Source of the DNA: a virus | IMG/VR virus record: IMGVR_UViG_3300032297_000368 | Location: 1-64,000 of that record | Reading direction: 5' to 3' (one strand) | DNA length: 64,000 nucleotides | In this document: in pieces, positions 1 to 64,000 of the stretch | How the letters are laid out: each line of letters starts with the position of its first letter | How positions within the stretch are numbered: position 1 is the first letter of the stretch | The notes under the pieces: generated by a model | What the model was told of the DNA's origin: nothing | Seen by the model: only the letters and a program-made list of their open reading frames with translations | The model's database searches: none | Program-made: the position numbers and the translations under genes

Positions 1-140
1 CCAATATCGTCACAAATCTTGGCACATTCCCGAACAATCAACTCAGCGAACTTTTCAGTGGCTTCATGTGAATTTCCTATTCGGCTACTGGGACCCAATA
101 GTCCAGCCTGTTCGGCAAGTTGTTTAACCCGTTCATTCAT
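1..140 (-). CDS. hypothetical early phage protein (3' end runs off window)
   Basis: ATG at 140 reads MNERVKQLAEQAGL...EKFAELIVRECAKIC; open to the window edge. Confidence 0.6.
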   Translation of the reverse strand, partial: MNERVKQLAEQAGLLGPSSRIGNSHEATEKFAELIVRECAKICDDI

Positions 141-189
141 TTAAGTATTATCCAACAAAGTATTACAAATAATAAAAGAAACCAAAACA

Positions 190-411
190 TTACTTCTCCA
201 CATAATCAGATAAAACGAGGCCATTCTCCACCAACTCACTGATTAACTGTTCATCCGTCATGTTCTCAAAACCTTTGCAACCATTACGGAGAATCCACTC
301 TAAGTGGTCGGTACCAAAATCCTCACCATCGAAAATCGTGGTGAACTCACAGTCCACCAGAATCTCAATTGCCTTATCTCTATTCAACACACCACACCTT
401 CTATTCATCAT
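190..411 (-). CDS. hypothetical protein
   Basis: ORF 190..438; AAGGAG upstream of ATG at 411 suggests this start. Confidence 0.6.
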   Translation of the reverse strand: MMNRRCGVLNRDKAIEILVDCEFTTIFDGEDFGTDHLEWILRNGCKGFENMTDEQLISELVENGLVLSDYVEK

Positions 412-421
412 ACCATACTCC

Positions 422-634
422 TTAAAGAACCAAATCATCCAACATATAACGATACTCTTGTGCTAACATATCCACATAATCAAAAGATACGTTATATTTC
501 TCTGAAATTTGTCGGAATGATAACTCTGATTCCTCTATATCTCGTATTATCAAATTATCAAGACTTACACTCATGTACATCTCCATATTAAAATATATTA
601 GTGAACCAGTCTGGCGCAGCAGCACGCTTTGCAA
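422..634 (-). CDS. hypothetical protein, possible small HTH; true start likely downstream
   Basis: LSFRQISEKYNVS is HTH-like; lies downstream of the promoter at 753-780. Confidence 0.45.
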   Translation of the reverse strand: MQSVLLRQTGSLIYFNMEMYMSVSLDNLIIRDIEESELSFRQISEKYNVSFDYVDMLAQEYRYMLDDLVL

Positions 635-752
635 TCCGTTTCCAGATTGTGTATCGCTTTTCTAGGTGCTCTGTATGCTATCAGAATTCCGCAGTCCTTC
701 AATACAATTACTTGTAAGGGCAACTAATATGCTTTACTATTACAACACCGTC

Positions 753-780
753 ATTATATCAGTACCGTGGAATATGTCAA
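753..780 (-). promoter_or_regulatory. sigma70-type early promoter TTGACA-N16-TATAAT
   Basis: Perfect -35/-10 hexamers on the minus strand, 16-nt spacer. Confidence 0.7.
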
Positions 781-783
781 GCG

Positions 784-990
784 TTATTTGTAAAACTCTC
801 TGCGGAACCTTTTGGTCTGTAACTCCGCTTTGGCCATTAGTACCGACCAGTCTCCAGTTAACTCAGCCTCTCGGATATCTTTGTTGACCCACTTAGAAAA
901 TCCTTTAGATGCCGAATTATCAATGGCATACTTAGCCTGACCAGTTGCCATGGAGTATAGAATCGAATCGTTTTTTAATAGTCTAGCCAT
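784..990 (-). CDS. hypothetical protein
   Basis: 68-aa ORF in the co-oriented early gene array. Confidence 0.6.
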   Translation of the reverse strand: MARLLKNDSILYSMATGQAKYAIDNSASKGFSKWVNKDIREAELTGDWSVLMAKAELQTKRFRREFYK

Positions 991-1184
991 AGTAATTCCA
1001 CAGAAAATTTACCGGAAAAAATTCCAGTGACGATTTTGTACCGGAAAAAAATTTTGATCCACAGAGATACACACGAGTAAGGATCCTTTTGATAAGGTAT
1101 ACCAACACTAGAGGACTCCTTTTTTCTACCACACTGCTGTTTTCGTTTTCGCTAGCGCTGTGTTGCTCTGGTGCCGCTCCCCTG

Positions 1185-1304
1185 TCACAGGAGCATGTCC
1201 GCCTCGCACACAGCATCCTCATAGGTCACGGACTGAAGCTCGATCTCTTCTCCATCGTAGGTGACTGCCACGTAGGTGCCACCCTCTGTTTGCTTGACTT
1301 CCAT
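1185..1304 (-). CDS. 39-aa acidic hypothetical protein (not in ORF track)
   Basis: MEVKQTEGGTYVAVTYDGEEIELQSVTYEDAVCEADMLL; GAGG SD, TGATG overlap with the upstream gene. Confidence 0.6.
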   Translation of the reverse strand: MEVKQTEGGTYVAVTYDGEEIELQSVTYEDAVCEADMLL

Positions 1305-1708
1305 CACACCACCTCGTAAGGTTTATTCCACTTTCCGATGTTCACGGACACGTACCAACCCACGTGGAAATAATCGGACTGGATGTCGCTCTTATCAAAA
1401 TTTCCATCATTCATTGCTGGTAGCACCTCTGATAAAAATGCCTTTGCCTTGCCACTGAAGTGGTCTTGGTACCAGTAAGGGTTAACCTGTATAGAACGCT
1501 CAGCGGGACTGAAACGGTTATATTCTGGACGGGTTGAAACAGTCTCATTATAATTTGTAATAAAATCTATTGGACTGGATTGAACATTAAGAACCAGCGT
1601 GCTATGATTATTAACAGCGAGACTGGCCTTTACTTTATATTTTTTGCAAATTGCTTTGATTTTAGGTGCTAACTTCGACTTTAATTCCTGACTAACAAAT
1701 GCCATCAC
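1304..1708 (-). CDS. conserved phage early protein (possibly large-polyvalent-protein-associated domain)
   Basis: C-terminal DKSDIQSDYFHVGWY motif; AGGAG SD; directly behind the promoter at 1738-1765. Confidence 0.6.
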   Translation of the reverse strand: MMAFVSQELKSKLAPKIKAICKKYKVKASLAVNNHSTLVLNVQSSPIDFITNYNETVSTRPEYNRFSPAERSIQVNPYWYQDHFSGKAKAFLSEVLPAMNDGNFDKSDIQSDYFHVGWYVSVNIGKWNKPYEVV

Positions 1709-1737
1709 AATCTCCTATTAATCACTCAACAGAAACC

Positions 1738-1765
1738 ATTATAGAGGTTTCGGTGAATAAGTCAA
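1738..1765 (-). promoter_or_regulatory. early promoter TTGACT-N16-TATAAT
   Basis: -35/-10 hexamers; downstream GGTTTCTGTTGAGTGATT shared with the copies at 2243 and 5527. Confidence 0.75.
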
Positions 1766-2242
1766 GCGGATCCAGTAAAAAACCACCATATGCCTTAGCG
1801 TACATCACAGCGGCATCCCGTATTGCAAAATTCATAACTTTACCACTAGGGAACAGAACATTATATTGCATATTCGACACCATATTCATCTATTATATAA
1901 TTGACATCATCCACAGATAAATTCATTATAAATGCGATTCTGACAACGGTTTCACCCTCAGCGGCCAGATACAGCACATCCTCGATTGCCCGCTTTATGG
2001 CACTCATGGTAAAACTCTTGTCAAAATGGTAACGACACCATTACGAAAACCAACGCCATTGGCAGTGGTTAGGGTAGGACTACTAGCCAGAAATTCTTCG
2101 ATGGCTCTTGCAACTTCGACATTATTGAACATCACGATCCTCCATTGCATCATTGATAACATACACACAGACTGCCACAGTGGCCAGCATTATAAAATAA
2201 ACATCAAACATAATTGCCTCACATAATCACTCAACAGAACCC

Positions 2243-2292
2243 ATTGTACGCTTACCAGTGAATATGTCAAGCGATGTTGCAGAAATACAACA
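2243..2292 (-). promoter_or_regulatory. early promoter TTGACA-N16-TACAAT with upstream TGTTG-N8-CAACA palindrome
   Basis: Hexamers at 2265-2270 and 2243-2248; palindrome 2275-2292. Confidence 0.7.
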
Positions 2293-2419
2293 GAATTATC
2301 ATTGTGTTATCATGATTATAACAGCACGTTTATTACCACGACTAATGACACAAAATCACACATTTTCACACTATTTGACACAGTGCGGTTACTACCTAGT
2401 CACAATCTATACTAATCGG

Positions 2420-2632
2420 TCACAGATAATTGCGACTTTTCTCTAGTCTCTTGAGCACCTTTGCTTCTTTCTTTGCCTTTTTCTTACTATGATATTCTTC
2501 TAATTTTGCCATTTCCTCTTTTACCTTATTACCTATCATGTGTATTTGTCTCTCGGACAGTGGTAGTCTATTAGTCTGGAATAACTGTATTATCTGGTTA
2601 TATGTAAAGGTCTTTGGTTTCATATTATACAC
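2420..2632 (-). CDS. basic hypothetical protein
   Basis: ORF track; tightly packed with neighbours. Confidence 0.55.
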   Translation of the reverse strand: MYNMKPKTFTYNQIIQLFQTNRLPLSERQIHMIGNKVKEEMAKLEEYHSKKKAKKEAKVLKRLEKSRNYL

Positions 2633-2833
2633 TCAAAAGTCATCATAACACTCGGTTCTTATATGCATTTTCTCTAGTAATTTTGATCTCGGATAATCTT
2701 CTTCGGTGACGGTCATTGCCGACCCATCGGTGAAATATATCTTGTATTCTTTGAACTCTGGATGCCCCGATACAGAGGTTATTCTATACACATCGGAAGT
2801 CTTAACCCAATCACCTATTATATTAATCCACAT
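2633..2833 (-). CDS. hypothetical protein
   Basis: ORF track; GAGGA SD. Confidence 0.6.
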   Translation of the reverse strand: MWINIIGDWVKTSDVYRITSVSGHPEFKEYKIYFTDGSAMTVTEEDYPRSKLLEKMHIRTECYDDF

Positions 2834-2843
2834 AATTATTTCC

Positions 2844-3119
2844 TCAATCCATTCTACACTCTGGTGGTATTGTACTGTATTTTCTCATGGCAATGTAACG
2901 AGCAGTGACGGAACATTCTTCGACTACTTCACTCCAATCATTATACTTTGTCGCAACGGGACCTGCGGGTACAGTACTCAGGCACTTATAGAATACCTCG
3001 GTTCTTATACACTGGTTGATCTGAGCGGTATTATCTTTAAGCTCGGTTGTCATTGTACCGTCTGCGGTCTTTTGACAACCGGCAAAAACTATACAGGCCA
3101 TAATTATCGCATATTTCAT
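2844..3119 (-). CDS. putative lipoprotein
   Basis: Signal peptide with lipobox FAGC; several Cys. Confidence 0.65.
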   Translation of the reverse strand: MKYAIIMACIVFAGCQKTADGTMTTELKDNTAQINQCIRTEVFYKCLSTVPAGPVATKYNDWSEVVEECSVTARYIAMRKYSTIPPECRMD

Positions 3120-3120
3120 A

Positions 3121-3384
3121 CTATTTCCTCACTTCAAATAATTCTACGATTAACTTACCTAATTCACTGTCCGGATCTATTTTTTTATCTGTATTAAATT
3201 TTATTGTGGACACTATCTGCCTCAAATCTTTACGTTTTCTAAATGAACCGATGAATTTACCATGAGGGTTTAACGTTCGGACTATCAACTGCGGTGACGT
3301 AACATAACGGTAATCGTCTGGATTCTTGCCTTTTACGTAATCCATGTATTCTTTAGCATTACCTGCAATAATATATTGTGTCAT
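3121..3384 (-). CDS. hypothetical protein
   Basis: Likely start MTQYIIAG at 3384 (ATGA overlap with the upstream membrane ORF). Confidence 0.6.
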   Translation of the reverse strand: MTQYIIAGNAKEYMDYVKGKNPDDYRYVTSPQLIVRTLNPHGKFIGSFRKRKDLRQIVSTIKFNTDKKIDPDSELGKLIVELFEVRK

Positions 3385-3530
3385 AAGTTTAGTATTGCAC
3401 TCCCTAGTATTATCGCAACCAGTAATGATATTATGAACATTACTATCCACGATAGAATATAAGCAATTACTCGGAAAAAGGTCACGAGGACTAATAGTCC
3501 GAATATCGCCAGAATCAATAATAATAGCAT
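3381..3530 (-). CDS. 49-aa very hydrophobic membrane peptide (not in ORF track)
   Basis: MLLLLILAIFGLLVLVTFFRVIAYILSWIVMFIISLLVAIILGSAILNL fills the gap exactly. Confidence 0.55.
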   Translation of the reverse strand: MLLLLILAIFGLLVLVTFFRVIAYILSWIVMFIISLLVAIILGSAILNL

Positions 3531-3533
3531 AAA

Positions 3534-3752
3534 TTAATGTAGTGGTTCTGCGGGAGAGGTGCGGGTATAAGACAATGCGGTATTCATAGTATTTTTGAAT
3601 CGGTCAAGTGTCTCGGTGTATTCATTGGCAACCATCAATCTGGCCAGTACCACGGCAGAGAAATAATCAATCGGCACATCATATTGCAAGTGCAATGCAG
3701 CAATTGCTTGGTCAATCTTATCAATCATTTCCACCATTGTATCGTCATTCAT
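3534..3752 (-). CDS. hypothetical protein
   Basis: Start MNDDTMV preceded by GAGAGGG. Confidence 0.6.
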   Translation of the reverse strand: MNDDTMVEMIDKIDQAIAALHLQYDVPIDYFSAVVLARLMVANEYTETLDRFKNTMNTALSYTRTSPAEPLH

Positions 3753-3915
3753 TTGTTTCCCTCTCATTATATTGAAATAACCATCTACCAGAATTAATAT
3801 CAAACTTAAATACTTTTCTGTACCATCCGAACCAGATTATTTTATCTCGACCTCTTACGGGAAATAGTGCGAACTTGAACACTATTTTCTGGTCGCCATG
3901 TACTGGTCGGATCAT
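3745..3915 (-). CDS. 56-aa hypothetical protein (not in ORF track)
   Basis: MIRPVHGDQKIVFKFALFPV..., overlapping both neighbours. Confidence 0.5.
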   Translation of the reverse strand: MIRPVHGDQKIVFKFALFPVRGRDKIIWFGWYRKVFKFDINSGRWLFQYNERETNE

Positions 3916-4154
3916 TTTGAAGTGAACTTATAGGATTTTGTCAATTCTTCGGTACTCGGTACTGCATCACTGGCACTATTTGCTGACAAGGTCGGACAAG
4001 GCGTGCCACTATGTCCACCTGGCCAGCCGCATACAGAACACTTTGTAATAGAGGGATTAATCACAGGTTTAATCTCGGAAACAGAGGCACTTTGTATCTC
4101 GGAATAGGTGCCATCGGTGTAATATACTATAATTTTACGAATGTTTTTATTCAT
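3912..4154 (-). CDS. hypothetical protein with CxxC...H...C zinc-knuckle-like motif
   Basis: CSVCGWPGGHSGTPC. Confidence 0.55.
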   Translation of the reverse strand: MNKNIRKIIVYYTDGTYSEIQSASVSEIKPVINPSITKCSVCGWPGGHSGTPCPTLSANSASDAVPSTEELTKSYKFTSK

Positions 4155-4414
4155 GTTTTTAAGTCTATCTGGTTAGGTTTATTAAATTCTCTTAGCACAG
4201 CACCACCATTGTATAATGTAATCGATGAATAGTCAATAGTCTGGACACTATTGCCTTCGTTATATACCGTGGTCTGCATACGGGTTACATGAAACTTATC
4301 ACCATTAGTCTCATAGTAGGACTTCTGAAAGGTTATGGGAAATGTATAGGGACTATTCACGTGCGGGTAATCTGAATTTGGCCAGTACTTCGTTCGCCTC
4401 TTCATAATTATCAC
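4151..4414 (-). CDS. hypothetical protein
   Basis: ORF track; overlapping start/stop packing. Confidence 0.5.
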   Translation of the reverse strand: MIIMKRRTKYWPNSDYPHVNSPYTFPITFQKSYYETNGDKFHVTRMQTTVYNEGNSVQTIDYSSITLYNGGAVLREFNKPNQIDLKT

Positions 4415-4595
4415 CTATTACATCATCAAATATATCATACGCAAACTCTACCAGTCCCGCTCGCATTTTTTTGAGTAAATACACAATGTAATCATGCATC
4501 TCAGGATTAGATTGCACCAACTCGATCAACTGGTCGACCGATAAGGTCATCAGGAAATGCATGTCCTGTTCTTCGGTATTTCTATTTAAACTCAT
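4353..4595 (-). CDS. hypothetical protein
   Basis: ORF track. Confidence 0.55.
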   Translation of the reverse strand: MSLNRNTEEQDMHFLMTLSVDQLIELVQSNPEMHDYIVYLLKKMRAGLVEFAYDIFDDVIGDNYEEANEVLAKFRLPARE

Positions 4596-4752
4596 CCTCG
4601 ATTTCCTTTATGATGGCCTCGTCTCGTATCGCCACCAATTCCTTATGTATAGACTTGTACCATAATAACTCATCGGTCGAGATTCTATTGGCCATGTCCA
4701 TCTGCCATTCATAATGCGATATCGCCTCGTCTAAGGCCTTAATTCTAGTCAT
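4582..4752 (-). CDS. 56-aa hypothetical protein (not in ORF track)
   Basis: MTRIKALDEAISHYEWQ... fills the gap between neighbours. Confidence 0.5.
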   Translation of the reverse strand: MTRIKALDEAISHYEWQMDMANRISTDELLWYKSIHKELVAIRDEAIIKEIEDEFK

Positions 4753-5062
4753 GGTCATAACTGTATATTATATCCTCATAATCCAATTCTGGTTCTGGAA
4801 AAATAATCTCACCATCAAAATTTATTTGAGATTTCTCGAACCATGACAAATAATCGTCCGGTTCTATCGACCAATCGATAATATGCTCTTCTGCCATTGG
4901 TCTTTTATAGCCAATGCCTGCGGCAGTGACTAATTCTTCATAATCTATATTTAGTGGCACATTCTTTATTTTATAATCAGACCCGCCCTTTGCCTTCCAG
5001 TGCGGGTCTTTAGAATCGCCGTAATTCTCATAGTATTGGGTGCGAATCACGAGCATTGACAT
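4745..5062 (-). CDS. conserved phage hypothetical protein
   Basis: TQYYENYG...HWKAKGG motif; GGAG SD. Confidence 0.7.
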   Translation of the reverse strand: MSMLVIRTQYYENYGDSKDPHWKAKGGSDYKIKNVPLNIDYEELVTAAGIGYKRPMAEEHIIDWSIEPDDYLSWFEKSQINFDGEIIFPEPELDYEDIIYSYDHD

Positions 5063-5301
5063 TATCTGCTCTCCCGTTCAGTGCGTTTTTCCAATGCATC
5101 AAACAAGATAAACTTGGCGACATTCAACTGCTTGCGGACATTTTCAGGCAGATTGAATTCCTGACAATCACTGAGAATACCAGCAACGACCATCTCAATA
5201 CCAGACAAACGAGCAGTGATGGATTCTAGATAATCTTCACGAATATCCTGCTCAGTAATTCCGTAACAATTTCTTTCGAATTCTGTCATATTATTCTCCA
5301 A
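5062..5301 (-). CDS. hypothetical protein
   Basis: ORF track; GGAG SD before the internal Met. Confidence 0.6.
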   Translation of the reverse strand: MENNMTEFERNCYGITEQDIREDYLESITARLSGIEMVVAGILSDCQEFNLPENVRKQLNVAKFILFDALEKRTERESR

Positions 5302-5494
5302 ATAATAAATCTAATTTTGAAATACCACGAGAAGCAAGATACTCTTCCCACAGATAACCTTTTTCCATCGCTTCTAATAACGTATCACCGTTACAAATAA
5401 GCACACATTCTGGGTCAGCGTGAGCCATAATATACTCACCATAACCGTCATAATATAAATCTTCTAATTTTGACATTAATTTTGCTTTTGACAT
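5291..5494 (-). CDS. hypothetical protein, first gene of early operon
   Basis: Directly downstream of the promoter at 5527-5554. Confidence 0.6.
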   Translation of the reverse strand: MSKAKLMSKLEDLYYDGYGEYIMAHADPECVLICNGDTLLEAMEKGYLWEEYLASRGISKLDLLFGE

Positions 5495-5526
5495 CTTTAT
5501 TGCTCTCTAATCATTCAACAGAGACC

Positions 5527-5575
5527 ATTCTACACCAACCGGCAAATGAGTCAACCATGTTGCCAAAAAACAACA
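5527..5575 (-). promoter_or_regulatory. early promoter TTGACT-N16-TAGAAT with upstream TGTTG-N8-CAACA palindrome
   Basis: Hexamers at 5549-5554 and 5527-5532; palindrome 5558-5575. Confidence 0.7.
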
Positions 5576-5594
5576 GTTCTCATTATCATTTTGA

Positions 5595-5602
5595 TATAAA
5601 TA
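5595..5602 (+). promoter_or_regulatory. T4-type late promoter TATAAATA
   Basis: Exact gp55 consensus upstream of the only plus-strand cassette. Confidence 0.65.
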
Positions 5603-5654
5603 CCCATTGCAATGTGATTTGATGTTAATTATGCAACTATAGGAGTTAACAGAA

Positions 5655-5825
5655 ATGAAACATTTAGTATTATTATCAATTTGTCTATTCATCTTGGGTT
5701 GCGAAAACAACTATCGTTACCCATGCCAAGACCCAGAAAACTGGGAAAAGAAGCAATGTAAAAAACCAATATGTGAAGTCAATCGTGATTGTCCTGAGTA
5801 CATTTTTAAAAAGGAAATGCAATGA
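5655..5825 (+). CDS. 56-aa Cys-rich lipoprotein (not in ORF track)
   Basis: AGGAG SD; MKHLVLLSICLFILGC lipobox; YRYPCQDPENW...C...C...C. Confidence 0.75.
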   Translation: MKHLVLLSICLFILGCENNYRYPCQDPENWEKKQCKKPICEVNRDCPEYIFKKEMQ

Positions 5826-6178
5826 AACCACAAAAAGTCAGTAAACCGGGGGAACGTTACACCGAACAGGAATTAATGGTTCGCCTTAAATTCTTTATAG
5901 GCGTATGCCTTGCACTCACATTAATTGGTATTGTATTTGTAGTCTTATATTCTATCATATTCGTAACACAACCTTTAAATGCCATGTCACCTATTGACGC
6001 CAAATTCTTCGAACTTATCATACCATTGGCAACTTTCTTGACAGGCACATTATCAGGCATTATGTTAGCTGGCACTGGCCGTGAGGCAGCAATGGCAGGT
6101 GCAGAAATGCAACGAGCAGCACATGCCGCTATGAATGAAACAGCAGAAGAACCAGAAGAACCTAAACCTAAAAAATAA
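5822..6178 (+). CDS. two-TM membrane protein (holin-like topology)
   Basis: Two hydrophobic helices, charged C-tail; ATGA overlap with the lipoprotein. Confidence 0.7.
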   Translation: MKPQKVSKPGERYTEQELMVRLKFFIGVCLALTLIGIVFVVLYSIIFVTQPLNAMSPIDAKFFELIIPLATFLTGTLSGIMLAGTGREAAMAGAEMQRAAHAAMNETAEEPEEPKPKK

Positions 6179-6234
6179 CTGAATTATATTCTACAATGGT
6201 GATTTTATTATGAGATTATTCATAAGAAAGTTAA

Positions 6235-6951
6235 ATGGATCCAATATCAGCATTTGCAGCAGCACAAACAGCCATTGGTTTAATACGCAAAGGCGTGGAG
6301 TTTTACAAGGAATGCAAAAGCACTGGCTCTGATGTTATGGAAATTACTAGTGAGGTCACAGACCACATTGGTAAATTTATGGCTGCCTCTGATGTAGTTA
6401 AAGAGGCAGCCGAGAAGGCAAAGACTGAAGTGCCGAAGAAAGGTAAATCAGTAAATGCACAGGCACTAGAAAATGTAATGATGGCAAGACAAATATTTCA
6501 AGCAGAGACAGAATTGCGTGAAATGTTAATTTATCAAGCACCTGGTCTTGGTGCAATATGGACTGAATTTGAAAAAGAACGAGCCAGATTAAAAAAGGTA
6601 CAAGAGCAACAAGAAATAGAAGAGAAAGAAGAAAATGAAAGATTAGAGCGTGTTGCTGCAGCAAAGGCCAAAAGGCGTAGAGAAGCTCTAAAGAACTTAA
6701 TAGATGAATCGGTAATTGGTGTTGCGGTACTATTGGTGATTGTATTCTATCTTGGCATGTTATATCTGGTTGTAGAGTATAGAAGAGAACATTATCCAGA
6801 ATATGGCGATAAGATTATACCTCAACTACAACCAAATTGGAAACAATATGAGATTGATTATATGAAACAACTACTAGAAGAGAGGGAAGAAAGATTGAGG
6901 CAACTAGAAGAACTCAATCGTCTTCCTTCAGAGACAGTAAATACTCCATAA
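6235..6951 (+). CDS. coiled-coil membrane protein
   Basis: Helical N-terminus, E/K/Q coiled coil, single TM near residue 160-180. Confidence 0.7.
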   Translation: MDPISAFAAAQTAIGLIRKGVEFYKECKSTGSDVMEITSEVTDHIGKFMAASDVVKEAAEKAKTEVPKKGKSVNAQALENVMMARQIFQAETELREMLIYQAPGLGAIWTEFEKERARLKKVQEQQEIEEKEENERLERVAAAKAKRRREALKNLIDESVIGVAVLLVIVFYLGMLYLVVEYRREHYPEYGDKIIPQLQPNWKQYEIDYMKQLLEEREERLRQLEELNRLPSETVNTP

Positions 6952-7129
6952 CCTTTGTCATTGCATCATCTTTGTTCCTTGCCAAGACTTTGAACTTGGC
7001 AAGGTGGTCTTTGTTTATCGACATATCAAAAGGCACAACGCCATTGAACTGTAGTGGTGCATTCAACTGTATAGTCACAGTAAAATAGTCCATGCCTTTT
7101 ATATTATCTAATAATTGTTTTATTTCCAT
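6914..7129 (-). CDS. hypothetical protein
   Basis: ORF track. Confidence 0.6.
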   Translation of the reverse strand: MEIKQLLDNIKGMDYFTVTIQLNAPLQFNGVVPFDMSINKDHLAKFKVLARNKDDAMTKVMEYLLSLKEDD

Positions 7130-7476
7130 GTGCCATCCGACATCATTCTAAGTAATTGCACATCATCATTAGGCACAAGAAAACACCTTGCATGATATGT
7201 TCTCTCGAATCCTAATTGATTATCCATGTAAGTAAAATCGATAAGTTTATTATCTATCATCTGTTCAGCCAATGCTATTGCCAATTGTCTTTTCAGTACA
7301 TCAGCGTCAGGCATACCACCTTTTTTAGACATTGTATTAACATCTATAATTTGCTTAGTATGAACCATTTTACCTTGAATTATGTATTGCTTGGCAACCC
7401 ATTCATTCTTATTATACACATCATGGCCTATACCGCCACCACCTGTACCACCTATTGCAAAACTTTGTACAGCCAT
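7120..7476 (-). CDS. hypothetical protein
   Basis: ORF track; AAGGAG SD. Confidence 0.65.
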   Translation of the reverse strand: MAVQSFAIGGTGGGGIGHDVYNKNEWVAKQYIIQGKMVHTKQIIDVNTMSKKGGMPDADVLKRQLAIALAEQMIDNKLIDFTYMDNQLGFERTYHARCFLVPNDDVQLLRMMSDGTWK

Positions 7477-7479
7477 AAT

Positions 7480-8112
7480 TTACTCCTTCAAATGTAAAGA
7501 ATTTAAAAATAAAGCATCGGCTTCTTCTTCATTACCAATCATTCCAACTGGAAATGTATTAAATGCTAAACTAATTCTAGTATCTTCATTCACAGTATTA
7601 TACACCATGTGCATCAAACTTGATGGAAATAATAATAAATCTCCTGTAGCTACAGGCAACCACCATGATGTAGAATTCCAATGATTAAAAGTTTCTGGAT
7701 TTATTAATATTTGTCTATACACATCATTGAGAAAATATATCTTATCTAACTCAGGATCAGCATTAATATAAAATACACCCGAAATATAACTATTTGGATG
7801 GCAGTGTCGATGGTGATTTTCACCTGTATTGGTGTAGTTTAACCAAGATTGCGTAATACGTAAAGACACCTTATCACTGGCACATACAACATTTTTTAAA
7901 TAATAACTTACATTCTCTTCTATGAATTTTTTTATCCTACTCATTTCTGGGTGTTTCAAAATATATGTGTCTTTTGAAACCTTATGTGTACCATCGAGTA
8001 CAGTTTTACCAGCATGTAATTGAATAAAATCATTTTCTTTCTTATTGAAAGTGGTTTTAAATTTATTCGACAATACAGGCGTAGGGAATAATGATTGTAA
8101 CCGAGCGGTCAT
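7480..8112 (-). CDS. putative 2OG-Fe(II) oxygenase (TIGR02466-like)
   Basis: HxH (HCHPNSYISGVFY), LLLFPSSLMH, RISLAFN. Confidence 0.85.
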   Translation of the reverse strand: MTARLQSLFPTPVLSNKFKTTFNKKENDFIQLHAGKTVLDGTHKVSKDTYILKHPEMSRIKKFIEENVSYYLKNVVCASDKVSLRITQSWLNYTNTGENHHRHCHPNSYISGVFYINADPELDKIYFLNDVYRQILINPETFNHWNSTSWWLPVATGDLLLFPSSLMHMVYNTVNEDTRISLAFNTFPVGMIGNEEEADALFLNSLHLKE

Positions 8113-8115
8113 TAA

Positions 8116-8259
8116 TTAAAATTCTTTATAAACTTCACGTGCATCACTACCACATTCAGGACAATTTGCATACTTTGGCAAATCATCTAATAATCCATCC
8201 ACATTTTCATCATGTATATGGCCACATACTTCACAAACATATTGCTTTAATTCACTCAT
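8116..8259 (-). CDS. rubredoxin (47 aa, not in ORF track)
   Basis: YVCEVCGHIHD...LP...CPECG two-knuckle motif; AAGGAG SD. Confidence 0.85.
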   Translation of the reverse strand: MSELKQYVCEVCGHIHDENVDGLLDDLPKYANCPECGSDAREVYKEF

Positions 8260-8276
8260 AACTATCTCCTTAAAAA

Positions 8277-8891
8277 TTATAAAATTACCTTATGTGGACA
8301 CAAATCAACAGTGATTGTAATTCTTTCATCGTGTCCTGTGTATCTAGAAACCTCATGCCATACGTGGTTGGGACAAATTACCATTCTATTTCTTTTAGTC
8401 TCCACACTAATCGTTCTTTCTTCTTGAAAATTAAACAAACCCGAAAAACTAGGATCATGAAGTATTAAACTTCCACCTTCTTTATCATTATCCACATCTG
8501 TCAGATAAAAAATACCAAAAGCATCAACGGATTGATTATGATTATGTAATGCCTTATGATCTCCATTTCTCATGAAAGGTAATTTACCAGAGTATTCATC
8601 AACTCTATCATCTATACATTCTCTGGTCAATTCATTACTATCATAAGAACTAGCCAATTCATAAAAACAATCAACAAACATTTCTCTCAATTCTACCAAT
8701 TCGGGAAATTGAATTAAGTTTTCTTTCTTAAAAAGATTTATACTATTATTTCCCGTCAAAGAGTAATCTTGTTTTTCTGCTTGAATTGATTTAAATATAG
8801 ACTTGACTATGAATTCTAAATTTTGTGACCATTCTTCACTCTTATCATAATCTTTAATTAGAATTCTAGTGGGGAAAATTGTTTTAATCAT
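8277..8891 (-). CDS. putative 2OG-Fe(II) oxygenase
   Basis: HNH...GIFYL...GGSLILHDP...WHEV...RITIT. Confidence 0.75.
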   Translation of the reverse strand: MIKTIFPTRILIKDYDKSEEWSQNLEFIVKSIFKSIQAEKQDYSLTGNNSINLFKKENLIQFPELVELREMFVDCFYELASSYDSNELTRECIDDRVDEYSGKLPFMRNGDHKALHNHNQSVDAFGIFYLTDVDNDKEGGSLILHDPSFSGLFNFQEERTISVETKRNRMVICPNHVWHEVSRYTGHDERITITVDLCPHKVIL

Positions 8892-9130
8892 GAAATTCTA
8901 TCACGAAGTTTTATGCCTACCCATGTACCACAAAAAGCACCTAAACAGGCAGGAATTAATAACCAATGATTGGCAGTGTATTCAATGACAGCAAAACTGG
9001 CAACCAACCACATAGCAGCACCCCAAAAACTGGCTTTCAAAGCACTACTCTCAGTCACAGATTTTAGGTAATATACGTAAAATATATCAACAAAAAATAT
9101 GGCAATGAAAGTAAAAATAAACTCAAACAT
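8888..9130 (-). CDS. small 3-TM membrane protein
   Basis: Three hydrophobic segments, GAFCGTWVG. Confidence 0.7.
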   Translation of the reverse strand: MFEFIFTFIAIFFVDIFYVYYLKSVTESSALKASFWGAAMWLVASFAVIEYTANHWLLIPACLGAFCGTWVGIKLRDRIS

Positions 9131-9144
9131 AACAACTCCAATAA

Positions 9145-9218
9145 TGGTGCCCTTTGACAGAATTGAACTGCCAATTGATGATTACAAATCAACCGTTATA
9201 CCATTTAACTAAAAGGGC
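9145..9218 (-). tRNA. tRNA-Thr(UGU)
   Basis: GCCCTTT/AAAGGGC acceptor stem, D arm GTTA/TAAC, anticodon loop TT-TGT-AA, T arm GGCAG-TTCAATT-CTGTC, encoded CCA. Confidence 0.92.
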
Positions 9219-9227
9219 TATAAACTA

Positions 9228-9827
9228 CTACTTAATTTTTTCCGAATTGTAGTGCAACCATCCTGTTACTATGTATTTCTCTTGATTAGATGGTATGCCT
9301 CTATGAGTAAATGTCCAATCACAACCCCAAATCAAAGTCAGTCCTTTCTCAGGCTTTACTTTGACACCTTGATGAAGAAATTCAGTTTCTCCATCCATAT
9401 ACACATCATTTAAATATGTCATGAATACTAAATGCCTTGCACTAAGAGGAAATTCATCTGTACCTCTTTCAGTGTGCCATTTAAAATATCCACCATTCGG
9501 CGGATAATACTGAATTTTAGTAACTTCTCTATCTAAAAATGGTGAATACTTATTACATGCTGGATACTTCTTTATGTACTCATCAACAACAGGTGACAAT
9601 TGAGCATAATATTTTTTCAACATAAAATCGCTGTTGTTTAAAAATAATTCTCTAGATATTTTTACCGAAGTATCTACAGTTGCTCCTTTGTTTGGTATAT
9701 TAACCTCACCATCAAAAACATCGGGAGATTGTTTCATATAATCAATAATTTCATCACAAAATTTAGTATCGTCAGCATACCAACCACAGATAAAATTATT
9801 TAAACTATTGACACCATGTTCTCTCAT
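9228..9827 (-). CDS. 2OG-Fe(II) oxygenase, prolyl-4-hydroxylase-like
   Basis: WHTE...LVFMTYLNDV..GETEF...FTHRG...KYIVTGW. Confidence 0.85.
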   Translation of the reverse strand: MREHGVNSLNNFICGWYADDTKFCDEIIDYMKQSPDVFDGEVNIPNKGATVDTSVKISRELFLNNSDFMLKKYYAQLSPVVDEYIKKYPACNKYSPFLDREVTKIQYYPPNGGYFKWHTERGTDEFPLSARHLVFMTYLNDVYMDGETEFLHQGVKVKPEKGLTLIWGCDWTFTHRGIPSNQEKYIVTGWLHYNSEKIK

Positions 9828-9845
9828 ATTATTTAATCAAATAGA

Positions 9846-10568
9846 TTATAAACTATTACTCAATATCTTATCAGCAACAACTTCTACCACGTGTCGATTC
9901 TTATAACCTAAGAACACAACAGTATATTCATTATCATCCTTCTTAACAAACATTACAAGACATTTGCCAGCAGGACTTGTAGTGCCTGTTTTAGATATTT
10001 CTATCGTATCGAATTTCTGTAGCAATGCCTTATTGGTATTATTAATTTGCGCCTTCTTTATATTGTACACACTTGTTGATGTAATTTTTCTTATTATATC
10101 ATAAGTGTACGCATGAAACAATAGTATAGACAAATCTTTTGCCGTACTAACATTATGTTCACCTATACCTGAAGGATCAACAAAATTTGTTTCTCTCATA
10201 TTTAAAACCTTGGCAATGATATTCATTTCTGCTATGAATTTATCTCTACCACCAATGTGATTCTTTGCCAATATTTCTGCCGCTTTGTTATTACTTTTCA
10301 CTAACATCAAGGTCAATAACTGTTCTCTTGTTGCCTTCTTACGGAAGAACGGTATGCCACCAACAATTAATTCTTCATCTAATGGCGCACCGCTCTGTAT
10401 CACCGTAATTGCCGTCATTAATTTAGTTACACTGGCAATTGGCCTCACATACGAGGCATTCTCTTCTATTACTACTCTATCTTTCGTTATATTGTAAACG
10501 TATGTTGTCTCCGCAAAAGATAATTCACTAACTGCCAATAATATAATAAGGGTTAAAGCTCTTATCAT
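9846..10568 (-). CDS. peptidase S11 D-Ala-D-Ala carboxy/endopeptidase (PBP7/DacC-like)
   Basis: Signal peptide; catalytic SxxK (ASVTK), SxN (SNN) and KTG motifs. Confidence 0.88.
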   Translation of the reverse strand: MIRALTLIILLAVSELSFAETTYVYNITKDRVVIEENASYVRPIASVTKLMTAITVIQSGAPLDEELIVGGIPFFRKKATREQLLTLMLVKSNNKAAEILAKNHIGGRDKFIAEMNIIAKVLNMRETNFVDPSGIGEHNVSTAKDLSILLFHAYTYDIIRKITSTSVYNIKKAQINNTNKALLQKFDTIEISKTGTTSPAGKCLVMFVKKDDNEYTVVFLGYKNRHVVEVVADKILSNSL

Positions 10569-10591
10569 ATTACTCCTATTTTACTACAGTA

Positions 10592-10855
10592 CTATGTTTC
10601 CTGTAATTTTACTTGATTAAATCGTTTCTCTTGTATGGTTATTTCACCATCCGCCTTTCGAGGATTCATACACATGTAGCAATGAGGTTCACCACAATTC
10701 AGAATATGCTTCTTATGATTCCTATGTGGTTGATCGATATATTTCCACTTACTATCTGCATGATACGCTTTTGCTATATTCACCTGCTTTTTTATTTTTG
10801 TTTCAGTGTCATGAATACGTTTTGAATGTTTCAACTTATGATCTTCATGTGACAT
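10592..10855 (-). CDS. basic His/Cys-containing hypothetical protein
   Basis: CGEPHCYMCMNPR; AAGGAG SD. Confidence 0.65.
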   Translation of the reverse strand: MSHEDHKLKHSKRIHDTETKIKKQVNIAKAYHADSKWKYIDQPHRNHKKHILNCGEPHCYMCMNPRKADGEITIQEKRFNQVKLQET

Positions 10856-10869
10856 AGCATCTCCTTTGG

Positions 10870-11433
10870 TTATCTGAGGAGCATTGGCTGCTCCTTATCT
10901 ACAGCATGGTACAACAAATCAATCGTTTTTGCAAAATCTCCTTGATGAAAAATAGCAATACCGCCAGCAACAACCCACTCTTGAACGTTTGATGGTTTAT
11001 CATCGATCAAGATATCACCAGCAGTTTTAAACCACTTTTGTTTATCTCTCGAAAAGGGGCCGAAATTAATAGGTACACCTGGAAAATGCCTAGCCAACCA
11101 AGCAGTTTTATCGTCACGTGCTGTTGGCATTGTACTTTCACGTGGCAGTGCAGTTAAAAACTCCACATCAAAACGAGTAGAGAATGAAAGTGCAGCTGCA
11201 ACTAATAGTTCTGAATCCTCGATCATATCTAATTGATCGTAAAAATTAGGTATTGCTGCGACTTGTGCCCATTCTGTTGATGTTAAATCAGATACACCCC
11301 AACCGATTTTACGGCCGAGCAGATTCGATACGAACTTATCAAAGTCCGCAACTACACCATCCATATCAATATAAATCTTTTTCACATCATCTCCAATCAT
11401 CATCAACTGATTGCCAGTGGTCGCCACCAACAA
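10870..11433 (-). CDS. 5'(3')-deoxyribonucleotidase (NT5C, HAD); true start probably GTG near 11385
   Basis: IYIDMDGVVADF, LTA, ILIDD motifs. Confidence 0.85.
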   Translation of the reverse strand: MLVATTGNQLMMIGDDVKKIYIDMDGVVADFDKFVSNLLGRKIGWGVSDLTSTEWAQVAAIPNFYDQLDMIEDSELLVAAALSFSTRFDVEFLTALPRESTMPTARDDKTAWLARHFPGVPINFGPFSRDKQKWFKTAGDILIDDKPSNVQEWVVAGGIAIFHQGDFAKTIDLLYHAVDKEQPMLLR

Positions 11434-11737
11434 TAAAATCTTTTTCTGTATTTACGAATATTCTATCAAAGTCTGGTATTTGTATATCATAATCTTCTGA
11501 AGTTAATGATTCTACTTCTGCACCTTGACGTAATAATACCGCATTCTTAGTAAACCTTTTTGTCTGAGCAATTGCCTCAGGTGTTAAGTGATGTTCTTTC
11601 ATTTTTTGACTACGAACTTTTTTGTCCTCGTCACTATGAACTCTCACGTTACCGCAAGAGGCAGAGCAATATTGGCCACGTTTACGGTGTAAAGTACCGC
11701 AACGTGGACATTCTTTTTCTCTATAAACACCAGCCAA
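11387..11737 (-). CDS. zinc-ribbon protein
   Basis: CPRC...YCSASC. Confidence 0.65.
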   Translation of the reverse strand: MAGVYREKECPRCGTLHRKRGQYCSASCGNVRVHSDEDKKVRSQKMKEHHLTPEAIAQTKRFTKNAVLLRQGAEVESLTSEDYDIQIPDFDRIFVNTEKDFIVGGDHWQSVDDDWR

Positions 11738-11756
11738 TTACCGACTCCAGATAATA

Positions 11757-11784
11757 ATTATAACATAGACAAGGAATAAGTCAA
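11757..11784 (-). promoter_or_regulatory. early promoter TTGACT-N16-TATAAT with extended -10 TG
   Basis: TTGACTTATTCCTTGTCTATGTTATAAT. Confidence 0.7.
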
Positions 11785-11804
11785 CCTTGTCATTCTGTTA
11801 ATAT

Positions 11805-12065
11805 TTATTGCAACTCTGATAACATTCTGGAAGGGTCTAAGGATGTGATAAAATTGATTTGATTACAGGCTTCAGTCTCACCATCACAATAACGAACCAC
11901 AGTCTGTCCTGTATAGCTGGATACGAAAGTGAGTAGTACGTAATGGTCTTCAAGAACTGAAAACTTTACGTACCACCCATTTCTTTTAACAGTATCCCAT
12001 GATTTGAGATTACTTCTTGTTTCCATAAACTTCCGGCATTTTAAAGTCAATTGCTTCTTTTGCAT
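11805..12065 (-). CDS. hypothetical protein (start probably METRS at ~12026)
   Basis: ORF track. Confidence 0.6.
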   Translation of the reverse strand: MQKKQLTLKCRKFMETRSNLKSWDTVKRNGWYVKFSVLEDHYVLLTFVSSYTGQTVVRYCDGETEACNQINFITSLDPSRMLSELQ

Positions 12066-12261
12066 GATGTCCTAACCCCACTACAAATTTTTCTGCTTCT
12101 TTTGTATATGTAGTAAAAAAGGAATATGTAGCATGATCTAGTGCTTTGGTGTAACTCTTATAACCTTCAACTTTAAGGTCTACAAAGGCCTTTAGAAAAT
12201 CTTTTTGACGTTTTACAACTTCGTCCATCGTTGGTGTTGGTGCGTATGGATACATTAACAT
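12010..12261 (-). CDS. putative phasin-like amphipathic helical protein
   Basis: Small all-helical amphipathic protein; AAGGAG SD; TGTTGCAATGCAAT box upstream. Confidence 0.45.
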   Translation of the reverse strand: MLMYPYAPTPTMDEVVKRQKDFLKAFVDLKVEGYKSYTKALDHATYSFFTTYTKEAEKFVVGLGHHAKEAIDFKMPEVYGNKK

Positions 12262-12318
12262 AATAATCTCCTTAAAAATATATAATCTATTTAGTATATT
12301 TTATATTGCATTGCAACA

Positions 12319-12738
12319 TTAGTCAAGATTAAATGCATCTTTGAGACTCAAGTTTGCCTTACGTATCTTACACGACACCCATTGATTATAGTAGGATGGA
12401 TTTAGAAGTGCATGGCGACTGAATATCTCCCATGTTTCCCAATAGGCACATTCTGATCTAGTCTTGCATAGGTGTAATATTTCTCTCACATACTCATCTT
12501 CTTTACCTTTAACTTCTTCAGCCAATTCAGCATTAGAACCATAATAGTCCAACCAATCAGATTGTACTCTGATCTTTTTCTTCTTACCTTTTACTTGTTT
12601 TGTTTTAGATTTGGTGAAGAACTTCTTACCAATGTATCTACGACCAGTGGATGAATGAGTTATTAAGTAAACGAATCCAAAATAACCTTCAGCATCCTCT
12701 GGTGTAAACTCTTGAGCTGTATTATAAAAATACCACAT
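12319..12738 (-). CDS. GIY-YIG endonuclease (T4 DenA/EndoII-like)
   Basis: GFVY...RYIGKK, YYGS, REIL motifs. Confidence 0.75.
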   Translation of the reverse strand: MWYFYNTAQEFTPEDAEGYFGFVYLITHSSTGRRYIGKKFFTKSKTKQVKGKKKKIRVQSDWLDYYGSNAELAEEVKGKEDEYVREILHLCKTRSECAYWETWEIFSRHALLNPSYYNQWVSCKIRKANLSLKDAFNLD

Positions 12739-13484
12739 TACCAGCTCTTCGATTTCTCGATAGCTGTATCTTTTAATGTAGGGTTAAAATTAATACCACT
12801 AACCATTTCAACTTCAGCAATCGTCACTTGATACTTAGGTAAATCTTGTACTGGCAGGTTACTATTAGGGAAAATATAGGCACTGGCCTTATTATTATTC
12901 ACATCAATAATAACTTTATACAATTTAGTAGGCACACCAACTTTATTGGCACCAATAGTTTTGTAATCTTTATCGTAGATTGGACCGGACACTACGTAAA
13001 GGTCGCCGGTGTTTAGAACGTAGTCTCGAACTTTAGTCTCCAACTGTTTCCAAATCCCCCTATTGTTATTTTGATTTTGTGGAACCATATTGGATAGAAA
13101 AAACGACTCACTCATCACGGCAGCTGACTGAGTATTGTCGCCAGCTGGTGATAAGTGTCCTCTGTCATATGGATGTCCTGCATAATCGGAAAGTAAACTT
13201 TGGTTTTGTTTTGGTATTGCTGGGTCTGGTCTAAAATCATCTTTACGTTTTGCAGTGCCTGTAATAGATTCTTTGGTTACATGTTCTAATACATAAGAGG
13301 CTGTTTTAGTTTTGTTATTATATTGCAGTGCATAGTTTAACTTACATAGATATTGCACATCAGATTCCAATAATGAACTAATTGGCGCACCATAAGGTGC
13401 AAATTGTGGACAATTATCATCAATTGGATTTGCAAAAGCATTTACACATAGTAATAGAGCAGCAATTGTTATTTTTATTTTCAT
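12738..13484 (-). CDS. secreted DNA/RNA non-specific endonuclease (NucA/EndoG family)
   Basis: Signal peptide (AFA|); DRGH motif; SNMVPQ...NNRGIW..LE. Confidence 0.9.
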   Translation of the reverse strand: MKIKITIAALLLCVNAFANPIDDNCPQFAPYGAPISSLLESDVQYLCKLNYALQYNNKTKTASYVLEHVTKESITGTAKRKDDFRPDPAIPKQNQSLLSDYAGHPYDRGHLSPAGDNTQSAAVMSESFFLSNMVPQNQNNNRGIWKQLETKVRDYVLNTGDLYVVSGPIYDKDYKTIGANKVGVPTKLYKVIIDVNNNKASAYIFPNSNLPVQDLPKYQVTIAEVEMVSGINFNPTLKDTAIEKSKSW

Positions 13485-13942
13485 ACTGAGTCCTTACATA
13501 AGAGGTTATATACATCGTTTCTTGCGGTATTTTTAGTCAATACTTCTACTAGATAAGTGCCAGGTTCAAATGCATTATAAAATATAATTACACCATTTTT
13601 ATCAGTGTAAAATTCTCCAGATAAAGATACAATTGCATTATCACACATTAGAACGCCGTTAGTGTATATTCTTGCTGTAATGCCTTCTATTCCCGCAAAT
13701 CTGCGTGGTGGTTTTAGAATAGTTACAGAATGTAGTAAATATATGGATTTTTTCTCTTTTGTGAGAGATTTATCTATAAGTAAATCGAATCCTGCGGTAT
13801 CGGATACTAGTAGCCAGTCTTCTGGATTATGAATGATGGTTTGCGTACCATCTTTATTTCTAAGAAAATCTAATTCGAAATCTCCAGCCATAGTAGGCAG
13901 AGATAGTAATGCGGTTAAAAGAACAGTGAATAGGTGTTTCAT
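13481..13942 (-). CDS. secreted/periplasmic hypothetical protein
   Basis: Signal peptide; GGAGG SD; CTAAATA upstream (13962-13968). Confidence 0.7.
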   Translation of the reverse strand: MKHLFTVLLTALLSLPTMAGDFELDFLRNKDGTQTIIHNPEDWLLVSDTAGFDLLIDKSLTKEKKSIYLLHSVTILKPPRRFAGIEGITARIYTNGVLMCDNAIVSLSGEFYTDKNGVIIFYNAFEPGTYLVEVLTKNTARNDVYNLLCKDSV

Positions 13943-13964
13943 GTGCCACCTCCAAAAAACCTAT

Positions 13965-14678
13965 TTAGTTCCAATATTTCGAATAATCCTTTTTATTCCA
14001 ATACTCTGCATTATTACGATTTAAGAAGTTTTCAATCAAATACAATGCCATACCAAAGTACCCCATTCTCTGAAATCTTCTACTATCTTGGCCTAGGTAA
14101 TGATTAACTATTTTAAACTTCTTGACATCATACATCTTAGATAAGAAAAAATCTTCACTTGTACCGAACTTGGCTGGAAATCCTCCAAACTCTTCAAATT
14201 TTGATCTTTTAGTCAACATGTATGCACCAACAGCAAATGGTACCCAATACTTCATTAGATTGTTTATTGCATTGAATAACATGAATCCTATCTTTGCTCT
14301 GATATCGTCATCATAACATTTTAGATTTAAACCAATCAAGTCCAAATCATGATCTTCTAATTCTTTGATCGTGTCAGCAATAACTGTATTGGAGAAGAAT
14401 CTTACATCACTGTCAATGAATAGTATGTATGGTGTCTTGACAAGTTTTGCACCATTGTTCTTTGCAATACTAACCGGACCGCCATCGATGATTTCTATGT
14501 TTAATTTGCCTCGATAAGCTTCAATAACTCCACGAGTATCATCAGTGGATGCATCGGCAATAATAATTCTAGTGTCGCCAATATTTTGGTTTCTTAGATT
14601 ATCTAACAAGTGGTGAATGTATTCTTCTTCATTTTTGCAGGGAATAACAATCGTAATTTTGTCACTGATCTTCTTCAT
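13965..14678 (-). CDS. glycosyltransferase family 2
   Basis: IVIPCKNEE, IADASTDDT, LFIDSD (DxD), FGGF...SED, SRR. Confidence 0.9.
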   Translation of the reverse strand: MKKISDKITIVIPCKNEEEYIHHLLDNLRNQNIGDTRIIIADASTDDTRGVIEAYRGKLNIEIIDGGPVSIAKNNGAKLVKTPYILFIDSDVRFFSNTVIADTIKELEDHDLDLIGLNLKCYDDDIRAKIGFMLFNAINNLMKYWVPFAVGAYMLTKRSKFEEFGGFPAKFGTSEDFFLSKMYDVKKFKIVNHYLGQDSRRFQRMGYFGMALYLIENFLNRNNAEYWNKKDYSKYWN

Positions 14679-15432
14679 TTTTGTCTTTTTCCTGTGTCCA
14701 AGTTACTATCTGCCATGTTCCGTCATGATGTTCTACTAGTGCTGTACAACTTTCAACCCAATCTCCATCATTCATATAAACTACACCATCTATTTCTTTA
14801 ATCTCTGCATGATGTATGTGACCACATATTACACCATCAAAGCCACGCTTGCTGCAATAGCCAGCAAGGTTACGCTCAAACTGAAACATAAAGTCAATGG
14901 CTTTTTTAACTTTATGCTTGAGATACTTAGATAAACTCCAATAACCAAAACCCATCCTATGACGTAACCAATTATACTTGCTGTTAATACTGAGAACAAA
15001 GTCATATGCTTTATCTCCTAGAAAACTAAGCCAAGGTGCTAATCGTGTTATACCATCAAATAGATCACCATGCACTACTAGGTAATGTTTGCCATCAGCA
15101 CCAATATGTTCAGTTTGATTAACAACTTCAATCAAACCAAAGCCGATACCATACGGAATAAGTGGACGTAAGAATTCATCATGATTACCTGCGACATAGA
15201 CTACTTTGGTGCCACGTTTAGCGTGACCCATAATTCTACGCACCACATTAGTGTGACTTTGCTTCCAACGCCATTTGTTTTGTTGAATTTTCCATGCATC
15301 TATTATATCTCCTACAAGATATAGAGTTTCGCATGTATTGTGTTTGAGAAAATTATTTAATTGTTCAGCTTTGCAGTCTTTAGTGCCGAGATGAATATCA
15401 CTTATAAAAATAGAGCGATAAGTTTTTTGCAT
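14662..15432 (-). CDS. COG2908 metallophosphoesterase, PlcP-type phospholipase C / LpxH-like
   Basis: SDIHLG, GDIID, GNHD, HGD, GHIH, NDGDWVES motifs; W-x-W-x-Q-x-H and GYWSLS segments as in PlcP-type proteins. Confidence 0.85.
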   Translation of the reverse strand: MQKTYRSIFISDIHLGTKDCKAEQLNNFLKHNTCETLYLVGDIIDAWKIQQNKWRWKQSHTNVVRRIMGHAKRGTKVVYVAGNHDEFLRPLIPYGIGFGLIEVVNQTEHIGADGKHYLVVHGDLFDGITRLAPWLSFLGDKAYDFVLSINSKYNWLRHRMGFGYWSLSKYLKHKVKKAIDFMFQFERNLAGYCSKRGFDGVICGHIHHAEIKEIDGVVYMNDGDWVESCTALVEHHDGTWQIVTWTQEKDKNEEDQ

Positions 15433-15488
15433 TGAAGTATCCGGTTACGGATCCGGAGTCATCATATTATTATGACCGATTTTTTAGA

Positions 15489-16061
15489 TTAGAATGAACG
15501 GTTGTAAGATAAACGCCAAGAGTTTTTCTCTTCGGCTGAATCACCATATACTTGACTGTAACGTACAGCAACGGTATCTTTATCAGTAATAGCATAAGCA
15601 ACTGCTACATGACCACGTGTACCTTGATATAAATTTACAGTATCAAAAGCATTACGATAACGACCACCAATATCACCACTCAAAGCACCTGCGATTGGAA
15701 ACTTAGTACCAAAATCTACAGCATAATGTGCAAAATGGTTGGTTGATGTGATCTTTTCACCTAAACGTACACCAACATAAGGCTTTAACGAAGCAACTTC
15801 GAAAGACTTACGAACACGAACTTCAACACCTTCGGTAATAGAACCTGAACCGATATCTGTTTGACTACCTTCTAATTTCAAACTGTAGTCCCACTTGTCT
15901 TGAGTCTTGAAACCAGCAACGATAGCACGTTTAGTGTTATCTGCTTTGGTGTTACGATTTTGTTCTTGGTAATATTGTAATTCAGCGTAACCTTTAACAT
16001 CAGCAACTGCTACACCACAAATCATCAACAACGATACTGCTACGAGTTTAACAAACTTCAT
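15489..16061 (-). CDS. outer-membrane beta-barrel protein
   Basis: Signal peptide (AVA|), alternating beta strands, C-terminal beta-signal (SYNRSF). Confidence 0.8.
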   Translation of the reverse strand: MKFVKLVAVSLLMICGVAVADVKGYAELQYYQEQNRNTKADNTKRAIVAGFKTQDKWDYSLKLEGSQTDIGSGSITEGVEVRVRKSFEVASLKPYVGVRLGEKITSTNHFAHYAVDFGTKFPIAGALSGDIGGRYRNAFDTVNLYQGTRGHVAVAYAITDKDTVAVRYSQVYGDSAEEKNSWRLSYNRSF

Positions 16062-16123
16062 ACACTTCTCCTATAAAAAAAAATCAACTACACTTATTTA
16101 TGGTTGTAACACAAACGTCACAA

Positions 16124-16750
16124 TCATTCATACATTACTGTATTCGTATCACCTAGAGCCCATTTAGAATTAGTTTCGACCGACCATCTTTTTGTTGCCA
16201 CTTTAAAATCAGGCATTTTTAATTCTTTAGGATTACTACTAGGTTCTAATATTATTAACCTATTATTTGGTTGAGCAGCAAACTGCCCATTATCACACAT
16301 GATAAAATTGTATGATTTATGGTCTTCAATATCTTCAGAAAATCCAGTATCAATTATATTGAAATCTGGATGAGCCGAATCGACCGTAAACATATAGACA
16401 CCTTGTTGCCAACCACCACTCTTCAACTTAAATTTACAACTCATCGATTGTAACTGAGATTTTTTCAATACAGTTATATCATATGATAAACAGTCCCACA
16501 ATTGCAAGTAATCTAGTGGTAATGGTTCACCTTCGATTGGTTTCCAGCAAAATGCATGTAATGGTAATTTATCATACAATGCACCATATTCATTTAAATA
16601 TGCCTCAATACGAAATGCTTGGCCTCTTAATGATTTAATACTTACCCACCAACAAGGAACAAGTTCTCCATGTCCTTTTTGAAAGTCATAGAGAAATTCT
16701 TTTCGAACAAAACATTTTACTGGAGGTAAATTTGCAACGATATGTGCCAT
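16124..16750 (-). CDS. conserved T4-like phage hypothetical protein
   Basis: GALYDKLPLHAF, LQLWDC, NGQFAAQPNNR motifs. Confidence 0.75.
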   Translation of the reverse strand: MAHIVANLPPVKCFVRKEFLYDFQKGHGELVPCWWVSIKSLRGQAFRIEAYLNEYGALYDKLPLHAFCWKPIEGEPLPLDYLQLWDCLSYDITVLKKSQLQSMSCKFKLKSGGWQQGVYMFTVDSAHPDFNIIDTGFSEDIEDHKSYNFIMCDNGQFAAQPNNRLIILEPSSNPKELKMPDFKVATKRWSVETNSKWALGDTNTVMYE

Positions 16751-17740
16751 TTAAGCAGCCTTAGACCACACATCTTCCCATGTACCACTTAACGCACCTT
16801 TAGCATAATCAGTTGCACGATTTTCAAAGAAATTCGTATGTGTTGGTGCATTAATCATTTCTTCTACCCAAGGCAGAGGATTCTTTTTCACTTTAAATAT
16901 ACCTTTTAGACCAAGACTAATAAGACGGCGATCAGCAATATAACGAATATATCGCTTAACATCAGATTCACTAAGTCCTTGCATAGGCCCCATAGAAAAT
17001 GCCAAATCGATAAATTTTTCTTCGAGTTCAACCATTCTCTCTGCAATCGTATAGATTTTTCCTTTGAGGTCATCATTCCAAATTTCTTTATTTTCTTCGA
17101 CATATGTTCTGAATAGTTTAATCATTGATTCACAGTGCTGAGTTTCATCAACAATCGACCAAGTAACAATCTGTCCCATTCCCTTCATCTTACCGTGTCG
17201 AGGGAAATTAAGAAGCATAATAAAACTACTAAACAACTGCATACCCTCTGTAAATGCTGAGAAGCAGGCAATTTGTGTAGCAGTCGATTCTTTTGAAGAG
17301 GCCACTGTACTAACCTCTGTAATGTAATCATGTTTATCTTTCATCTGTTGGTATTCCATAAACTCTGCATACGTAGAATCTGGCATACCTAATGTTTCAA
17401 TCAAATGAGAATATGCTGCAACATGTAATGCTTCACGTGCTGCAAATCCCAATAACATCATACGAACTTCAGGTTGTTTGAATATTGGTAGATAGTTATT
17501 CACATAACCACCTGCAACGTCAACATCACCTTGAGTAAAGAATCTAAAAATGTTAGTTAAAAAATCTTTTTCAGATTCAGTTAATTTACTCTTCCAATCT
17601 TTTACATCTTCTGCCATTGGCACCTCAGTATGTAACCAATGTGATTGTTCATGTTTCAACCAAGCATCATATGCCCAAGGATAGTGAAACGGTTTAAAAC
17701 TTGTACGATCTTCTAACAAATTTGATTTTTTCTTACTCAT
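16751..17740 (-). CDS. nrdB: ribonucleotide reductase class Ia beta subunit
   Basis: FFTQGD, REALH...Y, FTEG..LFSSF, DETQH, NFFENRATDY. Confidence 0.95.
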   Translation of the reverse strand: MSKKKSNLLEDRTSFKPFHYPWAYDAWLKHEQSHWLHTEVPMAEDVKDWKSKLTESEKDFLTNIFRFFTQGDVDVAGGYVNNYLPIFKQPEVRMMLLGFAAREALHVAAYSHLIETLGMPDSTYAEFMEYQQMKDKHDYITEVSTVASSKESTATQIACFSAFTEGMQLFSSFIMLLNFPRHGKMKGMGQIVTWSIVDETQHCESMIKLFRTYVEENKEIWNDDLKGKIYTIAERMVELEEKFIDLAFSMGPMQGLSESDVKRYIRYIADRRLISLGLKGIFKVKKNPLPWVEEMINAPTHTNFFENRATDYAKGALSGTWEDVWSKAA

Positions 17741-17978
17741 TTATCCATGCCTCTAATTCTTGTTTTGATTTTGTACCAACCATCTTTTTCAATACTGTAT
17801 TATCTTCGACCATAATTAAAGTAGGAACTGATCTAATTCCATATTCAGAAGCAATTTCATTATGCACATCAATATCAATAACCTCAATAGGTAAATTTGT
17901 ATTGACTTGTTCTAATGTCATTGCTAAGGCCTTACATGGCGCACACCATGAGGCAGTAAATCTTAATACCTTTTTCAT
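17733..17978 (-). CDS. thioredoxin
   Basis: WCAPC active site, GIRSVPT. Confidence 0.92.
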   Translation of the reverse strand: MKKVLRFTASWCAPCKALAMTLEQVNTNLPIEVIDIDVHNEIASEYGIRSVPTLIMVEDNTVLKKMVGTKSKQELEAWINE

Positions 17979-17996
17979 TTACTCTCCGTTCTTTTC

Positions 17997-18188
17997 TTAT
18001 TTTTCGCAGGTGCGAGTTCTAGTTACTGTACCATCTGGATTTTTAACTTCTTCCCATGCTGTACACTTTTGTTGTTGTACTTCTTTTTCCATAGTTGCAG
18101 GTTTTTCGAATACAGGTTCGATAACGAAATGATTGGCACCCCACCAACCAAAAGCACTTACAAAACCATACAATAACATTTCACCCAT
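17997..18188 (-). CDS. small membrane-anchored hypothetical protein
   Basis: N-terminal hydrophobic stretch, Cys pair. Confidence 0.6.
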   Translation of the reverse strand: MGEMLLYGFVSAFGWWGANHFVIEPVFEKPATMEKEVQQQKCTAWEEVKNPDGTVTRTRTCEK

Positions 18189-18189
18189 T

Positions 18190-18834
18190 TTATTTCTCCA
18201 TCAATTCATTAACAAAATCTAACAATAGTTTATGCTGTACGCCACCATGATAATGATCTTTCATCCAACTATGATATGTGTACCAAATTGGTGTACCTTC
18301 AGGATGACAGCCTATAATACCGATGTTGTTTTGTATAATGGCCATCGGGTCACCATTAGCATATCTTGCAATCGTTTCAAACTTTGTTTCATCACCCGCC
18401 AATGCACAACCATCAAAGAAAAACATTTTATGGTCTTCACCTTTCCATGTTATAGGCATTGCCTTTGCATGTGGTCGTTTAGTATCTGTATTTGGTCTTG
18501 TAATATATTGTACAGCATCCACATCTTTTAGTATATTAAAATAATGACTGCCTGCCCAATATGCACCCATACAGATACCAAGATACTTGCCACCATTATT
18601 CAGAAAATCATATATCTTTGTTCCATTATTATTGAACAGTTGATGCCATGATTCTGAATCTCCCTCGCCACCAGGAAAAGCAACAACATCAACATCATCA
18701 AAGAAATCTTTTTCTACTTGATGTTTGGTGAATATTTTAAACATGTATTCGTCAGATAAAGCTTCAATTATACCATTACCACATTGTATGGAACATCTGG
18801 GGTGGTGCAAAAAGAGAGCCATCTTACGTTTCAT
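18190..18834 (-). CDS. class I glutamine-amidotransferase-like (BPL_N family) protein
   Basis: FPGG, GGKYLGICMGAY nucleophile elbow, HPE. Confidence 0.8.
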   Translation of the reverse strand: MKRKMALFLHHPRCSIQCGNGIIEALSDEYMFKIFTKHQVEKDFFDDVDVVAFPGGEGDSESWHQLFNNNGTKIYDFLNNGGKYLGICMGAYWAGSHYFNILKDVDAVQYITRPNTDTKRPHAKAMPITWKGEDHKMFFFDGCALAGDETKFETIARYANGDPMAIIQNNIGIIGCHPEGTPIWYTYHSWMKDHYHGGVQHKLLLDFVNELMEK

Positions 18835-20634
18835 TTAACCCTCACATGCTATGCATACAACTTCTTCAGTTGCTAACTGTTTCAAATCAATCTCCTCCAT
18901 TACTTGTCGTTCGATTCGTTTTGATACTTTATCAGCCTTACCAATTTTTTCTGAACGGCAATAGTATAAAGTCTTCAAGCCTGTTTTCCATGCCATGAAA
19001 TGAATTGCATGTAAGTACTTCACATTAACATCAGGTCTAAAGAAAATATTAATAGATTGTGCTTGATCGATATATTCTTGACGATCAGCAGCATGCTGTA
19101 TAATCCAACGTTGATCTATTTCCATAGATGTTTTGAATACATCTTTAGTCCAATCATCCATCCATTCTAGATGTTGTACTGAACCGTCATTTGCAATGAT
19201 ACTTGACCATACTTCATCATAATCTAACTCTTTATCATCCTCACATGCCTTTTTAATGATAACATCTAAGAACTTATTTTTGTTAAGGTGAGAGCCTGAG
19301 AGCGTATCTTGTCTATATGCATTTGCTCGATATGGCTCAACACTAGGAGAAGTGTTGCCCATGATAATAGAACTGCTAGCATTGGGTGCAATAGCCATGA
19401 GATGGCTGAAGCGCTGACCAGTACCTGCAGCATCCGGAGCTTCACCACGTTCTTTGCCGAGTTGGAGATTGGCATCGTTAAGTCCCTCTCTTATATGTTT
19501 AAACATTTGTACATTACGACCTGTGGCCATTGGTGATTCAAATGCTAAGTTTTTCTTTTGTAGATAAGCATGAAAGCCGAGAGCGCCAATACCAATAGAC
19601 CGTTCACGAATAGCACTGTATCTTGCCCTTTGTATGCTGTCAGGAGCATTATCAATGAAATGCTGAAGGACGTTATCGAGCATCTCTGCAACGTCCCGAA
19701 GAAAAAGTTTGTCATCTTTCCAATCATCATAATACTCCAAATTCAAAGAAGATAAACAACATACAGCAGTACGTTCTTTATCGGTTGGTAAAATAATTTC
19801 ACTACACAAATTCGATTGTTTAATACTTAAACCTAATTTCTTTTGAAACTCTGGCATTGCTCTGTTACTTGTATCAATGAAGTGAATGTATGGTTCGCCT
19901 GTTTGCATACGCATTTCTAAAACTCTCTGCCATAATTCACGTGCTGATACTTTCTCTTTAACATCACCTGAATGAGGATCTTTTAATTCCCATGTATCAT
20001 CAGCATCAGGATCAATCATACACTTTTCAATAATATGCATGAAGTCATCGGTGATATTAATACCATGGTGTAAATTTAATGTTCTTAAATTAGGATCACC
20101 TGTAGGTTTTCTCATCTCTAAAAACAACAAAATATCTGGATGACTAATATCAAGATAAGCGGCATAACTGCCACGCCGAGTACGACCTTGACGATAGGCG
20201 AGACTTGAAGCATCATATGTACGTAAATGAGGCATAATACCAACAGACTTATCATCAGCACTACGAATTCCCAAGCCAATTCCTACTCCTCCACCTAGCA
20301 TTGAGAGCCAGTTGACTTCCGAGAGGGTATTGACAAGACCTTCTGCACTATCATCAAGATAAGGGAGGAAACAACTGATAGGCAAACCACGCTTGCTACG
20401 GCCAAAAGATAGAATAGGAGTAGAATAGCTGAGCCAATGCCTGCTGCTATAATTATAAAGACGCTGAGCGTGAGCCAAATTAGATCCAAAACTTTTGCTA
20501 ACATATGCAAACCTTTCTTGTGGTGAGGTTTCATCCTCTTTCATATATGATTCTTTTAATCTTTTAATTCCTAATTCATCGAATAAATTATCACGTGAAT
20601 AGTCTACCGTGATACCATGTACCGTTTTTTCCAT
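18835..20634 (-). CDS. nrdA: ribonucleotide reductase class Ia alpha subunit (no ATP cone)
   Basis: PISCF, SNLCSEI, VCCLSS, APNASSS, KTLYYCR, C-terminal CIACEG. Confidence 0.95.
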   Translation of the reverse strand: MEKTVHGITVDYSRDNLFDELGIKRLKESYMKEDETSPQERFAYVSKSFGSNLAHAQRLYNYSSRHWLSYSTPILSFGRSKRGLPISCFLPYLDDSAEGLVNTLSEVNWLSMLGGGVGIGLGIRSADDKSVGIMPHLRTYDASSLAYRQGRTRRGSYAAYLDISHPDILLFLEMRKPTGDPNLRTLNLHHGINITDDFMHIIEKCMIDPDADDTWELKDPHSGDVKEKVSARELWQRVLEMRMQTGEPYIHFIDTSNRAMPEFQKKLGLSIKQSNLCSEIILPTDKERTAVCCLSSLNLEYYDDWKDDKLFLRDVAEMLDNVLQHFIDNAPDSIQRARYSAIRERSIGIGALGFHAYLQKKNLAFESPMATGRNVQMFKHIREGLNDANLQLGKERGEAPDAAGTGQRFSHLMAIAPNASSSIIMGNTSPSVEPYRANAYRQDTLSGSHLNKNKFLDVIIKKACEDDKELDYDEVWSSIIANDGSVQHLEWMDDWTKDVFKTSMEIDQRWIIQHAADRQEYIDQAQSINIFFRPDVNVKYLHAIHFMAWKTGLKTLYYCRSEKIGKADKVSKRIERQVMEEIDLKQLATEEVVCIACEG

Positions 20635-20653
20635 TTAATCCTCTTTGTTATTT

Positions 20654-21295
20654 TTATTGTACTGCTGCGACTACATTAGGGAACTTTTCAGAAATAATAT
20701 CCCAACATTTTTTTGCCACATCCATGTGTTCTTTCTGTGTACCATTTGCCATCCGTAGAGTGCAGTAATGGATCCACGAACGTAAAGTTCCGTTCATGTA
20801 TAATTTTGATTGTGTGTTGCCTTCTGGTAGTACAGACCTTGCTTGTTCTTTAGCAATACCGTTATTGATTGCCCATTCATAAGCATTCTTCGATTCTTCA
20901 ATCACTCGCCTTTGTCTTTCTTCCCATCGTACCTGCAATGATAGGTCGTCAGTCGTAATACTATTTTGTCTGTTTTTATTGTCTTGCAATCTTGCTTCAC
21001 GTAATTCAAATGACAAATCTTTTGTTGGATCAGCATATCGTTGGCTGAATTCTTGAAACGAGAAACTTCTGTGTCGTAATATCTGTCTTGCAATATCACG
21101 TGTTGTGTTTATTTCCATTACTATATTTACCATCTCAAATGGTGACCAATGTTGATTCTTAATCAAATAACGAATCAACTTTTCATTGCCTTCGGTAGTG
21201 TTTTGGTTACTAGGATTAGATACCCTAGCCATATAGACAATTAAATTCTCATCACCCGAAACACCAATCATCTTTACATTCATATCTTCTTCCAA
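20654..21295 (-). CDS. thyX: flavin-dependent thymidylate synthase
   Basis: HWSPFE, RHRSFSFQEFSQRY signature. Confidence 0.95.
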   Translation of the reverse strand: MEEDMNVKMIGVSGDENLIVYMARVSNPSNQNTTEGNEKLIRYLIKNQHWSPFEMVNIVMEINTTRDIARQILRHRSFSFQEFSQRYADPTKDLSFELREARLQDNKNRQNSITTDDLSLQVRWEERQRRVIEESKNAYEWAINNGIAKEQARSVLPEGNTQSKLYMNGTLRSWIHYCTLRMANGTQKEHMDVAKKCWDIISEKFPNVVAAVQ

Positions 21296-22296
21296 TAATT
21301 AAATTTCAAATTCGCTTTAACACCTTGAAACGTGTTATTACTTATAATATCTTGCACTTCACCTGCTGAAATGCCATTTTGTATCATCTCATTGATATCT
21401 TTGCCTTCCATAGTGTCTGGCCAGATAACAACTTTACGACCTGCCTTGATGGCTGTCTGAACCATCTTGACAATTTCTTTATTACGAGGTTCATTATCAA
21501 AGACCAAAACAACATTCTCAACATTCATCGATTCAGCAGTTTTGTTCAGATTTGCATCACCAGAAGCGATAGTATTATTTAGAAACAAACTGTCTATGGG
21601 ACCTTCTACAATCTGTATAACCTGTGATTGATTTATTGTATCGAGACCATAGATTAATTTGTCTTCACTATCATTTGTTCTGAGAGTTACATATCTGAGT
21701 TTATATGTAGTCTCTCCCAAAGCACGACCGGATACTGCAATTAATTCTTTATTCTGATTGTAGAATGGTATAACCAAACGAGCATCATTAGTAATTGTTT
21801 TGCCATGATCTGGCACCAATGCATTAACAAAATCTAGATACTTCTCAGTGAACAACAATTTATTCCATTTATCTTTAGGAATATTTCTTGCAATAACATA
21901 ATCTTTACAGTAGTGACCATCAGGCAATTCTGACACATACATTGCATGTTCAAAAGATTTCTTGATGATAGGTAATCTAGTCTTGATTGGTAGTGGAGCT
22001 TCCACAACCTTGTTAGTCTCACCTGTTTTATACCGTTCAAGTACATATTCTCTATGTACCGCAGGATCAACTTGTTTAATAAGATTGCCAATGTTCGTGC
22101 TTGCTGAACAGTTATGGCAACGGTAGAATAAACTATTTCCCTTTGCAAATGCATACCCACGAGCTTTAGATTTATTCTTTTGACTGTCACCACAAATGGG
22201 ACATGAAAAGTTCCAAAGATAGGCACTCTTCTGCTTAAAGTTCCGCAGACGAGAAGAGATAAGTTTTAAATAAGTGGAATCTGTAGATAGTGACAT
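21280..22296 (-). CDS. DNA primase (T4 gp61-like)
   Basis: CPICGDS...CHNC zinc finger; EGPIDS, DNEPRN, KDIN TOPRIM motifs. Confidence 0.93.
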   Translation of the reverse strand: MSLSTDSTYLKLISSRLRNFKQKSAYLWNFSCPICGDSQKNKSKARGYAFAKGNSLFYRCHNCSASTNIGNLIKQVDPAVHREYVLERYKTGETNKVVEAPLPIKTRLPIIKKSFEHAMYVSELPDGHYCKDYVIARNIPKDKWNKLLFTEKYLDFVNALVPDHGKTITNDARLVIPFYNQNKELIAVSGRALGETTYKLRYVTLRTNDSEDKLIYGLDTINQSQVIQIVEGPIDSLFLNNTIASGDANLNKTAESMNVENVVLVFDNEPRNKEIVKMVQTAIKAGRKVVIWPDTMEGKDINEMIQNGISAGEVQDIISNNTFQGVKANLKFNYWKKI

Positions 22297-22303
22297 AATG
22301 CAT

Positions 22304-22332
22304 AATATAATACATCTTTAACACAATGTCAA
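22304..22332 (-). promoter_or_regulatory. sigma70-type promoter TTGACA-N17-TATATT for primase
   Basis: Hexamers just upstream of the gp61 start. Confidence 0.5.
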
Positions 22333-22333
22333 G

Positions 22334-22768
22334 TTAATTAAATAATTTACCTAACATTTCTAATTTGACGTTGGAAACTAACCAAGCAAACACAATTACA
22401 CCACCGGCAACCATCCATCGCCATTGGGATAACTTTTGTATGTCGGCATCTTCTTTGTCATTATGTTCGGTAATATGATCTCGTAGAGATTTGATTTCAT
22501 CCATAATTCTACGTTCAGTTAATTCTATCTTATCTGATAGGTTTCTGTCAACTGTAGTAATACGTGAATGTAATTCTTTGATGTCGCTCACAGTATCTTC
22601 TTTTCTTTTATCCATATCGTTATAGATTTGGTTTGTTAGTGCGGTTTGATTATCTGTGAGCTTTTCAATCACACGATCCATTTTGTTGCAAAGATCAGTG
22701 AGTGTACTGACTTTTACCTTCAGTACACCCACATCTACCTTTAAATCAACTTCGTTGATATCAGACAA
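22334..22768 (-). CDS. coiled-coil protein with C-terminal TM (holin-associated)
   Basis: Heptad-rich; WRWMVAGG followed by TM. Confidence 0.7.
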   Translation of the reverse strand: MSDINEVDLKVDVGVLKVKVSTLTDLCNKMDRVIEKLTDNQTALTNQIYNDMDKRKEDTVSDIKELHSRITTVDRNLSDKIELTERRIMDEIKSLRDHITEHNDKEDADIQKLSQWRWMVAGGVIVFAWLVSNVKLEMLGKLFN

Positions 22769-22771
22769 TTT

Positions 22772-23101
22772 TTACTCCGAATTGCCCGCTTTAATCGATT
22801 CTACTTTTTCTTGACCTCTAGTCCATGCCGAGATGCCTAGAATTGCCATGAAGGAGATATGAATAAAACCCCCGTTTTGTAGAGTCATCGATTGCCATTG
22901 ACGAAATGCATCATTCGAAGCTTCTGTTTCCCAGAATTGAATGATTGAGAATAAAATTGGAAATAAAACAAAATCGCAGATATTGATAATCATGTAAGTT
23001 ACAGCCATCATAGGACGCCATTTACTGGTCATCCAATCTTCCGATTTTTGTTGAGCTTCTGTTACTGGTGGTTCAACCACTTCTTCTTTTTTAGTTGCCA
23101 T
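22772..23101 (-). CDS. putative holin (3TM/GTA-holin-like)
   Basis: W..KWRP, hydrophobic helices, LGISAWTRGQEK. Confidence 0.7.
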   Translation of the reverse strand: MATKKEEVVEPPVTEAQQKSEDWMTSKWRPMMAVTYMIINICDFVLFPILFSIIQFWETEASNDAFRQWQSMTLQNGGFIHISFMAILGISAWTRGQEKVESIKAGNSE

Positions 23102-23102
23102 G

Positions 23103-23309
23103 TTATGCTCCTATCTTGGCGAGTTTATTATTTATCTTTTTAAGTAATTCACTTTTTTGTTCCTCAGTTTCATCTTCAACTAATATCGAATTTTCTACAT
23201 CAAAACTTTTAAGTGTTAGTATGAAAGTATCTTTATCGATTACTTTATCGTCATACATCTTACAAATATCTGGAAAGTTTGATTCTAAAGCATGAAAGTA
23301 TTTTGCCAT
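23103..23309 (-). CDS. hypothetical protein (possible fibre chaperone)
   Basis: Follows the Gly-rich fibre gene; AAGGA SD. Confidence 0.55.
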   Translation of the reverse strand: MAKYFHALESNFPDICKMYDDKVIDKDTFILTLKSFDVENSILVEDETEEQKSELLKKINNKLAKIGA

Positions 23310-23322
23310 TTTTTATCCTTGA

Positions 23323-24864
23323 TTATAAATTATACCCATATGTTATGTATATTCTACCTGCACTACCAGTAACACCTAATCCATCACCTCCATTACCAGC
23401 TGTACCTCTATTAGCATCATTAGTATTTGCTGCTACTTTTTGACCACCAGTATTAGAAGCAGGATTTAAAACTTCAGTAGGATGAATATAACCACTGCCG
23501 CCACCGCCGCCATATGCTGCTGAAGTGTGTCCGCCACCGCCACCGCCATAGTAACCGCCACCGCCGCCACCACCGCCAGCGTTGCTATTTTCGAATCCGC
23601 CAGCACCACCTGGCGCCCATCCTAATCCGCCAGCAGCTGGATATGATGCTGATCCGGAACCTCCTTTACCTCCAGCTTTATATGATCCTGAGGTTCCTTC
23701 TTGTAACGGAACTCCACTGCCACTACCGCCAGCACCTCCAGAGTTTTGTGTTCCTTCTCCTCCGGATAATGAGCCAGCATTAATTCCTCTTTGACCTGAT
23801 TGTCCTCCACCCGCACCACCTAGACCATTAAAGAAAGTGTATGATGCGTAAGAACCTCCTCCGCCACCGGCAACCATAAGAACTGATACTGTTCCTAAAG
23901 TTTCAATACCTGTAGCACCACCGCCACCGCCTGATACTCGTGGTGCTGTGCCTCCAGTTCCACCCGCACCAACTGTCATGCCGTATGAATTGGCCTTATA
24001 CATTTTTAATAATCCACGACTAAATCCTCCGCCGCCGCCAGCATAACTAAGAATCGGACTGCCAGTAGGATTACCGCCACCGCCACCAGCACCCCACATA
24101 GTAATATTCATCGCTGCATTAACATTAGGTATAATAGTGTATAGCGTTGCAGCTGTTGATATAGTTAAGGGGCCATCTATAGCAAAAATCCATGTAGATT
24201 TTCCGGAGATAGCAGGAGATATAGAAAAAACCGCAGTATTAGCTACACCTAAATTGAAAGTTCTATCCGATGATTGATATTCAGTATCAGTTGCTCTTAC
24301 TGTAAATGAATAGGTAGTGTAAGGTATACTTAACTGTATATTTCCGGTTAATAAACCGCCACTACTCAAAGTGATACCTTCAGGTAAACTACCTCCAATT
24401 TGTGTATATGATAAGATTGGACTATCTGATGTTGCTACGATAGAAGTAGATACATTTGAATTTGTTGTTTGTATTGGTAACGTAGTTGATGTTTGCCATG
24501 TTATTGCTCCGCCAATCTTCAATAATCCCGTTTTAAAGGCCGTTGATCCTGAAGGATTCTGTACATATAAATTATAGTTGCCATTGTTGGCAGCAGGAAC
24601 AACTGCTCGAATTTGTGTTGATGTTGCACTAGTAACTGTCAAACTTGTATTAACATTAAAGTATGCCTGCACATTCGGAGCAAATCCAAAACCATTAATT
24701 ATAATATAACCACCGGTATTATCTACGGCGGCTATATTTGCAAATTCATTTAAAGTATTATAATTTGAATTTGTAACTTCAACATTCGCAATTCGAACTA
24801 CATTGATCGAATATTTTTCGAATACAGATGTGTCGATATTATAATCAAATACTTTTTGTGCCAT
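23323..24864 (-). CDS. virion fibre/receptor-binding protein: IPT/TIG + Ig-like + glycine-rich domain
   Basis: GSLPEGITLSSGG Ig motif; WGAGGGGG and GGGGYYGGGGG Gly-rich C-terminus. Confidence 0.8.
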   Translation of the reverse strand: MAQKVFDYNIDTSVFEKYSINVVRIANVEVTNSNYNTLNEFANIAAVDNTGGYIIINGFGFAPNVQAYFNVNTSLTVTSATSTQIRAVVPAANNGNYNLYVQNPSGSTAFKTGLLKIGGAITWQTSTTLPIQTTNSNVSTSIVATSDSPILSYTQIGGSLPEGITLSSGGLLTGNIQLSIPYTTYSFTVRATDTEYQSSDRTFNLGVANTAVFSISPAISGKSTWIFAIDGPLTISTAATLYTIIPNVNAAMNITMWGAGGGGGNPTGSPILSYAGGGGGFSRGLLKMYKANSYGMTVGAGGTGGTAPRVSGGGGGATGIETLGTVSVLMVAGGGGGSYASYTFFNGLGGAGGGQSGQRGINAGSLSGGEGTQNSGGAGGSGSGVPLQEGTSGSYKAGGKGGSGSASYPAAGGLGWAPGGAGGFENSNAGGGGGGGGYYGGGGGGHTSAAYGGGGGSGYIHPTEVLNPASNTGGQKVAANTNDANRGTAGNGGDGLGVTGSAGRIYITYGYNL

Positions 24865-27800
24865 TTAATAACCTATAGGGTAAGACTGATACATTTCGTT
24901 GGTTAAATTTGCAGTATATCTAGCACCTCTAGTTATACGAAAGTCTTGTATGTGTCCATAATAAGGTTGCGATGTTGTGGTACCGCCAATATAATGAGCA
25001 TTGACAGTGTGATTGTTTGCATCTATCCAAATGGCACCTGATCGTGAACCATCTATGTATATAGAAACATTACTATTATAACGTTCAACAGCAACATGAA
25101 CCCACGTATTACTTGTAATTGCAGCTGTACTAATTCTGTCGGCACCACCCATATAATATCTAACGTTGTTTGTGGTGGACAGATAAATTAATGGACTGTT
25201 TTGTGTTGTTGCACTTCTTTGGTCATAAATTGTTTGTTGTGCTGCACCATATCTATAAATCCAAAACTCAATGCACCAATTTCCTGTGCCAAAGTTTTCT
25301 GTTTCAGAACGTGCTGGTGCCATTTGAAGATAGTCACCAGTTCCGTCAAACCATAAAGAAGTATTCGAATACTTATTTTTAAAAGTATTATATGTTCCAC
25401 CAGCTCTTGATGGTGCTGGCCAAGATTTGGGATCAGCGATAGTTTGAAGATTATGTCTTGTTGTGTAATCAACAATACCACCTGTATCAAAATTCATCAA
25501 CAATACGGTATTGGCAGTTCTTGTTACTGGAGCTGTAGGTGGTGCCGAGTTGGCAGTATAAATCGCATCGCCTTTAACTATACGTAAATTCGAATAATAA
25601 CCGAACATAGTAGCATTGTTAAATGCACCTATCGATAGTGGTACTGTTGATAATGTTGGATTAGGTGTACCAGATATTGCTACAGCAGGATTAGCCTCAC
25701 CATTAACCCATACCCTTATACCAGAACTTGTAATAGTAACGGCTAAGTGATTCCATTCCATAGCCTTTACAGTTTTAGTAGAAACTACATATTGTGATGT
25801 ACCATTATTATATTGAAATACTACTGTGCCTGCGGCTCTTAAACCGAAAGACCAATAAGTGGTTGCTGCAGCAATTGCTTGAGAACCTATTATATGAGGT
25901 ACAGTTGTAGTTACTGGTAAAGAAATAGCATAGAACCAAAGTTCTATTGTGTAAGGAACTACTACACCACTACCTGTTTGCCACCAATCATATAATTCTT
26001 TACTATAAGGAATAGTAAAATAATTTCCAGCATCTTGAGCTAACCAACTTGCACCATGTAGGTGTGGTTGATATGCATTACTACCCCTAAATGGACCAAA
26101 TGGTATTATTTTAGTATTATCACCATTTCTTGTCACAGCAAAATTATTATTACTTTTATCTCTAAAGCGATTATCAGCTAAGAGTAAAAGTTTAGTATTA
26201 GCTTCTACAGTTAATGGTTCTGTTGGAGGTGTGAATACTTGTGTACCCGTTGTAGTTTCTGTAGTTTGATATAAAGTAGGAACAGAGTTAATTGTAACTC
26301 TAAAATTACTAATCCAACCTTTAAATTGTTCGTTTACATCTGTGGTTGCACCAACGGATAAAGGACTCGATTGATCTGGAAAAACTATAGCATTATTAGC
26401 ACGACCAGCTAATATACCGTTCAAAAATATACGGAAAGTTTCGCCGGTTCTAGTAATGCAAAGGTGATTCCATTTATTCAAATTGGGTGTATAATAAATT
26501 GAAGTACTGATACCTAAGCCCGAAGAACCTTGGAATGAAAGTTGTGCAATTGGCAATCCACCGAACGCAAAATAATACCTACCAGCGCCACCGCCACTGG
26601 CGAGACCATTATAACTCCAAACTATACCAAAAACTTGTTGATCGGTTGCTGGATGTATCCAACATTCAATACAATGATCGTAGTTCGATAAGTATAAATT
26701 TGTGTTTGCAGCTACCGTTATGTAATCTATGTTTGTAGAAGTGCCGTCAAAATAACCAGAATAACCATAAGGACTAAACGGACTAAAAGAACCAACCGGA
26801 CCGTTTTGTGCTGCAGGATAAGTTATTAATCCTCCTGTTTTAGAAGTATCGACTAATCTCTTATTATTTTCACCATCATATGTTTGCATCATTAATAGAA
26901 CGGTGTTGGCATCTACGTCTGCCGGAACTGTTGGTGGTGTTGTATTGGCAGTCCATAATGCAGTATTTTTTAATACTCGAAGACCGTGCAGATAACCAAT
27001 CATAGGACTACCACCGGCAGTTTGACCATCGGCACCAATTGAAGGTCTATTAGCTTTTGTGATAAAAGATACGACAGATGTTGAAGTAGCACCAGTCTGT
27101 AATCCATTCATAAAAAGTCTTAAAGTATTATTTCTACGAGAGAGTAATAAATGTGTCCAAGCATTACGTGGCATTTGAGCACCCGTAATTAAAACTGTCG
27201 CATTATTTGTTGTTACTGTTACTGCACCTGTAGTTATTGCTTGGCCAATTCTAAGTCTTCCAGTTCCTGTAGCATCAGACAGAGCATTAGTATCGAAATA
27301 CATGGACGCAGCAGCATATGTTCCTGTGTAATACACCCAACATTCCCAAGTAAAATCACCAGTTAATAAGTTAAAATCTGTACTATTTCCTGGATCAGCC
27401 AACATGTAGTCGCCAGTGCCATCAAAATAAGTTGATCCTAGTCTTGCTGTATTATTGTATGCAGTATTGTCACCAAAAGGATTGAAAGGACGTGCAGCAA
27501 CATCATTGAGTCTTGTTATAGTAAAATTTCTATCACTACGATCAACGAGATATCTATCTTGAAGTGTTAATAATACTGTATTCGAATTTTTTTGTAACTT
27601 CGTTGTCGGTGGTGTAAATGCAGCACCATAAGCAGAAGCTCTGAGCTGAACTCTAACATCAAATATAAATGAAGAGGTAACTACGTTTGTTGTGCCTGAT
27701 ACTCCAATACCAAATGTTGCTGTATTTCTAGGTATAGTTCCTGATAATGTAACAGTTCCTCCTGAAACACCATTAACGTAAATTGTCCATGTATCACCGA

Positions 27801-28902
27801 CACGAGTACAAGCAATATGATTCCATTGACCTAATACTATGCTAACACTTGATGTTATTGAAACGCCATAGGTACTTCCATTAACAGTAGCTTGAAATAT
27901 TGGAGCTGTTGATCCACCAAATCCTAGTCTAAACCCAGCAATTGTAACATTAGATGCTCTTTTTGTTAATAAATCACAAGTTCCTGGTACTGCGGATGAA
28001 AAGAACCAACATTCTACTGAAAAATCTAAATTCAAAAAGTTTAAGAAATCACTATCAGGCACAGTCATGTAATCCGCTGTACCATCAAAGTAATAGCACC
28101 ATTTATCACCATAAGGATAAATTGCTGCTGGATGAATGTCACCAAAAGTTCTGAACGAATGATTACTTGGAGACATATCACTATTAAATTTAGTTTTCTC
28201 AGGACCTATAAGGTGCATAGTAGTTCTATAATATTCACTGTCTCCTGAACCTACCTCATCAATATAATACTGAACAGTGTTTTGGTTTTCTGCATCTTTA
28301 ACATCAATATACATATTGGTAGAAGAACCAGCTGTATTGGGTATTCCATAATAATAACCATTAGCTAATAAAGTTGTGTTGGCAGGTATAGTACTACCAT
28401 TTGCAACTGAATATATCAGAGTGTTTGATGTTGGTGATGAAGAAAAATTGTAATTAAAAGGATAATTTAAAAGTTTCGGGTTTAGAATTAAACTACCAAA
28501 ATTTGGCCAAACAGGAAAATCACTATACTGTATGCCATTGACACGTACAGCATTAGTACCATCTCCGTTTTGAACATATACGTTATAAAAACCTGTTGGT
28601 TTTGGTGGTAATAATGCTCTTAATTGTGTTGATGAAACGTATGTTGTAGAATTTGCCTGTTGATAATCAACTGTATCGTTATTTGAACTACCAAGAATAA
28701 CTATAGAACCCGTATCGAAACCTGATCCATTAATTACAACATACGTACCAGTGCCACTTGAACCAGTATTAGCCGCAAGATCATCTAAAACATTATAAGA
28801 TGAATCTGTTATTTGTATTGATTGAATTCTAGGACCAGAAAGACCAAACTGCGCTAGTGTGGATTCTTCGATATTAAATTCTTTTATTAAATTTGATGGC
28901 AT
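24865..28902 (-). CDS. large virion protein with IPT/TIG N-terminus and ~5 LamG/concanavalin-A-like domains
   Basis: Repeated YFDG.GDY ... FT(I/V)E.W ... W.H.A ... (D/N)FR(V/I) ... NT.LL units. Confidence 0.85.
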   Translation of the reverse strand: MPSNLIKEFNIEESTLAQFGLSGPRIQSIQITDSSYNVLDDLAANTGSSGTGTYVVINGSGFDTGSIVILGSSNNDTVDYQQANSTTYVSSTQLRALLPPKPTGFYNVYVQNGDGTNAVRVNGIQYSDFPVWPNFGSLILNPKLLNYPFNYNFSSSPTSNTLIYSVANGSTIPANTTLLANGYYYGIPNTAGSSTNMYIDVKDAENQNTVQYYIDEVGSGDSEYYRTTMHLIGPEKTKFNSDMSPSNHSFRTFGDIHPAAIYPYGDKWCYYFDGTADYMTVPDSDFLNFLNLDFSVECWFFSSAVPGTCDLLTKRASNVTIAGFRLGFGGSTAPIFQATVNGSTYGVSITSSVSIVLGQWNHIACTRVGDTWTIYVNGVSGGTVTLSGTIPRNTATFGIGVSGTTNVVTSSFIFDVRVQLRASAYGAAFTPPTTKLQKNSNTVLLTLQDRYLVDRSDRNFTITRLNDVAARPFNPFGDNTAYNNTARLGSTYFDGTGDYMLADPGNSTDFNLLTGDFTWECWVYYTGTYAAASMYFDTNALSDATGTGRLRIGQAITTGAVTVTTNNATVLITGAQMPRNAWTHLLLSRRNNTLRLFMNGLQTGATSTSVVSFITKANRPSIGADGQTAGGSPMIGYLHGLRVLKNTALWTANTTPPTVPADVDANTVLLMMQTYDGENNKRLVDTSKTGGLITYPAAQNGPVGSFSPFSPYGYSGYFDGTSTNIDYITVAANTNLYLSNYDHCIECWIHPATDQQVFGIVWSYNGLASGGGAGRYYFAFGGLPIAQLSFQGSSGLGISTSIYYTPNLNKWNHLCITRTGETFRIFLNGILAGRANNAIVFPDQSSPLSVGATTDVNEQFKGWISNFRVTINSVPTLYQTTETTTGTQVFTPPTEPLTVEANTKLLLLADNRFRDKSNNNFAVTRNGDNTKIIPFGPFRGSNAYQPHLHGASWLAQDAGNYFTIPYSKELYDWWQTGSGVVVPYTIELWFYAISLPVTTTVPHIIGSQAIAAATTYWSFGLRAAGTVVFQYNNGTSQYVVSTKTVKAMEWNHLAVTITSSGIRVWVNGEANPAVAISGTPNPTLSTVPLSIGAFNNATMFGYYSNLRIVKGDAIYTANSAPPTAPVTRTANTVLLMNFDTGGIVDYTTRHNLQTIADPKSWPAPSRAGGTYNTFKNKYSNTSLWFDGTGDYLQMAPARSETENFGTGNWCIEFWIYRYGAAQQTIYDQRSATTQNSPLIYLSTTNNVRYYMGGADRISTAAITSNTWVHVAVERYNSNVSIYIDGSRSGAIWIDANNHTVNAHYIGGTTTSQPYYGHIQDFRITRGARYTANLTNEMYQSYPIGY

Positions 28903-28908
28903 ATTTTA

Positions 28909-29286
28909 TTATATTGGAACAAAAACTCGTAAACCTCTATGTTTCGTAGCATAACTACCATCAGGTTTTACAACATAAACGGTAAAATAATCTAAAACAT
29001 CAATACCAGGAAGAGTAACATTTAATTCTTCTGAACTTACTACAGTTACAAGTGTAGCTGCTACATTGCCAACATAAACTAACATAGGCGAAGAATAATT
29101 ATCTCCTAATATTTTAATATAACCAGTTGACGATGGTGATATTCTACCTAATCCATTGTTAGCAAAAGCATTATCTGTAGTCCAAACAGAATACAATTTT
29201 GGTGGAAATGATGGTCGATTAGCATCATATCCTAGTTTAGCTAATGCTGCGTCATCGATATTATCAGCTGTTATTTTTTGTGTCAT
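28909..29286 (-). CDS. small IPT/TIG-domain virion protein
   Basis: N-terminus paralogous to the two downstream fibre genes. Confidence 0.7.
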   Translation of the reverse strand: MTQKITADNIDDAALAKLGYDANRPSFPPKLYSVWTTDNAFANNGLGRISPSSTGYIKILGDNYSSPMLVYVGNVAATLVTVVSSEELNVTLPGIDVLDYFTVYVVKPDGSYATKHRGLRVFVPI

Positions 29287-29543
29287 TTGTTTACTTCATC
29301 GAAAATTTTCTTCTGTTCAGCATACCATTCTTGCCATGCTTGCAGTTTAATACGAATCTCATAATAAGATTGACTATTATCTGCGGTGTTCTTGATTATC
29401 TCACTAATGTTCTTAGTATCTTCAGGAACTTTATTTAGAGTAGGTGCAGGTTGCATTAACTCTGGTGGTACTTCTGGAAACTTTTGTTTAACAGGTACAG
29501 CAACAGAACAACCGGCAAGTAATAAGATTAAAAGATATTTCAT
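29283..29543 (-). CDS. o-spanin (Rz1-like lipoprotein)
   Basis: LAGC lipobox, Pro-rich FPEVPPEL; follows the i-spanin. Confidence 0.8.
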   Translation of the reverse strand: MKYLLILLLAGCSVAVPVKQKFPEVPPELMQPAPTLNKVPEDTKNISEIIKNTADNSQSYYEIRIKLQAWQEWYAEQKKIFDEVNK

Positions 29544-29980
29544 TTTTGTGCCTCTAATGCCTTATTGTAAAACTTAATGGCTTCTGGCGTGAGAGAACAA
29601 TCTTTATCTATAACTTCTTTCTGTATTTCAATTTCTTTCTTAACCACATCAATATATTCTTTTTGTAGTTTAACTTTAGTTACAATCTTCTCTCTGATAA
29701 CTGTATTTACTTTAGCAGACTTTTCTTCTGCTATGGCAATCTTAGCCTCTAGTTCTTTAACACGAGCCTGCCATTTCTTTTCAACAGCAATACCACCAAA
29801 GAAATATATGGCACCAACCAACATTAGAATGCAAATGATTCTAATTGGTAATAAGTATTTACCAATGACTGGTATCTTAGATAGGAAATAAGTTGCGATT
29901 GTGCCAAAGAATCCTAGAACTAGGAATGTATTAGCAAGTGCAAGAAAAACCGAATCTGGTAAAAAATTAAGCAACCACAC
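29540..29980 (-). CDS. i-spanin (Rz-like)
   Basis: N-terminal TM helices, then coiled coil, late Cys. Confidence 0.78.
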   Translation of the reverse strand: MWLLNFLPDSVFLALANTFLVLGFFGTIATYFLSKIPVIGKYLLPIRIICILMLVGAIYFFGGIAVEKKWQARVKELEAKIAIAEEKSAKVNTVIREKIVTKVKLQKEYIDVVKKEIEIQKEVIDKDCSLTPEAIKFYNKALEAQK

Positions 29981-30182
29981 CTTTGCGCCTCATGTATGTA
30001 ATAAATGGATAAAGTTTTTTCTTCTTAACTCCAGGTTCACCATCTTTACCTACACCGGCGCCTGCTATATTTCCACCACTGATATTGTTTGTGGGAATTT
30101 CTTCTTGTTGTATTGGCTTGCAGACTTTATCGGTACTACACCAATAATATCCAACACCACATTCTTTTTTGAATTCGTTCAT
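29967..30182 (-). CDS. small hypothetical (head-internal-like) protein
   Basis: CGVGYYWC...C module, PTNN..GG.IAG...EPGV. Confidence 0.6.
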   Translation of the reverse strand: MNEFKKECGVGYYWCSTDKVCKPIQQEEIPTNNISGGNIAGAGVGKDGEPGVKKKKLYPFITYMRRKGVVA

Positions 30183-30571
30183 TTTATCTGCCTTAGAGTA
30201 TCTGCGATTTTCATGTCTATAGGTATATCGGAAGAGATTACATCTTGTCCTTTAATACCTCTGACTCGTTCCGGCATACAACTCAAAAACAACAAATATG
30301 TTTTTAAGATATCGTAATCTTCTTTAGGAACTTTAAAAAATAATAATCTAGTAGTAACTTCAACACCAAAAACATTATTCAAAATAATGAGATGATTAAG
30401 AACTAATTGTTCCCTCATCTCATCATATTTTTTGTACCGCTTAAAGAGTTTTTTAAGATAATTAAACCTTTTCATATCTTCTTTAAATTCACTCATTATG
30501 CAGTTTGGCTTGTCGTAAGCTTTAACTGCATAGAGTGTCACGTTCTCATTGGTCAAATTATCGAAATACAT
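30179..30571 (-). CDS. conserved T4-like phage hypothetical protein
   Basis: YDKPNC...EF.ED.KRF.Y, LNHLIILNNVFG motif. Confidence 0.75.
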   Translation of the reverse strand: MYFDNLTNENVTLYAVKAYDKPNCIMSEFKEDMKRFNYLKKLFKRYKKYDEMREQLVLNHLIILNNVFGVEVTTRLLFFKVPKEDYDILKTYLLFLSCMPERVRGIKGQDVISSDIPIDMKIADTLRQIK

Positions 30572-30963
30572 TAATCCTCGTCTTCATCCTCCGATACGAG
30601 GGAATTAATAGTATCTTCATCGCCAACTTGTGCATAGAAGTCATAATATCCTTCATCGGTAATATAATATATCACGTACAAATATATGATATGGTCTTCA
30701 TTATCATATTGTTTTAAATCGAAAGTGATTTCATCACCTTCTTGGTCGAAATCATACATGACAGGCATATCTAGTCCGAAACGATAAAGACATTTTCGAA
30801 TCTTTTGTATGCCTGCATGTACATCCATTATTAAACCATCAGATAATTCTCGGTTTAATAATGAATTAATTTCTCCAACGACCATTGGATTATCAATCGA
30901 AGAGGATGCACGTTGAGTCGGCTCATGTGCGTCATGAGCCTGACCTGTAATAATATTAGACAT
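30571..30963 (-). CDS. acidic hypothetical protein
   Basis: ORF track; coupled stop/start. Confidence 0.65.
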   Translation of the reverse strand: MSNIITGQAHDAHEPTQRASSSIDNPMVVGEINSLLNRELSDGLIMDVHAGIQKIRKCLYRFGLDMPVMYDFDQEGDEITFDLKQYDNEDHIIYLYVIYYITDEGYYDFYAQVGDEDTINSLVSEDEDED

Positions 30964-31763
30964 TAGTTGAGTTGTTCGTCATCAGCACCATCGCTAGTCA
31001 TAGAACGCATTGGAACTAAAGTTTCATACGTTACACGACCTGCACGACCGCCAGTACCTTCTATACGAAGATTCCAACCTGGTGTTACTCCGCCTTTACG
31101 ACCTTCAGCGCCAGTTAAAGATAAACTTACTTGAGTACCAACACCACCTGTACCACCAACTACAACAGCAGCAGTATTTGATTGATAGCCTTCGCCAGCA
31201 GCAGTCAATCGAGCTTTCAATAAATTGAAAGTTAAACTTGCAGTGAATCCTGTACCGCTACCAGTATTAGATGTGAATGGATTGTTAGTAACTGTAGGCA
31301 ATACTGTGTAATCGCCAGCAGTTGAAATTGAAACGCCAGTTACATTACCATTAGCATTTACAGAGGTAACTGTAAGAACTGCGGAAGTTCCTGTGCCGCC
31401 AGTAGCTGTAAAGGTATTACCAACAGCATAACCAGTACCATTTGCTGTAATTGCTGTGCCAGTTACACTAGCATTTGTAGCTACAGTTGCTTGTGAAGTA
31501 TTTGCACCAGTAATAGTAACTGTTGGTAATGCTGTGAAGCCAGAACCACCTGAAGTTACTGTAACGGATGCGATATTACCAGTAGTTACACCAGTAATTT
31601 CATCGGTAGAAATACCGAATAAACCTAATTCTATATTTGGAACATAACCACTAGCCGTAGTGTTGGCGTATAGTGTTGAACCGTTTGCAGAGACTCCTAA
31701 TCCACTAGCGACTGGTATGTTAGGCGCTGTATCGCTGGAATCTGTACTTTTATATAAAGACAT
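30963..31763 (-). CDS. virion structural protein (Thr/Gly-rich beta repeats)
   Basis: GSG(F/Y)T..PTV repeats; C-terminal PGW...GRAGRV.YETLV; late promoter upstream. Confidence 0.75.
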   Translation of the reverse strand: MSLYKSTDSSDTAPNIPVASGLGVSANGSTLYANTTASGYVPNIELGLFGISTDEITGVTTGNIASVTVTSGGSGFTALPTVTITGANTSQATVATNASVTGTAITANGTGYAVGNTFTATGGTGTSAVLTVTSVNANGNVTGVSISTAGDYTVLPTVTNNPFTSNTGSGTGFTASLTFNLLKARLTAAGEGYQSNTAAVVVGGTGGVGTQVSLSLTGAEGRKGGVTPGWNLRIEGTGGRAGRVTYETLVPMRSMTSDGADDEQLN

Positions 31764-31790
31764 CTTTTTCTCCTAATGAGTTATTGTTAT

Positions 31791-31798
31791 TATTTATA
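31791..31798 (-). promoter_or_regulatory. T4-type late promoter TATAAATA
   Basis: Exact consensus ~28 nt upstream of the ATG at 31763. Confidence 0.7.
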
Positions 31799-33293
31799 CG
31801 TTATCTACCTTTTGTACCTGAGAGTTTAATTCAGGTTCAGGTTCAAATTTGTCATTACCTTTGTTCTTTTCTTTTGCTTTCTTAACTGCTTCACGTACAA
31901 TTTGTGCTTTACGTGATTCTTGTATTTGCACAGATTCAGGCACGCAGTTTGGAACTTTCTTGCCACCCTTCTTTTTCATACCAACCATCTGGTAACCTTT
32001 CCAACAAGGGTCTTCACCTTTCATCTCATTAGCTTCAGAAACTTTAGCGGTTTGTTTCTTCATAGCACTTTTAGCCAAATCACGAGCACGAGACATTGGT
32101 GTATGTTTTGCACCTGACTTATCTGTTACAGTGCCGCCTGTAGATTTCTTGTAAGGAGGATCAAAAGGTGGTGAGTATTTTTGTTTCAAATACTTGTCAA
32201 CTTTGCGATCATATTCATCTTTAGGTTTCTTAGCAACAGGAGTGGCATTTGGAGAAGGAACAAATGAATTAACTGCTTCATCGATCTCACTCATCATATA
32301 GTTGGCAACTGTTGAAATGTAATCTTCAGCAAGAGTGATCTTAGATTGAACCCACTCAGGAAGATTATCATTATCTTCCAACATGTCATGTACTCTTTGA
32401 GCATTGTTGATAATACTTTGTAATTGACCACGAGCCATATCACCTTCGTAATCATACTCTGTTTTTTCTTTTGCTTCATTCAAGCCATATTTCTTCTTGT
32501 ACCAATCTGGTGTGCCAGACTTTTTACGGAAATAACGTACAGTTGCCGAATCATTTGCTTGGTCACGATATTTGTTTTCTGCTGTTGTATTGTGACCTTT
32601 CATCGCTTCTGCTGCCTTGTGTGCATCTTTAGCAATGTATTCTAATTCAGCATTAGTCTTTTTGTGATACTCATGGCCTTCTAATGGATGACGTTGTGAT
32701 TGGCGACCTTCTTCCAATTCAACTTCTTCATGTAAATCAGCATGGCATGATCTATTTGGGCAACGATCTACATGATTCTTGAAGTTTTTTGCATCATCAT
32801 GAGATTTAAATTTAAAGTAAGCACCTTTATCAGAAGCACCATCATATGTACCGCCATGTTTTTTAAGTCCAGATACTACATGTTCAGTATCTTTTGCATC
32901 AGGTTCATTACCATATTTACTACCATCACTTACGTGAACTAAATGTTCTTCTTCAAGAGATTCAACTTCTTCTTTCATTGCATCAATCTCTTTTTGCTTT
33001 TGTGCTGCCATTTGTTTGTAATGTGAAGGATCAGGTAAACCAGATGCCTTACGTCTTGCAGCATGTTCACGTGCTAAACGTTCAGCAGGAGATTCAGGAG
33101 GCATCTTAAAGTTTACTTTAATCTTAGCCTCTTGCATTGATCGTTTCTTCACATGATCTACTTGTTGCTGATATTCTTGTGAATCAACTGTATAATGCTC
33201 TTCATCATCCGTAGAACCTTTCGGTCCCTTGTCATGATTAGGATCCATTTTAGCAAAACGAATCGATTTAAATACTTTAGATGCCTTCTTCAT
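31794..33293 (-). CDS. modular charged protein, putative internal head protein
   Basis: Short modules separated by (L/I/V)xE sites; CWKGY...KKVPNCVPE module. Confidence 0.6.
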   Translation of the reverse strand: MKKASKVFKSIRFAKMDPNHDKGPKGSTDDEEHYTVDSQEYQQQVDHVKKRSMQEAKIKVNFKMPPESPAERLAREHAARRKASGLPDPSHYKQMAAQKQKEIDAMKEEVESLEEEHLVHVSDGSKYGNEPDAKDTEHVVSGLKKHGGTYDGASDKGAYFKFKSHDDAKNFKNHVDRCPNRSCHADLHEEVELEEGRQSQRHPLEGHEYHKKTNAELEYIAKDAHKAAEAMKGHNTTAENKYRDQANDSATVRYFRKKSGTPDWYKKKYGLNEAKEKTEYDYEGDMARGQLQSIINNAQRVHDMLEDNDNLPEWVQSKITLAEDYISTVANYMMSEIDEAVNSFVPSPNATPVAKKPKDEYDRKVDKYLKQKYSPPFDPPYKKSTGGTVTDKSGAKHTPMSRARDLAKSAMKKQTAKVSEANEMKGEDPCWKGYQMVGMKKKGGKKVPNCVPESVQIQESRKAQIVREAVKKAKEKNKGNDKFEPEPELNSQVQKVDNV

Positions 33294-33295
33294 GA

Positions 33296-34219
33296 TTAAT
33301 CCTCTTTAGCTCGTTTAGTAGCAGTTGCGTACATTACAGACTTAGCGTCTTTACCATAACGTTCTTTGAAACCTGAAAGACCTTTTTTCATTGACATAAC
33401 GATATCTTCTTTCTTTTTAGATTCTGAAGCAGTCAATGAACGTTCTTCGAGGGCTTCTAATTCTTCTTTAGTTAGTTTTTTTACAGCACGACCAATACCT
33501 TTTTCACGATTGGACATTCTGCGTTCACGATCTTCAAGGTCTTTATCTCTTTCTGGATCTTCACCTGGATCACCATACTGACGGTGTTCATCTTCACCAT
33601 GGTCAAAAGCATCATTTGATTGATCTTTAGCAGCTTTCTTTATATAAGAACCGAGAGTTGATTTTGCGAGTTCATCAAGTTGTTCAATATCTTCAACAAA
33701 AATTTCATCGAGAGCCTTGATACCTTGTTCATCAAGTTTCTTCAACATACTTGTGAAAGATTCTTTGTATAGTTTGGTATTGGTTCTACGTTTTTGATTA
33801 GCACCGTAAGTCTTACCTTTTTTACCAGTCTTCTCTTCGGTTTCATCTTCATCTTTGTAATTACGTTCGTGTTTTAAACCAGTGGCAGTCTTAGTAACTG
33901 TACCTTTGGTGTAATTACCCATTCTACGGTGTGCATCAGCAACTGTAGGAAATGCTTCATCGATTTCTTCAACTTCCTCTTTTACTTTTACATTGTACTC
34001 TTTACCACCTGGTCCGATATCAGCAGTTCTTACACCGATAGGTTTCTTGGTGCTAACAACAGCAGGCTTCTTAGCACGTAAAAGTTTAAAGTCATGAGAA
34101 TCAATTTTACCATTCTTGTTGGCATCAATTTTATGTTGATTGCCTTTCAGTTCTTCATCCATAACATGTTGTACTGCATCAGCTACACCTTTCAGTGTTT
34201 TGTCGTTATAAGTTGACAT
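33296..34219 (-). CDS. modular charged protein, putative internal head/core protein with EF-hand-like loop
   Basis: DANKNGKIDSHD loop; EIDE, QLDE, ALEE junctions; C-terminal VMYATATK module. Confidence 0.6.
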   Translation of the reverse strand: MSTYNDKTLKGVADAVQHVMDEELKGNQHKIDANKNGKIDSHDFKLLRAKKPAVVSTKKPIGVRTADIGPGGKEYNVKVKEEVEEIDEAFPTVADAHRRMGNYTKGTVTKTATGLKHERNYKDEDETEEKTGKKGKTYGANQKRRTNTKLYKESFTSMLKKLDEQGIKALDEIFVEDIEQLDELAKSTLGSYIKKAAKDQSNDAFDHGEDEHRQYGDPGEDPERDKDLEDRERRMSNREKGIGRAVKKLTKEELEALEERSLTASESKKKEDIVMSMKKGLSGFKERYGKDAKSVMYATATKRAKED

Positions 34220-34241
34220 GTGTTTCTCCTATTTTAATTTT

Positions 34242-34838
34242 TTAACCTATTGCTACTGAACTTGTTTCGTATGCACCACTAATGTCGAAGTGGCTAGTGT
34301 TTGCTGTTGCACTAACTGGTGTATTATATTTCCATGCCAAGTCTGTTGTGCTTCCTGAATAATACAATTTCATTGTTGTATTTGAATCTGGTGAAGAATC
34401 TTCTATATCTGTGATTCCTGCAATATGATATCTTGCATCTGTAGCTTCATTATGTAAAGTACCACCACGAATTGTTGTTGTAGCGGATACAGGGAAAGGT
34501 AATGTGATTTGATATTGGCTGTTTGCACCAAAATCGGTAGTATTTGCGAATTGCACATTCACTCTAAAGTGGACAATTAAACCCTGTTTAACAAATGAAC
34601 CAGTTGATACTGTACCCGATAATGTGTTACCTGACACTGTTTTGAATTCTGGGTCATATGATCTACTAACCGATGCAATACCAAATGCAATACCACCGGG
34701 AGTCTCACCATCAGAAAGTCGTATTGGTGTTGAACCGTCTTGATCGTAAAAAACTTCTCCTTTTCTACCAATATAATTATTGGCAGTTGTGTTGCCCATA
34801 GTATCAGTAAAAAATTTACGTGTTATGTTCGTTGTCAT
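34242..34838 (-). CDS. putative fibre/adhesin protein
   Basis: GE.FYD....RLSDGETPGG N-terminal motif; beta-rich C-terminus. Confidence 0.55.
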   Translation of the reverse strand: MTTNITRKFFTDTMGNTTANNYIGRKGEVFYDQDGSTPIRLSDGETPGGIAFGIASVSRSYDPEFKTVSGNTLSGTVSTGSFVKQGLIVHFRVNVQFANTTDFGANSQYQITLPFPVSATTTIRGGTLHNEATDARYHIAGITDIEDSSPDSNTTMKLYYSGSTTDLAWKYNTPVSATANTSHFDISGAYETSSVAIG

Positions 34839-34854
34839 TTTTTTATTCCTTTAA

Positions 34855-35157
34855 TTAACAATTCCATTTTCTCAACGATTTGTTGATACGTGAATCTGGA
34901 TCACGTGCTGTTTCAGCTGATGTTAGTTTATCTTTCATGCCTCGCATTCTACGGCAGAATGATAATCTACGTTTAGCTGACTTAGAACCTTTTTTTAATT
35001 TTGATGGATCTGTAGTAACAGCAGTTTGTAACTTGGAACCTGGATTTTCACGGCGATAAGATTCAACTCCTTTTTGGTTTAAACCACCTTCAGGATTTTT
35101 TCCTTCTTTACGCTGCCATGCCGCAGATTCGTTAATAAATTCTTTGAATGATATCAT
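34855..35157 (-). CDS. conserved small basic T4-like protein with capsid-targeting-like N-terminus
   Basis: MISFKEFINE; GGLN.KG, RR.SFC.RM, SRINKSLRKWNC. Confidence 0.75.
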   Translation of the reverse strand: MISFKEFINESAAWQRKEGKNPEGGLNQKGVESYRRENPGSKLQTAVTTDPSKLKKGSKSAKRRLSFCRRMRGMKDKLTSAETARDPDSRINKSLRKWNC

Positions 35158-37394
35158 ACGAATTTCTTAGCCTTAAAAGTTTGTAGGTTAATACCTTTAC
35201 GTTTCAGTTCACCTTCTTTTTGATCGCCAATACTCATAGTTGTTTCATCACCAGTCATCTCAGTAACTTGTGATGCCTTACCATCTTTCTTACGAATCTT
35301 TTCACCTGTATCACGAGCAATGCTTTCACCAGATGCCGCCATAGAAAGACCTGGTTCTATGTTCTTGTCTATGGATTCGGCGATTTTGGCTTTCTGCCTT
35401 TGCCTGATTTCGATGAGTGAGAGTTTTTCTCGTTGCTCGTTGTAGTTTTGTGGCTTGGCGATTTCGGTTTGTTTTGATACGTTTTCTTCGGGGTGTATGT
35501 CTTTTTTGGCTGGTCGATAGGCTTTAAATTTGGCTCTGATCGAGTCTGCTGCTGGGGTTGAGACGGTTGGATCGGTGTTGCTTCCGTCTGTTCCGTCTTC
35601 TTGAATAGTTTCTTTACGAAATCTAGCATCTTCATTCTCCTTTATTTTAACAATGTAGCCAGTTTTATGTTTCATCACTTCACCATTTTTTAGGTGAGCT
35701 TCTTTTGCTGCAGCTCTACGTAACATAAACACTCTCAATTTACCTTTACCATCACGTAGTAGTTTAACTTTTTCATCCAACAATTCAACATCTTCATCAA
35801 CAAACAATTCTTCAAACTCTTCATTAACTTTCTTTCTTGGTTTCTTTGTCATTGATGTACCTGGAGTTGGAACTGAACCTGCTTCTTTTGGATCTTCTTT
35901 TGGTATTTCAACCAACTTACCATTAACTGAATGATGTGTAACTTTACCATTTCTACCATAACGGCCAAATCCATAATAAGTTAATCCCATAGTATTCATC
36001 TTATCTTTATGTGGATTTTCTGGATGTGCAGCCATTGTTGTTTTACTTGGTGATGGTGCAGCAGACAATCTATCTTTACGTGACATCTCATGTGCAATCC
36101 ATTCTTCAGCCTTAGGATTGGCAGCAGGTTGTTGTGTGAATTCACGGACACTTTTGAAAATGTCCATCATCTCACCTTTCTTTTGTTTAACAACTTCGGG
36201 TGGTGCTGATCTTAAATCTTCCGAATTATCAAACTCATGGTAATTATCACCAAACATTTTAGCATATTCAGTACGAGCATTCTGTACGCTTTCCCATTTT
36301 TCACGGCGAATGTTTTCTGGTACAGTACGACCACCACGTTGTCCACGTTCAATGTTTCTCTGTTGCGAGACTTCATCTTTAGTATTAACTAGAACCATCT
36401 TGGAGTCATATCCAAGTTCTTCCAAACGTTTTTTGATCTTAGTAACTTTCTCTACATCATCACCTGTACCATTGATGATAAGACCATTTCTACCTAATAG
36501 TGCCAATCGTTGGCGCAATTCGGTCATACTCTTTGCTTTACCACGAACAAGATTTCTTTTCTCTTCTTCACTTGCCGGCATTTTCTTATCAAGACCATTT
36601 TTATCCATTAAGAATTCTAATGCCTTATCTGAATTGATCTCTGTCAATCCATGGCCTGATAGTGTGTTATCTAACACATAGTCTTTACCAGAACCAGGTC
36701 CCCCAGCAAGAAATACTACTTTAAAGATTGATTGATCGTGAACACCTTCATTCAATAAACTTTCAAACTTGGTGTTGATATCTTCATGTAAGCTCATACC
36801 TTTATGTACATCATGCATTAATTCTTTTGCATGTTTATCTGATACATGTGCAGGTACACCTTTACGGAAAGATTTGAAATCATTGTTCTTAACATGTTCA
36901 CGCATCTTTGTACCAGAAATGCCTGTATCACCTTCAGCATCCGGATCTCTTGTACCTGCGGAATGTATTGTGATCTTTTTGAAATGAAATGGTACTTTGC
37001 CTTCTTTGTTAGGTTTACCATTTAGTTCTTTGAATTTTTGTTTGTACTCGGGTACACGATCTGAACCTGCAACAACATGTAGATGTGTTACGCCACTCTT
37101 ATGCAATTCAGCGGCATGTGAGAAAATGGTAGGATTTTCTTTACTAGAGGCTTTTATGTTGGCACCTGGAGCATAACGCTTTAAATGCTTAACTTTTTGT
37201 TCGCCAGATAATGGATTCTTTTTAGAATCTTGTGAGTGAGATACAATCATATGATGTTCGCCACCTACGTCTTTGGCAACATCTTGCACCTTATTAATAA
37301 CTTTAAGGTGACCAGTGGTTGGTGGGTTCATACGACCGTAAGCTAATACGGCGTGTTTTTCTTTCTGTTCGACCAGAAAATCTTTGAAATTCAT
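35154..37394 (-). CDS. cytidylyltransferase-like (HxGH) domain fused to P-loop kinase (PNK/zeta-like) plus C-terminal modules
   Basis: GRMNPPTTGH, KKNPL, GSDR, SGTKMR; LAGGPGSGK, RNIER lid; N-terminus MNFKDFLVE. Confidence 0.85.
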   Translation of the reverse strand: MNFKDFLVEQKEKHAVLAYGRMNPPTTGHLKVINKVQDVAKDVGGEHHMIVSHSQDSKKNPLSGEQKVKHLKRYAPGANIKASSKENPTIFSHAAELHKSGVTHLHVVAGSDRVPEYKQKFKELNGKPNKEGKVPFHFKKITIHSAGTRDPDAEGDTGISGTKMREHVKNNDFKSFRKGVPAHVSDKHAKELMHDVHKGMSLHEDINTKFESLLNEGVHDQSIFKVVFLAGGPGSGKDYVLDNTLSGHGLTEINSDKALEFLMDKNGLDKKMPASEEEKRNLVRGKAKSMTELRQRLALLGRNGLIINGTGDDVEKVTKIKKRLEELGYDSKMVLVNTKDEVSQQRNIERGQRGGRTVPENIRREKWESVQNARTEYAKMFGDNYHEFDNSEDLRSAPPEVVKQKKGEMMDIFKSVREFTQQPAANPKAEEWIAHEMSRKDRLSAAPSPSKTTMAAHPENPHKDKMNTMGLTYYGFGRYGRNGKVTHHSVNGKLVEIPKEDPKEAGSVPTPGTSMTKKPRKKVNEEFEELFVDEDVELLDEKVKLLRDGKGKLRVFMLRRAAAKEAHLKNGEVMKHKTGYIVKIKENEDARFRKETIQEDGTDGSNTDPTVSTPAADSIRAKFKAYRPAKKDIHPEENVSKQTEIAKPQNYNEQREKLSLIEIRQRQKAKIAESIDKNIEPGLSMAASGESIARDTGEKIRKKDGKASQVTEMTGDETTMSIGDQKEGELKRKGINLQTFKAKKFV
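35369..35629 (-). CDS. putative overprinted gene in an alternative frame
   Basis: AAGGAG-N7-ATG; MLDFVKKLFKK amphipathic start plus K/P/Q-rich tail. Confidence 0.5.
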   Translation of the reverse strand: MLDFVKKLFKKTEQTEATPIQPSQPQQQTRSEPNLKPIDQPKKTYTPKKTYQNKPKSPSHKTTTSNEKNSHSSKSGKGRKPKSPNP

Positions 37395-37434
37395 GTCTGC
37401 CTCTACAGCAAAAAATATATTAAATTTTACTATC

Positions 37435-37441
37435 TATTTAG
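37435..37441 (-). promoter_or_regulatory. late promoter variant CTAAATA
   Basis: Also upstream of genes at 12288, 13962, 57314 and 60405; ATAAATA at 16095. Confidence 0.55.
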
Positions 37442-38145
37442 TATATTTCTACTTTTCCTGTACTGGCCATGGTGCCTTGGCAGTGAATATTTTCTAATTC
37501 TAACAGATATTTTTTGTCAATATTATACCAATGTGCATGTTCCGTGTCAACACCTTGCGTTTGTACATCGTTTAGATTTTTCTGGCAAACTTGCAGATAG
37601 TCGTCAAACAAAGATATACAGAAAGAAAACAATCTGGTAATTAGAAGATTCGAGTATATCTGTTGTCTCTTGTCCGTTATCCATGTTGGCATGGCTTTCT
37701 TGAACACATACTTACCAAACTTATCATGTTCTAGTGCATCGAATTGATCTAACAGGTTTGTACGTGCCGACAATTTAAAGATTCGTTTGACTGAACTTAA
37801 CTCTTTCATCAAATCCACATTACGTTTGAATATGATTAGAGTTTTAAGTATCAGTACATTTTCAGCCTCGCTCTTTCGACCTGTAGAAGCAAACTGTGTA
37901 ATATCAGGATCAGTTGACATATCTAATATCACATCACAATAATGTGCAATTCTATCGTAAGTTTCACGGTCAACTTTATTAGGAGAACCATCAGTAAATA
38001 CAATCATATCATGTGGACATTTTTCACGTAATGATTTAAGACCTTCTATTGTTTGTTGTAGTCGATCTTCATTGTTAATGACACCCATATTAGGATTCAA
38101 AGCAGATGTCACAATAAACAGATTTCTATTTAAAAGAATACTCAT
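37438..38145 (-). CDS. putative glycosyltransferase-like protein
   Basis: IVTSAL...R..QT, DGS, FKLSAR, D.EH motifs; inside the sugar island. Confidence 0.55.
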   Translation of the reverse strand: MSILLNRNLFIVTSALNPNMGVINNEDRLQQTIEGLKSLREKCPHDMIVFTDGSPNKVDRETYDRIAHYCDVILDMSTDPDITQFASTGRKSEAENVLILKTLIIFKRNVDLMKELSSVKRIFKLSARTNLLDQFDALEHDKFGKYVFKKAMPTWITDKRQQIYSNLLITRLFSFCISLFDDYLQVCQKNLNDVQTQGVDTEHAHWYNIDKKYLLELENIHCQGTMASTGKVEIY

Positions 38146-39149
38146 AGTTTTATTTTTCTCATGGTGTCTATCATCAAAGATTCTATGTCTGTATTAGGTT
38201 TCCAACCCAATATTTCTTTTGCCTTGTCATAAGAACCTAAGGCAAACTTATTAACTTCTCGTTCTAATACTTCAGGCTTCAAAGTCTTCTCACCTTCATT
38301 CAGTACAGGATAACCTGACCAGAATTTGGTCGATGGATTAAATGTAGGTTTAATTGGTTCTTGAAATGCGGATTCAGCATAACCTATAATATCTCTAACT
38401 GAAGTTAATGTATTGGTGCATACATTAAAGATTTCATTCTTAGCTTCTTCTTTAGATAAGCATAACTCAATCAGATTAACTACATCATCAACGTGTACAT
38501 AATCTCGAACTTGTTTACCGTTTGAATAGAATACTGGATCTTTACCATTGATAATCGTCTTTGCGATATAGTTAATCAAAGGTGGAGATTCACGATGAAT
38601 GTCTTGTCTAGGACCAAATACATTGAAGAATCTTAGTGTAACGATATCCATGTCATAGTTCTTGATGTATGATTGAATAACTTCTTCCATCAACTTCTTA
38701 GATAATGGATAGAATAATCGAGGTGTTACTTCTATATCTTCATCGAATGGTGCATCGAGTCTGCTATTGTTTTCGTATATTGCTGAAGTACTTGCAACAA
38801 TAACTCTCTGGCCTCTAGACTTTCGAACTGCATCTAGTATCGATGCTGTACCTGCAACATTAACTTTGATACACTCGGCAGGATCACTTTCACATACAGG
38901 CAATGCTGTTATAGCTGCAAGGTGAATGACTACATCGATCTTATGTTTCTCTAAAATGAAAAACATCTTAGCACTTTCTAAGATATCATCTTGGTAGAAA
39001 TCACATATCATTTCACCATCTTCGATTAGGTTTGCTATGTAACCATTGTTGAGATTATCAACAACAACTGGAGTATGGCCATTATTTTTCAATAGTAGTG
39101 CTAGAGTAGAACCTATACCACCTGCACCACCAGTAATTAATATATTCAA
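38142..39149 (-). CDS. NAD-dependent nucleotide-sugar epimerase/dehydratase
   Basis: TGGAGGIG, HLAA, YxxSK, LRFFNVFGPRQ, RDYVHVDD. Confidence 0.92.
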   Translation of the reverse strand: MNILITGGAGGIGSTLALLLKNNGHTPVVVDNLNNGYIANLIEDGEMICDFYQDDILESAKMFFILEKHKIDVVIHLAAITALPVCESDPAECIKVNVAGTASILDAVRKSRGQRVIVASTSAIYENNSRLDAPFDEDIEVTPRLFYPLSKKLMEEVIQSYIKNYDMDIVTLRFFNVFGPRQDIHRESPPLINYIAKTIINGKDPVFYSNGKQVRDYVHVDDVVNLIELCLSKEEAKNEIFNVCTNTLTSVRDIIGYAESAFQEPIKPTFNPSTKFWSGYPVLNEGEKTLKPEVLEREVNKFALGSYDKAKEILGWKPNTDIESLMIDTMRKIKL

Positions 39150-40165
39150 ATCAAGTCCTTCAATTGGTCAGAATCACGAGGTATGTTTACTGCTACTGCT
39201 GTTGGGTATGGATTAGTTTTAGCGTAATCATTAATCAAGATACGTTTTGAATGATGTACTTCCATAATCAAATCACAATCGGCAAAACCTAAATCATCTA
39301 ATAGATTTCTAGTAATAGATTCATACTTTTTATTTCTTGCCGTACAGAAGATGATCTTACAACCTTCTTCTTTCTTTTGAATTAACTTCTGTACATTCTC
39401 CATGATTGGTTCATAATCATCATAGTAATCATTTTGAGTCTTGATTATTGTACCATCGATGTCGCAGAAATAAGTAGGTTTATCATTGAATTTAAACCAA
39501 TCATCGGCAGTACCAACATCAATAAAGTTTCTGGTATTTTGTTCTACGAATACACTGCCTGTAGATATCATGTAATCGATAATATTAGATACGAATATCT
39601 CACTCTTCCATGTAGATGTTAGTAATCTATAAGCACGAGCAAAATCAGCCGCAGACTTAAACTGATAACCACCTACACAAAAACTATCACTCACAATTTT
39701 CTTTTCAACTACTGAACTGATAATGTTTTGTTCATTAGTAATCGTATAACTTTTGGCTGGTGCGTTTCTTATATCAGGATTTTCAGATAACTTAGATACA
39801 TAGATGGCATTTCCTTCTACCAAATCTGTATCATAAAAACCATCACAGTCTTTAATTAATATCGGTGAATTCATATTGATTGCACCAGTCATCAACGTTT
39901 GATAAACTGTATCAGCAGGACCGGCAGTTGGTTGACCTAGAACAACAATACTAACCTTATCACCAAAAGCATCTTTCAATTTCTGTGAGGCCTTATACTT
40001 GTCATCATGCGCTCTCAGAATCGTAATAACAATCCTGTGTTTACCTAAGAAGTTTTTAATGGCATTTTCAATCATCATCTTACCCGAATAATCGGTAAGT
40101 AGATACTTTGGCCTCATATTCGGGAATCTGGTCGATAGACCAGCACATGGCATAATTATTTCCAT
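39146..40165 (-). CDS. sugar nucleotidyltransferase fused to HAD phosphatase
   Basis: PCAGLSTRF...PK, KDCD, DVGT; C-terminal CDIDGT, TAR, INDY. Confidence 0.85.
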   Translation of the reverse strand: MEIIMPCAGLSTRFPNMRPKYLLTDYSGKMMIENAIKNFLGKHRIVITILRAHDDKYKASQKLKDAFGDKVSIVVLGQPTAGPADTVYQTLMTGAINMNSPILIKDCDGFYDTDLVEGNAIYVSKLSENPDIRNAPAKSYTITNEQNIISSVVEKKIVSDSFCVGGYQFKSAADFARAYRLLTSTWKSEIFVSNIIDYMISTGSVFVEQNTRNFIDVGTADDWFKFNDKPTYFCDIDGTIIKTQNDYYDDYEPIMENVQKLIQKKEEGCKIIFCTARNKKYESITRNLLDDLGFADCDLIMEVHHSKRILINDYAKTNPYPTAVAVNIPRDSDQLKDLI

Positions 40166-40899
40166 AATTTCTTTATCTCATCTATCAAAAATTTTTCGTC
40201 AGTATCATTTCGTGTATATGGTAATACTCTCATCAACATCAAGATTAAAATATAATCATTATTAAAATGAGGATAATCTTGTAATCCATCAATTATAGAT
40301 TGTAGTTTAGAATCTAAGTAAACTGAATCATTACGTATGAACCATTTACATTGTAAGTCTTGTCTTAGTTTTGCTAAGTCGAAAACAAATGAACTATAAA
40401 CAGTTGTTAATGGATCAATTAAAACAAATTCATTCTTTTGTGTATTGTATAATACATTCTCTAGAGTAAAATCACCATGATACTCAGAATAAGGTAAATA
40501 CTCTGGTAACTTACCAATTAATTCTTCTGTAGTAAAAGGTAAGTTGTATTGTGTAAAATCTTTCTCTGCTAACTTAGTTCTATAAACATCAACAAAACTC
40601 ATCTCTATAGTCTTTTCAGATAGTTTGTCTATAGTTTCCCTAATGAATTTTATTATCTCATTAGTTTGATTAGTTGCAAGATAAGTTTTCATATCTAGAT
40701 TAGGAATATACTCCATATTATAATGAGTGTCAAGAACCTCATATATAATTGGTATTTTTATACCTAAATGTGACAATACATCATATCTCTCCAAATTGCG
40801 AGAAATATCTCCAGACTTACGGACAAATATTCCGTTGTCATCTACTAATTCAACTTCAGCTTTAGAGTATCCCATAAATTTTTTTAGTCTTTTTGCCAA
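40156..40899 (-). CDS. APH/choline-kinase-like sugar kinase
   Basis: MEYI, HGDFTLENVL, LIDP, DLAKL. Confidence 0.8.
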   Translation of the reverse strand: MAKRLKKFMGYSKAEVELVDDNGIFVRKSGDISRNLERYDVLSHLGIKIPIIYEVLDTHYNMEYIPNLDMKTYLATNQTNEIIKFIRETIDKLSEKTIEMSFVDVYRTKLAEKDFTQYNLPFTTEELIGKLPEYLPYSEYHGDFTLENVLYNTQKNEFVLIDPLTTVYSSFVFDLAKLRQDLQCKWFIRNDSVYLDSKLQSIIDGLQDYPHFNNDYILILMLMRVLPYTRNDTDEKFLIDEIKKLWK

Positions 40900-41594
40900 T
40901 TTTCAAAATCGTCCCGTATCAAAGAGTGCCATGTGCCGTTATGGGGACCTGGTGGAAAAGGATGATTTGGATTAAAATACACCAAGTTATGACCAACAAG
41001 ACCTTTTTCTTTCCAGTTGGCACTCATCATATCTTCACCGATCATTGTAACGCCATCATCGTAATGTCTATCAATGTTATTAAACGAATCTGCATAACTG
41101 TTCATATGTCGTGATGAAGAGAATGCAAATTGGTCATTACCAAAATCACGGTCAGGTGTCATTCGACAATTTGGTATATACAGTTTAGAATCATCTAGTG
41201 TTTCAAATGGTATGACAACATTCAAAGCAAAGTCATATCGACTGCGAACAACCCAATCAAAATACATTTTATGTTCATGTTCATACTCCATCTTCAACTC
41301 ATTAGCCTTCATCAAGGCATATTGTTGATTCCAAGTTGCACGTGCCGGATCTTTTACTTTCCAATTTGGTTGTGGAGGAGGAACTCTGGTGTATTTTGAT
41401 AGATCATTATCTAGCGATGCCTCAACAGCAAACTTTGCAGGTTTGTATAGTTCGAATATATCTTTGGCCTTTGGTGTTTGCCATACATGACAGAATACGG
41501 TAACATCATAACGATCTAATAAATTCTTTTTATGATATTCAAACCCTTGTTCGAAACACCTAGGTTGTCCTGATAAACATAATGCAATTTTCAT
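40884..41594 (-). CDS. putative glycosyltransferase
   Basis: KIALCLSGQPR, DWVVRSRYD, NDQFAF, GE motifs. Confidence 0.65.
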   Translation of the reverse strand: MKIALCLSGQPRCFEQGFEYHKKNLLDRYDVTVFCHVWQTPKAKDIFELYKPAKFAVEASLDNDLSKYTRVPPPQPNWKVKDPARATWNQQYALMKANELKMEYEHEHKMYFDWVVRSRYDFALNVVIPFETLDDSKLYIPNCRMTPDRDFGNDQFAFSSSRHMNSYADSFNNIDRHYDDGVTMIGEDMMSANWKEKGLVGHNLVYFNPNHPFPPGPHNGTWHSLIRDDFENWQKD

Positions 41595-42292
41595 TTGTAG
41601 AATCTTTCAAAAACTTCTTCATTAATTTTATAATTACGATCTGATGGTAAATTAGTCCTACACAAAGTATAGTAACTATTCACATCACTAAATTGCTCTT
41701 CTTGTGATATTAAATGTATCTCAGAAGGATCAATATACTGTATCAGTTTATTATATAGTCCATGTGTATCATGTGACATTGCAGAATCTCTATATGCACC
41801 GTAAGATTCGTGTAGAGATTTCTTCACAATACTGGTCATTCTTTGTGGCCACACATAAAAATTATCTGTAGTATATCTTAAATCATTCCAATGGTTTGAT
41901 TCTGGAAATAGAAAGTTAAATTTATTCACATCTATATTTTCATCTAACATAACTCTATTAAAGTGTATATCAGAACGAGTTAAGATAAACAAGTCTGCAT
42001 CTACAGTCTCTAATAAATCTAATGCGCCACTCTTTGTGGTGAATCCATCAGAGTTCTCAAACTTACAGTAATTAATCTCTTTAGGTTTTACTAAATCTAC
42101 TATATCGGCTTCTATCAAAGGATTAAATGATTTGTATGTTGAAAGATATAATTCAACTTCATGACCACTTTGTATGGCAGGATCAACTAAATTCTTTTTG
42201 ATATTTGGCCAACAATGACGAAGGTCTCTGAGACTGCCGAACTTGCCGCCAGTCCCGTAGATTATACCAAAAAGACAGATTGCTATTCTCAT
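41591..42292 (-). CDS. putative glycosyltransferase, paralogue of downstream gene
   Basis: RIAICLFG, DLFILTRSD, DNFY. Confidence 0.55.
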   Translation of the reverse strand: MRIAICLFGIIYGTGGKFGSLRDLRHCWPNIKKNLVDPAIQSGHEVELYLSTYKSFNPLIEADIVDLVKPKEINYCKFENSDGFTTKSGALDLLETVDADLFILTRSDIHFNRVMLDENIDVNKFNFLFPESNHWNDLRYTTDNFYVWPQRMTSIVKKSLHESYGAYRDSAMSHDTHGLYNKLIQYIDPSEIHLISQEEQFSDVNSYYTLCRTNLPSDRNYKINEEVFERFYK

Positions 42293-42858
42293 TTAACCCA
42301 ATACCAAACATCACATTCGGTGGTCAAGATTTCTTTACCCATCTTGGCAGCAAATTCTTTTACTGCCTTATTAACACCAGGTATTACAGTGAAATCATGT
42401 CCTGCAAATATACCACCATCTTTTACTTTTGAATAATAGTTTGCACAATCTATAGAGAGTTGCTCGTAAGTATGTAAACCATCAATAAAAATATAATCAA
42501 AAAAAGAATCATTTAAAAGTCCCACAGCCTCATCAGAAGTTTTTTTATAAAAATTAAATCTTTCACCAAAAGGTAATAGACGTTGCATTGCGGTATCAAA
42601 GACTTCATTTCGATTGTCTAAGTTTCTACCATTCCAATCAACATAAGTCATGTAAGGATCAATGACATGTAATGTTAATTGTGGTAAACTGGATAACATG
42701 AAGTGTGAAGTATCTCCTATATCACATCCAATTTCTAAACCAACAATTGATTCTCTATCTTTAACTAAGTCACGTAGTCCATAACCAGAACATTTCATCT
42801 CTGTTGCTGGTCGGCCAAATGCTTCATGCTCGGTGTTAATTGTAATTGTATCACTCAT
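42289..42858 (-). CDS. class I SAM-dependent methyltransferase (Methyltransf_24-like)
   Basis: LEIGC, IDP, IFIDGLHTYE, GGIFAGHDF. Confidence 0.88.
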   Translation of the reverse strand: MSDTITINTEHEAFGRPATEMKCSGYGLRDLVKDRESIVGLEIGCDIGDTSHFMLSSLPQLTLHVIDPYMTYVDWNGRNLDNRNEVFDTAMQRLLPFGERFNFYKKTSDEAVGLLNDSFFDYIFIDGLHTYEQLSIDCANYYSKVKDGGIFAGHDFTVIPGVNKAVKEFAAKMGKEILTTECDVWYWVK

Positions 42859-43693
42859 ATTTTGCCTCTATAATTTTTTTCCATTCAGGTACACGATCAT
42901 ATTGATGCACTATTACATATTCTTTTCCTTCAGATGTAACAACTTTATCGCCTTCTAATTTAGGAGTTGCCTCTACTAAGAAAGGTTTGAATTGTTCTAT
43001 CTTACTAGGATCAGCAGTAGTTCCTAATTGACATGCCCATCCATCTTCTGAAGTCATGTACATACTACTCTTCAAATAAGGATGTTGTGATATCAATACA
43101 TTAAATGTAGATTGATCTACAATAGGAATTGGACGATTGATTGATGATAAGAAGATGTTTAATGCTAAAGACTTCATAGCATAACCACGGCCTGCCAATA
43201 CACCAACGTTGAATATAACATTGTTCTTGAAGTGATCGTGAATCATAGGACCGAAAGTCTCTAATAGATTCTGATTGCCCCATGGTTCATCTTTGTAACG
43301 AATGCTTTCAGAAGAGAATACTAAGTCTTCAGATGAACCATCTGGTAGATGTTGTTCTAACCATTCAACAGGATTTTTCTGAAAGATAACGTCTTTAACA
43401 TCAGTGGTAATAACATACCGATAGTCTTGTGATTTTAATGTATTGTAGATGTGAATGAATCTTTCAACGTGTACCATCAATTGAGATTGATACACTAAGT
43501 TTCCATTATCATCTTGTTGAAATGCAATAACACTGAAACCAGCATTACTGACTTGTTGAACTGTTTCTTTATCACAATTCATAAGAATCAGGACTTTATC
43601 GCCTTCAAATCCTGATTTATTAATTGAATTAACCCAATACTTCAGTTTCGACCAATCATAGTTAGTCGAACATCCTATAATCAAATCCTTCAT
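42851..43693 (-). CDS. GT-A fold glycosyltransferase-like protein
   Basis: TDVKDVIFQ.NP, NVGV..G, DQ..FN, VHQYDR. Confidence 0.75.
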   Translation of the reverse strand: MKDLIIGCSTNYDWSKLKYWVNSINKSGFEGDKVLILMNCDKETVQQVSNAGFSVIAFQQDDNGNLVYQSQLMVHVERFIHIYNTLKSQDYRYVITTDVKDVIFQKNPVEWLEQHLPDGSSEDLVFSSESIRYKDEPWGNQNLLETFGPMIHDHFKNNVIFNVGVLAGRGYAMKSLALNIFLSSINRPIPIVDQSTFNVLISQHPYLKSSMYMTSEDGWACQLGTTADPSKIEQFKPFLVEATPKLEGDKVVTSEGKEYVIVHQYDRVPEWKKIIEAKYE

Positions 43694-43706
43694 AATAACT
43701 CCAATT

Positions 43707-44441
43707 TTAATTTACATATTTTCTAAATCTTTTGATACTTTGACCTGGTGTTCCTTTTATATAGTTATCTCGTAGCTCTGGTCTTCCATCTTCACCCGCA
43801 CCAGCCTTAGATACGAACTCTTGTTCTTCTTTAATAGTTCTAATAGAACCATTATGACTTGCTAGATATGCTGAAAACTGTACATCTGGAAATTCTTTCT
43901 TCATTGCCAACATTGCTGTCAAATTACTCATAGCATCATCAAACAAACGAACTCTACTAAATTTACCATACTTTAAATATTTACGTATGATCTTAACTTT
44001 GTTTTCTGCACTAGGGTTATTACCTAGATTACCTGCACGTTCAACATAAACTTTATCCATATCAACACCGTGTTGCCTGAATGTATCTAGGAACAAATGT
44101 TTATTGTCGAAATCGGAACGTGCTGTGATTATTATAACACGACTATTGGATTTATTCGAGACATTTTTTAAAATACTCTTCAACTTTGCCATCATTCGTG
44201 GTATAACTTTTGATTCTTTATTGAACTTCTCAGCATCTCTAAACTGACTGTAATCAAATGATTCGCCAGCTTTAAGTTTATATGTATTAAACTCTTGATT
44301 AGTCAATTCTTTAATGACTTTACCAGATTTAATAACGGCAATCTTTGCTGTTGTTTGGAATAAAGTCTCATCAATATCAAATATGGTAAGTCCACCACCT
44401 TCTTCGATAGACTCATTTAAAAATTGTGTGAAGTTTTTCAT
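43707..44441 (-). CDS. HAD phosphatase (Pnkp/RNA-repair HAD-like) with capsid-targeting-like N-terminus
   Basis: Start MKNFTQFLNE; IFDIDETLF, ITAR, K, LFDD motifs. Confidence 0.8.
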   Translation of the reverse strand: MKNFTQFLNESIEEGGGLTIFDIDETLFQTTAKIAVIKSGKVIKELTNQEFNTYKLKAGESFDYSQFRDAEKFNKESKVIPRMMAKLKSILKNVSNKSNSRVIIITARSDFDNKHLFLDTFRQHGVDMDKVYVERAGNLGNNPSAENKVKIIRKYLKYGKFSRVRLFDDAMSNLTAMLAMKKEFPDVQFSAYLASHNGSIRTIKEEQEFVSKAGAGEDGRPELRDNYIKGTPGQSIKRFRKYVN

Positions 44442-44446
44442 TTTTA

Positions 44447-44767
44447 TTATACTGTGAATGATGATCCACAACCGCAACTTGCTTTTGCGTTTGGATTATT
44501 TACTACGAATTGAGAAGATGTCATATCTTTTTTGAAGTCTATGGTTGCTTCATTTAAATATTGCATTGATATTGCATCTACTAAAACTTTAATGCCGTGT
44601 TGTTCAAATGATAGATCATCTTCTGAAGCCTGTTCTTCAATTGTAAACCCATATTGAAAACCAGAACAACCACCACCTTGAACAAATACACGCAATGAAC
44701 CTGGAGTATCTTCATCTTCTAAAATACTTTTTATTTGTTTTGCTGCCGATTCTGTAATCTGTATCAC
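44447..44767 (-). CDS. erpA: A-type Fe-S cluster carrier (ErpA/IscA family)
   Basis: GGGCSGFQYGF, NPNA...CGCGSSF. Confidence 0.9.
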   Translation of the reverse strand: MIQITESAAKQIKSILEDEDTPGSLRVFVQGGGCSGFQYGFTIEEQASEDDLSFEQHGIKVLVDAISMQYLNEATIDFKKDMTSSQFVVNNPNAKASCGCGSSFTV

Positions 44768-44768
44768 A

Positions 44769-45050
44769 TTAACCTCTCGTTAGATTCAATATCTTTTGTA
44801 TTTGAGTCTCTAATGTTTCTTTACGGTTTGGCCATTTAATGATTGGTTGATCTGCCGTCTTTAATAATTTAGTTAAGAAAGGCAATATTAATTTCTCGAC
44901 TTGTTGTAAACGTTCTTTATATTCTTCTGCCGTTTCTTCTTTCTCGGCAATTACATCTGTATATTCTTCTTCATCTATTGCTGTGAATCCGAAATCATCA
45001 TCAGCAAATTCATCAATAATTTTACTTAGGTCAAATTTCTTTTCAGCCAT
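44769..45050 (-). CDS. conserved hypothetical protein
   Basis: DDFGFT, ILPFL..L, I.WPNR. Confidence 0.7.
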   Translation of the reverse strand: MAEKKFDLSKIIDEFADDDFGFTAIDEEEYTDVIAEKEETAEEYKERLQQVEKLILPFLTKLLKTADQPIIKWPNRKETLETQIQKILNLTRG

Positions 45051-46276
45051 TATTTACTCCAATTCTTAGCAGCATTAAAGTTTGCTTGACTAAACTCTAA
45101 TCTATCTACAAGTTTTACCGCATTACCTTTAAGTCTATCAACAGCAACAAATCCTTCTGGTGCTGTAATTCTATAACCATCGTCTGTACGTATGAATGTA
45201 CCGATTGAACGAATGGTTTCTAATTTACGTACAATCAATAATTTACAATCAACTAAAAGATTCATCAGTTCAAAAATCTTTTGTAATTCGCCAGCAGAAC
45301 CACGGAAGAATCTCATCATCTCATTCTTCTCTGCAATTCTTTTCTTCTTAGTATCATCTCTCTTTGCTGCTTGTACTTCTTTATTTAACTTCTCTTCAAT
45401 CCATTTTATCAGTTCAACAGTGTGAGCTCTTGTATTGGTAATCTTCTGCCCTTGGCGTATCTTTGTGTTGTTGAATGTTTTAATGAAAGTTAGAATAGAA
45501 TCTACGGAAGATATTCTATTTAACACTATAGAATTAATACTTCTAAATGTTCTACCTGCTTCGGTTAATTTACTTGAAAGTATTTTAGTTTCAGTTTCGG
45601 TGAATGTTGCAGTACCTGAAGCATCAGTGAATGAAGCATCACGGAACCAAACATCTTTAGTTGTTGATAGATTACCAATATCGATGTTGAATGATGCCTT
45701 CATATCAGACATTGTTTTACCTGTGTATGAGGTATGAAACACTACACCAACATGTGCAGCCATCATTGTCTTTGCCAGTTTAGAATCTGAAGGCACAGCA
45801 TAAACAATTGTATTAGGTTGAAACACTATGTACTCTTCACCATCAATTATTTTTGTATCGATATCACCTTTACTAAACATCATATCACCTTGAAGGATGC
45901 CTTTGATGCCTAGTTTAGGTAGATAACGTAATGCCATTTTAAGTTTATTGTTAAGACCTTCAGAAGCATGATTGTTATCAATATCTTCTTCTGTATAATT
46001 TAATTTAGCATCTTTATTGAATACTGATTTAGTACCAACAAAAAACTTACCGTTTTCTGGATTGGTGCCAACAAAAATTGCTGGCGCACCGTCCCATTTA
46101 GTTGTGATATTAATCTTTGACTGTGCATGACCAGCAAGCATATCACGCAAACTTTGTAAGAAATTTATGGCACCTCGAGCACCAGCAACTCCGCCATTTA
46201 AGACTTCATCTTCTAGATGTTCGAGGTGTAAATTCTTACCTTGTTTATCTTCTGTTAAATATTCTATGAATTTCAT
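45050..46276 (-). CDS. conserved T4-like protein (DUF6267-like) with covalent nucleotidyltransferase/ligase motifs
   Basis: HLEHLED; KWDG (motif I), QGD (III), EGFV (IV), VKLVDR (V); N-terminus MKFIEYLTE. Confidence 0.7.
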   Translation of the reverse strand: MKFIEYLTEDKQGKNLHLEHLEDEVLNGGVAGARGAINFLQSLRDMLAGHAQSKINITTKWDGAPAIFVGTNPENGKFFVGTKSVFNKDAKLNYTEEDIDNNHASEGLNNKLKMALRYLPKLGIKGILQGDMMFSKGDIDTKIIDGEEYIVFQPNTIVYAVPSDSKLAKTMMAAHVGVVFHTSYTGKTMSDMKASFNIDIGNLSTTKDVWFRDASFTDASGTATFTETETKILSSKLTEAGRTFRSINSIVLNRISSVDSILTFIKTFNNTKIRQGQKITNTRAHTVELIKWIEEKLNKEVQAAKRDDTKKKRIAEKNEMMRFFRGSAGELQKIFELMNLLVDCKLLIVRKLETIRSIGTFIRTDDGYRITAPEGFVAVDRLKGNAVKLVDRLEFSQANFNAAKNWSK

Positions 46277-46278
46277 TT

Positions 46279-47505
46279 TTAGTATATCTTTACAAATGGT
46301 CCGTTAGTGTCTCTAAATTCTTTCTTTGCACCATAGTATAATGTTTTCAACCATTCAGCCATTAATCCTTTCTTCTCGATTAAAGCCCAAGCATATGCCC
46401 ATCTCATACATGTCAACTTTGATGATAATCTTCCACCAGCATACTTAGAACCCTCCTCTCGAATAGAATAATCTAATACATTAGCAAACGAACCAGTAGA
46501 AACTATTTTACCTTTATACACAACTTTCATTTCACCAAAATCTATACTCATACGATTGACTTTAAGTTTAGATAACTCTTTTTGAAAATCAATCCAATAT
46601 TTTTTAGTTTCTGTTGTCCATTTTCCTACAGGAGGAATATGAGGGTCTTTACCTGCATTAACTGGTCTAATTATTCCGAGTTTATTATAATATTTCGAAA
46701 AGAACTCATCAATGGCGTCAGCAGAAGCTTTACCAATTTTAGCACCAGCATCTTTTCCTGTAGGAGTTAAATCGGTCTGAACACCACCTCTAGGAGTTGA
46801 CATGTTAAAGTTTCTTGTTTGCCAATTAACAATTGTATCGTTCACTTTAAATTGTCCAGCAATTTCTCCATTATCTATCTCTGTTGGAGTTTTGTTATTT
46901 GTTCCGAAATTTGCATAACACTTCAAGGGGCCAACATTTTCAAATGTTAACTCTTTCTGTTTGCCTTTACCCATATTAGATAATTCTAAATCAGCTTTAG
47001 CTTTAGTTTTAGAAATAGCTTTAAGTGATACAGGAACTAAATCTTTAGTTTGTATTAATTCTCTCATGTACGCATTTAAAGAATAAAGATTGGCCATTTT
47101 ATCAGGATTTTTAGTGATTGAATCTAATTTTTTTCTTATTACATTTTCTTTTGTTTTTCTAACCATGTAAATATCAGCAGGATCCCAATTATCTTTTGTT
47201 GAAACGCCACATCTTTTTTTAGCAATATCTTCAATGAATGCCATAAAACCATCTCGTTCATCACGAGAATAGGAATATCCTTTATTACTATCGCCTAGAT
47301 AATTTTTTAGAGCAATACATTGTTTAGTGTATGTAGATAACCATATTTCTCTAAGTTTTACGTCTTTAGCTAATTGAGGATAAACTTGTACGATCTCAGA
47401 AAACAACTGAGATTCTGTAGGTGTTTTAACACTTTCAATCCATAATTTGAAAGCAACTTTAGAACCATTCTCTTGTTTAGCTGTCTCTATCGCATTGCCG
47501 GCCAT
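46279..47505 (-). CDS. putative PD-(D/E)xK restriction-like nuclease
   Basis: N-terminal QE, WDPADIY, VSLK catalytic-type motifs. Confidence 0.55.
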   Translation of the reverse strand: MAGNAIETAKQENGSKVAFKLWIESVKTPTESQLFSEIVQVYPQLAKDVKLREIWLSTYTKQCIALKNYLGDSNKGYSYSRDERDGFMAFIEDIAKKRCGVSTKDNWDPADIYMVRKTKENVIRKKLDSITKNPDKMANLYSLNAYMRELIQTKDLVPVSLKAISKTKAKADLELSNMGKGKQKELTFENVGPLKCYANFGTNNKTPTEIDNGEIAGQFKVNDTIVNWQTRNFNMSTPRGGVQTDLTPTGKDAGAKIGKASADAIDEFFSKYYNKLGIIRPVNAGKDPHIPPVGKWTTETKKYWIDFQKELSKLKVNRMSIDFGEMKVVYKGKIVSTGSFANVLDYSIREEGSKYAGGRLSSKLTCMRWAYAWALIEKKGLMAEWLKTLYYGAKKEFRDTNGPFVKIY

Positions 47506-47533
47506 TTATTACTCCGTTACTTGTTAATAGGAG

Positions 47534-47541
47534 TATTTATA
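47534..47541 (-). promoter_or_regulatory. T4-type late promoter TATAAATA
   Basis: Exact consensus upstream of the 47505 start. Confidence 0.7.
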
Positions 47542-47550
47542 TTAACACGG

Positions 47551-48666
47551 CTACCGAATTATGTCAATATCTTTTCCGCTAGTCCAAACCTCTTGTTCTG
47601 TACGTAAACGACCTTCGGTCTTCAGAGTTTCATATCTGTTAATGGCTTTCTTTCTCCACCACTCAATAATGTTACTCAAATGAAACTTTTCATAGTTCTC
47701 ACCAGCCTCTAGTTTAGTGGCTTTTCCATTGACAAAATCGACCATATTTTTGTAACCATAGTCAGATATGAAGTATCGTTTCTGTTCGTTCAGATTCTTG
47801 GCCTTCTCGATGGTTTCTTTAAATTTTACACCTTCTGGTGTTCCTTTAAGTGCGATACCAACCATCGAAACTATTGCATTTGATATTTTCAATTTACGAC
47901 TAGAAGCATTTAGTGGTGCCAATGGTTCACCAGTAATATTCTCAACATATTCTTTCAGATCAGTATATGTTTTACCGTGTAACATAGGAAGAAAATCTGA
48001 ATCTGTTAGACCTTTGTAACGAATAAAAGGTTTCATGCCATCATATTGTGACACTGTTTTTGTAGAACCATATAAAGAAGTGGTTTCAAAAAGACAAGTG
48101 TTCATTTTATACTTGGCATTTAACATCTCACGAACTTCATGTGATGTACAGATTGCCGCCATAAGTTTACCACCTAGATAATTATAACCAAATGGTTGTG
48201 AAGGTACAATAACAAAACCCATAGCAGCACACTCATTGAATCTTTTGGCACCACCCTCAGTTTGTGTAAACACTGCTCCAAGCATCTCATTACGTGGCTT
48301 ACAGTTAATCACAGGTGAACCTAGGCGAATAAAACCACACCATTTACCAGTTGTCTTTTCCATAACAGCAAGTCTTAGGCAACGACCTGGAATACTTGTC
48401 ATATTAGAATGACTTGATATTATGTTAAGATATAAGTCCCATTGCGATTGTGACAACTCGACCACCTCAAACTCCATCGACTCTGGAGAGAGACTAAAAT
48501 CTGAGTATAGGTCTTCTTCTGGTCCCCCAAAAGGAAGCGCAGGAGGTCTATCGGAGAGACTGGCCAATTTCTGTTCACGCATGTACTCATCAATACGATT
48601 GAACTTGTCAAAGTAGTCACTATAAATGTTAGCACAATGTAATGCTTGTTCTTTTGTTAACTTCAT
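47551..48666 (-). CDS. DUF4338/DruA-like protein (predicted GNAT-like fold)
   Basis: PGR.LR..V, GFIRLGSP, PFGYNYLGGKL, ETTSLYG, SQY. Confidence 0.7.
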   Translation of the reverse strand: MKLTKEQALHCANIYSDYFDKFNRIDEYMREQKLASLSDRPPALPFGGPEEDLYSDFSLSPESMEFEVVELSQSQWDLYLNIISSHSNMTSIPGRCLRLAVMEKTTGKWCGFIRLGSPVINCKPRNEMLGAVFTQTEGGAKRFNECAAMGFVIVPSQPFGYNYLGGKLMAAICTSHEVREMLNAKYKMNTCLFETTSLYGSTKTVSQYDGMKPFIRYKGLTDSDFLPMLHGKTYTDLKEYVENITGEPLAPLNASSRKLKISNAIVSMVGIALKGTPEGVKFKETIEKAKNLNEQKRYFISDYGYKNMVDFVNGKATKLEAGENYEKFHLSNIIEWWRKKAINRYETLKTEGRLRTEQEVWTSGKDIDIIR

Positions 48667-50057
48667 ACTTTAATGTTGTCAAATTTGTTAGTAAAATTAC
48701 GTTCACGATTACCAAAAGTATTTAAAGGTTTATCTTGACCTGATTCTGAAATATCTTGTTGCGCTGATTGTTCAGTATCATATAAACGCATCTTTGCTCT
48801 ATCGATACCAATAACAAAACGTTTGAATGAATTAGGATCAGACCAACGATTCTTTAATTGTTTAACCATGATTTGGCCAAGTTGTTCTAACTCTTCAGTA
48901 CTAATCAAAGCAAACATAAAGTCAGCAGTTGCGGGAAGACCAAAAGATTCAGATGTATCTTCAAGACCTGGATCGGATGAAGTAAAGCCACTTCTAGTTG
49001 TTTGTGTTGCAGATACAACAGGAACATTAAACTCAACAGCAAGACCACGTAATTCTTCTGCAATAGATTTGATGTATGTGTATGAGTTTACACCTGCACC
49101 GTGTTTGATACGAGCAGAGGCACAAATGTTCAAGTAATCAATAAAGATAATTGCAGGTTTAAAATTCTTCTTCAACAATAACTCTTGCAGTAAACCTCTG
49201 AAGTGTAACACAGATGCCGCAGCAGTTGGATATTCTTTGATGATTAGTTTGCCTTGAGTTTTACTTTTCAATACTTCAAACTTCTTCTCATAACTATCTC
49301 TAGGTAGATGTTGCAATTCATCCATAGTGACGTTCAATAGATTAGCATCGATACGTTTTGCAATCTCTTCTTCAGCCATTTCCATAGAGATATAGAGTAC
49401 ATCATGGCCTTGAGAAATTGCTGCAGCAGCACAGTGACACATGAACAAAGATTTACCAACGCCTGTACCTGCCAGTGCAATACTCAAAGTCTTTAGTGGC
49501 AAACCACCTTTAGATATTTTATTGAAGATATCCAGATCAAATGGTATTCTAGATTCTTTACGATGATAGAAGTCATAACGAGATTCAGCATCACTGATAT
49601 AATCATGGCCAACGTTTGAATCAAATGATACTGCAAGAGCATCACTCAATAGTTGTGGTATTTCACCTTTAGATTTTTTCTGTTGTTTGTCATCAAGAAT
49701 ACCAACAGATTCCATGATGGCATTGTAGATGGCTTTATCTTGGCAAAACTTTTCAGTTTGTGCAATCAGCCATTGTTCTTCGGAAGGATTATCTTTGTCG
49801 TTGAAGATATCACTTAGAAGATTTATACCTTTGCGTACTTCTTCTTCAGTGTATTTGTTGGACTCTGTAAAGTTAATTACTAGTGCTTCGTGTGTGGGTA
49901 GTGTGTTGTATTCATCGCAAAATTTACCAATCTCTTTGAATAGATTTTTTTCAGTTACATCTTCAAAATAATCTTGACGTATGAATGGTAATACTTTACG
50001 AGTGAAACTCTCGTTGTAAATCAGGTTCTTTAGGATTGTTTGTTCTAGTCTGTTCAT
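48663..50057 (-). CDS. replicative DNA helicase (T4 gp41-like)
   Basis: AGTGVGKS Walker A, SMEM, IDYL, ATQTTR, SESFGLPATAD, KQLKNR. Confidence 0.95.
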   Translation of the reverse strand: MNRLEQTILKNLIYNESFTRKVLPFIRQDYFEDVTEKNLFKEIGKFCDEYNTLPTHEALVINFTESNKYTEEEVRKGINLLSDIFNDKDNPSEEQWLIAQTEKFCQDKAIYNAIMESVGILDDKQQKKSKGEIPQLLSDALAVSFDSNVGHDYISDAESRYDFYHRKESRIPFDLDIFNKISKGGLPLKTLSIALAGTGVGKSLFMCHCAAAAISQGHDVLYISMEMAEEEIAKRIDANLLNVTMDELQHLPRDSYEKKFEVLKSKTQGKLIIKEYPTAAASVLHFRGLLQELLLKKNFKPAIIFIDYLNICASARIKHGAGVNSYTYIKSIAEELRGLAVEFNVPVVSATQTTRSGFTSSDPGLEDTSESFGLPATADFMFALISTEELEQLGQIMVKQLKNRWSDPNSFKRFVIGIDRAKMRLYDTEQSAQQDISESGQDKPLNTFGNRERNFTNKFDNIKV

Positions 50058-50379
50058 TATCTATGATTAATTCCGTTAGTAAGTCACCTAGTATTGTAAC
50101 AAATTCTTGACTATTTTTCAAGTCATCCATATCATGTGTACCTGGATCAATAATATCATATTGAAATTTTAATTTTGGTGGATATTCTTCTTCGATAAAT
50201 TTTACATTGAAGTATTGGAATATAACACTAGAAAAAGTACCGCTGGTCAATTCGACAGCGGTACTTTCTTCATCAGGTAGATATATGAATTCGTAATCTA
50301 TGAATTCGTTAAACTTCTTCTTCGGCAGTTTCGGCTGGAGTTTCATCTTCTCCAAGAATGCTTTTATAAGTGATCTCAT
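49996..50379 (-). CDS. hypothetical protein in the T4 gp40 position
   Basis: Between uvsX and gp41; F...LGD.L C-terminus. Confidence 0.55.
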   Translation of the reverse strand: MRSLIKAFLEKMKLQPKLPKKKFNEFIDYEFIYLPDEESTAVELTSGTFSSVIFQYFNVKFIEEEYPPKLKFQYDIIDPGTHDMDDLKNSQEFVTILGDLLTELIIDNEQTRTNNPKEPDLQREFHS

Positions 50380-51370
50380 ATTTACTCTTTACATATTCTT
50401 TAAATTTGTCATCGTTCAAAAGTGGTAACCAGAAGTCTGATGTTTGTGTATCAGCAAGTCTCATCTTGTCACCAATCTCACCTGTCTCTTGATCTACCTT
50501 TGCATACCAACCATTAGAAGGTTTACTTACGAAATTGCCTTCGAGTGCGATATCCATAAGGCCAGACCACTTACTAATGCCGCCATCAAAAGATACACTG
50601 ATAGGAATTTTAGATTTTTCTTTAACGTACCTAGATTTCTCAACGTTAATAATGAAGTTATAGCCTGTAATTTCTGTTCCATCTTTTTCTTGTTGTCTCC
50701 CTAGAATGTAGATGTTATCGGCAGAATAATATGAACCTGTACCACCACCAACAATATCTTTAGGATACAAACCAATTTCTTTGTAAGTATGATTAACTAC
50801 AACCATTGGTATATCTTTCATCGTCAAGTGAGGTGTTACCATTCTGAATAACGATTTAACTTGTTTTGCACGTGACATATCTGCAACTGATTTACCATCA
50901 AGTGCATCGTCAACTTCTTTCTTTGATGCTAAGTTACCAATAGAATCTAGAATGATAATCAACTTATCACCACGTTCAATGTTCTGTAACTGTTGCATGA
51001 TATCAAACTTCAACTGTTCAATATCTGTAAGGGGTGTATGCAATACACGTTCCATATCGATATCAAACGTTTCAAAATATTTTATTGGTGTACCAAATTC
51101 TGAATCATAGAATAACAGTATCGCTTCTGGATATTGCTTCATGTATGATTTGGCCATCAATAAACTAAAAGCAGTCTTGAAGTGTTTAGAGGGACCTGCC
51201 CACATAGTAAGACCTGGTGTTAAACCACCATCTAATCTACCTGATAATGCCACATTAACCATTGGTACTTCTGTTGGTACTACATCTTTATCATTAAAGA
51301 ACTTTGACTTAGATAATATAGAACTATCTTTGATGGTCGAATTCTTTTTTAATTTGTCGAGTAAGCTCAA
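50309..51370 (-). CDS. uvsX: RecA-like recombinase
   Basis: GPSKHFKT, YDSEFG, DSIGNLAS, ADMSRAK, GGTG..YSA. Confidence 0.95.
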   Translation of the reverse strand: MSLLDKLKKNSTIKDSSILSKSKFFNDKDVVPTEVPMVNVALSGRLDGGLTPGLTMWAGPSKHFKTAFSLLMAKSYMKQYPEAILLFYDSEFGTPIKYFETFDIDMERVLHTPLTDIEQLKFDIMQQLQNIERGDKLIIILDSIGNLASKKEVDDALDGKSVADMSRAKQVKSLFRMVTPHLTMKDIPMVVVNHTYKEIGLYPKDIVGGGTGSYYSADNIYILGRQQEKDGTEITGYNFIINVEKSRYVKEKSKIPISVSFDGGISKWSGLMDIALEGNFVSKPSNGWYAKVDQETGEIGDKMRLADTQTSDFWLPLLNDDKFKEYVKSKYEITYKSILGEDETPAETAEEEV

Positions 51371-52194
51371 AACGAATCTCCTTTAAAATTTGCAATCTCA
51401 CTTTTAGGAATAACTTCAACATCATTATCTTGAAATAAAGGTTCTAATGTCTGAGTCGGTATATACTCCTGTTTCTTTTTCTTAACAGGCACTTTCTTTT
51501 CAGGTGCAGGTTCTTCTTTTGCTTTTTTATATCTTTGATATGTTTGATTCGAAGCAAGTAATAATAATATTGCCAAAGGATCAAAAACAAAAATGATAAT
51601 CATAATAACAAAACGTACAGCTTTATCTATAAAAGATGGATCATTTTTTTCATATAAAAATTCGGCAATGTAACGAATCGGACCTACTTCTGCCATAAGT
51701 TTATTCTCTACCTTCAATAAAGGTAACTTCTGTTCAGTAATAGATTTTAATTCTAATTGCGCTTCTTGTATATTCTTATCTAATCTTTTAGAGGCAGTTT
51801 CAGGATCACCTGCACGTTGTAATAGATACGCTAGTCTTTCATTTACAATCTTTTCTTGTTGAATCAAAGTTTGTAATTGTACATTATTACTTCCCACTTC
51901 TACATTAGTTTCAATATGCGCTCTTGATAAGTAACCAAAAATTCCCATCGATGTTATACCCATCAATAGGAAAATAGATACTAGAAAATAGTAACGCATA
52001 ATCCGCACAGTATCAGACCAATTGTTATGTAGCCAAGATACTGTTACCAATTTACTTATCTCTAAAGTAGTACCCATAATCACAACAGGCCAAAAAGAAC
52101 CTGGAAATATTTGTGCAAGTCCTACTACAGAATAATAAGCCGCTACTCCTGATAGAGCAATGGCTGTTAGAAATGGTAAAATAATTTGTGTCAT
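51367..52194 (-). CDS. multi-TM coiled-coil membrane protein
   Basis: Three N-terminal TMs, coiled coil, EVGPIRY, VFDPLA TM. Confidence 0.75.
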   Translation of the reverse strand: MTQIILPFLTAIALSGVAAYYSVVGLAQIFPGSFWPVVIMGTTLEISKLVTVSWLHNNWSDTVRIMRYYFLVSIFLLMGITSMGIFGYLSRAHIETNVEVGSNNVQLQTLIQQEKIVNERLAYLLQRAGDPETASKRLDKNIQEAQLELKSITEQKLPLLKVENKLMAEVGPIRYIAEFLYEKNDPSFIDKAVRFVIMIIIFVFDPLAILLLLASNQTYQRYKKAKEEPAPEKKVPVKKKKQEYIPTQTLEPLFQDNDVEVIPKSEIANFKGDSF

Positions 52195-54734
52195 CCGAAT
52201 AAACTCTCTAACGTGTTTCGCCTTTCAACTTCCCAACCAACACAATCAAGAATAACTTTAACTGGTTCTACGAAAGACTTTTGAAATTGTGTATCATAAT
52301 CAATATAATCTTGAAGGCCTAACTCTTTAGGTAATCTAACTGGAAAAGAAATGACTGTATCTTTAAGCGGATTAGGTGTACGTAGGTAAGTAAATTTAAG
52401 TTTCTCACCTTCTTGAATGACCTGATACTTAGTTGTCAACCCATTATCTTTCAAAAGTTTATTATAAAGAATTGCACCCTTCACATGAATAGGTGTGCCT
52501 TTTTTATATAGTGTAACAGAATCAGAGTACTCACGCAAGCCATTTAAACCACGTGGAAAAGAAATATCTTCAGCAGGTAATGTTTTAAATTCTTCCTTAA
52601 AATCTGAAATAAATTTTTGTACATCATCTTGTGTACCGTTCATGATGATCTTGATTAGTTCCCACATCTTCTCACGTACCGCAGATGGTGTTGAAGATTT
52701 AACCATCTCTAAACCCATAACTTTAATTTTAGGTTCTTTGTATTGAACACCTTCATTGTTATGTACGTTTAGAATGTAACGTTTCTTGGCAGTCCAGATA
52801 CCTTTATCTGATAATGCCTCACGTTTCATTTGCATTTTTTGGTCGTATGCGTGGACATAATCAGCAAGTTCTTTATAACTCTTATCAATAAATGGTTGAA
52901 TCTTCTCCTCACATACCTTATCCATGAATTGGATGACCTTAGATGTGTCTTGTGTTTTTGATTCACCAAACACACTTTGTACCAACCCACCAAGATTGAG
53001 ATATATCGAATCCGTATCTGAAGCAATAACATAATCTGTATCCGTCTTTAATATTTTATTTACATATTGATTTAGTTTGGCTTCAATCCAACGAATCGAT
53101 AACTGACCCGCACTAGTAACAGCAAGTGCTTGCCTCAAATCATAAAATCTAAAGAACTGCGAACCCAATGCACCGTAAGCGGAGTTTAATGAAACTTTCT
53201 TAGCAAGTTGTAGGTTATCATAACGAGCAATTCTCTTCGATAATCTTTCTTTCTCTTCTTTAGTTGTTGCCTTTTCATACTCTTGTTTCGCTTGAAGCAT
53301 CATCTTCTTATACTTCTTACGATCTTCATACATAGACTCCATCATTCCAGGAAGAAAACCTTGTTTATCTGTCCTGAAATATTGGCCATTAGGTGTTAGT
53401 GTTACATTGCTGAGTTTAGAAGTATCTACCTGTTTAGTCAACAAGTTATCAACCGTAACACCTTGCATGATAATGTTACGCATATCATCTGTGTACTCAT
53501 AGGGTTCAACCAACGTCTCTGGAGAGATATTGTATTGCATGAGTAGATGTGGATATAGACTGTTCAAATCAAACGAAGCCACCCAATCGTGTTTGCCAAC
53601 TTGAGGTTCTTTTACATATGCACCTTCAAATGCTGAATTCTTTTGTTGGAAACTTTTCTGCGGAACAACAATGCCTTTCGACAATAGATGGCAATAGATA
53701 AGAGAATCCCACATACGAGTTTGAGCAAATATATCTTCATAGTTTGTTTTAGTATCATAGGCAAGAGTTAAGCCAAGTTCTAGTAGTTTAAGTTTCTCTT
53801 CTAGTTTAATAATCAAGTCAACGTCTTTGATGTTATACTCAATAAACTTTTGATAGTTCAATCGATACAGTTGATGTAAGTTATCATACTCATCAAACGA
53901 CAATTTACTTTCACCAAGTTCAACGTTAGCAATATTATCCAACTTATACGACTCTTGTGATTTACCACCCGGCGCATACCACTTGTATAGTTCGATATAA
54001 TCAAGACACGCTATGCCGTAAATAGAATAAGAATGTAACTGTCTTCCCATTTTAGTTTCAGTCTTAGCATAGATGTAATTCCATGGAGAAAGTTTCTTTG
54101 CAAAGTCTTCACCCATAACTTTATTGATTCGATTAACCAAATAAGGAATATCAAAAAACTCTACATTCCAGCCAGTGATTACATCAGGAAAGTTATCACG
54201 CCAATCATCAATAAAGTTTTTACATAAATCATATTCATCTTTACATTTGATATATGTAACATCATCATTAGTGTTATTGAAATCACCACAACCATATACA
54301 GTCATACCACCATTCAATTGACGTATTGCAATTGCTGTGATGGGTTCAGATGCACGTTGCGGATCAGGAAAGCCATTCTCAGAACCAACTTCAATATCGA
54401 TTACTGCGATTGATAGATGTGAAATATCCCAATCAATATCTGTAGGATGTTCATCAGCAATAAATGAATATTGAAATCTTTCTTGGCCATAGATTTTGAA
54501 ATTATCTACACCTTCATACTTCTTAAAGAAGTCTTTGGCTGCTCTCATACCCTCAAACTTCATAGGTTCGAGATAATCACCTTGTAGATTTGTAAACTTG
54601 GTAACTTTCTTGGAAGGCAAAAACAAAGTCGGCGCATACTTTATTTCTAAGTTAATGCGCCGACCATCTTTAACTCCACGATATAAAACTTTGTCACCGT
54701 AGATTTGGATGTTTGTATAATATTGATTAGTCAT
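52191..54734 (-). CDS. family B DNA polymerase (T4 gp43-like)
   Basis: DIEV Exo I, SFDLNSLYP, K...NS.YG, SDTDS, KKRY. Confidence 0.97.
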   Translation of the reverse strand: MTNQYYTNIQIYGDKVLYRGVKDGRRINLEIKYAPTLFLPSKKVTKFTNLQGDYLEPMKFEGMRAAKDFFKKYEGVDNFKIYGQERFQYSFIADEHPTDIDWDISHLSIAVIDIEVGSENGFPDPQRASEPITAIAIRQLNGGMTVYGCGDFNNTNDDVTYIKCKDEYDLCKNFIDDWRDNFPDVITGWNVEFFDIPYLVNRINKVMGEDFAKKLSPWNYIYAKTETKMGRQLHSYSIYGIACLDYIELYKWYAPGGKSQESYKLDNIANVELGESKLSFDEYDNLHQLYRLNYQKFIEYNIKDVDLIIKLEEKLKLLELGLTLAYDTKTNYEDIFAQTRMWDSLIYCHLLSKGIVVPQKSFQQKNSAFEGAYVKEPQVGKHDWVASFDLNSLYPHLLMQYNISPETLVEPYEYTDDMRNIIMQGVTVDNLLTKQVDTSKLSNVTLTPNGQYFRTDKQGFLPGMMESMYEDRKKYKKMMLQAKQEYEKATTKEEKERLSKRIARYDNLQLAKKVSLNSAYGALGSQFFRFYDLRQALAVTSAGQLSIRWIEAKLNQYVNKILKTDTDYVIASDTDSIYLNLGGLVQSVFGESKTQDTSKVIQFMDKVCEEKIQPFIDKSYKELADYVHAYDQKMQMKREALSDKGIWTAKKRYILNVHNNEGVQYKEPKIKVMGLEMVKSSTPSAVREKMWELIKIIMNGTQDDVQKFISDFKEEFKTLPAEDISFPRGLNGLREYSDSVTLYKKGTPIHVKGAILYNKLLKDNGLTTKYQVIQEGEKLKFTYLRTPNPLKDTVISFPVRLPKELGLQDYIDYDTQFQKSFVEPVKVILDCVGWEVERRNTLESLFG

Positions 54735-54737
54735 TCA

Positions 54738-55073
54738 TTAGATTTTCATTCCAGCGGGGGCAATTTCAATACCAGAACCAAAGATTCTATTGTATTGATT
54801 CTCTAATTCTAACATAGGTGATGTAATTGTCAATATGTCTATCGATTGAAATTTAATACCTGTGCCGAATTCTTGGCAGTACTCTAAGAAAGGTGAAAAT
54901 GCAATACCACCAGTATCACCTGCTGACTTTGGTGGAACATTAATAACCTGCACAGGCTGTTTAACTATAACTGTACCCGCAGATTCAGTTACATCACCGA
55001 TGATTGTATGATTAGTTTTGAATGTGATTAGTTTAATGGACATTTGACACCTCATAAGAAGCATCCAATACAC
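54738..55073 (-). CDS. small beta protein (Sm-like); start probably MSIKL at 55043
   Basis: Typical gene upstream of gp43; Y...FGSGI C-terminus. Confidence 0.6.
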   Translation of the reverse strand: MYWMLLMRCQMSIKLITFKTNHTIIGDVTESAGTVIVKQPVQVINVPPKSAGDTGGIAFSPFLEYCQEFGTGIKFQSIDILTITSPMLELENQYNRIFGSGIEIAPAGMKI

Positions 55074-55263
55074 CCAATGTTACCCACTTTTTAGGGAACA
55101 ACATCTCACGACCGGCAAAGTCTTTCATGTTATAATTAGGATCATCAACCAATCCTAATACCTCAACTTGTTTATCAAATTCTCTATAAAAGAGATCATA
55201 TGAATAGGCAGAAGGAAACTTGTTCACTTCTGCCAGTTGTTTTGCCATTTTATACATACTCAT
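55033..55263 (-). CDS. hypothetical protein
   Basis: ORF track; GAGG SD. Confidence 0.65.
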   Translation of the reverse strand: MSMYKMAKQLAEVNKFPSAYSYDLFYREFDKQVEVLGLVDDPNYNMKDFAGREMLFPKKWVTLGVLDASYEVSNVH

Positions 55264-55288
55264 TATTTACCTCACTGTTAATAAAAAA

Positions 55289-55909
55289 TTACAATACTTT
55301 CAGATTGTTTTCAAAATGTGATTTACGATCTTCAAGTCCTATGGTACCACCATTAATTCGTTTTGTCAAGGTCAGGATGTCCTTTTTATCCGCAATTTCA
55401 TTCAATTTGTTTTTGTTCCAGAACCAACATGCCGATTCAATAGCACCATCAAGTGTCTCGCAATAGGCAACTGCTTCATCTATTGATTTACCGATTGAAG
55501 TTGCAAATGCGGCATAGTTATCATGTCCTGTCAATTGAATTGCACCACGACCACGATACTTATAACCATCACCAGACTTTTCATCACCGTTACCCATACG
55601 TGATGCATAAACTTTATTAGCAATCATTTCAGGTTTACGTTCGTACTTGAGTGCTGTTGCTTCATCAGGAAAGTATTTCTTAAATGTACCCATCAAACCT
55701 TTTGCACCGTAGTTTAGGTTTTCTTTCAATACAGTGAAATCTAAAGATTCATGGCCACATTGTGCTAAGAAAGCTGCAACTCTTTCTTTAGTGGTTATAT
55801 CATACTTTGGTAATACTTTTGAAAAAGATTCAAATAACTTATCTGTCTCTTTGTTTTTCCCTAAACATTGTTTAAGTTTTGCTGCGGTAAATTCGAAGTT
55901 GAATGACAT
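55289..55909 (-). CDS. glycoside hydrolase family 19 endolysin
   Basis: FLAQCGHES, ENLNY, YRGRGAIQLTG..NY, INGG..GL.DR. Confidence 0.92.
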   Translation of the reverse strand: MSFNFEFTAAKLKQCLGKNKETDKLFESFSKVLPKYDITTKERVAAFLAQCGHESLDFTVLKENLNYGAKGLMGTFKKYFPDEATALKYERKPEMIANKVYASRMGNGDEKSGDGYKYRGRGAIQLTGHDNYAAFATSIGKSIDEAVAYCETLDGAIESACWFWNKNKLNEIADKKDILTLTKRINGGTIGLEDRKSHFENNLKVL

Positions 55910-56088
55910 TCTCTACTCTCCTTTGTTGTATTTGTAAGGTATATACTACCATCACGAACATCATATTCAAGTTTGTCACCAACTTCCCATCCTAACTCTT
56001 CAACCAATTCTTGTGGTAAGTCTAATATTCCATCGCCATTTTCCAATATGGCACTTACCTTTGTTATATGAACTTTAGTTTTTGACAC
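55861..56088 (-). CDS. AbrB/MazE-like DNA-binding protein
   Basis: ILDLPQELVEELGWEVGDKL. Confidence 0.75.
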   Translation of the reverse strand: MSKTKVHITKVSAILENGDGILDLPQELVEELGWEVGDKLEYDVRDGSIYLTNTTKESRECHSTSNLPQQNLNNV

Positions 56089-56587
56089 GATAAATTCTCA
56101 CTCTACATTTCTGTAAAAAATTAATCCCATCATCGTTTTTATATTCGTGTTCATATATAACTTCTGCAATTCCTGCCTGATAGATCATCTTTGCACATTC
56201 TAAACATGGTGCATGTGTAACAAATAAAGAAGCACCTTCAGATGAATTTGTTGAACGTGCTACCTTTGCTAATGCATTTGATTCAGCATGTAATACTTCA
56301 GGTCTTGTTTTTAATCTGTATCTTCTGCCATCTTTTCCTGTTAATGGCCATTGATTTTCAATTTCAGGTGGATCAATCCAACCGCCTGCTTCTGAAGGAA
56401 AATATTCTTTAGTTTCGCATGTATTATTCCAATCAACAGGCATTCCATTGTAACCAATACCAATGATAGTATTGTTCTTTACGATTACACAACCTACTTG
56501 TAATCGTTTGGCACTTGAAAGTTCTGCATAAACACTTGCAGCTTTCATATGTGCCTTAACATACTTACTCTTCATCAACAGTGACAT
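56075..56587 (-). CDS. dCMP deaminase
   Basis: VGCVI, GYNG, HAESNA, PCLEC. Confidence 0.93.
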   Translation of the reverse strand: MSLLMKSKYVKAHMKAASVYAELSSAKRLQVGCVIVKNNTIIGIGYNGMPVDWNNTCETKEYFPSEAGGWIDPPEIENQWPLTGKDGRRYRLKTRPEVLHAESNALAKVARSTNSSEGASLFVTHAPCLECAKMIYQAGIAEVIYEHEYKNDDGINFLQKCRVRIYRVKN

Positions 56588-56738
56588 TTTTCTTTTTACT
56601 TTCTTTTCTTACGATTTTGGATTCTACTTCAGCTTTAATCATAGATTGTTTGTAGAAAGACTTATGTTCAGAGTCTTGAATTGTTGCTAAAACTCGTTTG
56701 ACTGTTTTAGGCATTTTAAAAGCGGAGTTTGTTTTCAT
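56565..56738 (-). CDS. 57-aa basic hypothetical protein (not in ORF track)
   Basis: MKTNSAFKMPKTVKRVLATI...; AAGG SD. Confidence 0.6.
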   Translation of the reverse strand: MKTNSAFKMPKTVKRVLATIQDSEHKSFYKQSMIKAEVESKIVRKESKKKNVTVDEE

Positions 56739-56756
56739 AATATACCTTTATATAGA

Positions 56757-56776
56757 AGTGGGGCATAAGCCCCACT
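56757..56776 (-). terminator. GC-rich hairpin after hsp20
   Basis: AGTGGGGC-ATAA-GCCCCACT; weak U tail. Confidence 0.55.
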
Positions 56777-56778
56777 CG

Positions 56779-57252
56779 TTATGCTGCTTTTTTAGTTTCT
56801 TGTAAAAGTTGTGGTGTAAACTCTAAGAGTTCTTCACCAATAGCAACCTTACGTGGCTTTCTATGTTCTGGAATAATATTTTCTAAACCAATACGTAGAA
56901 TGCCATCTTTGTATTCAGCACCTTTAACTGCAATGGTATCTGATATAGCAATTGACTTAGTGAATGAACGTGTACCAATACCACGATGCAAATAATTCAA
57001 TTCAGTCTTATCTGCCTTTTCACCTTTGATAGTGAGTGTATTTTCTTGCACTTCAATATCAATTTCATCTCGACTAAACCCAGCAACAGCCAACTCCACA
57101 ATATATTTGTGTTCATCGGTTTTGATGATATTGTGTGGTGGAAATGTCGTGACAGGTTTATCATTTAAAAGTGATTCAACATCACGAATGAAATTTTCAA
57201 AGCCCAAACTGTTATTTAAAACCATTGGACCAAAGCGACCAGTAATAGTCAT
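56779..57252 (-). CDS. small heat shock protein Hsp20 (IbpA-like)
   Basis: FPPHNI, ELAVAGF, YLHRGI..RSF, DGIL.I. Confidence 0.95.
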   Translation of the reverse strand: MTITGRFGPMVLNNSLGFENFIRDVESLLNDKPVTTFPPHNIIKTDEHKYIVELAVAGFSRDEIDIEVQENTLTIKGEKADKTELNYLHRGIGTRSFTKSIAISDTIAVKGAEYKDGILRIGLENIIPEHRKPRKVAIGEELLEFTPQLLQETKKAA

Positions 57253-57310
57253 AGTAGTTCTCCTTTTAGTTAAGCGAGTTTATAAAGAAGTGACCCCGAA
57301 GGCATCACCC
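57253..57310 (-). promoter_or_regulatory. structured hsp20 leader, ROSE-like RNA thermometer candidate
   Basis: UUCG hairpin, then CUC(G)CUU able to pair with the SD AAGGAG with a bulged G. Confidence 0.55.
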
Positions 57311-57312
57311 CT

Positions 57313-57495
57313 TTATTTAGTTAAAATTTTAAATGCTTCACGGTTGACCAGAAAAGTTCTTTCTGGATGATCTTCTTTAAATACTCTAATAAAAGTCATG
57401 CCATTAGATTCCGAAATATCAGATATATCTCTACAGATAACTATATCACCCGTGAAAGTGTTTTTTAATTTGACTGGCGGTTTCACTTTTTTCAT
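57313..57495 (-). CDS. hypothetical protein
   Basis: ORF track; GGAG SD. Confidence 0.65.
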   Translation of the reverse strand: MKKVKPPVKLKNTFTGDIVICRDISDISESNGMTFIRVFKEDHPERTFLVNREAFKILTK

Positions 57496-57509
57496 AATAT
57501 AACTCCATA

Positions 57510-57914
57510 TTAATACTCTTGTCTTTTCTTACCAATATTGTATTTACTTACCAACTCCCATTCATCCTTTTCTTTGAAAGCAATGATTTTAATTTGGTGT
57601 ACAGGTGCAATCTTATCACCGATAACTTGTGGATTTACAATATCAACCAATTCCCATTCTTCTAACAGTCTTGCAATTGCATTTCTTCTTTCAATATCAT
57701 TGTCTGATATGTTCGAAGGCTTACCATCTAAAGCAAATAATTCTTTGAAGTGTACAATATAATATCTTCCTTGTTTATGTAATATATGGCAAGACTGATA
57801 CAATACTTTCTCTTTTCGTGAAGATACTCCGATTCGGGTTAGTGTCTCACGTACTTTCAAAAAATCATCTTGTTCTACAAGTGTCACCTCGATAAATTTA
57901 CTTAAATCTACCAT
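57510..57914 (-). CDS. regA: translational repressor
   Basis: DFLKVRETLTRIG, LYQSCHILHK, VHFKELF.LDG. Confidence 0.95.
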   Translation of the reverse strand: MVDLSKFIEVTLVEQDDFLKVRETLTRIGVSSRKEKVLYQSCHILHKQGRYYIVHFKELFALDGKPSNISDNDIERRNAIARLLEEWELVDIVNPQVIGDKIAPVHQIKIIAFKEKDEWELVSKYNIGKKRQEY

Positions 57915-57915
57915 A

Positions 57916-58335
57916 CTATTTCCTTAATCCACCGGTGTCGGTTTGTTGTTTTATTTGTTGGATTTGTTCATCATTTAGTAGGCGGAGAGCTTCACGAGCT
58001 TTAAGGTCTGAAAAACCATAGACTTGTTTGATGCAGGATATATCATCATGTTTTTCAGCTTTTACCCACTTCATGAACGGTCTTTTTTGAGACCGTACGG
58101 TATTTAGTAAATAATCATTCTGTAGATTTTTATCTAGATGGTGCCTCTGGTTCATCTCATTTGCGTACATAATACAATCTTTATGGTACGAAAGTGATCG
58201 ATTTACCAGAAACGGTTGATACTCCTTCTCAGTTATATCGTCAACAATTAGATTCTTTTTGCCTTGCAATATCTGGTTAACAAATTCAAACGGACTCATT
58301 TGAACTCCAGATTCACCATCAATTCTGTTAGGCAA
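57916..58335 (-). CDS. clamp loader small subunit (gp62-like); start MSPFEF at 58299
   Basis: PF.VNR.LS, ANEMN; synteny. Confidence 0.9.
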   Translation of the reverse strand: MPNRIDGESGVQMSPFEFVNQILQGKKNLIVDDITEKEYQPFLVNRSLSYHKDCIMYANEMNQRHHLDKNLQNDYLLNTVRSQKRPFMKWVKAEKHDDISCIKQVYGFSDLKAREALRLLNDEQIQQIKQQTDTGGLRK

Positions 58336-59228
58336 GCGACTGTATTGATCTCAGCATCAGCAACAAAAGCATTCTTATACTGATAGTCAGCCAAGATAAC
58401 CACCGCTTGTGGAATAGATTGTGGTTTCAAAGTATCATAAAGATTATCATACAGTTTTCTAAACAAAGTGGCAGCATCAATATCATTACTAGCAACCCAT
58501 TTACGAATTGCACCAAAGTCTTTATCTTTCAAAAACTTCACAATGTCATTGATAGCAACATCACCAATTTGATTTAGAATACCAACATCAATCTTACCAA
58601 ACTGCGAATATCTTTGCAGTTCATTAATGATACGGCGAAAATCTGGAAAATGTTTCTTGATTAATTCAGCAATAACTTTATCATCATACTCAATAGTTTC
58701 ATTAGCCAAAACGGATTGAATTCGTTTGAAGAATTGTCCTGCCATTTGAGCCTTCTCACCATTCTTCAACGTGAAGTCAACGACAGCACATCGTGAATGT
58801 AGAGGTTCAATGATACGATTTTTAAAATTACACGTGAAGATGAATGAGCAGTTACTAGCAAACTCTTCAATAGCATTACGCAATGCTGGTTGTGTAGAAT
58901 TTGGATTTAGATAATCTGCTTCATCGATAATGATAACTTTACGACCACCCATCAAACTCATAGATGATGCATAAGTTTTTATCTTAGTTCTGAATACATC
59001 GATACCAGATTCATCAGAACCATTGATTACCATGTAATCGCAACCTATCTCGTTGCACATGGCTTTGGCGATTGTTGTCTTGCCTACTCCTGCTCCACCA
59101 CTCAGTAGTAGATTTGGAATGTTTTTCTGATTGACGTACTCTTGAAACGGTTGCTTCAAACGGTCTGGAAGAATACAATCCAGAACCGTTTGAGGCCGGT
59201 ACTTCTCTGTCCATAATAAATGTTGCAT
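58296..59228 (-). CDS. clamp loader large subunit (gp44-like)
   Basis: EKYRP, GVGKTT, IDEAD, SRC, PDFR. Confidence 0.95.
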   Translation of the reverse strand: MQHLLWTEKYRPQTVLDCILPDRLKQPFQEYVNQKNIPNLLLSGGAGVGKTTIAKAMCNEIGCDYMVINGSDESGIDVFRTKIKTYASSMSLMGGRKVIIIDEADYLNPNSTQPALRNAIEEFASNCSFIFTCNFKNRIIEPLHSRCAVVDFTLKNGEKAQMAGQFFKRIQSVLANETIEYDDKVIAELIKKHFPDFRRIINELQRYSQFGKIDVGILNQIGDVAINDIVKFLKDKDFGAIRKWVASNDIDAATLFRKLYDNLYDTLKPQSIPQAVVILADYQYKNAFVADAEINTVACLTELMVNLEFK

Positions 59229-59292
59229 AAGAACCTTTCACATAAATCATAATATATTACTATAAGGAATAAAACGAAAATAAAAATATATA

Positions 59293-60300
59293 TTAAACTA
59301 CAATCAAATCTTGTTCACCAGCTTTAACATCTTGAGGTAAAAAACCTACAACTTGCCAAGGAAAAGTTTTGTGTTCTAGATAATATTTCATGACATCTAA
59401 TAAAGCAGTTTCAAGTTTTTGAAAATTATTTACCATCTTATCACGTTTTTCTTTCAAAGGATATTTTTCCGTCGGAGATTTTGTGTGACAAATAAAATAT
59501 GAAGTTGATCCTGTTTCTGAAAACTTTTTAGCTGCGCTCATAATATATTCATACTCATAACCTTCTAACACCGACCAACCAAAAGATTTTCTTTTCTTAT
59601 CGAATTCACCACTAGTAACATAATCAGTTGTTTTCTGAACAAAATTATTAACATCGTGTGGAGTATAAGTGACGGTATCAGAATAAACAGCAACGCCATT
59701 TTTCTGCATGTTACGAACGACATCACGAATTACTTTTGCTTTTGTATTACCATGCATATTTTTACAGTGTGCATCCAAATAATCACGAATACTATCACAA
59801 TTAGGTTCGACAAGTTTAGAATTGTGATCTAAAAGTCTGCAAATAATATTTACAGCATCATCTTCACTTGTTTCTAAATGTGGAGGGTGATCGTTTTCAT
59901 CTAACTGAAGCGTTCTTAGAGAATCTTCATAAGTGGATTTTTCATCACCAGTAATTGCATATACATCGAAAATCCATTTATTGTAATTATTAGCCAACAA
60001 AGCTTCCAATCTATGATTTCCAGCAATTAACTCATATTCGTAAGTATGACCATCTATTAGTTGTACTTTTTCACGAACTATAGGTGGAGACTTAGAATAA
60101 TTTATTCCGTTTCTAAAAGATTCGGTTAATCTCTGAATATTATTATAGTTCTTACCTTTTTTTCTAACAGGATTATCTTTGAGTGGTGGAATGTAAATCT
60201 TGAAAATATCAATAATTGATCTATCAAGATACTTTACGCCGGGGGTGTTGTAGCGTCCAAAGGTTACTTTAGACGGATCGAGGGTGTTAATATCAAACAT
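59293..60300 (-). CDS. ParB/Srx-like domain protein
   Basis: PPIV...YELIAGNHRLEAL...EN motif; AGGAG SD. Confidence 0.6.
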   Translation of the reverse strand: MFDINTLDPSKVTFGRYNTPGVKYLDRSIIDIFKIYIPPLKDNPVRKKGKNYNNIQRLTESFRNGINYSKSPPIVREKVQLIDGHTYEYELIAGNHRLEALLANNYNKWIFDVYAITGDEKSTYEDSLRTLQLDENDHPPHLETSEDDAVNIICRLLDHNSKLVEPNCDSIRDYLDAHCKNMHGNTKAKVIRDVVRNMQKNGVAVYSDTVTYTPHDVNNFVQKTTDYVTSGEFDKKRKSFGWSVLEGYEYEYIMSAAKKFSETGSTSYFICHTKSPTEKYPLKEKRDKMVNNFQKLETALLDVMKYYLEHKTFPWQVVGFLPQDVKAGEQDLIVV

Positions 60301-60411
60301 ATACTTCTCCTATAAAATTCATACTTGGAGATCAAACGTCTACCGTTAAGTATGAAGTGGGTTTAAAATCTCCCACCCAACGTGGGAGATTGTGCTGCAA
60401 AAGATATTTAG

Positions 60412-61107
60412 TTATTTTGCTTTTTCAAACTTTGAACCAACTTCTACAGCAATCCAATACTGTAATGGTTGTTTCTTATTTTTGAAATGAGCAACAGGAA
60501 CTCCGTTGTTTGTGGAGTATTCAACATCATATTCACCAACTAAAACTTTTTGTAACGTTTCTGTTTTAAACATAATACGATACTTGTCTCCGTTACCTTC
60601 ACCAATCTCTAGTGCTTCAGTGCTTGCAGCATCATTCGAGGCATCGAAAGTAACCAACTTGATTTTTTCACCATCAGATTCGATTGAAATGTGAGTGGAA
60701 GATAATACGTTTGCAGCTTTCAATAACAAAGTAAAATCAGTCTCAGTCAAAACAAACTTAACGTCAACGGTAGTTAATTTGATTGAATTTTCTGGTGGTA
60801 CTGTGATGGTTTTAACATCAGCAAAACGATACTTCAGTTTAGAACGACCTTTGTTACCAACAATCATAACATGCTTGTCATCGAATTCAAACGATGAATC
60901 ATCACCATGCAAAGAGATTACTGATAGGAAGTTATTGACATCATGAATACCAAACTCATTAGGAATATCTTCAGTGATTGTGGCTTCTGAAAGGATATTC
61001 TTATGTGCCGATACGGTCTTCAGGGTCTTGCCTTTGCGAAACAGCATACCTTGGTTGATGCTCGCAAAGTTTTTAAGAATGCCTAGTGTTTCATTTGAAA
61101 ATTTCAT
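60412..61107 (-). CDS. sliding clamp (gp45-like)
   Basis: LKNFASINQG, FGI.D...FL, YWIAVE. Confidence 0.93.
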   Translation of the reverse strand: MKFSNETLGILKNFASINQGMLFRKGKTLKTVSAHKNILSEATITEDIPNEFGIHDVNNFLSVISLHGDDSSFEFDDKHVMIVGNKGRSKLKYRFADVKTITVPPENSIKLTTVDVKFVLTETDFTLLLKAANVLSSTHISIESDGEKIKLVTFDASNDAASTEALEIGEGNGDKYRIMFKTETLQKVLVGEYDVEYSTNNGVPVAHFKNKKQPLQYWIAVEVGSKFEKAK

Positions 61108-61122
61108 TTTAAAACCTCATAA

Positions 61123-61485
61123 TTAAGAATTATCAACTACAGAATATAGTATATCATGTTCATACAAAAACATCAAGCAGCAAATTGCATGTGCTAAGTG
61201 ATGTCTTCCTGAATCTGAATCTATTTGTTCACCTTCTTTCCATGCCCACATGTGTCTTTGTGCAGCATCGAAATAACGATTGATAGAATCAGGAACATGT
61301 TTCCAATTTCCTGGTTCATATTTTTCAGCACCAAACGTTAACACATCAGCAGTAGCTTTAAGTGCTAATGGTGGTAAAAGACCATAACGTATTTTACCAC
61401 CATCAAACTTACGACCACCTGTTGTTGCTGTTTGAGATGCCTTGATGCTCTCTTCAATAGAGGCTCTAATAGCATCTCGATCCAT
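61123..61485 (-). CDS. DUF5664-like dATP/dGTP diphosphohydrolase
   Basis: KFDGGK....LLP, FGAEKY...NW, RH, D.DSG..HLAHA.CC. Confidence 0.85.
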   Translation of the reverse strand: MDRDAIRASIEESIKASQTATTGGRKFDGGKIRYGLLPPLALKATADVLTFGAEKYEPGNWKHVPDSINRYFDAAQRHMWAWKEGEQIDSDSGRHHLAHAICCLMFLYEHDILYSVVDNS

Positions 61486-62279
61486 TACAGTCTACCTGTA
61501 AGTTCAGCAACCTTAGGCATGTTACCAGTGAATGCGTAACTACCGATGTGTTGAGTTCTCATCCATGGACACAGATAGATTTGTCCACCAATTTTACGCC
61601 ACCACTGACAGAACATATAATCTTCTGAAAGATAACGGTGTGAAACTGGATCAATCACTGTATCAAAGTAAGCATGAATGTAACGTGAGCCATCAAAGTG
61701 TGCTTGACCAACATGATCTGGTTTATATTGAAGTTCAGGATATGCATCCTTAAACTTAGTAAACACTTCACGTTTAATCATCATGAAGCCTGTACCAATT
61801 TCCATAACTTCTAATGGTTCGCTTACTTGAAACTGTTGAGTGCCATGTACTACGTTGAATACATATTCACCAACTAGATTTTCTAGTTCACGTGCCTCTA
61901 ATTGTGGATGTGTACGTGCTGCATGTGCAATGTTAGCCCAATTGATAGACTTCTTAGGATAAGGAGCGCCAATAACATCCTTATCTAAAGCCATTAAGGC
62001 AACAACGTCTTGTGGATTAAAATGAATATCAGAATCCAAAAACAATAGGTGAGAACAATCTGAACGGAGAAATTCATCGACTAGATAATTTCTTGCTCGT
62101 GTGATTAGTGATTCGTTGAATAGGAAGGAAAACTTTGTTGCTACACCGTATTGGTTTAACATGTTTTGTAAATCTAAGGAAGACTTAGCATACAAACCAT
62201 GGCATTGGCCACCATACATTGGTGTTGCTACAAATAATTTATTTTTTTTCAAGTCATCGATTTTTACTTGTATTTCCAT
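61485..62279 (-). CDS. GT-A fold glycosyltransferase-like protein
   Basis: ATPMYGG, ESLITRARN, FLDSD, GTGFM, SEDY.FC. Confidence 0.8.
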   Translation of the reverse strand: MEIQVKIDDLKKNKLFVATPMYGGQCHGLYAKSSLDLQNMLNQYGVATKFSFLFNESLITRARNYLVDEFLRSDCSHLLFLDSDIHFNPQDVVALMALDKDVIGAPYPKKSINWANIAHAARTHPQLEARELENLVGEYVFNVVHGTQQFQVSEPLEVMEIGTGFMMIKREVFTKFKDAYPELQYKPDHVGQAHFDGSRYIHAYFDTVIDPVSHRYLSEDYMFCQWWRKIGGQIYLCPWMRTQHIGSYAFTGNMPKVAELTGRL

Positions 62280-62290
62280 AATTTACCCAT

Positions 62291-62328
62291 AAAAAAAAGA
62301 GGAGAGATACTATTATATATCTCTCCTC
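62291..62328 (-). terminator. intrinsic terminator
   Basis: GAGGAGAGATA/TATCTCTCCTC stem followed by a T run on the minus strand. Confidence 0.75.
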
Positions 62329-62348
62329 GAGCCTAAAATTTAATTATT

Positions 62349-62621
62349 TTAGGCAAAAGCACTTTCGCCTTTAGCTTTGAGTGCTGCGATACCAGCAGCA
62401 ACTACACGCTTAGAAGGAGTACCTAGGCGATAGTAAGAAACTTTTTCGCCATTTGCATTTACTCGTGTGTTTAAGTAAATAGCATGACCGTCATTGCGAA
62501 GGTCATTGATTGTTGCGGATGGGTTTGAAACACCAAACACGCTTTGCATTTTAGCTGCGGTCAAAGTGTTATAACCATCTTTTTTAGAAAGATACGCAAG
62601 AATTTTAGATTTAACAGACAT
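62349..62621 (-). CDS. winged-HTH DNA-binding protein
   Basis: KILAYL, SATINDLR..G..I, YRLG. Confidence 0.75.
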   Translation of the reverse strand: MSVKSKILAYLSKKDGYNTLTAAKMQSVFGVSNPSATINDLRNDGHAIYLNTRVNANGEKVSYYRLGTPSKRVVAAGIAALKAKGESAFA

Positions 62622-62707
62622 TACAAATACCTCATAAAGTTAAAAAAGTGAATCGCTGCATTTACTACCAGACCGAGATGCGATTCGTTATCTCAGAATA
62701 TAAAACA

Positions 62708-62736
62708 AGTATAATATAATTAATTATCAAAGTCAA
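62708..62736 (-). promoter_or_regulatory. sigma70-type promoter TTGACT-N17-TATACT
   Basis: Hexamers between the CobS terminator and the HTH gene. Confidence 0.6.
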
Positions 62737-62739
62737 TAG

Positions 62740-62768
62740 AAAAAGAGGCAAATAATATTATTTGCCTC
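62740..62768 (-). terminator. intrinsic terminator after CobS-like gene
   Basis: GAGGCAAATA/TATTTGCCTC stem plus T run. Confidence 0.7.
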
Positions 62769-62773
62769 ACTGA

Positions 62774-63976
62774 TTAGAACGGTATTTCTTGACCAACGGT
62801 ATTGTTGGTAACAGTGCTTGCAACCGTATTAGCAGTCTCAACTGAAGCATCCAGTTTAGTGTACAGGTCTAAGAATGATGCCTTAGTGTCCTCATCAAAA
62901 CGATTCAAGCAGTATGAAAGTGCCTTGACACGATCTTTATAGATACCGAATGTACGTGCAATGTGTACCAAACGGCGAGTAGCAATAACCTCATCACAAC
63001 CGCCATCACGGAACGTTTGACGGATAACATCTGCCCATGTAACTAACTTATCGGCAAATTCGTTATCTTCAGCACCAACGGCTTTCAATTCACCACGAAT
63101 GATTTTCTTTTCGACAGCAACTGGCGGCCAATCCTGTTCGAATGTATTCACAAAGCGCTCTAAGAATGCTTCATTCAATACGTTAGTAAACATGAAACGA
63201 CCATCTTCAGAACCTTTACCTTTAGTATTAGCAGTGGCGAAGATTGTAAAACCTGCAGCAGGTGTTACCAATTCGTTTTTCTTTTTGAGTAAGAAAGGTT
63301 TGCCTTCTAATACACGCTGTAAACAGGAAAGATTCTGAGCACCATAATCAATCTCATCAATACATAAGACCGCACCTTCACGTGCTGCTACAGTAACGGG
63401 GCCATCACGCCATTCCATCTGGCCGTTAATCAACACAAAGTTACCTAACAGATCAGATTCATCAGATTCGGGTGTCATTGATACGCAAATAAATTTACGT
63501 TTTAATTTAGCACAAGCCTGTTCGATTGACATTGTTTTACCGTTACCAGATTGACCAGTAACGAAAACAGGAAAGAATTGATTCGATTGAATGATATTAA
63601 CCACATCATCAAAGTTACCAAAAGGTACATAATTCTTGTAAACTTTAGGAACTAAATCGGTTGCTTCTAAATCGGTAGTGATATTAGAAATACGATTACC
63701 AGATTTTTCGGTCATAGGAATTACCTTTGCTACAGAAGCAGATAGTGCCGCAATTTGCAATTCATCATTCGAAGCTACAGCTTTAAAATCTGAACCTGTT
63801 TTATAAACGCCACGAGAAATTTTATTAGCCTCGTCATTAATATACCAATAAGGTATAGCCAAATTGTTATCAGCACATAAGTCTTTAATTTCGGCAAGTT
63901 TAATTTCTGGTTGGCCGAATGTTGTCAAAAGATCAATAAACTTTTGACGCTTTGCAGAATTACTCATAATATACAC
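62774..63976 (-). CDS. CobS/MoxR-type AAA ATPase of T4-like phages
   Basis: GQSGNGKT, IDEID, ATANTKG.G, NEAFLERF, TRRL. Confidence 0.9.
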   Translation of the reverse strand: MYIMSNSAKRQKFIDLLTTFGQPEIKLAEIKDLCADNNLAIPYWYINDEANKISRGVYKTGSDFKAVASNDELQIAALSASVAKVIPMTEKSGNRISNITTDLEATDLVPKVYKNYVPFGNFDDVVNIIQSNQFFPVFVTGQSGNGKTMSIEQACAKLKRKFICVSMTPESDESDLLGNFVLINGQMEWRDGPVTVAAREGAVLCIDEIDYGAQNLSCLQRVLEGKPFLLKKKNELVTPAAGFTIFATANTKGKGSEDGRFMFTNVLNEAFLERFVNTFEQDWPPVAVEKKIIRGELKAVGAEDNEFADKLVTWADVIRQTFRDGGCDEVIATRRLVHIARTFGIYKDRVKALSYCLNRFDEDTKASFLDLYTKLDASVETANTVASTVTNNTVGQEIPF

Positions 63977-64000
63977 TCCATGTCACTATCAATACTACCA

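Follow-up and report, generated by a model that had tools for sequence, protein, structure and literature searches.

A leader peptide resembling the T4 capsid-targeting sequence on four unrelated proteins, including candidate end-repair enzymes, of a marine T4-like phage

In a 64,000-nucleotide stretch of the virus record IMGVR_UViG_3300032297_000368 (positions 1 to 64,000, hereafter the window), four otherwise unrelated proteins of a marine T4-like phage open with one common tag of about ten residues. The locus raises the question of what such a tag does on a DUF6267 protein, a phosphatase, a nucleotidyltransferase-kinase and a small basic protein. A sequence-only reading had described near-identical leaders ending in Glu and proposed that their carriers are packaged repair enzymes; all four ORFs and their N-termini were found on the minus strand at the coordinates given there (Table 1).

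Table 1. Features of the tagged locus (window coordinates)
Feature	Position	Strand	Remarks
DUF6321 small basic protein, 100 aa	34855..35157	-	Leader MISFKEFINE at 35128-35157; PF19846, E 2.6e-19
HIGH-type nucleotidyltransferase + P-loop kinase protein, 746 aa	35154..37394	-	Leader MNFKDFLVE encoded at 37368-37394
Leader-like internal heptad FESLLNE (residues 210-216)	36747..36767	-	Exactly between nucleotidyltransferase and kinase domains
ACTAAATA (CTAAATA), late-promoter-like variant	37435..37441	-	48 nt before ATG of the 746-aa gene (37394)
HAD-superfamily phosphatase, 244 aa	43707..44441	-	Leader MKNFTQFLNE encoded at 44412-44441
IscA-like Fe-S protein	44447-44767	-	Untagged; inside operon
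Acidic 93-aa ORF	44769-45050	-	Untagged; inside operon
DUF6267 protein, 408 aa	45050..46276	-	Leader MKFIEYLTE encoded at 46250-46276; PF19782, E 7e-117
First late-operon gene, 408 aa	46279..47505	-	phrog_1462; without leader here
TATAAATA, T4-late-promoter-like	47534..47541	-	36 nt before ATG at 47505

The shared leader and its conservation

The T4 capsid-targeting sequence (CTS) is MKTYQEFIAE. Its residues 4 and 7 have been experimentally mapped as the determinants of targeting and residues 8 and 10 as those of cleavage by the gp21 protease, for which the terminal Glu is required. The window leaders keep F/F/[IL]/E at exactly these four positions, and two of the four are in a register identical to that of the T4 CTS. 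The contig also encodes homologues of the portal, the gp21 protease (phrog_207, 2e-76), gp22 and gp23, and its ORFs at the prohead-core position carry similar N-termini together with L-x-E sites. The likeness to the CTS noticed earlier is thus upheld at the functionally mapped positions, and the gp21/gp22 machinery is present as well.

A regular expression, M-x(1-2)-F-x-x-[F/Y]-[L/I]-x-E, was derived from the four leaders after they had been viewed. In this post hoc test it matches 4 of the 119 contig ORFs, all on the minus strand, against 0.42 expected; no match was found in the remaining ORFs. A looser heptad is likewise enriched at the N-termini of the contig (5 observed versus 1.2 expected, p=0.007). 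The leader codons vary between genes (TTA/CTG, GAA/GAG, TTC/TTT), so the likeness lies at the peptide level and is not a DNA repeat. The leaders fall outside every Pfam domain match of the four proteins, and the tag, common to four unrelated folds, behaves as a portable add-on signal.

In 80 related loci, the expression matches 62 of 82 HAD, 22 of 35 DUF6267, 3 of 4 DUF6321 and 2 of 2 kinase ORFs, and none of the gp41 (0/25), glycosyltransferase (0/19) or DruA-like (0/10) ORFs, nor any homologue of the 93-aa ORF (p93, 0/36) or of the IscA-like protein (0/12). The claim that replication and metabolic genes lack the leader therefore stands, the motif being strictly family-specific among the 1161 ORFs of these loci. 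It is kept in homologues down to ~40-50% identity while the flanking residues vary. The leader is N-terminal in 103 of 120 clusters of HAD homologues, its Glu10 being at least 90% conserved in a set of 39 homologues, and occurs in ~45% of 126 diverse DUF6267 representatives, a figure that includes N-terminally extended fusions with internal leader copies just before the domain. The anticipated co-occurrence across related phages accordingly holds for most HAD clusters and many DUF6267 proteins but is not universal. In cyanophages, DUF6267-cytidylyltransferase fusions such as that of S-PM2 are devoid of leader, so packaging of DUF6267 is either not universal or achieved by another route.

These data bear on the simplest alternative, in which AT-rich start-proximal codons would yield MK/MN...F...E N-termini without any function. 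The genome has ~35% G+C, many ORFs start with MK or MN and the first expression was made after seeing the four sequences, all of which would suit such an origin. It is nevertheless already contradicted by the heptad enrichment, which reaches p=5e-7 at the N-termini of phage S-CREM2, by the conservation in HAD clusters and by the family specificity; the restriction to so few contig ORFs and the persistence of the motif between varying flanks also speak against it, and we regard it as very improbable.

Virion proteomes, late-promoter-like motifs and internal copies of the leader motif

With the expression fixed beforehand from the contig leaders, 6 of the 219 CDS of S-CREM2 were matched, 4 of which are virion proteins detected by mass spectrometry (p=0.029; p=0.16 among proteins of at least 100 aa). 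The leader is carried by all three 'regulatory' virion enzymes of this phage (SAM hydrolase, kinase and cytidylyltransferase). In S-SCSM1, the virion NMNAT begins with MKSFLQFLKE and is the sole match among 71 CDS. Leader-bearing cytidylyltransferases homologous to the 746-aa protein have been detected by mass spectrometry in the virions of both phages, and DUF6321 matches the C-terminal end of gp137, a virion protein of S-CREM2. The leader genes of S-CRM01 encode a kinase (gp130), gp129 and a cytidylyltransferase (gp127), and a kinase and a cytidylyltransferase are reported from its virions, with no gene numbers given. The idea of packaged enzymes thus gains support from leader-bearing, non-structural proteins, homologues included, in purified cyanophage virions.

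The late-promoter-like TATAAATA is scarce in the window, with 3 sites where 8.8 are expected, and stands at -33 of the contig gp22 gene. It heads an operon made of the phrog_1462 gene, DUF6267, the 93-aa ORF, the IscA-like gene and the HAD gene, in that order; the counterpart of the first gene in Melnitz begins with MQGFKTFLSE. The CTAAATA variant is also found at the contig ORF 80412-80609, in the prohead module, and at gp18, gp20 and gp22, which are structural genes of S-CREM2. The leader-bearing genes of S-CREM2 have TATAAATA at -27 to -30, except gp14, which is located inside a gp15-headed operon. Late promoters had been proposed upstream of the tagged genes: this is correct for the 746-aa gene, preceded by ACTAAATA, whereas TATAAATA heads the operon and does not directly precede DUF6267 or HAD.

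Every tagged gene is placed behind late-promoter-like motifs, so that tag and abundance are confounded. The decapeptide could then be a selected N-terminal motif unrelated to capsids, for instance a docking peptide (for sliding clamp, chaperone or membrane) or a tag of late genes that acts on degradation or on translation efficiency, its carriers being detected in virions as abundant late proteins that co-purify. The proteome papers caution about such co-purification and admit that contamination by highly expressed proteins is possible, and all relatives examined have DUF6267 beside replication genes (gp41/UvsX/gp43). Against this, the four conserved positions of the leader are those mapped experimentally in the T4 CTS, terminal Glu included, prohead-core-position ORFs have similar N-termini, and other late structural proteins lack the tag. 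The frequent [LIVM]-x-E ahead of DUF6321 domains, at N-terminal and internal positions alike, argues in the same direction, and this explanation is judged improbable.

Besides its N-terminus, the 746-aa protein contains a sole copy of the heptad, FESLLNE, which is a candidate internal gp21-type cleavage site; the protein probably carries such a site. In HTVC008M the kinase is a separate gene starting with MIPFILKE, with the P-loop at an equal distance. The DUF6321 gene, whose ATG overlaps the stop of the preceding 746-aa gene (ATGA), encodes a domain found elsewhere as the C-terminal ~87 aa of proteins of 179-1818 aa, including kinase- and LysM-bearing ones, these copies being 80-94% identical. 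The domain usually follows [LIVM]-x-E and 2-4 further, mostly small, residues. Internal copies are unable to serve as an N-terminal signal, and cleavage therefore fits them better than targeting; their position at the domain borders of fusion proteins suggests polyprotein processing.

Chemistry of the tagged proteins

The DUF6267 protein had been called ligase-like on account of KxDG motifs, and this description is borne out by both motifs and fold. Its KWDG, EGFVA and KLV motifs comprise residues (K60, D62, G63, E374, G375, V377 and K388) that are near-invariant in 116 homologues. The AF2 model has a pLDDT of 91.5, residues 1-11 falling below 50 with a disordered leader, and includes a ~130-aa helical bundle, an insertion that separates the N-terminal half from motifs IV/V. 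The best VIA-align matches are RNA ligases (5cot, Z 8.8; 1xdn, 8.0; 2hvq, 7.8), followed by Trl1 (7.8) and T4 Rnl1 (6.7), the ligase matches being moderate overall (Z 6-9). The first BFVD match outside the family is the Atu_ph07 RNA ligase. Foldseek against the PDB returned nothing significant and profile searches against PDB sequences no match. Motifs and fold together make DUF6267 a new RNA-ligase-like covalent nucleotidyltransferase of high divergence, its activity being predicted. As in the ATP-dependent RNA ligases (Rnl2/REL1, the Rnl5 enzymes NgrRnl/DraRnl, Trl1 and T4 Rnl1), KxDG motif I, EG[FY]V motif IV and the motif-V lysine occur in the right order; these enzymes best match its nucleotidyltransferase fold, and DUF6267 shares with them the lack of an OB domain and the fusion or adjacency to a P-loop kinase and a HAD phosphatase. 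It differs from them by the absence of HMM-detectable sequence similarity, by the helical insertion and by its usual fusion or adjacency to a HIGH-type nucleotidyltransferase, which to our knowledge is used by no known RNA repair system.

The HAD protein, as previously described, contains DxD (DIDET) within a complete catalytic set, the DxDxT, T, K and DD motifs being invariant in 39 homologues. Its matches are weak only (phrog_415 'polynucleotide kinase', E 2.4e-6; Acid_phosphat_B; HisB-N), with no specific PNK-phosphatase match in the PDB. In the 746-aa protein a nucleotidyltransferase domain (residues ~10-205) precedes a P-loop kinase (~225-395), and the tail is charged and of low complexity. 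The protein matches CTP_transf_like, Zeta_toxin and AAA_33 in Pfam and the phrog_3041/395 cytidyltransferase. The 'HxGH' attributed to the first domain actually reads TTGH, and this domain also contains a second signature, ISGTKMR. The kinase motifs GxxGxGK and RNxxR were recovered as GGPGSGK and RNIER. A PNK-type kinase is not established: the best Pfam matches are Zeta/AAA_33, those among PDB sequences are UMP/CMP and adenylate kinases, and the domain is no closer to PNK than to NMP kinases.

These affinities give weight to a live rival in which the proteins are indeed packaged, yet their substrates would be nucleotides or cofactors and not RNA/DNA ends. The HIGH nucleotidyltransferase and P-loop kinase would form a NadR-like NMN adenylyltransferase/nicotinamide-riboside kinase, the HAD protein would be a nucleotidase and the target adenylylated by DUF6267 would not be a polynucleotide end, NAD+ being rebuilt or nucleotide pools reshaped at the start of infection. 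The domain order is that of NadR-type enzymes, homologues are called NMNAT in published annotations, repeatedly in cyanophage virion proteomes, and Iyer et al. read jumbo-phage fusions of this kind as NAD salvage enzymes; the kinase and HAD matches above are compatible with such roles. Conversely, the nucleotidyltransferase yields generic family matches only, none of the solved NMNATs being detectably similar to it in sequence, and the 746-aa protein has no detectable similarity to the AAA_28 RNK family. Its long charged tail, its DUF6321 partner and its tight linkage to a ligase-fold protein also set it apart, and NAD salvage has no use for this repeated linkage. A kinase-ligase fusion (P0180) instead parallels repair enzymes of the Trl1 type, and the structural matches include Trl1 LIG-KIN. 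We hold this alternative to be possible, at rather low probability.

The cargo is linked by recurrent fusions (kinase-DUF6267, CT-DUF6267, DUF6267-CT and kinase...DUF6321) and by the adjacency of HAD and DUF6267 in 37 of 80 loci, in two gene orders; the combined chemistry fits the healing and sealing of broken nucleic-acid ends. As with T4 Pnkp (P-loop 5'-kinase and HAD 3'-phosphatase) and Rnl1, which repair tRNA against anticodon nucleases, the locus combines genes for a P-loop kinase, a HAD phosphatase of the DxDxT kind and an enzyme of ligase fold, linked here by fusion or adjacency. In contrast to Pnkp, kinase and phosphatase are separate proteins, and a PNK type is not demonstrable for the kinase; the T4 enzymes are moreover early, cytoplasmic and not packaged.

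A probable packaged set of enzymes

The best explanation, which we consider reasonably probable, is that the shared decapeptide is a T4-type CTS and that the enzymes are packaged and fit for end healing and sealing. Packaging via such a tag is well supported but indirect. The proposed action on broken RNA or DNA ends, and its use against host defences, are not established. Like the CTS of T4 IPI, IPII and IPIII, the leader is an N-terminal propeptide of ~10 residues with aromatics at 4 and 7 and [I/L]-x-E at 8-10, portable between unrelated proteins encoded by late genes of a phage with gp21, gp22 and gp23 homologues, and enzymes are among the cargo, as with the packaged T4 Alt. Unlike in T4, the cargo consists mostly of sizeable enzymes (ligase-like, phosphatase, nucleotidyltransferase-kinase) and not only of small basic anti-restriction proteins, the tag is also internal, the hosts are marine heterotrophs and cyanobacteria, and packaging, cleavage after Glu, ejection and repair substrates are what we infer for this phage. 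Following late transcription, the aromatics at 4 and 7 would dock DUF6267, the HAD phosphatase, the nucleotidyltransferase/kinase protein and the DUF6321 module on the gp22 scaffolding core of the prohead, and the gp21-like protease would cut behind the conserved [L/I]-x-Glu, removing the tag. Once mature, the enzymes would remain in the DNA-filled head and presumably be ejected with the genome, a 'heal-and-seal' repair of broken nucleic-acid ends being a plausible, if unproven, role in view of the gene fusions and conserved adjacency.

The leader and its genomic setting

The contig, from a T4-like marine myovirus, is 81.5 kb long, and the window covers its first 64 kb. The closest cultured relatives of this virus (Methylophilales phage Melnitz, Pelagibacter phage HTVC008M and cyanomyoviruses) all belong to the Kyanoviridae; a megablast comparison of the region with phage records returned no match. 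Upstream of the tagged genes are gp43, UvsX and gp41, and a head module is found elsewhere on the contig. Four minus-strand ORFs with the leaders MKFIEYLTE, MKNFTQFLNE, MNFKDFLVE and MISFKEFINE were found exactly where the sequence-only reading had placed them.

Coordinates of the tagged genes, their neighbours and the features compared with them
Location	Strand	Feature	Remarks
Window 31794-34219		Pair of mosaic proteins (499 and 307 aa), both highly charged	Just downstream of the tagged genes
Window 34855-35157	-	DUF6321 protein	MISFKEFINE
Window 35154-37394	-	746-aa nucleotidyltransferase-kinase	MNFKDFLVE
Window 35369-35635		88-aa ORF	Other frame, within the low-complexity tail of the 746-aa gene
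Window 37438-43693		Seven-gene sugar-activation and glycosyltransferase island	Divides the tagged genes into two groups
Window 43707-44441	-	HAD protein	MKNFTQFLNE
Window 44447-44767		IscA-type iron-sulfur cluster protein	Within the late operon, flanked by HAD and DUF6267; PF01521, 2.7e-23
Window 45050-46276	-	DUF6267 protein	MKFIEYLTE
Contig 75.7-81.4 kb		Head module	gp23, gp22, gp21 prohead protease, portal
Contig 75.7-78.8 kb		gp21-type protease and gp22 core	phrog_207 2e-76, phrog_237 2e-88, phrog_138 3e-156
Contig 79185-79625		146-aa prohead-core ORF	Beyond the window; 15185-15625 of locus L005
L082 4637-5854, L084 8713-9930, L088 8691-9917		~405-aa leader proteins	Related IMG/VR loci
L009 7704-10313		S-CREM2 gp12, 'Cas9-like' virion protein	FASFMAE
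L007 9397-9948		S-CRM01 gp128	LDSFIKE

The T4 capsid-targeting sequence (CTS) is MKTYQEFIAE, in which residues 4 and 7 were assigned to targeting and residues 8 and 10 to gp21 processing by mutational mapping (PMC9026906). At these positions the four leaders display F, F or Y, L or I, and E; two of them share the ten-residue register of T4 and two are one residue shorter. The Pfam domain begins downstream of the leader in all four tagged proteins, and the leader is therefore an appendage common to four unrelated folds. In the AlphaFold model of DUF6267 (pLDDT 91.5 with an alignment of 116 sequences, only 39 from the single sequence), residues 1-11 form the sole stretch under pLDDT 50.

The confinement of the leader to these genes was borne out, as a generalising regular expression matches only 4 of the 119 contig ORFs, against an expectation of 0.42 that has to be read as post hoc because the pattern was derived from the four leaders. 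A looser heptad version is overrepresented at the N-termini of the contig (5 observed, 1.2 expected, p=0.007). The leaders differ in their codons, so that the likeness resides in the peptide, and a DNA repeat was ruled out as its source. An effect of start-codon composition was likewise ruled out by the regex counts on the contig and by the family specificity observed in related loci.

Late promoters had also been proposed for these genes. The motif TATAAATA does head the operon holding DUF6267 and HAD, and the variant ACTAAATA lies at -48 nt of the 746-aa gene; the proposal needs amendment in that TATAAATA precedes the first gene of the operon, at -36 nt from its ATG. This motif is scarce in the window, with 3 copies for 8.8 expected. 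The late-promoter-like motifs of the tagged genes also precede gp22 of the contig, where TATAAATA is found at -33, and the leader genes of phage S-CREM2, in which (T/G)ATAAATA is located 27-31 nt ahead of the ATG of every tagged gene or operon.

L-x-E sites are present in gp23 and gp22 of the contig. N-termini resembling the leader occur in ORFs between the portal and protease genes, where the prohead-core genes lie in T4: MKYLNEFKSIVEE, and MNFVDHIIKNKLVE with an extremely basic tail after it. The 146-aa prohead-core ORF displays four L-x-E sites within residues 1-51 and then an extremely basic, Arg/Lys-rich tail, and resembles an internal DNA-binding head protein.

Distribution in related phages and virion proteomes

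The co-occurrence of the leader was evaluated, with the pattern fixed beforehand, in 80 IMG/VR loci chosen for their HAD homologues, amounting to 849 kb and 1161 ORFs. The leader is kept in the HAD (62/82), DUF6267 (22/35), DUF6321 (3/4) and kinase (2/2) families, and 22 further ORFs of other families also match. In the same loci, no match was obtained among 25 gp41, 36 p93, 19 glycosyltransferase, 12 IscA and 10 DruA-like ORFs. An N-terminal leader is present in 103 of the 120 HAD clusters, and its Glu is at least 90% conserved.

Close DUF6267 homologues retain F, F/Y, L/I and E while the non-determinant positions vary; identity to the Melnitz counterpart is 49%. In many of 150 DUF6267 representatives (37-61% identity), a short spacer of constant length separates the leader from a conserved KNxHLEHLED; some begin directly at the domain, and N-terminally extended fusions display the motif directly ahead of it. 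Retention of the leader in the linker of cyanophage DUF6267-cytidylyltransferase fusions (e.g. S-PM2) was considered and rejected, the motif being neither N-terminal nor in the linker of these proteins; the tag is thus optional for the family. Several additional tagged genes are found in the corresponding neighbourhood of Melnitz and HTVC008M. Two candidate cargo families were also noticed in related phages: ~405-aa leader proteins (MLKFKSFL.E), directly upstream of HAD-DUF6267 in several of them, and ~90-aa leader proteins (MKTFNEFIVE) in tandem copies.

NMNAT-like cytidylyltransferases, sometimes along with kinases and SAM hydrolase, have been detected in CsCl-purified particles of T4-like cyanophages, and their status as cargo or contaminant was left undecided by the authors (PMC10665884, PMC9602691). 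The 219 CDS of S-CREM2 were rebuilt from its record and compared with Table 3 of its proteome, which contains 52 proteins detected by mass spectrometry (MS). Six CDS match the pre-fixed pattern and four of these are MS-detected (Fisher p=0.029; p=0.16 when limited to proteins of at least 100 aa). A tighter pattern, no broader than is needed to cover the four window leaders, matches three CDS, all of them detected (p=0.013). The tag is present on all three virion proteins classified as 'regulatory' by the authors, namely a SAM hydrolase (MKDFDSFLEE), a kinase (MKRFDAFLTE) and a cytidylyltransferase (MKNFSSFLTE), and on two small or basic virion proteins. In the 49-kb locus of S-SCSM1, the virion NMNAT (MKSFLQFLKE) is the only match among 71 CDS, and in S-CRM01 a kinase, its small neighbour and a cytidylyltransferase are tagged. 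The window DUF6321 matches the C-terminus of S-CREM2 virion protein gp137. MS detection in S-CREM2 and S-SCSM1 therefore extends to cytidylyltransferase homologues that carry the leader and to a protein with DUF6321, the N-terminus of which is not leader-like. Even with small numbers and a tag confounded with late expression, the proteome pattern is the one predicted for a CTS.

A leader-like motif is also located ~17-25 residues into S-CREM2 gp12 and S-CRM01 gp128; both share an N-terminal 'RW..WS.G' stretch before it, which may represent a longer propeptide.

The tag is real, conserved and family-specific, and is best explained, with a fair degree of probability, as a signal of the T4 type for capsid targeting and cleavage. 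No paper tying a CTS to cyanophages or to cyanophage virion enzymes was found in the literature.

Predicted activities and signs of processing

The enzyme motifs named in the sequence-only reading are present, except that its 'HxGH' reads TTGH. The description of DUF6267 as ligase-like is upheld by its motifs and predicted fold. In motif I (KWDG), conservation among 116 sequences reaches at least 90% for K60, D62 and G63; the near-invariant EGFVA (374-378) and KLV (388-390) fit ligase motifs IV and V, and a candidate for motif III is seen in QGD (129-131). When the model was submitted to VIA-align, RNA ligases accounted for seven of the eight best matches, with Z decreasing from 8.8 to 7.4 (NgrRnl 8.8 over 187 residues, TbREL1 8.0, T4 Rnl2 7.8, Trl1 7.8/7.6, Rnl3 7.4); T4 Rnl1 scored 6.7, and about 12 DNA ligases came next in the list (Z 5.6-6.6). 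In the viral library BFVD, matches outside the family begin with a protein of Atu_ph07 annotated as RNA ligase (E 1.7e-3). Foldseek retrieved nothing from the PDB at E<=0.001. Profile HMMs built from the DUF6267 and HAD alignments likewise found nothing meaningful among PDB sequences, and DUF6267 is therefore at best a very divergent member of the ligase superfamily, with a 130-residue helical insert and without an OB domain. A ligase-like nature is supported as a prediction from motifs and fold. No paper naming DUF6267 was found.

The HAD protein possesses all four catalytic motifs of a phosphatase: DxDxT and motifs II-IV are invariant (D22, D24, T26, T106, K148, D168, D169). Hints as to its subfamily are weak (PNK-phosphatase phrog_415, 2.4e-6), and an NCBIfam search added nothing specific. 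Cultured phage records contain no relative, the only one retrieved being from an unannotated uncultured phage. In the 746-aa protein, the nucleotidyltransferase displays TTGH and ISGTKMR signatures (CTP_transf_like 3e-5); matches to NMNAT or AAA_28 (RNK) were absent from Pfam, NCBIfam and PDB sequence searches, at a sensitivity that distant kinship could escape. Its second domain is a P-loop kinase, but the PNK-like character that had been suggested for it is not clear: it is closest to Zeta_toxin (2.6e-12) and AAA_33 (3.8e-7), with PNK phrog_505 at just 1.3e-4 and UMP/CMP and adenylate kinases as best PDB sequence matches.

The tagged genes are linked in several ways. Fusions join DUF6267 to the nucleotidyltransferase (in either order) or to the kinase, and the kinase to DUF6321. 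At least 37 of the 80 loci have HAD next to DUF6267, with two gene orders represented. The IscA-type gene adjoins HAD in 13 of these loci and never carries the leader. Besides glycosyltransferase-like ORFs, the sugar island comprises genes for a NAD-dependent epimerase, a methyltransferase, a kinase and a fused nucleotidyltransferase-HAD protein; in 20 of the 80 loci, HAD is followed by a homologue of the first glycosyltransferase of the island.

The 746-aa protein contains the heptad in just two places, the N-terminus and, as FESLLNE, precisely the junction of the nucleotidyltransferase with the kinase domain. The corresponding kinase of HTVC008M is a separate gene, starting with MIPFILKE at an equal distance from the P-loop. 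As an unusually conserved C-terminal module (80-94% identity), DUF6321 recurs in another 120 proteins, whose lengths range from 179 to 1818 aa; ahead of it there is usually [LIVM]-x-E and then 2-4 more residues, mostly small; the free-standing window gene, with its own leader, reproduces this arrangement. Judged from sequence, these three features would be signs of polyprotein processing. The DUF6321 hosts (P0271-P0390) have unrelated N-terminal parts, some with Zeta-type kinase and LysM domains, and the module is C-terminal in nearly all; it seems to be a basic module that is mobile and under strong constraint. A Cys-bearing 'PCWKGY...VPNCV' module of the 499-aa mosaic protein directly precedes DUF6321 in other phages (P0345, P0365, P0366, P0374), and both mosaic proteins may be further head-internal polyproteins.

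Possible role of the tagged enzymes

A ligase-fold enzyme, a kinase and a phosphatase constitute the classic heal-and-seal set. In T4 Pnkp, kinase and phosphatase form one polypeptide, whereas here they are encoded by separate genes ~7 kb apart. A fusion of a HIGH-type nucleotidyltransferase with a kinase has been interpreted elsewhere as serving NAD salvage. A repair-kit function, with injection against host defences, is proposed only tentatively. It is also conceivable, albeit rather doubtful, that marine T4-like phages (Kyanoviridae, Melnitz/HTVC008M kin) use a conserved T4-type tag for capsid targeting and cleavage to load the head with a modular, partly polyprotein-encoded enzyme arsenal. 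This would comprise DUF6267 as an unrecognised RNA-ligase family, the HAD phosphatase, the nucleotidyltransferase-kinase, SAM hydrolases and protein kinases; ejected with the DNA, it would be active at time zero, prior to phage gene expression, repairing host-inflicted RNA or DNA breaks or restoring cofactors.

If this were true, the targeting tag would decide between cargo and contamination for the NMNAT-like enzymes, kinases and SAM hydrolase of cyanophage particles. An RNA-ligase-like biochemical family could be assigned to DUF6267, which is core-like in these phages, and a simple sequence rule would predict encapsidated, injected proteins in a very abundant group of ocean phages, uncultured members included. 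A pre-loaded enzymatic counter-defence would thereby be suggested.

Follow-up and report, generated by a model that had tools for sequence, protein, structure and literature searches.

Among the most abundant viruses on Earth are the T4-like myoviruses that infect cyanobacteria, SAR11 and other marine bacteria. Reviews describe marine T4-like phages as having no recognisable DNA or RNA ligase; cyanomyoviruses are reported to be without gp30, and their ligase is called 'missing' (PMC2984593, PMC1079782). The question raised by the present locus is what is encoded by a conserved gene of such a phage, which lies among replication genes and carries motifs of a covalent nucleotidyltransferase. The stretch of DNA analysed, hereafter the window, is 64 kb long and belongs to an IMG/VR record of a T4-like marine myovirus (81.5 kb; completeness estimate 49%). 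The gene (45050..46276, minus strand) codes for 408 amino acids, and the ORF matches the Pfam family DUF6267 (PF19782) above the gathering score (E 7e-117, 391 bits, profile positions 1-376 of 376).

DUF6267 is a large family, for which over 8,000 close homologues were retrieved and which is represented by 2,800 sequences at 50% identity; the closest named relative of the target protein is that of Methylophilales phage Melnitz (49% identity). In the phage collection, DUF6267 occurs in 471 records, almost all of which are Synechococcus or Prochlorococcus myoviruses; it is found in Pelagibacter, Methylophilales, Vibrio, Pseudoalteromonas and Stenotrophomonas phages as well, and is annotated as 'hypothetical' throughout. 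Its equivalent in the comparison of Sullivan et al. 2010 is cluster T4-GC71, found in 16 of 16 cyanomyoviruses (PMC3037559 supplement). A literature search found no mention of DUF6267 or PF19782, and the ESM Atlas neighbours of the target are unnamed viral clusters and nothing else. The scan of species genomes with the single protein revealed no cellular homologues. The alignment-based scan gave 68 matches, mostly in MAG bins of unrelated phyla, with one on a 188-kb contig in an isolate assembly; since the phage gene order (UvsX-gp41) was present in every case with flanking sequence, these matches provide no evidence of a cellular branch of the family.

Predicted fold and active-site motifs

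The initial annotation read the gene product, from its motifs, as a divergent ligase or adenylyltransferase with a long helical insert between motifs III and IV. The motifs HLEHLED, TKWDG, ILQGD, PEGFV and AVKLVDR are all present in the 408-residue ORF where it had placed them. The insert is also seen in the AlphaFold model of the window protein (pLDDT 90.6, pTM 0.87), in which the helices of residues 227-353 (45218..45598, minus strand) lie between strand 209-213 and the strand of motif IV; in natural short forms of DUF6267 (about 300-325 aa) the helical region at this site is smaller.

Two independent confident AlphaFold models, that of the window protein and that of a natural short form, were submitted to an all-against-all structural search. 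Both retrieved RNA and DNA ligases almost exclusively, and with the short form the 33 best of 48,161 chains all have ligase or capping-enzyme folds. The best matches are RNA ligases (NgrRnl, T4 Rnl1/Rnl2 and Trl1), which rank above the DNA ligases. The scores are 8.9 for NgrRnl (PDB 5cot; rmsd 3.8, 186 aa), 8.2 for Trl1, 8.0 for T4 Rnl2, 7.5 for T4 Rnl1, 7.3 for archaeal Rnl3 and 7.1 for REL1, as compared to 5.7-6.8 for DNA ligases III, I, IV, T4, T7 and Chlorella virus. Foldseek independently ranked the ligase domain of Trl1 first. The predicted models possess the nucleotidyltransferase-domain fold of the covalent nucleotidyltransferase superfamily, and the reading as a divergent ligase or adenylyltransferase is upheld at the level of fold and motifs by the structural search, Foldseek and the alignments of motifs IV and V. 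No OB domain is present in the model, in which motif V is followed by only 16 residues forming one helix, nor is there an appended domain of the Rnl2 (C-terminal) or Rnl5 (N-terminal) type.

The motifs, all on the minus strand, are placed in the model as follows. Motif I, T59-K60-W-D-G63 (46088..46102), contains K60 as the predicted nucleotidylated lysine and forms the loop between strands 55-60 and 66-71, while the motif III-like I127-L-Q-G-D131 (45884..45898) is found on strand 127-135. Motif IV, P373-E374-G375-F-V377 (45146..45160), aligns with EGYV of T4 Rnl1/Rnl2, and motif V, A386-V-K388-L-V-D-R392 (45101..45121), has a single conserved lysine and a conserved arginine. H17-LEHLE-D23 (46208..46228) is a conserved N-terminal motif, with a 7-residue linker after the leader and before helix 21-47. 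Its distance to motif I appears to be about the same as that of the SLENHY peptide of T4 Rnl2 to the motif I of that enzyme.

In an alignment of 68 sequences, with representatives 36-61% identical to the query, G375 is invariant, and H17, H20, K60, D62, G63, Q129, G130, D131, E374, V377, K388, L389, D391 and R392 are at least 90% conserved. Owing to this conservation, the motif pattern of DUF6267 is not explained by chance.

Sequence comparison with known ligase families gave largely negative results. HMMER searches of PDB sequences with either the single protein or the family profile returned no ligase at E<=10, and hhalign against T4 Rnl1/Rnl2, with and without the helical insert, gave nothing significant with single sequences or 118- to 120-member profiles. 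The one local hhalign alignment that recurs places E374-G375...K388 onto the EG and the first lysine of motifs IV-V of Rnl1 and Rnl2 at E values of 0.02-0.14, which are not significant. Against Rnl1 it covers motifs IV-V only (E 0.02-0.1), against Rnl2 the E values are 0.14-0.6 and not significant, and the N-terminal half of DUF6267 is out of register with both enzymes. In motif V, K388 aligns with K240 of Rnl1 and K225 of Rnl2, the first lysine of K-x-K; the second lysine position is occupied by Val390, and the conserved R392 follows.

Pfam profiles gave a comparable picture. PF09511 (RNA_lig_T4_1) does not match the window protein at E<=10 and is matched weakly by two of 68 DUF6267 relatives (E 6e-4); PF09414 (Rnl2/Rnl5) does not match DUF6267. 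No match was obtained to PF01068 in the window record, Melnitz and S-SM1, or to PF09414 and PF01653 in these three, Syn9 and P-HM2, in agreement with the 'missing' ligase of the reviews. In T4, used as the positive control, both PF01068 and PF09414 were matched, and DUF6267 is absent.

In the structural alignments, the distances from the ends of the aligned ranges to the known lysines, K170 of NgrRnl (named in PDB titles) and K35 and K225/K227 of Rnl2, fit those to K60 and K388. Judged from the aligned ranges, K60 would be the equivalent of the ligase nucleophile, and the residues of the DUF6267 model may correspond in this manner to those of the solved ligases.

Each of the known enzymes differs from DUF6267 in its own way. 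Sequence similarity to NgrRnl (Rnl5 type) is undetectable and the N-terminal domain of that enzyme is absent; DUF6267 has an N-terminal HxEHxED motif, the helical insert between motifs IIIa and IV, and one lysine in motif V. As compared to T4 Rnl2 and trypanosome REL1, the C-terminal helical domain of Rnl2 is absent, and profile comparison is not significant. As compared to T4 Rnl1 and the fungal Trl1 ligase domain (PF09511), DUF6267 has no C-terminal tRNA-binding domain, and T4 rnlA is neither late nor leader-tagged, unlike the DUF6267 gene of the window. T4 gp30 and other ATP-dependent DNA ligases differ in that DUF6267 has no OB domain, motif VI, DNA-binding domain or PF01068 match, and is expressed late.

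Late promoter and putative capsid-targeting leader

The genes around the target are all on the minus strand. Their order is gp45 clamp, gp44 clamp loader, RegA, Hsp20, dCMP deaminase, gp43 polymerase, UvsX and gp41 helicase, followed by a DruA-like gene (47551-48666), a phrog_1462 gene, DUF6267, a 93-aa ORF, an IscA-like gene and a HAD phosphatase. The phrog_1462 gene (46279..47505, 408 aa), which is homologous to Syn9 gp182 and P-HM2 PHM2_161, is the first gene of a late operon and has its stop 2 nt before the ATG of DUF6267, and the start of the 93-aa acidic protein (44769..45050) overlaps the DUF6267 stop.

A perfect match to the T4-type late promoter, TATAAATA (47534..47541, minus strand), lies in the 45-nt gap before this operon, 29-36 nt ahead of the ATG at 47505. 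The minus strand of the window contains only five copies of ATAAATA, in all cases 34-71 nt upstream of an ORF start, and among the other genes headed by it are a holin-like one and one that is weakly virion-like. TATAAATA is found ahead of the gene upstream of DUF6267, as in the window, in about a dozen of 60 related loci, and in 7 of the 60 it precedes DUF6267 itself, at a distance of 30-102 nt. In experiments with Prochlorococcus phage P-HM2, the orthologue PHM2_162 was assigned to the Late class under both conditions; this class also includes PHM2_163 and PHM2_164, and the adjacent PHM2_160 is Mid (PMC5082946 supplement 3). The DUF6267 gene sits among replication genes but appears to belong with the late transcription unit.

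Codons 1-9 of the gene (46250..46276, minus strand) encode MKFIEYLTE, which ends in L-x-E and resembles the capsid-targeting leaders of T4 IPII/IPIII, a class of signal described earlier (PMC3012670). Residues 1-11 are disordered in the model (pLDDT <50). The pattern scan of the window found such leaders at four true ORF starts, namely those of DUF6267, the HAD phosphatase, a nucleotidyltransferase-kinase and a DUF6321 protein (34855..35157, minus strand; MISFKEFINE), as against about 0.1-0.12 expected from a chance of 0.0016 per N-terminus. The same pattern in the T4 record recovered ipII and ipIII (MKTYQEFIAE, 'internal virion protein') along with a few false positives. The leader is present in 46 of 103 DUF6267 representatives and, by strict match, in 28 of 60 other loci; the leaderless forms begin M(A)KNTHLEHLED, exactly past the predicted cleavage Glu. 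A gp21-type prohead protease (Peptidase_S77, E 8.5e-38) is encoded in the window's record.

T4 IPII/IPIII thus share with the window protein an N-terminal leader of about 10 residues (M-K-x-aromatic-x-x-aromatic/aliphatic-aliphatic-x-E), late expression and a gp21-type protease. They are, however, small basic anti-restriction proteins, whereas the cargo in the window would be a 45-kDa enzyme, with packaging and cleavage predicted. On account of its T4-type leader, the DUF6267 protein probably enters the prohead, is trimmed and accompanies the DNA on delivery.

Published proteome data are indirect, but they agree with packaging through the leader. In S-SM1 virions, 25 peptide counts were obtained for T4-GC190, which carries the leader MKKFSAFLNE in this phage (PMC3037559 Table S8), and GC1453 and GC1454, which flank it, were also detected (PMC3037559). 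The leaderless DUF6267 of S-SM1 (GC71) was not detected in these virions, and DUF6267 itself is not in the virion lists of S-SM1, S-PM2 or Syn9; the Syn9 and P-HM2 copies are leaderless as well. The contrast in S-SM1 and the leaderless Syn9 and P-HM2 copies suggest that packaging would be a trait of some lineages, including the window phage, and not of the whole family.

Partner enzymes and gene fusions

Two of the other leader-tagged genes encode enzymes of potential relevance to DUF6267. The HAD phosphatase (43707..44441, minus strand; leader MKNFTQFLNE) has a DIDET motif and matches weakly to the phosphatase part of phage polynucleotide kinases and to HisB-type phosphatases; its homologues are fused to DUF6267 elsewhere. 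The second gene (35154..37394, minus strand; leader MNFKDFLVE), separated from DUF6267 in the window by a sugar-metabolism island (38142-43693), encodes a 746-aa protein that combines an NMNAT-like nucleotidyltransferase with a P-loop (Zeta/AAA_33) kinase and is orthologous to the cyanophage 'cytidylyltransferase' T4-GC190. Its nucleotidyltransferase part, which has a HIGH motif, finds its best but weak matches among NMN adenylyltransferases, while the kinase part matches Zeta and AAA_33 and, weakly, phage polynucleotide kinase. A tblastn search of T4 with the partner proteins showed no similarity to Pnkp or any other T4 sequence.

The association of these genes extends beyond the window. The order UvsX, gp41, a variable gene, DUF6267 and the HIGH-motif nucleotidyltransferase is conserved across loci, and in 32 of 40 loci the nucleotidyltransferase lies less than 6 kb downstream of DUF6267 on the same strand; a kinase is found within 6 kb on the same strand in 6 of these loci and the HAD phosphatase in 2. 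About one in five of the listed DUF6267 representatives are fusions, and CTP_transf_like (Pfam) was matched in 8 of 20 fusions scanned. BLAST revealed the architectures nucleotidyltransferase + DUF6267, DUF6267 + nucleotidyltransferase and kinase + DUF6267, together with one triple fusion (nucleotidyltransferase + HAD + DUF6267), and PHROG 455 covers both DUF6267 and the nucleotidyltransferase.

A kinase, a phosphatase and a ligase constitute the classic triad of end healing and sealing, as in T4 Pnkp/Rnl1 and fungal Trl1. As the NMNAT-like enzyme has no place in this triad, the use of NAD+ as AMP donor, or a different chemistry, is possible. From the leader sequences, the DUF6267 protein of the window is probably packaged in the head together with these partner enzymes.

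Proposed role and alternative readings

These observations are best explained if DUF6267 is a divergent, OB-less branch of the covalent nucleotidyltransferases (polynucleotide ligases), nearest to the ATP-dependent RNA ligases, that is expressed late and packaged in the head of the window phage; a probability of roughly 60% is assigned to this reading. K60 of the KWDG motif would attack the α-phosphate of ATP, or possibly NAD+, to form enzyme-AMP in a nucleotide pocket lined by D131, E374/G375, K388 and R392, and the AMP would then be moved to a 5'-phosphate end, which would be joined to a 3'-OH. The substrate may be a DNA nick or broken RNA. The leader would direct the protein into the prohead, where the gp21 protease would trim it after Glu9 for delivery with the DNA, and the leader-tagged HAD phosphatase and NMNAT-like nucleotidyltransferase/P-loop kinase would follow the same route.

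One alternative reading is that DUF6267 is the 'missing' replicative DNA ligase, a substitute for gp30 that seals Okazaki fragments in the cytoplasm. The reported lack of gp30 in cyanomyoviruses (PMC2984593, PMC1079782), the absence of PF01068, PF01653 and PF09414 from the records tested, the reciprocal state of T4 (gp30 present, DUF6267 absent), the occurrence of T4-GC71 in all 16 cyanomyoviruses and the position of the gene just after UvsX and gp41 are all in its favour. The gene is, however, late and not middle, as seen from its promoter and from the Late class of PHM2_162 against the Mid class of its neighbour PHM2_160; the protein carries a capsid-targeting leader, has no OB or DNA-binding domain, and resembles RNA ligases more than DNA ligases. 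Moreover, a gp30 ligase has been reported for the Stenotrophomonas phage DLP6 (PMC5349666), and DUF6267 matches one Stenotrophomonas phage record, which is not necessarily that of DLP6. Given when the gene is expressed, the leader it carries and an architecture that is RNA-ligase-like and has no OB domain, a simple replacement of gp30 is unlikely, and the replicative substitute was rejected on its timing, leader and missing OB domain. A catalytically dead protein of ligase fold, with a structural or scaffold role, is still less probable, to the point of being very doubtful: the family sequence is very divergent, but the candidate catalytic residues are all at least 90% conserved in a family of 2,800 representatives at 50% identity, and from this conservation the active site is considered to be under selection.

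Late expression also fits an enzyme that stays in the cytoplasm, its N-terminal peptide not being a packaging signal, and that acts, for example, in sealing nicks of concatemers before or during packaging or in late RNA repair. This is a tentative but substantial alternative, as the cyanophage orthologues are late yet leaderless, the S-SM1 orthologue is undetected in virions, and the leader is a short pattern with false positives in T4. Against it, the leader behaves as a separate, optional unit with a conserved Glu at its end, and leaderless forms start right after this Glu; the leader occurs on four neighbouring genes of the window as compared to 0.12 expected, and the sole partner that has both a leader and proteome data was detected in the virion. 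The ligase fold might instead serve nucleotidyl transfer elsewhere than to a nucleic-acid end, such as AMPylation of a protein or small molecule, or NAD-linked chemistry with the NMNAT-like/kinase partner, which forms a NadR-like domain pair. Such a role is favoured by the close linkage of DUF6267 to, and its repeated fusion with, a HIGH-motif nucleotidyltransferase that matches NMN adenylyltransferases best, though weakly, by the atypical motif V and by the lack of a recognisable nucleic-acid-binding domain in DUF6267, but is nevertheless rather unlikely.

The evidence added here for the DUF6267 family consists of the short-form model, which gave a cleaner fold result, the late class in P-HM2, the virion contrast in S-SM1, the statistics of promoter, leader and cleavage site, and the triple fusion. 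As a protein of ligase fold, DUF6267 is a concrete and testable candidate for the 'missing ligase' of these phages. Its late timing, head-targeting leader and conserved partners point to a role other than the sealing of Okazaki fragments, possibly packaged repair or counter-defence, and a compact ligase without an OB domain, from phages of cold oceans, could be of use as a reagent as well. It is tentatively proposed, at a confidence well below that placed in the main reading, that many marine T4-like phages package and inject an end-processing set consisting of this new ligase family, a P-loop kinase, a HAD phosphatase and an NMNAT-like nucleotidyltransferase. A nucleic-acid repair kit delivered by the virion would, to our knowledge, be the first of its kind. 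If the proposal is true, breaks that host nucleases introduce into the incoming genome, or into host RNA, could be healed and sealed before phage gene expression.

Gene neighbourhood of DUF6267

The DUF6267-nucleotidyltransferase neighbourhood, conserved elsewhere, is split in the window by a sugar and cell-surface metabolism island (38142-43693, minus strand), whose genes include those for an NAD-dependent epimerase/dehydratase, an IspD-like nucleotidyltransferase fused to HAD, an APH-like kinase, a DUF7796 protein and a methyltransferase. Within the late operon, DUF6267 and the HAD phosphatase flank a gene (44447-44767, minus strand; PF01521, E 2.7e-23) whose product resembles the iron-sulphur cluster assembly protein IscA. 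DUF6267 was also recorded in a bacterial isolate assembly, that of Nonlabens xiamenensis strain 1Q3 (locus L109), on a contig of 188,235 bases, the size of a T4-like phage, which carries UvsX, gp41, DUF6267 and a nucleotidyltransferase in the phage order. This contig is probably not bacterial in origin but belongs to a myovirus, either co-cultured or carried.

Late promoter map and the DruA-like gene

ATAAATA is strongly depleted in the window, and TATAAATA occurs 3 times on both strands, as compared to 8.8 expected. The ATAAATA copies remaining on the minus strand of the window (at 47540, 31797, 23135, 16101 and 11808) all precede an ORF start by 34-71 nt, and provide a clean late-promoter map for this phage. 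Between gp41 and the late promoter of the DUF6267 operon lies a minus-strand gene (47551-48666) encoding a 371-aa protein with matches to DruA of the Druantia defence system (PF14236, E 2.9e-10) and to the conserved phage family phrog_19197 (E 5e-134). With this gene the phage may carry its own homologue of a component of host defence.

Leader-tagged proteins and leaderless virion proteins

At its C-terminal end (~27 residues; 43707-43790, minus strand), the leader-tagged HAD protein is similar to the C-terminus of the T4-GC190 nucleotidyltransferase of cyanophages (locus L059:3236-4384), with 59% identity over 27 aa and the shared pattern G.PEL..NY.K..TPG..I..F.K. This sequence likeness may reflect a second module common to leader-tagged proteins. 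In the S-SM1 locus (L002), SSM1_188 (L002:2110-2943), immediately upstream of DUF6267, and SSM1_191 (L002:5085-6435), downstream of the GC190 cytidylyltransferase, are devoid of the leader, yet both were detected in S-SM1 virions (12 and 10 counts, respectively), indicating that the entire block surrounding DUF6267 is rich in non-canonical virion proteins.
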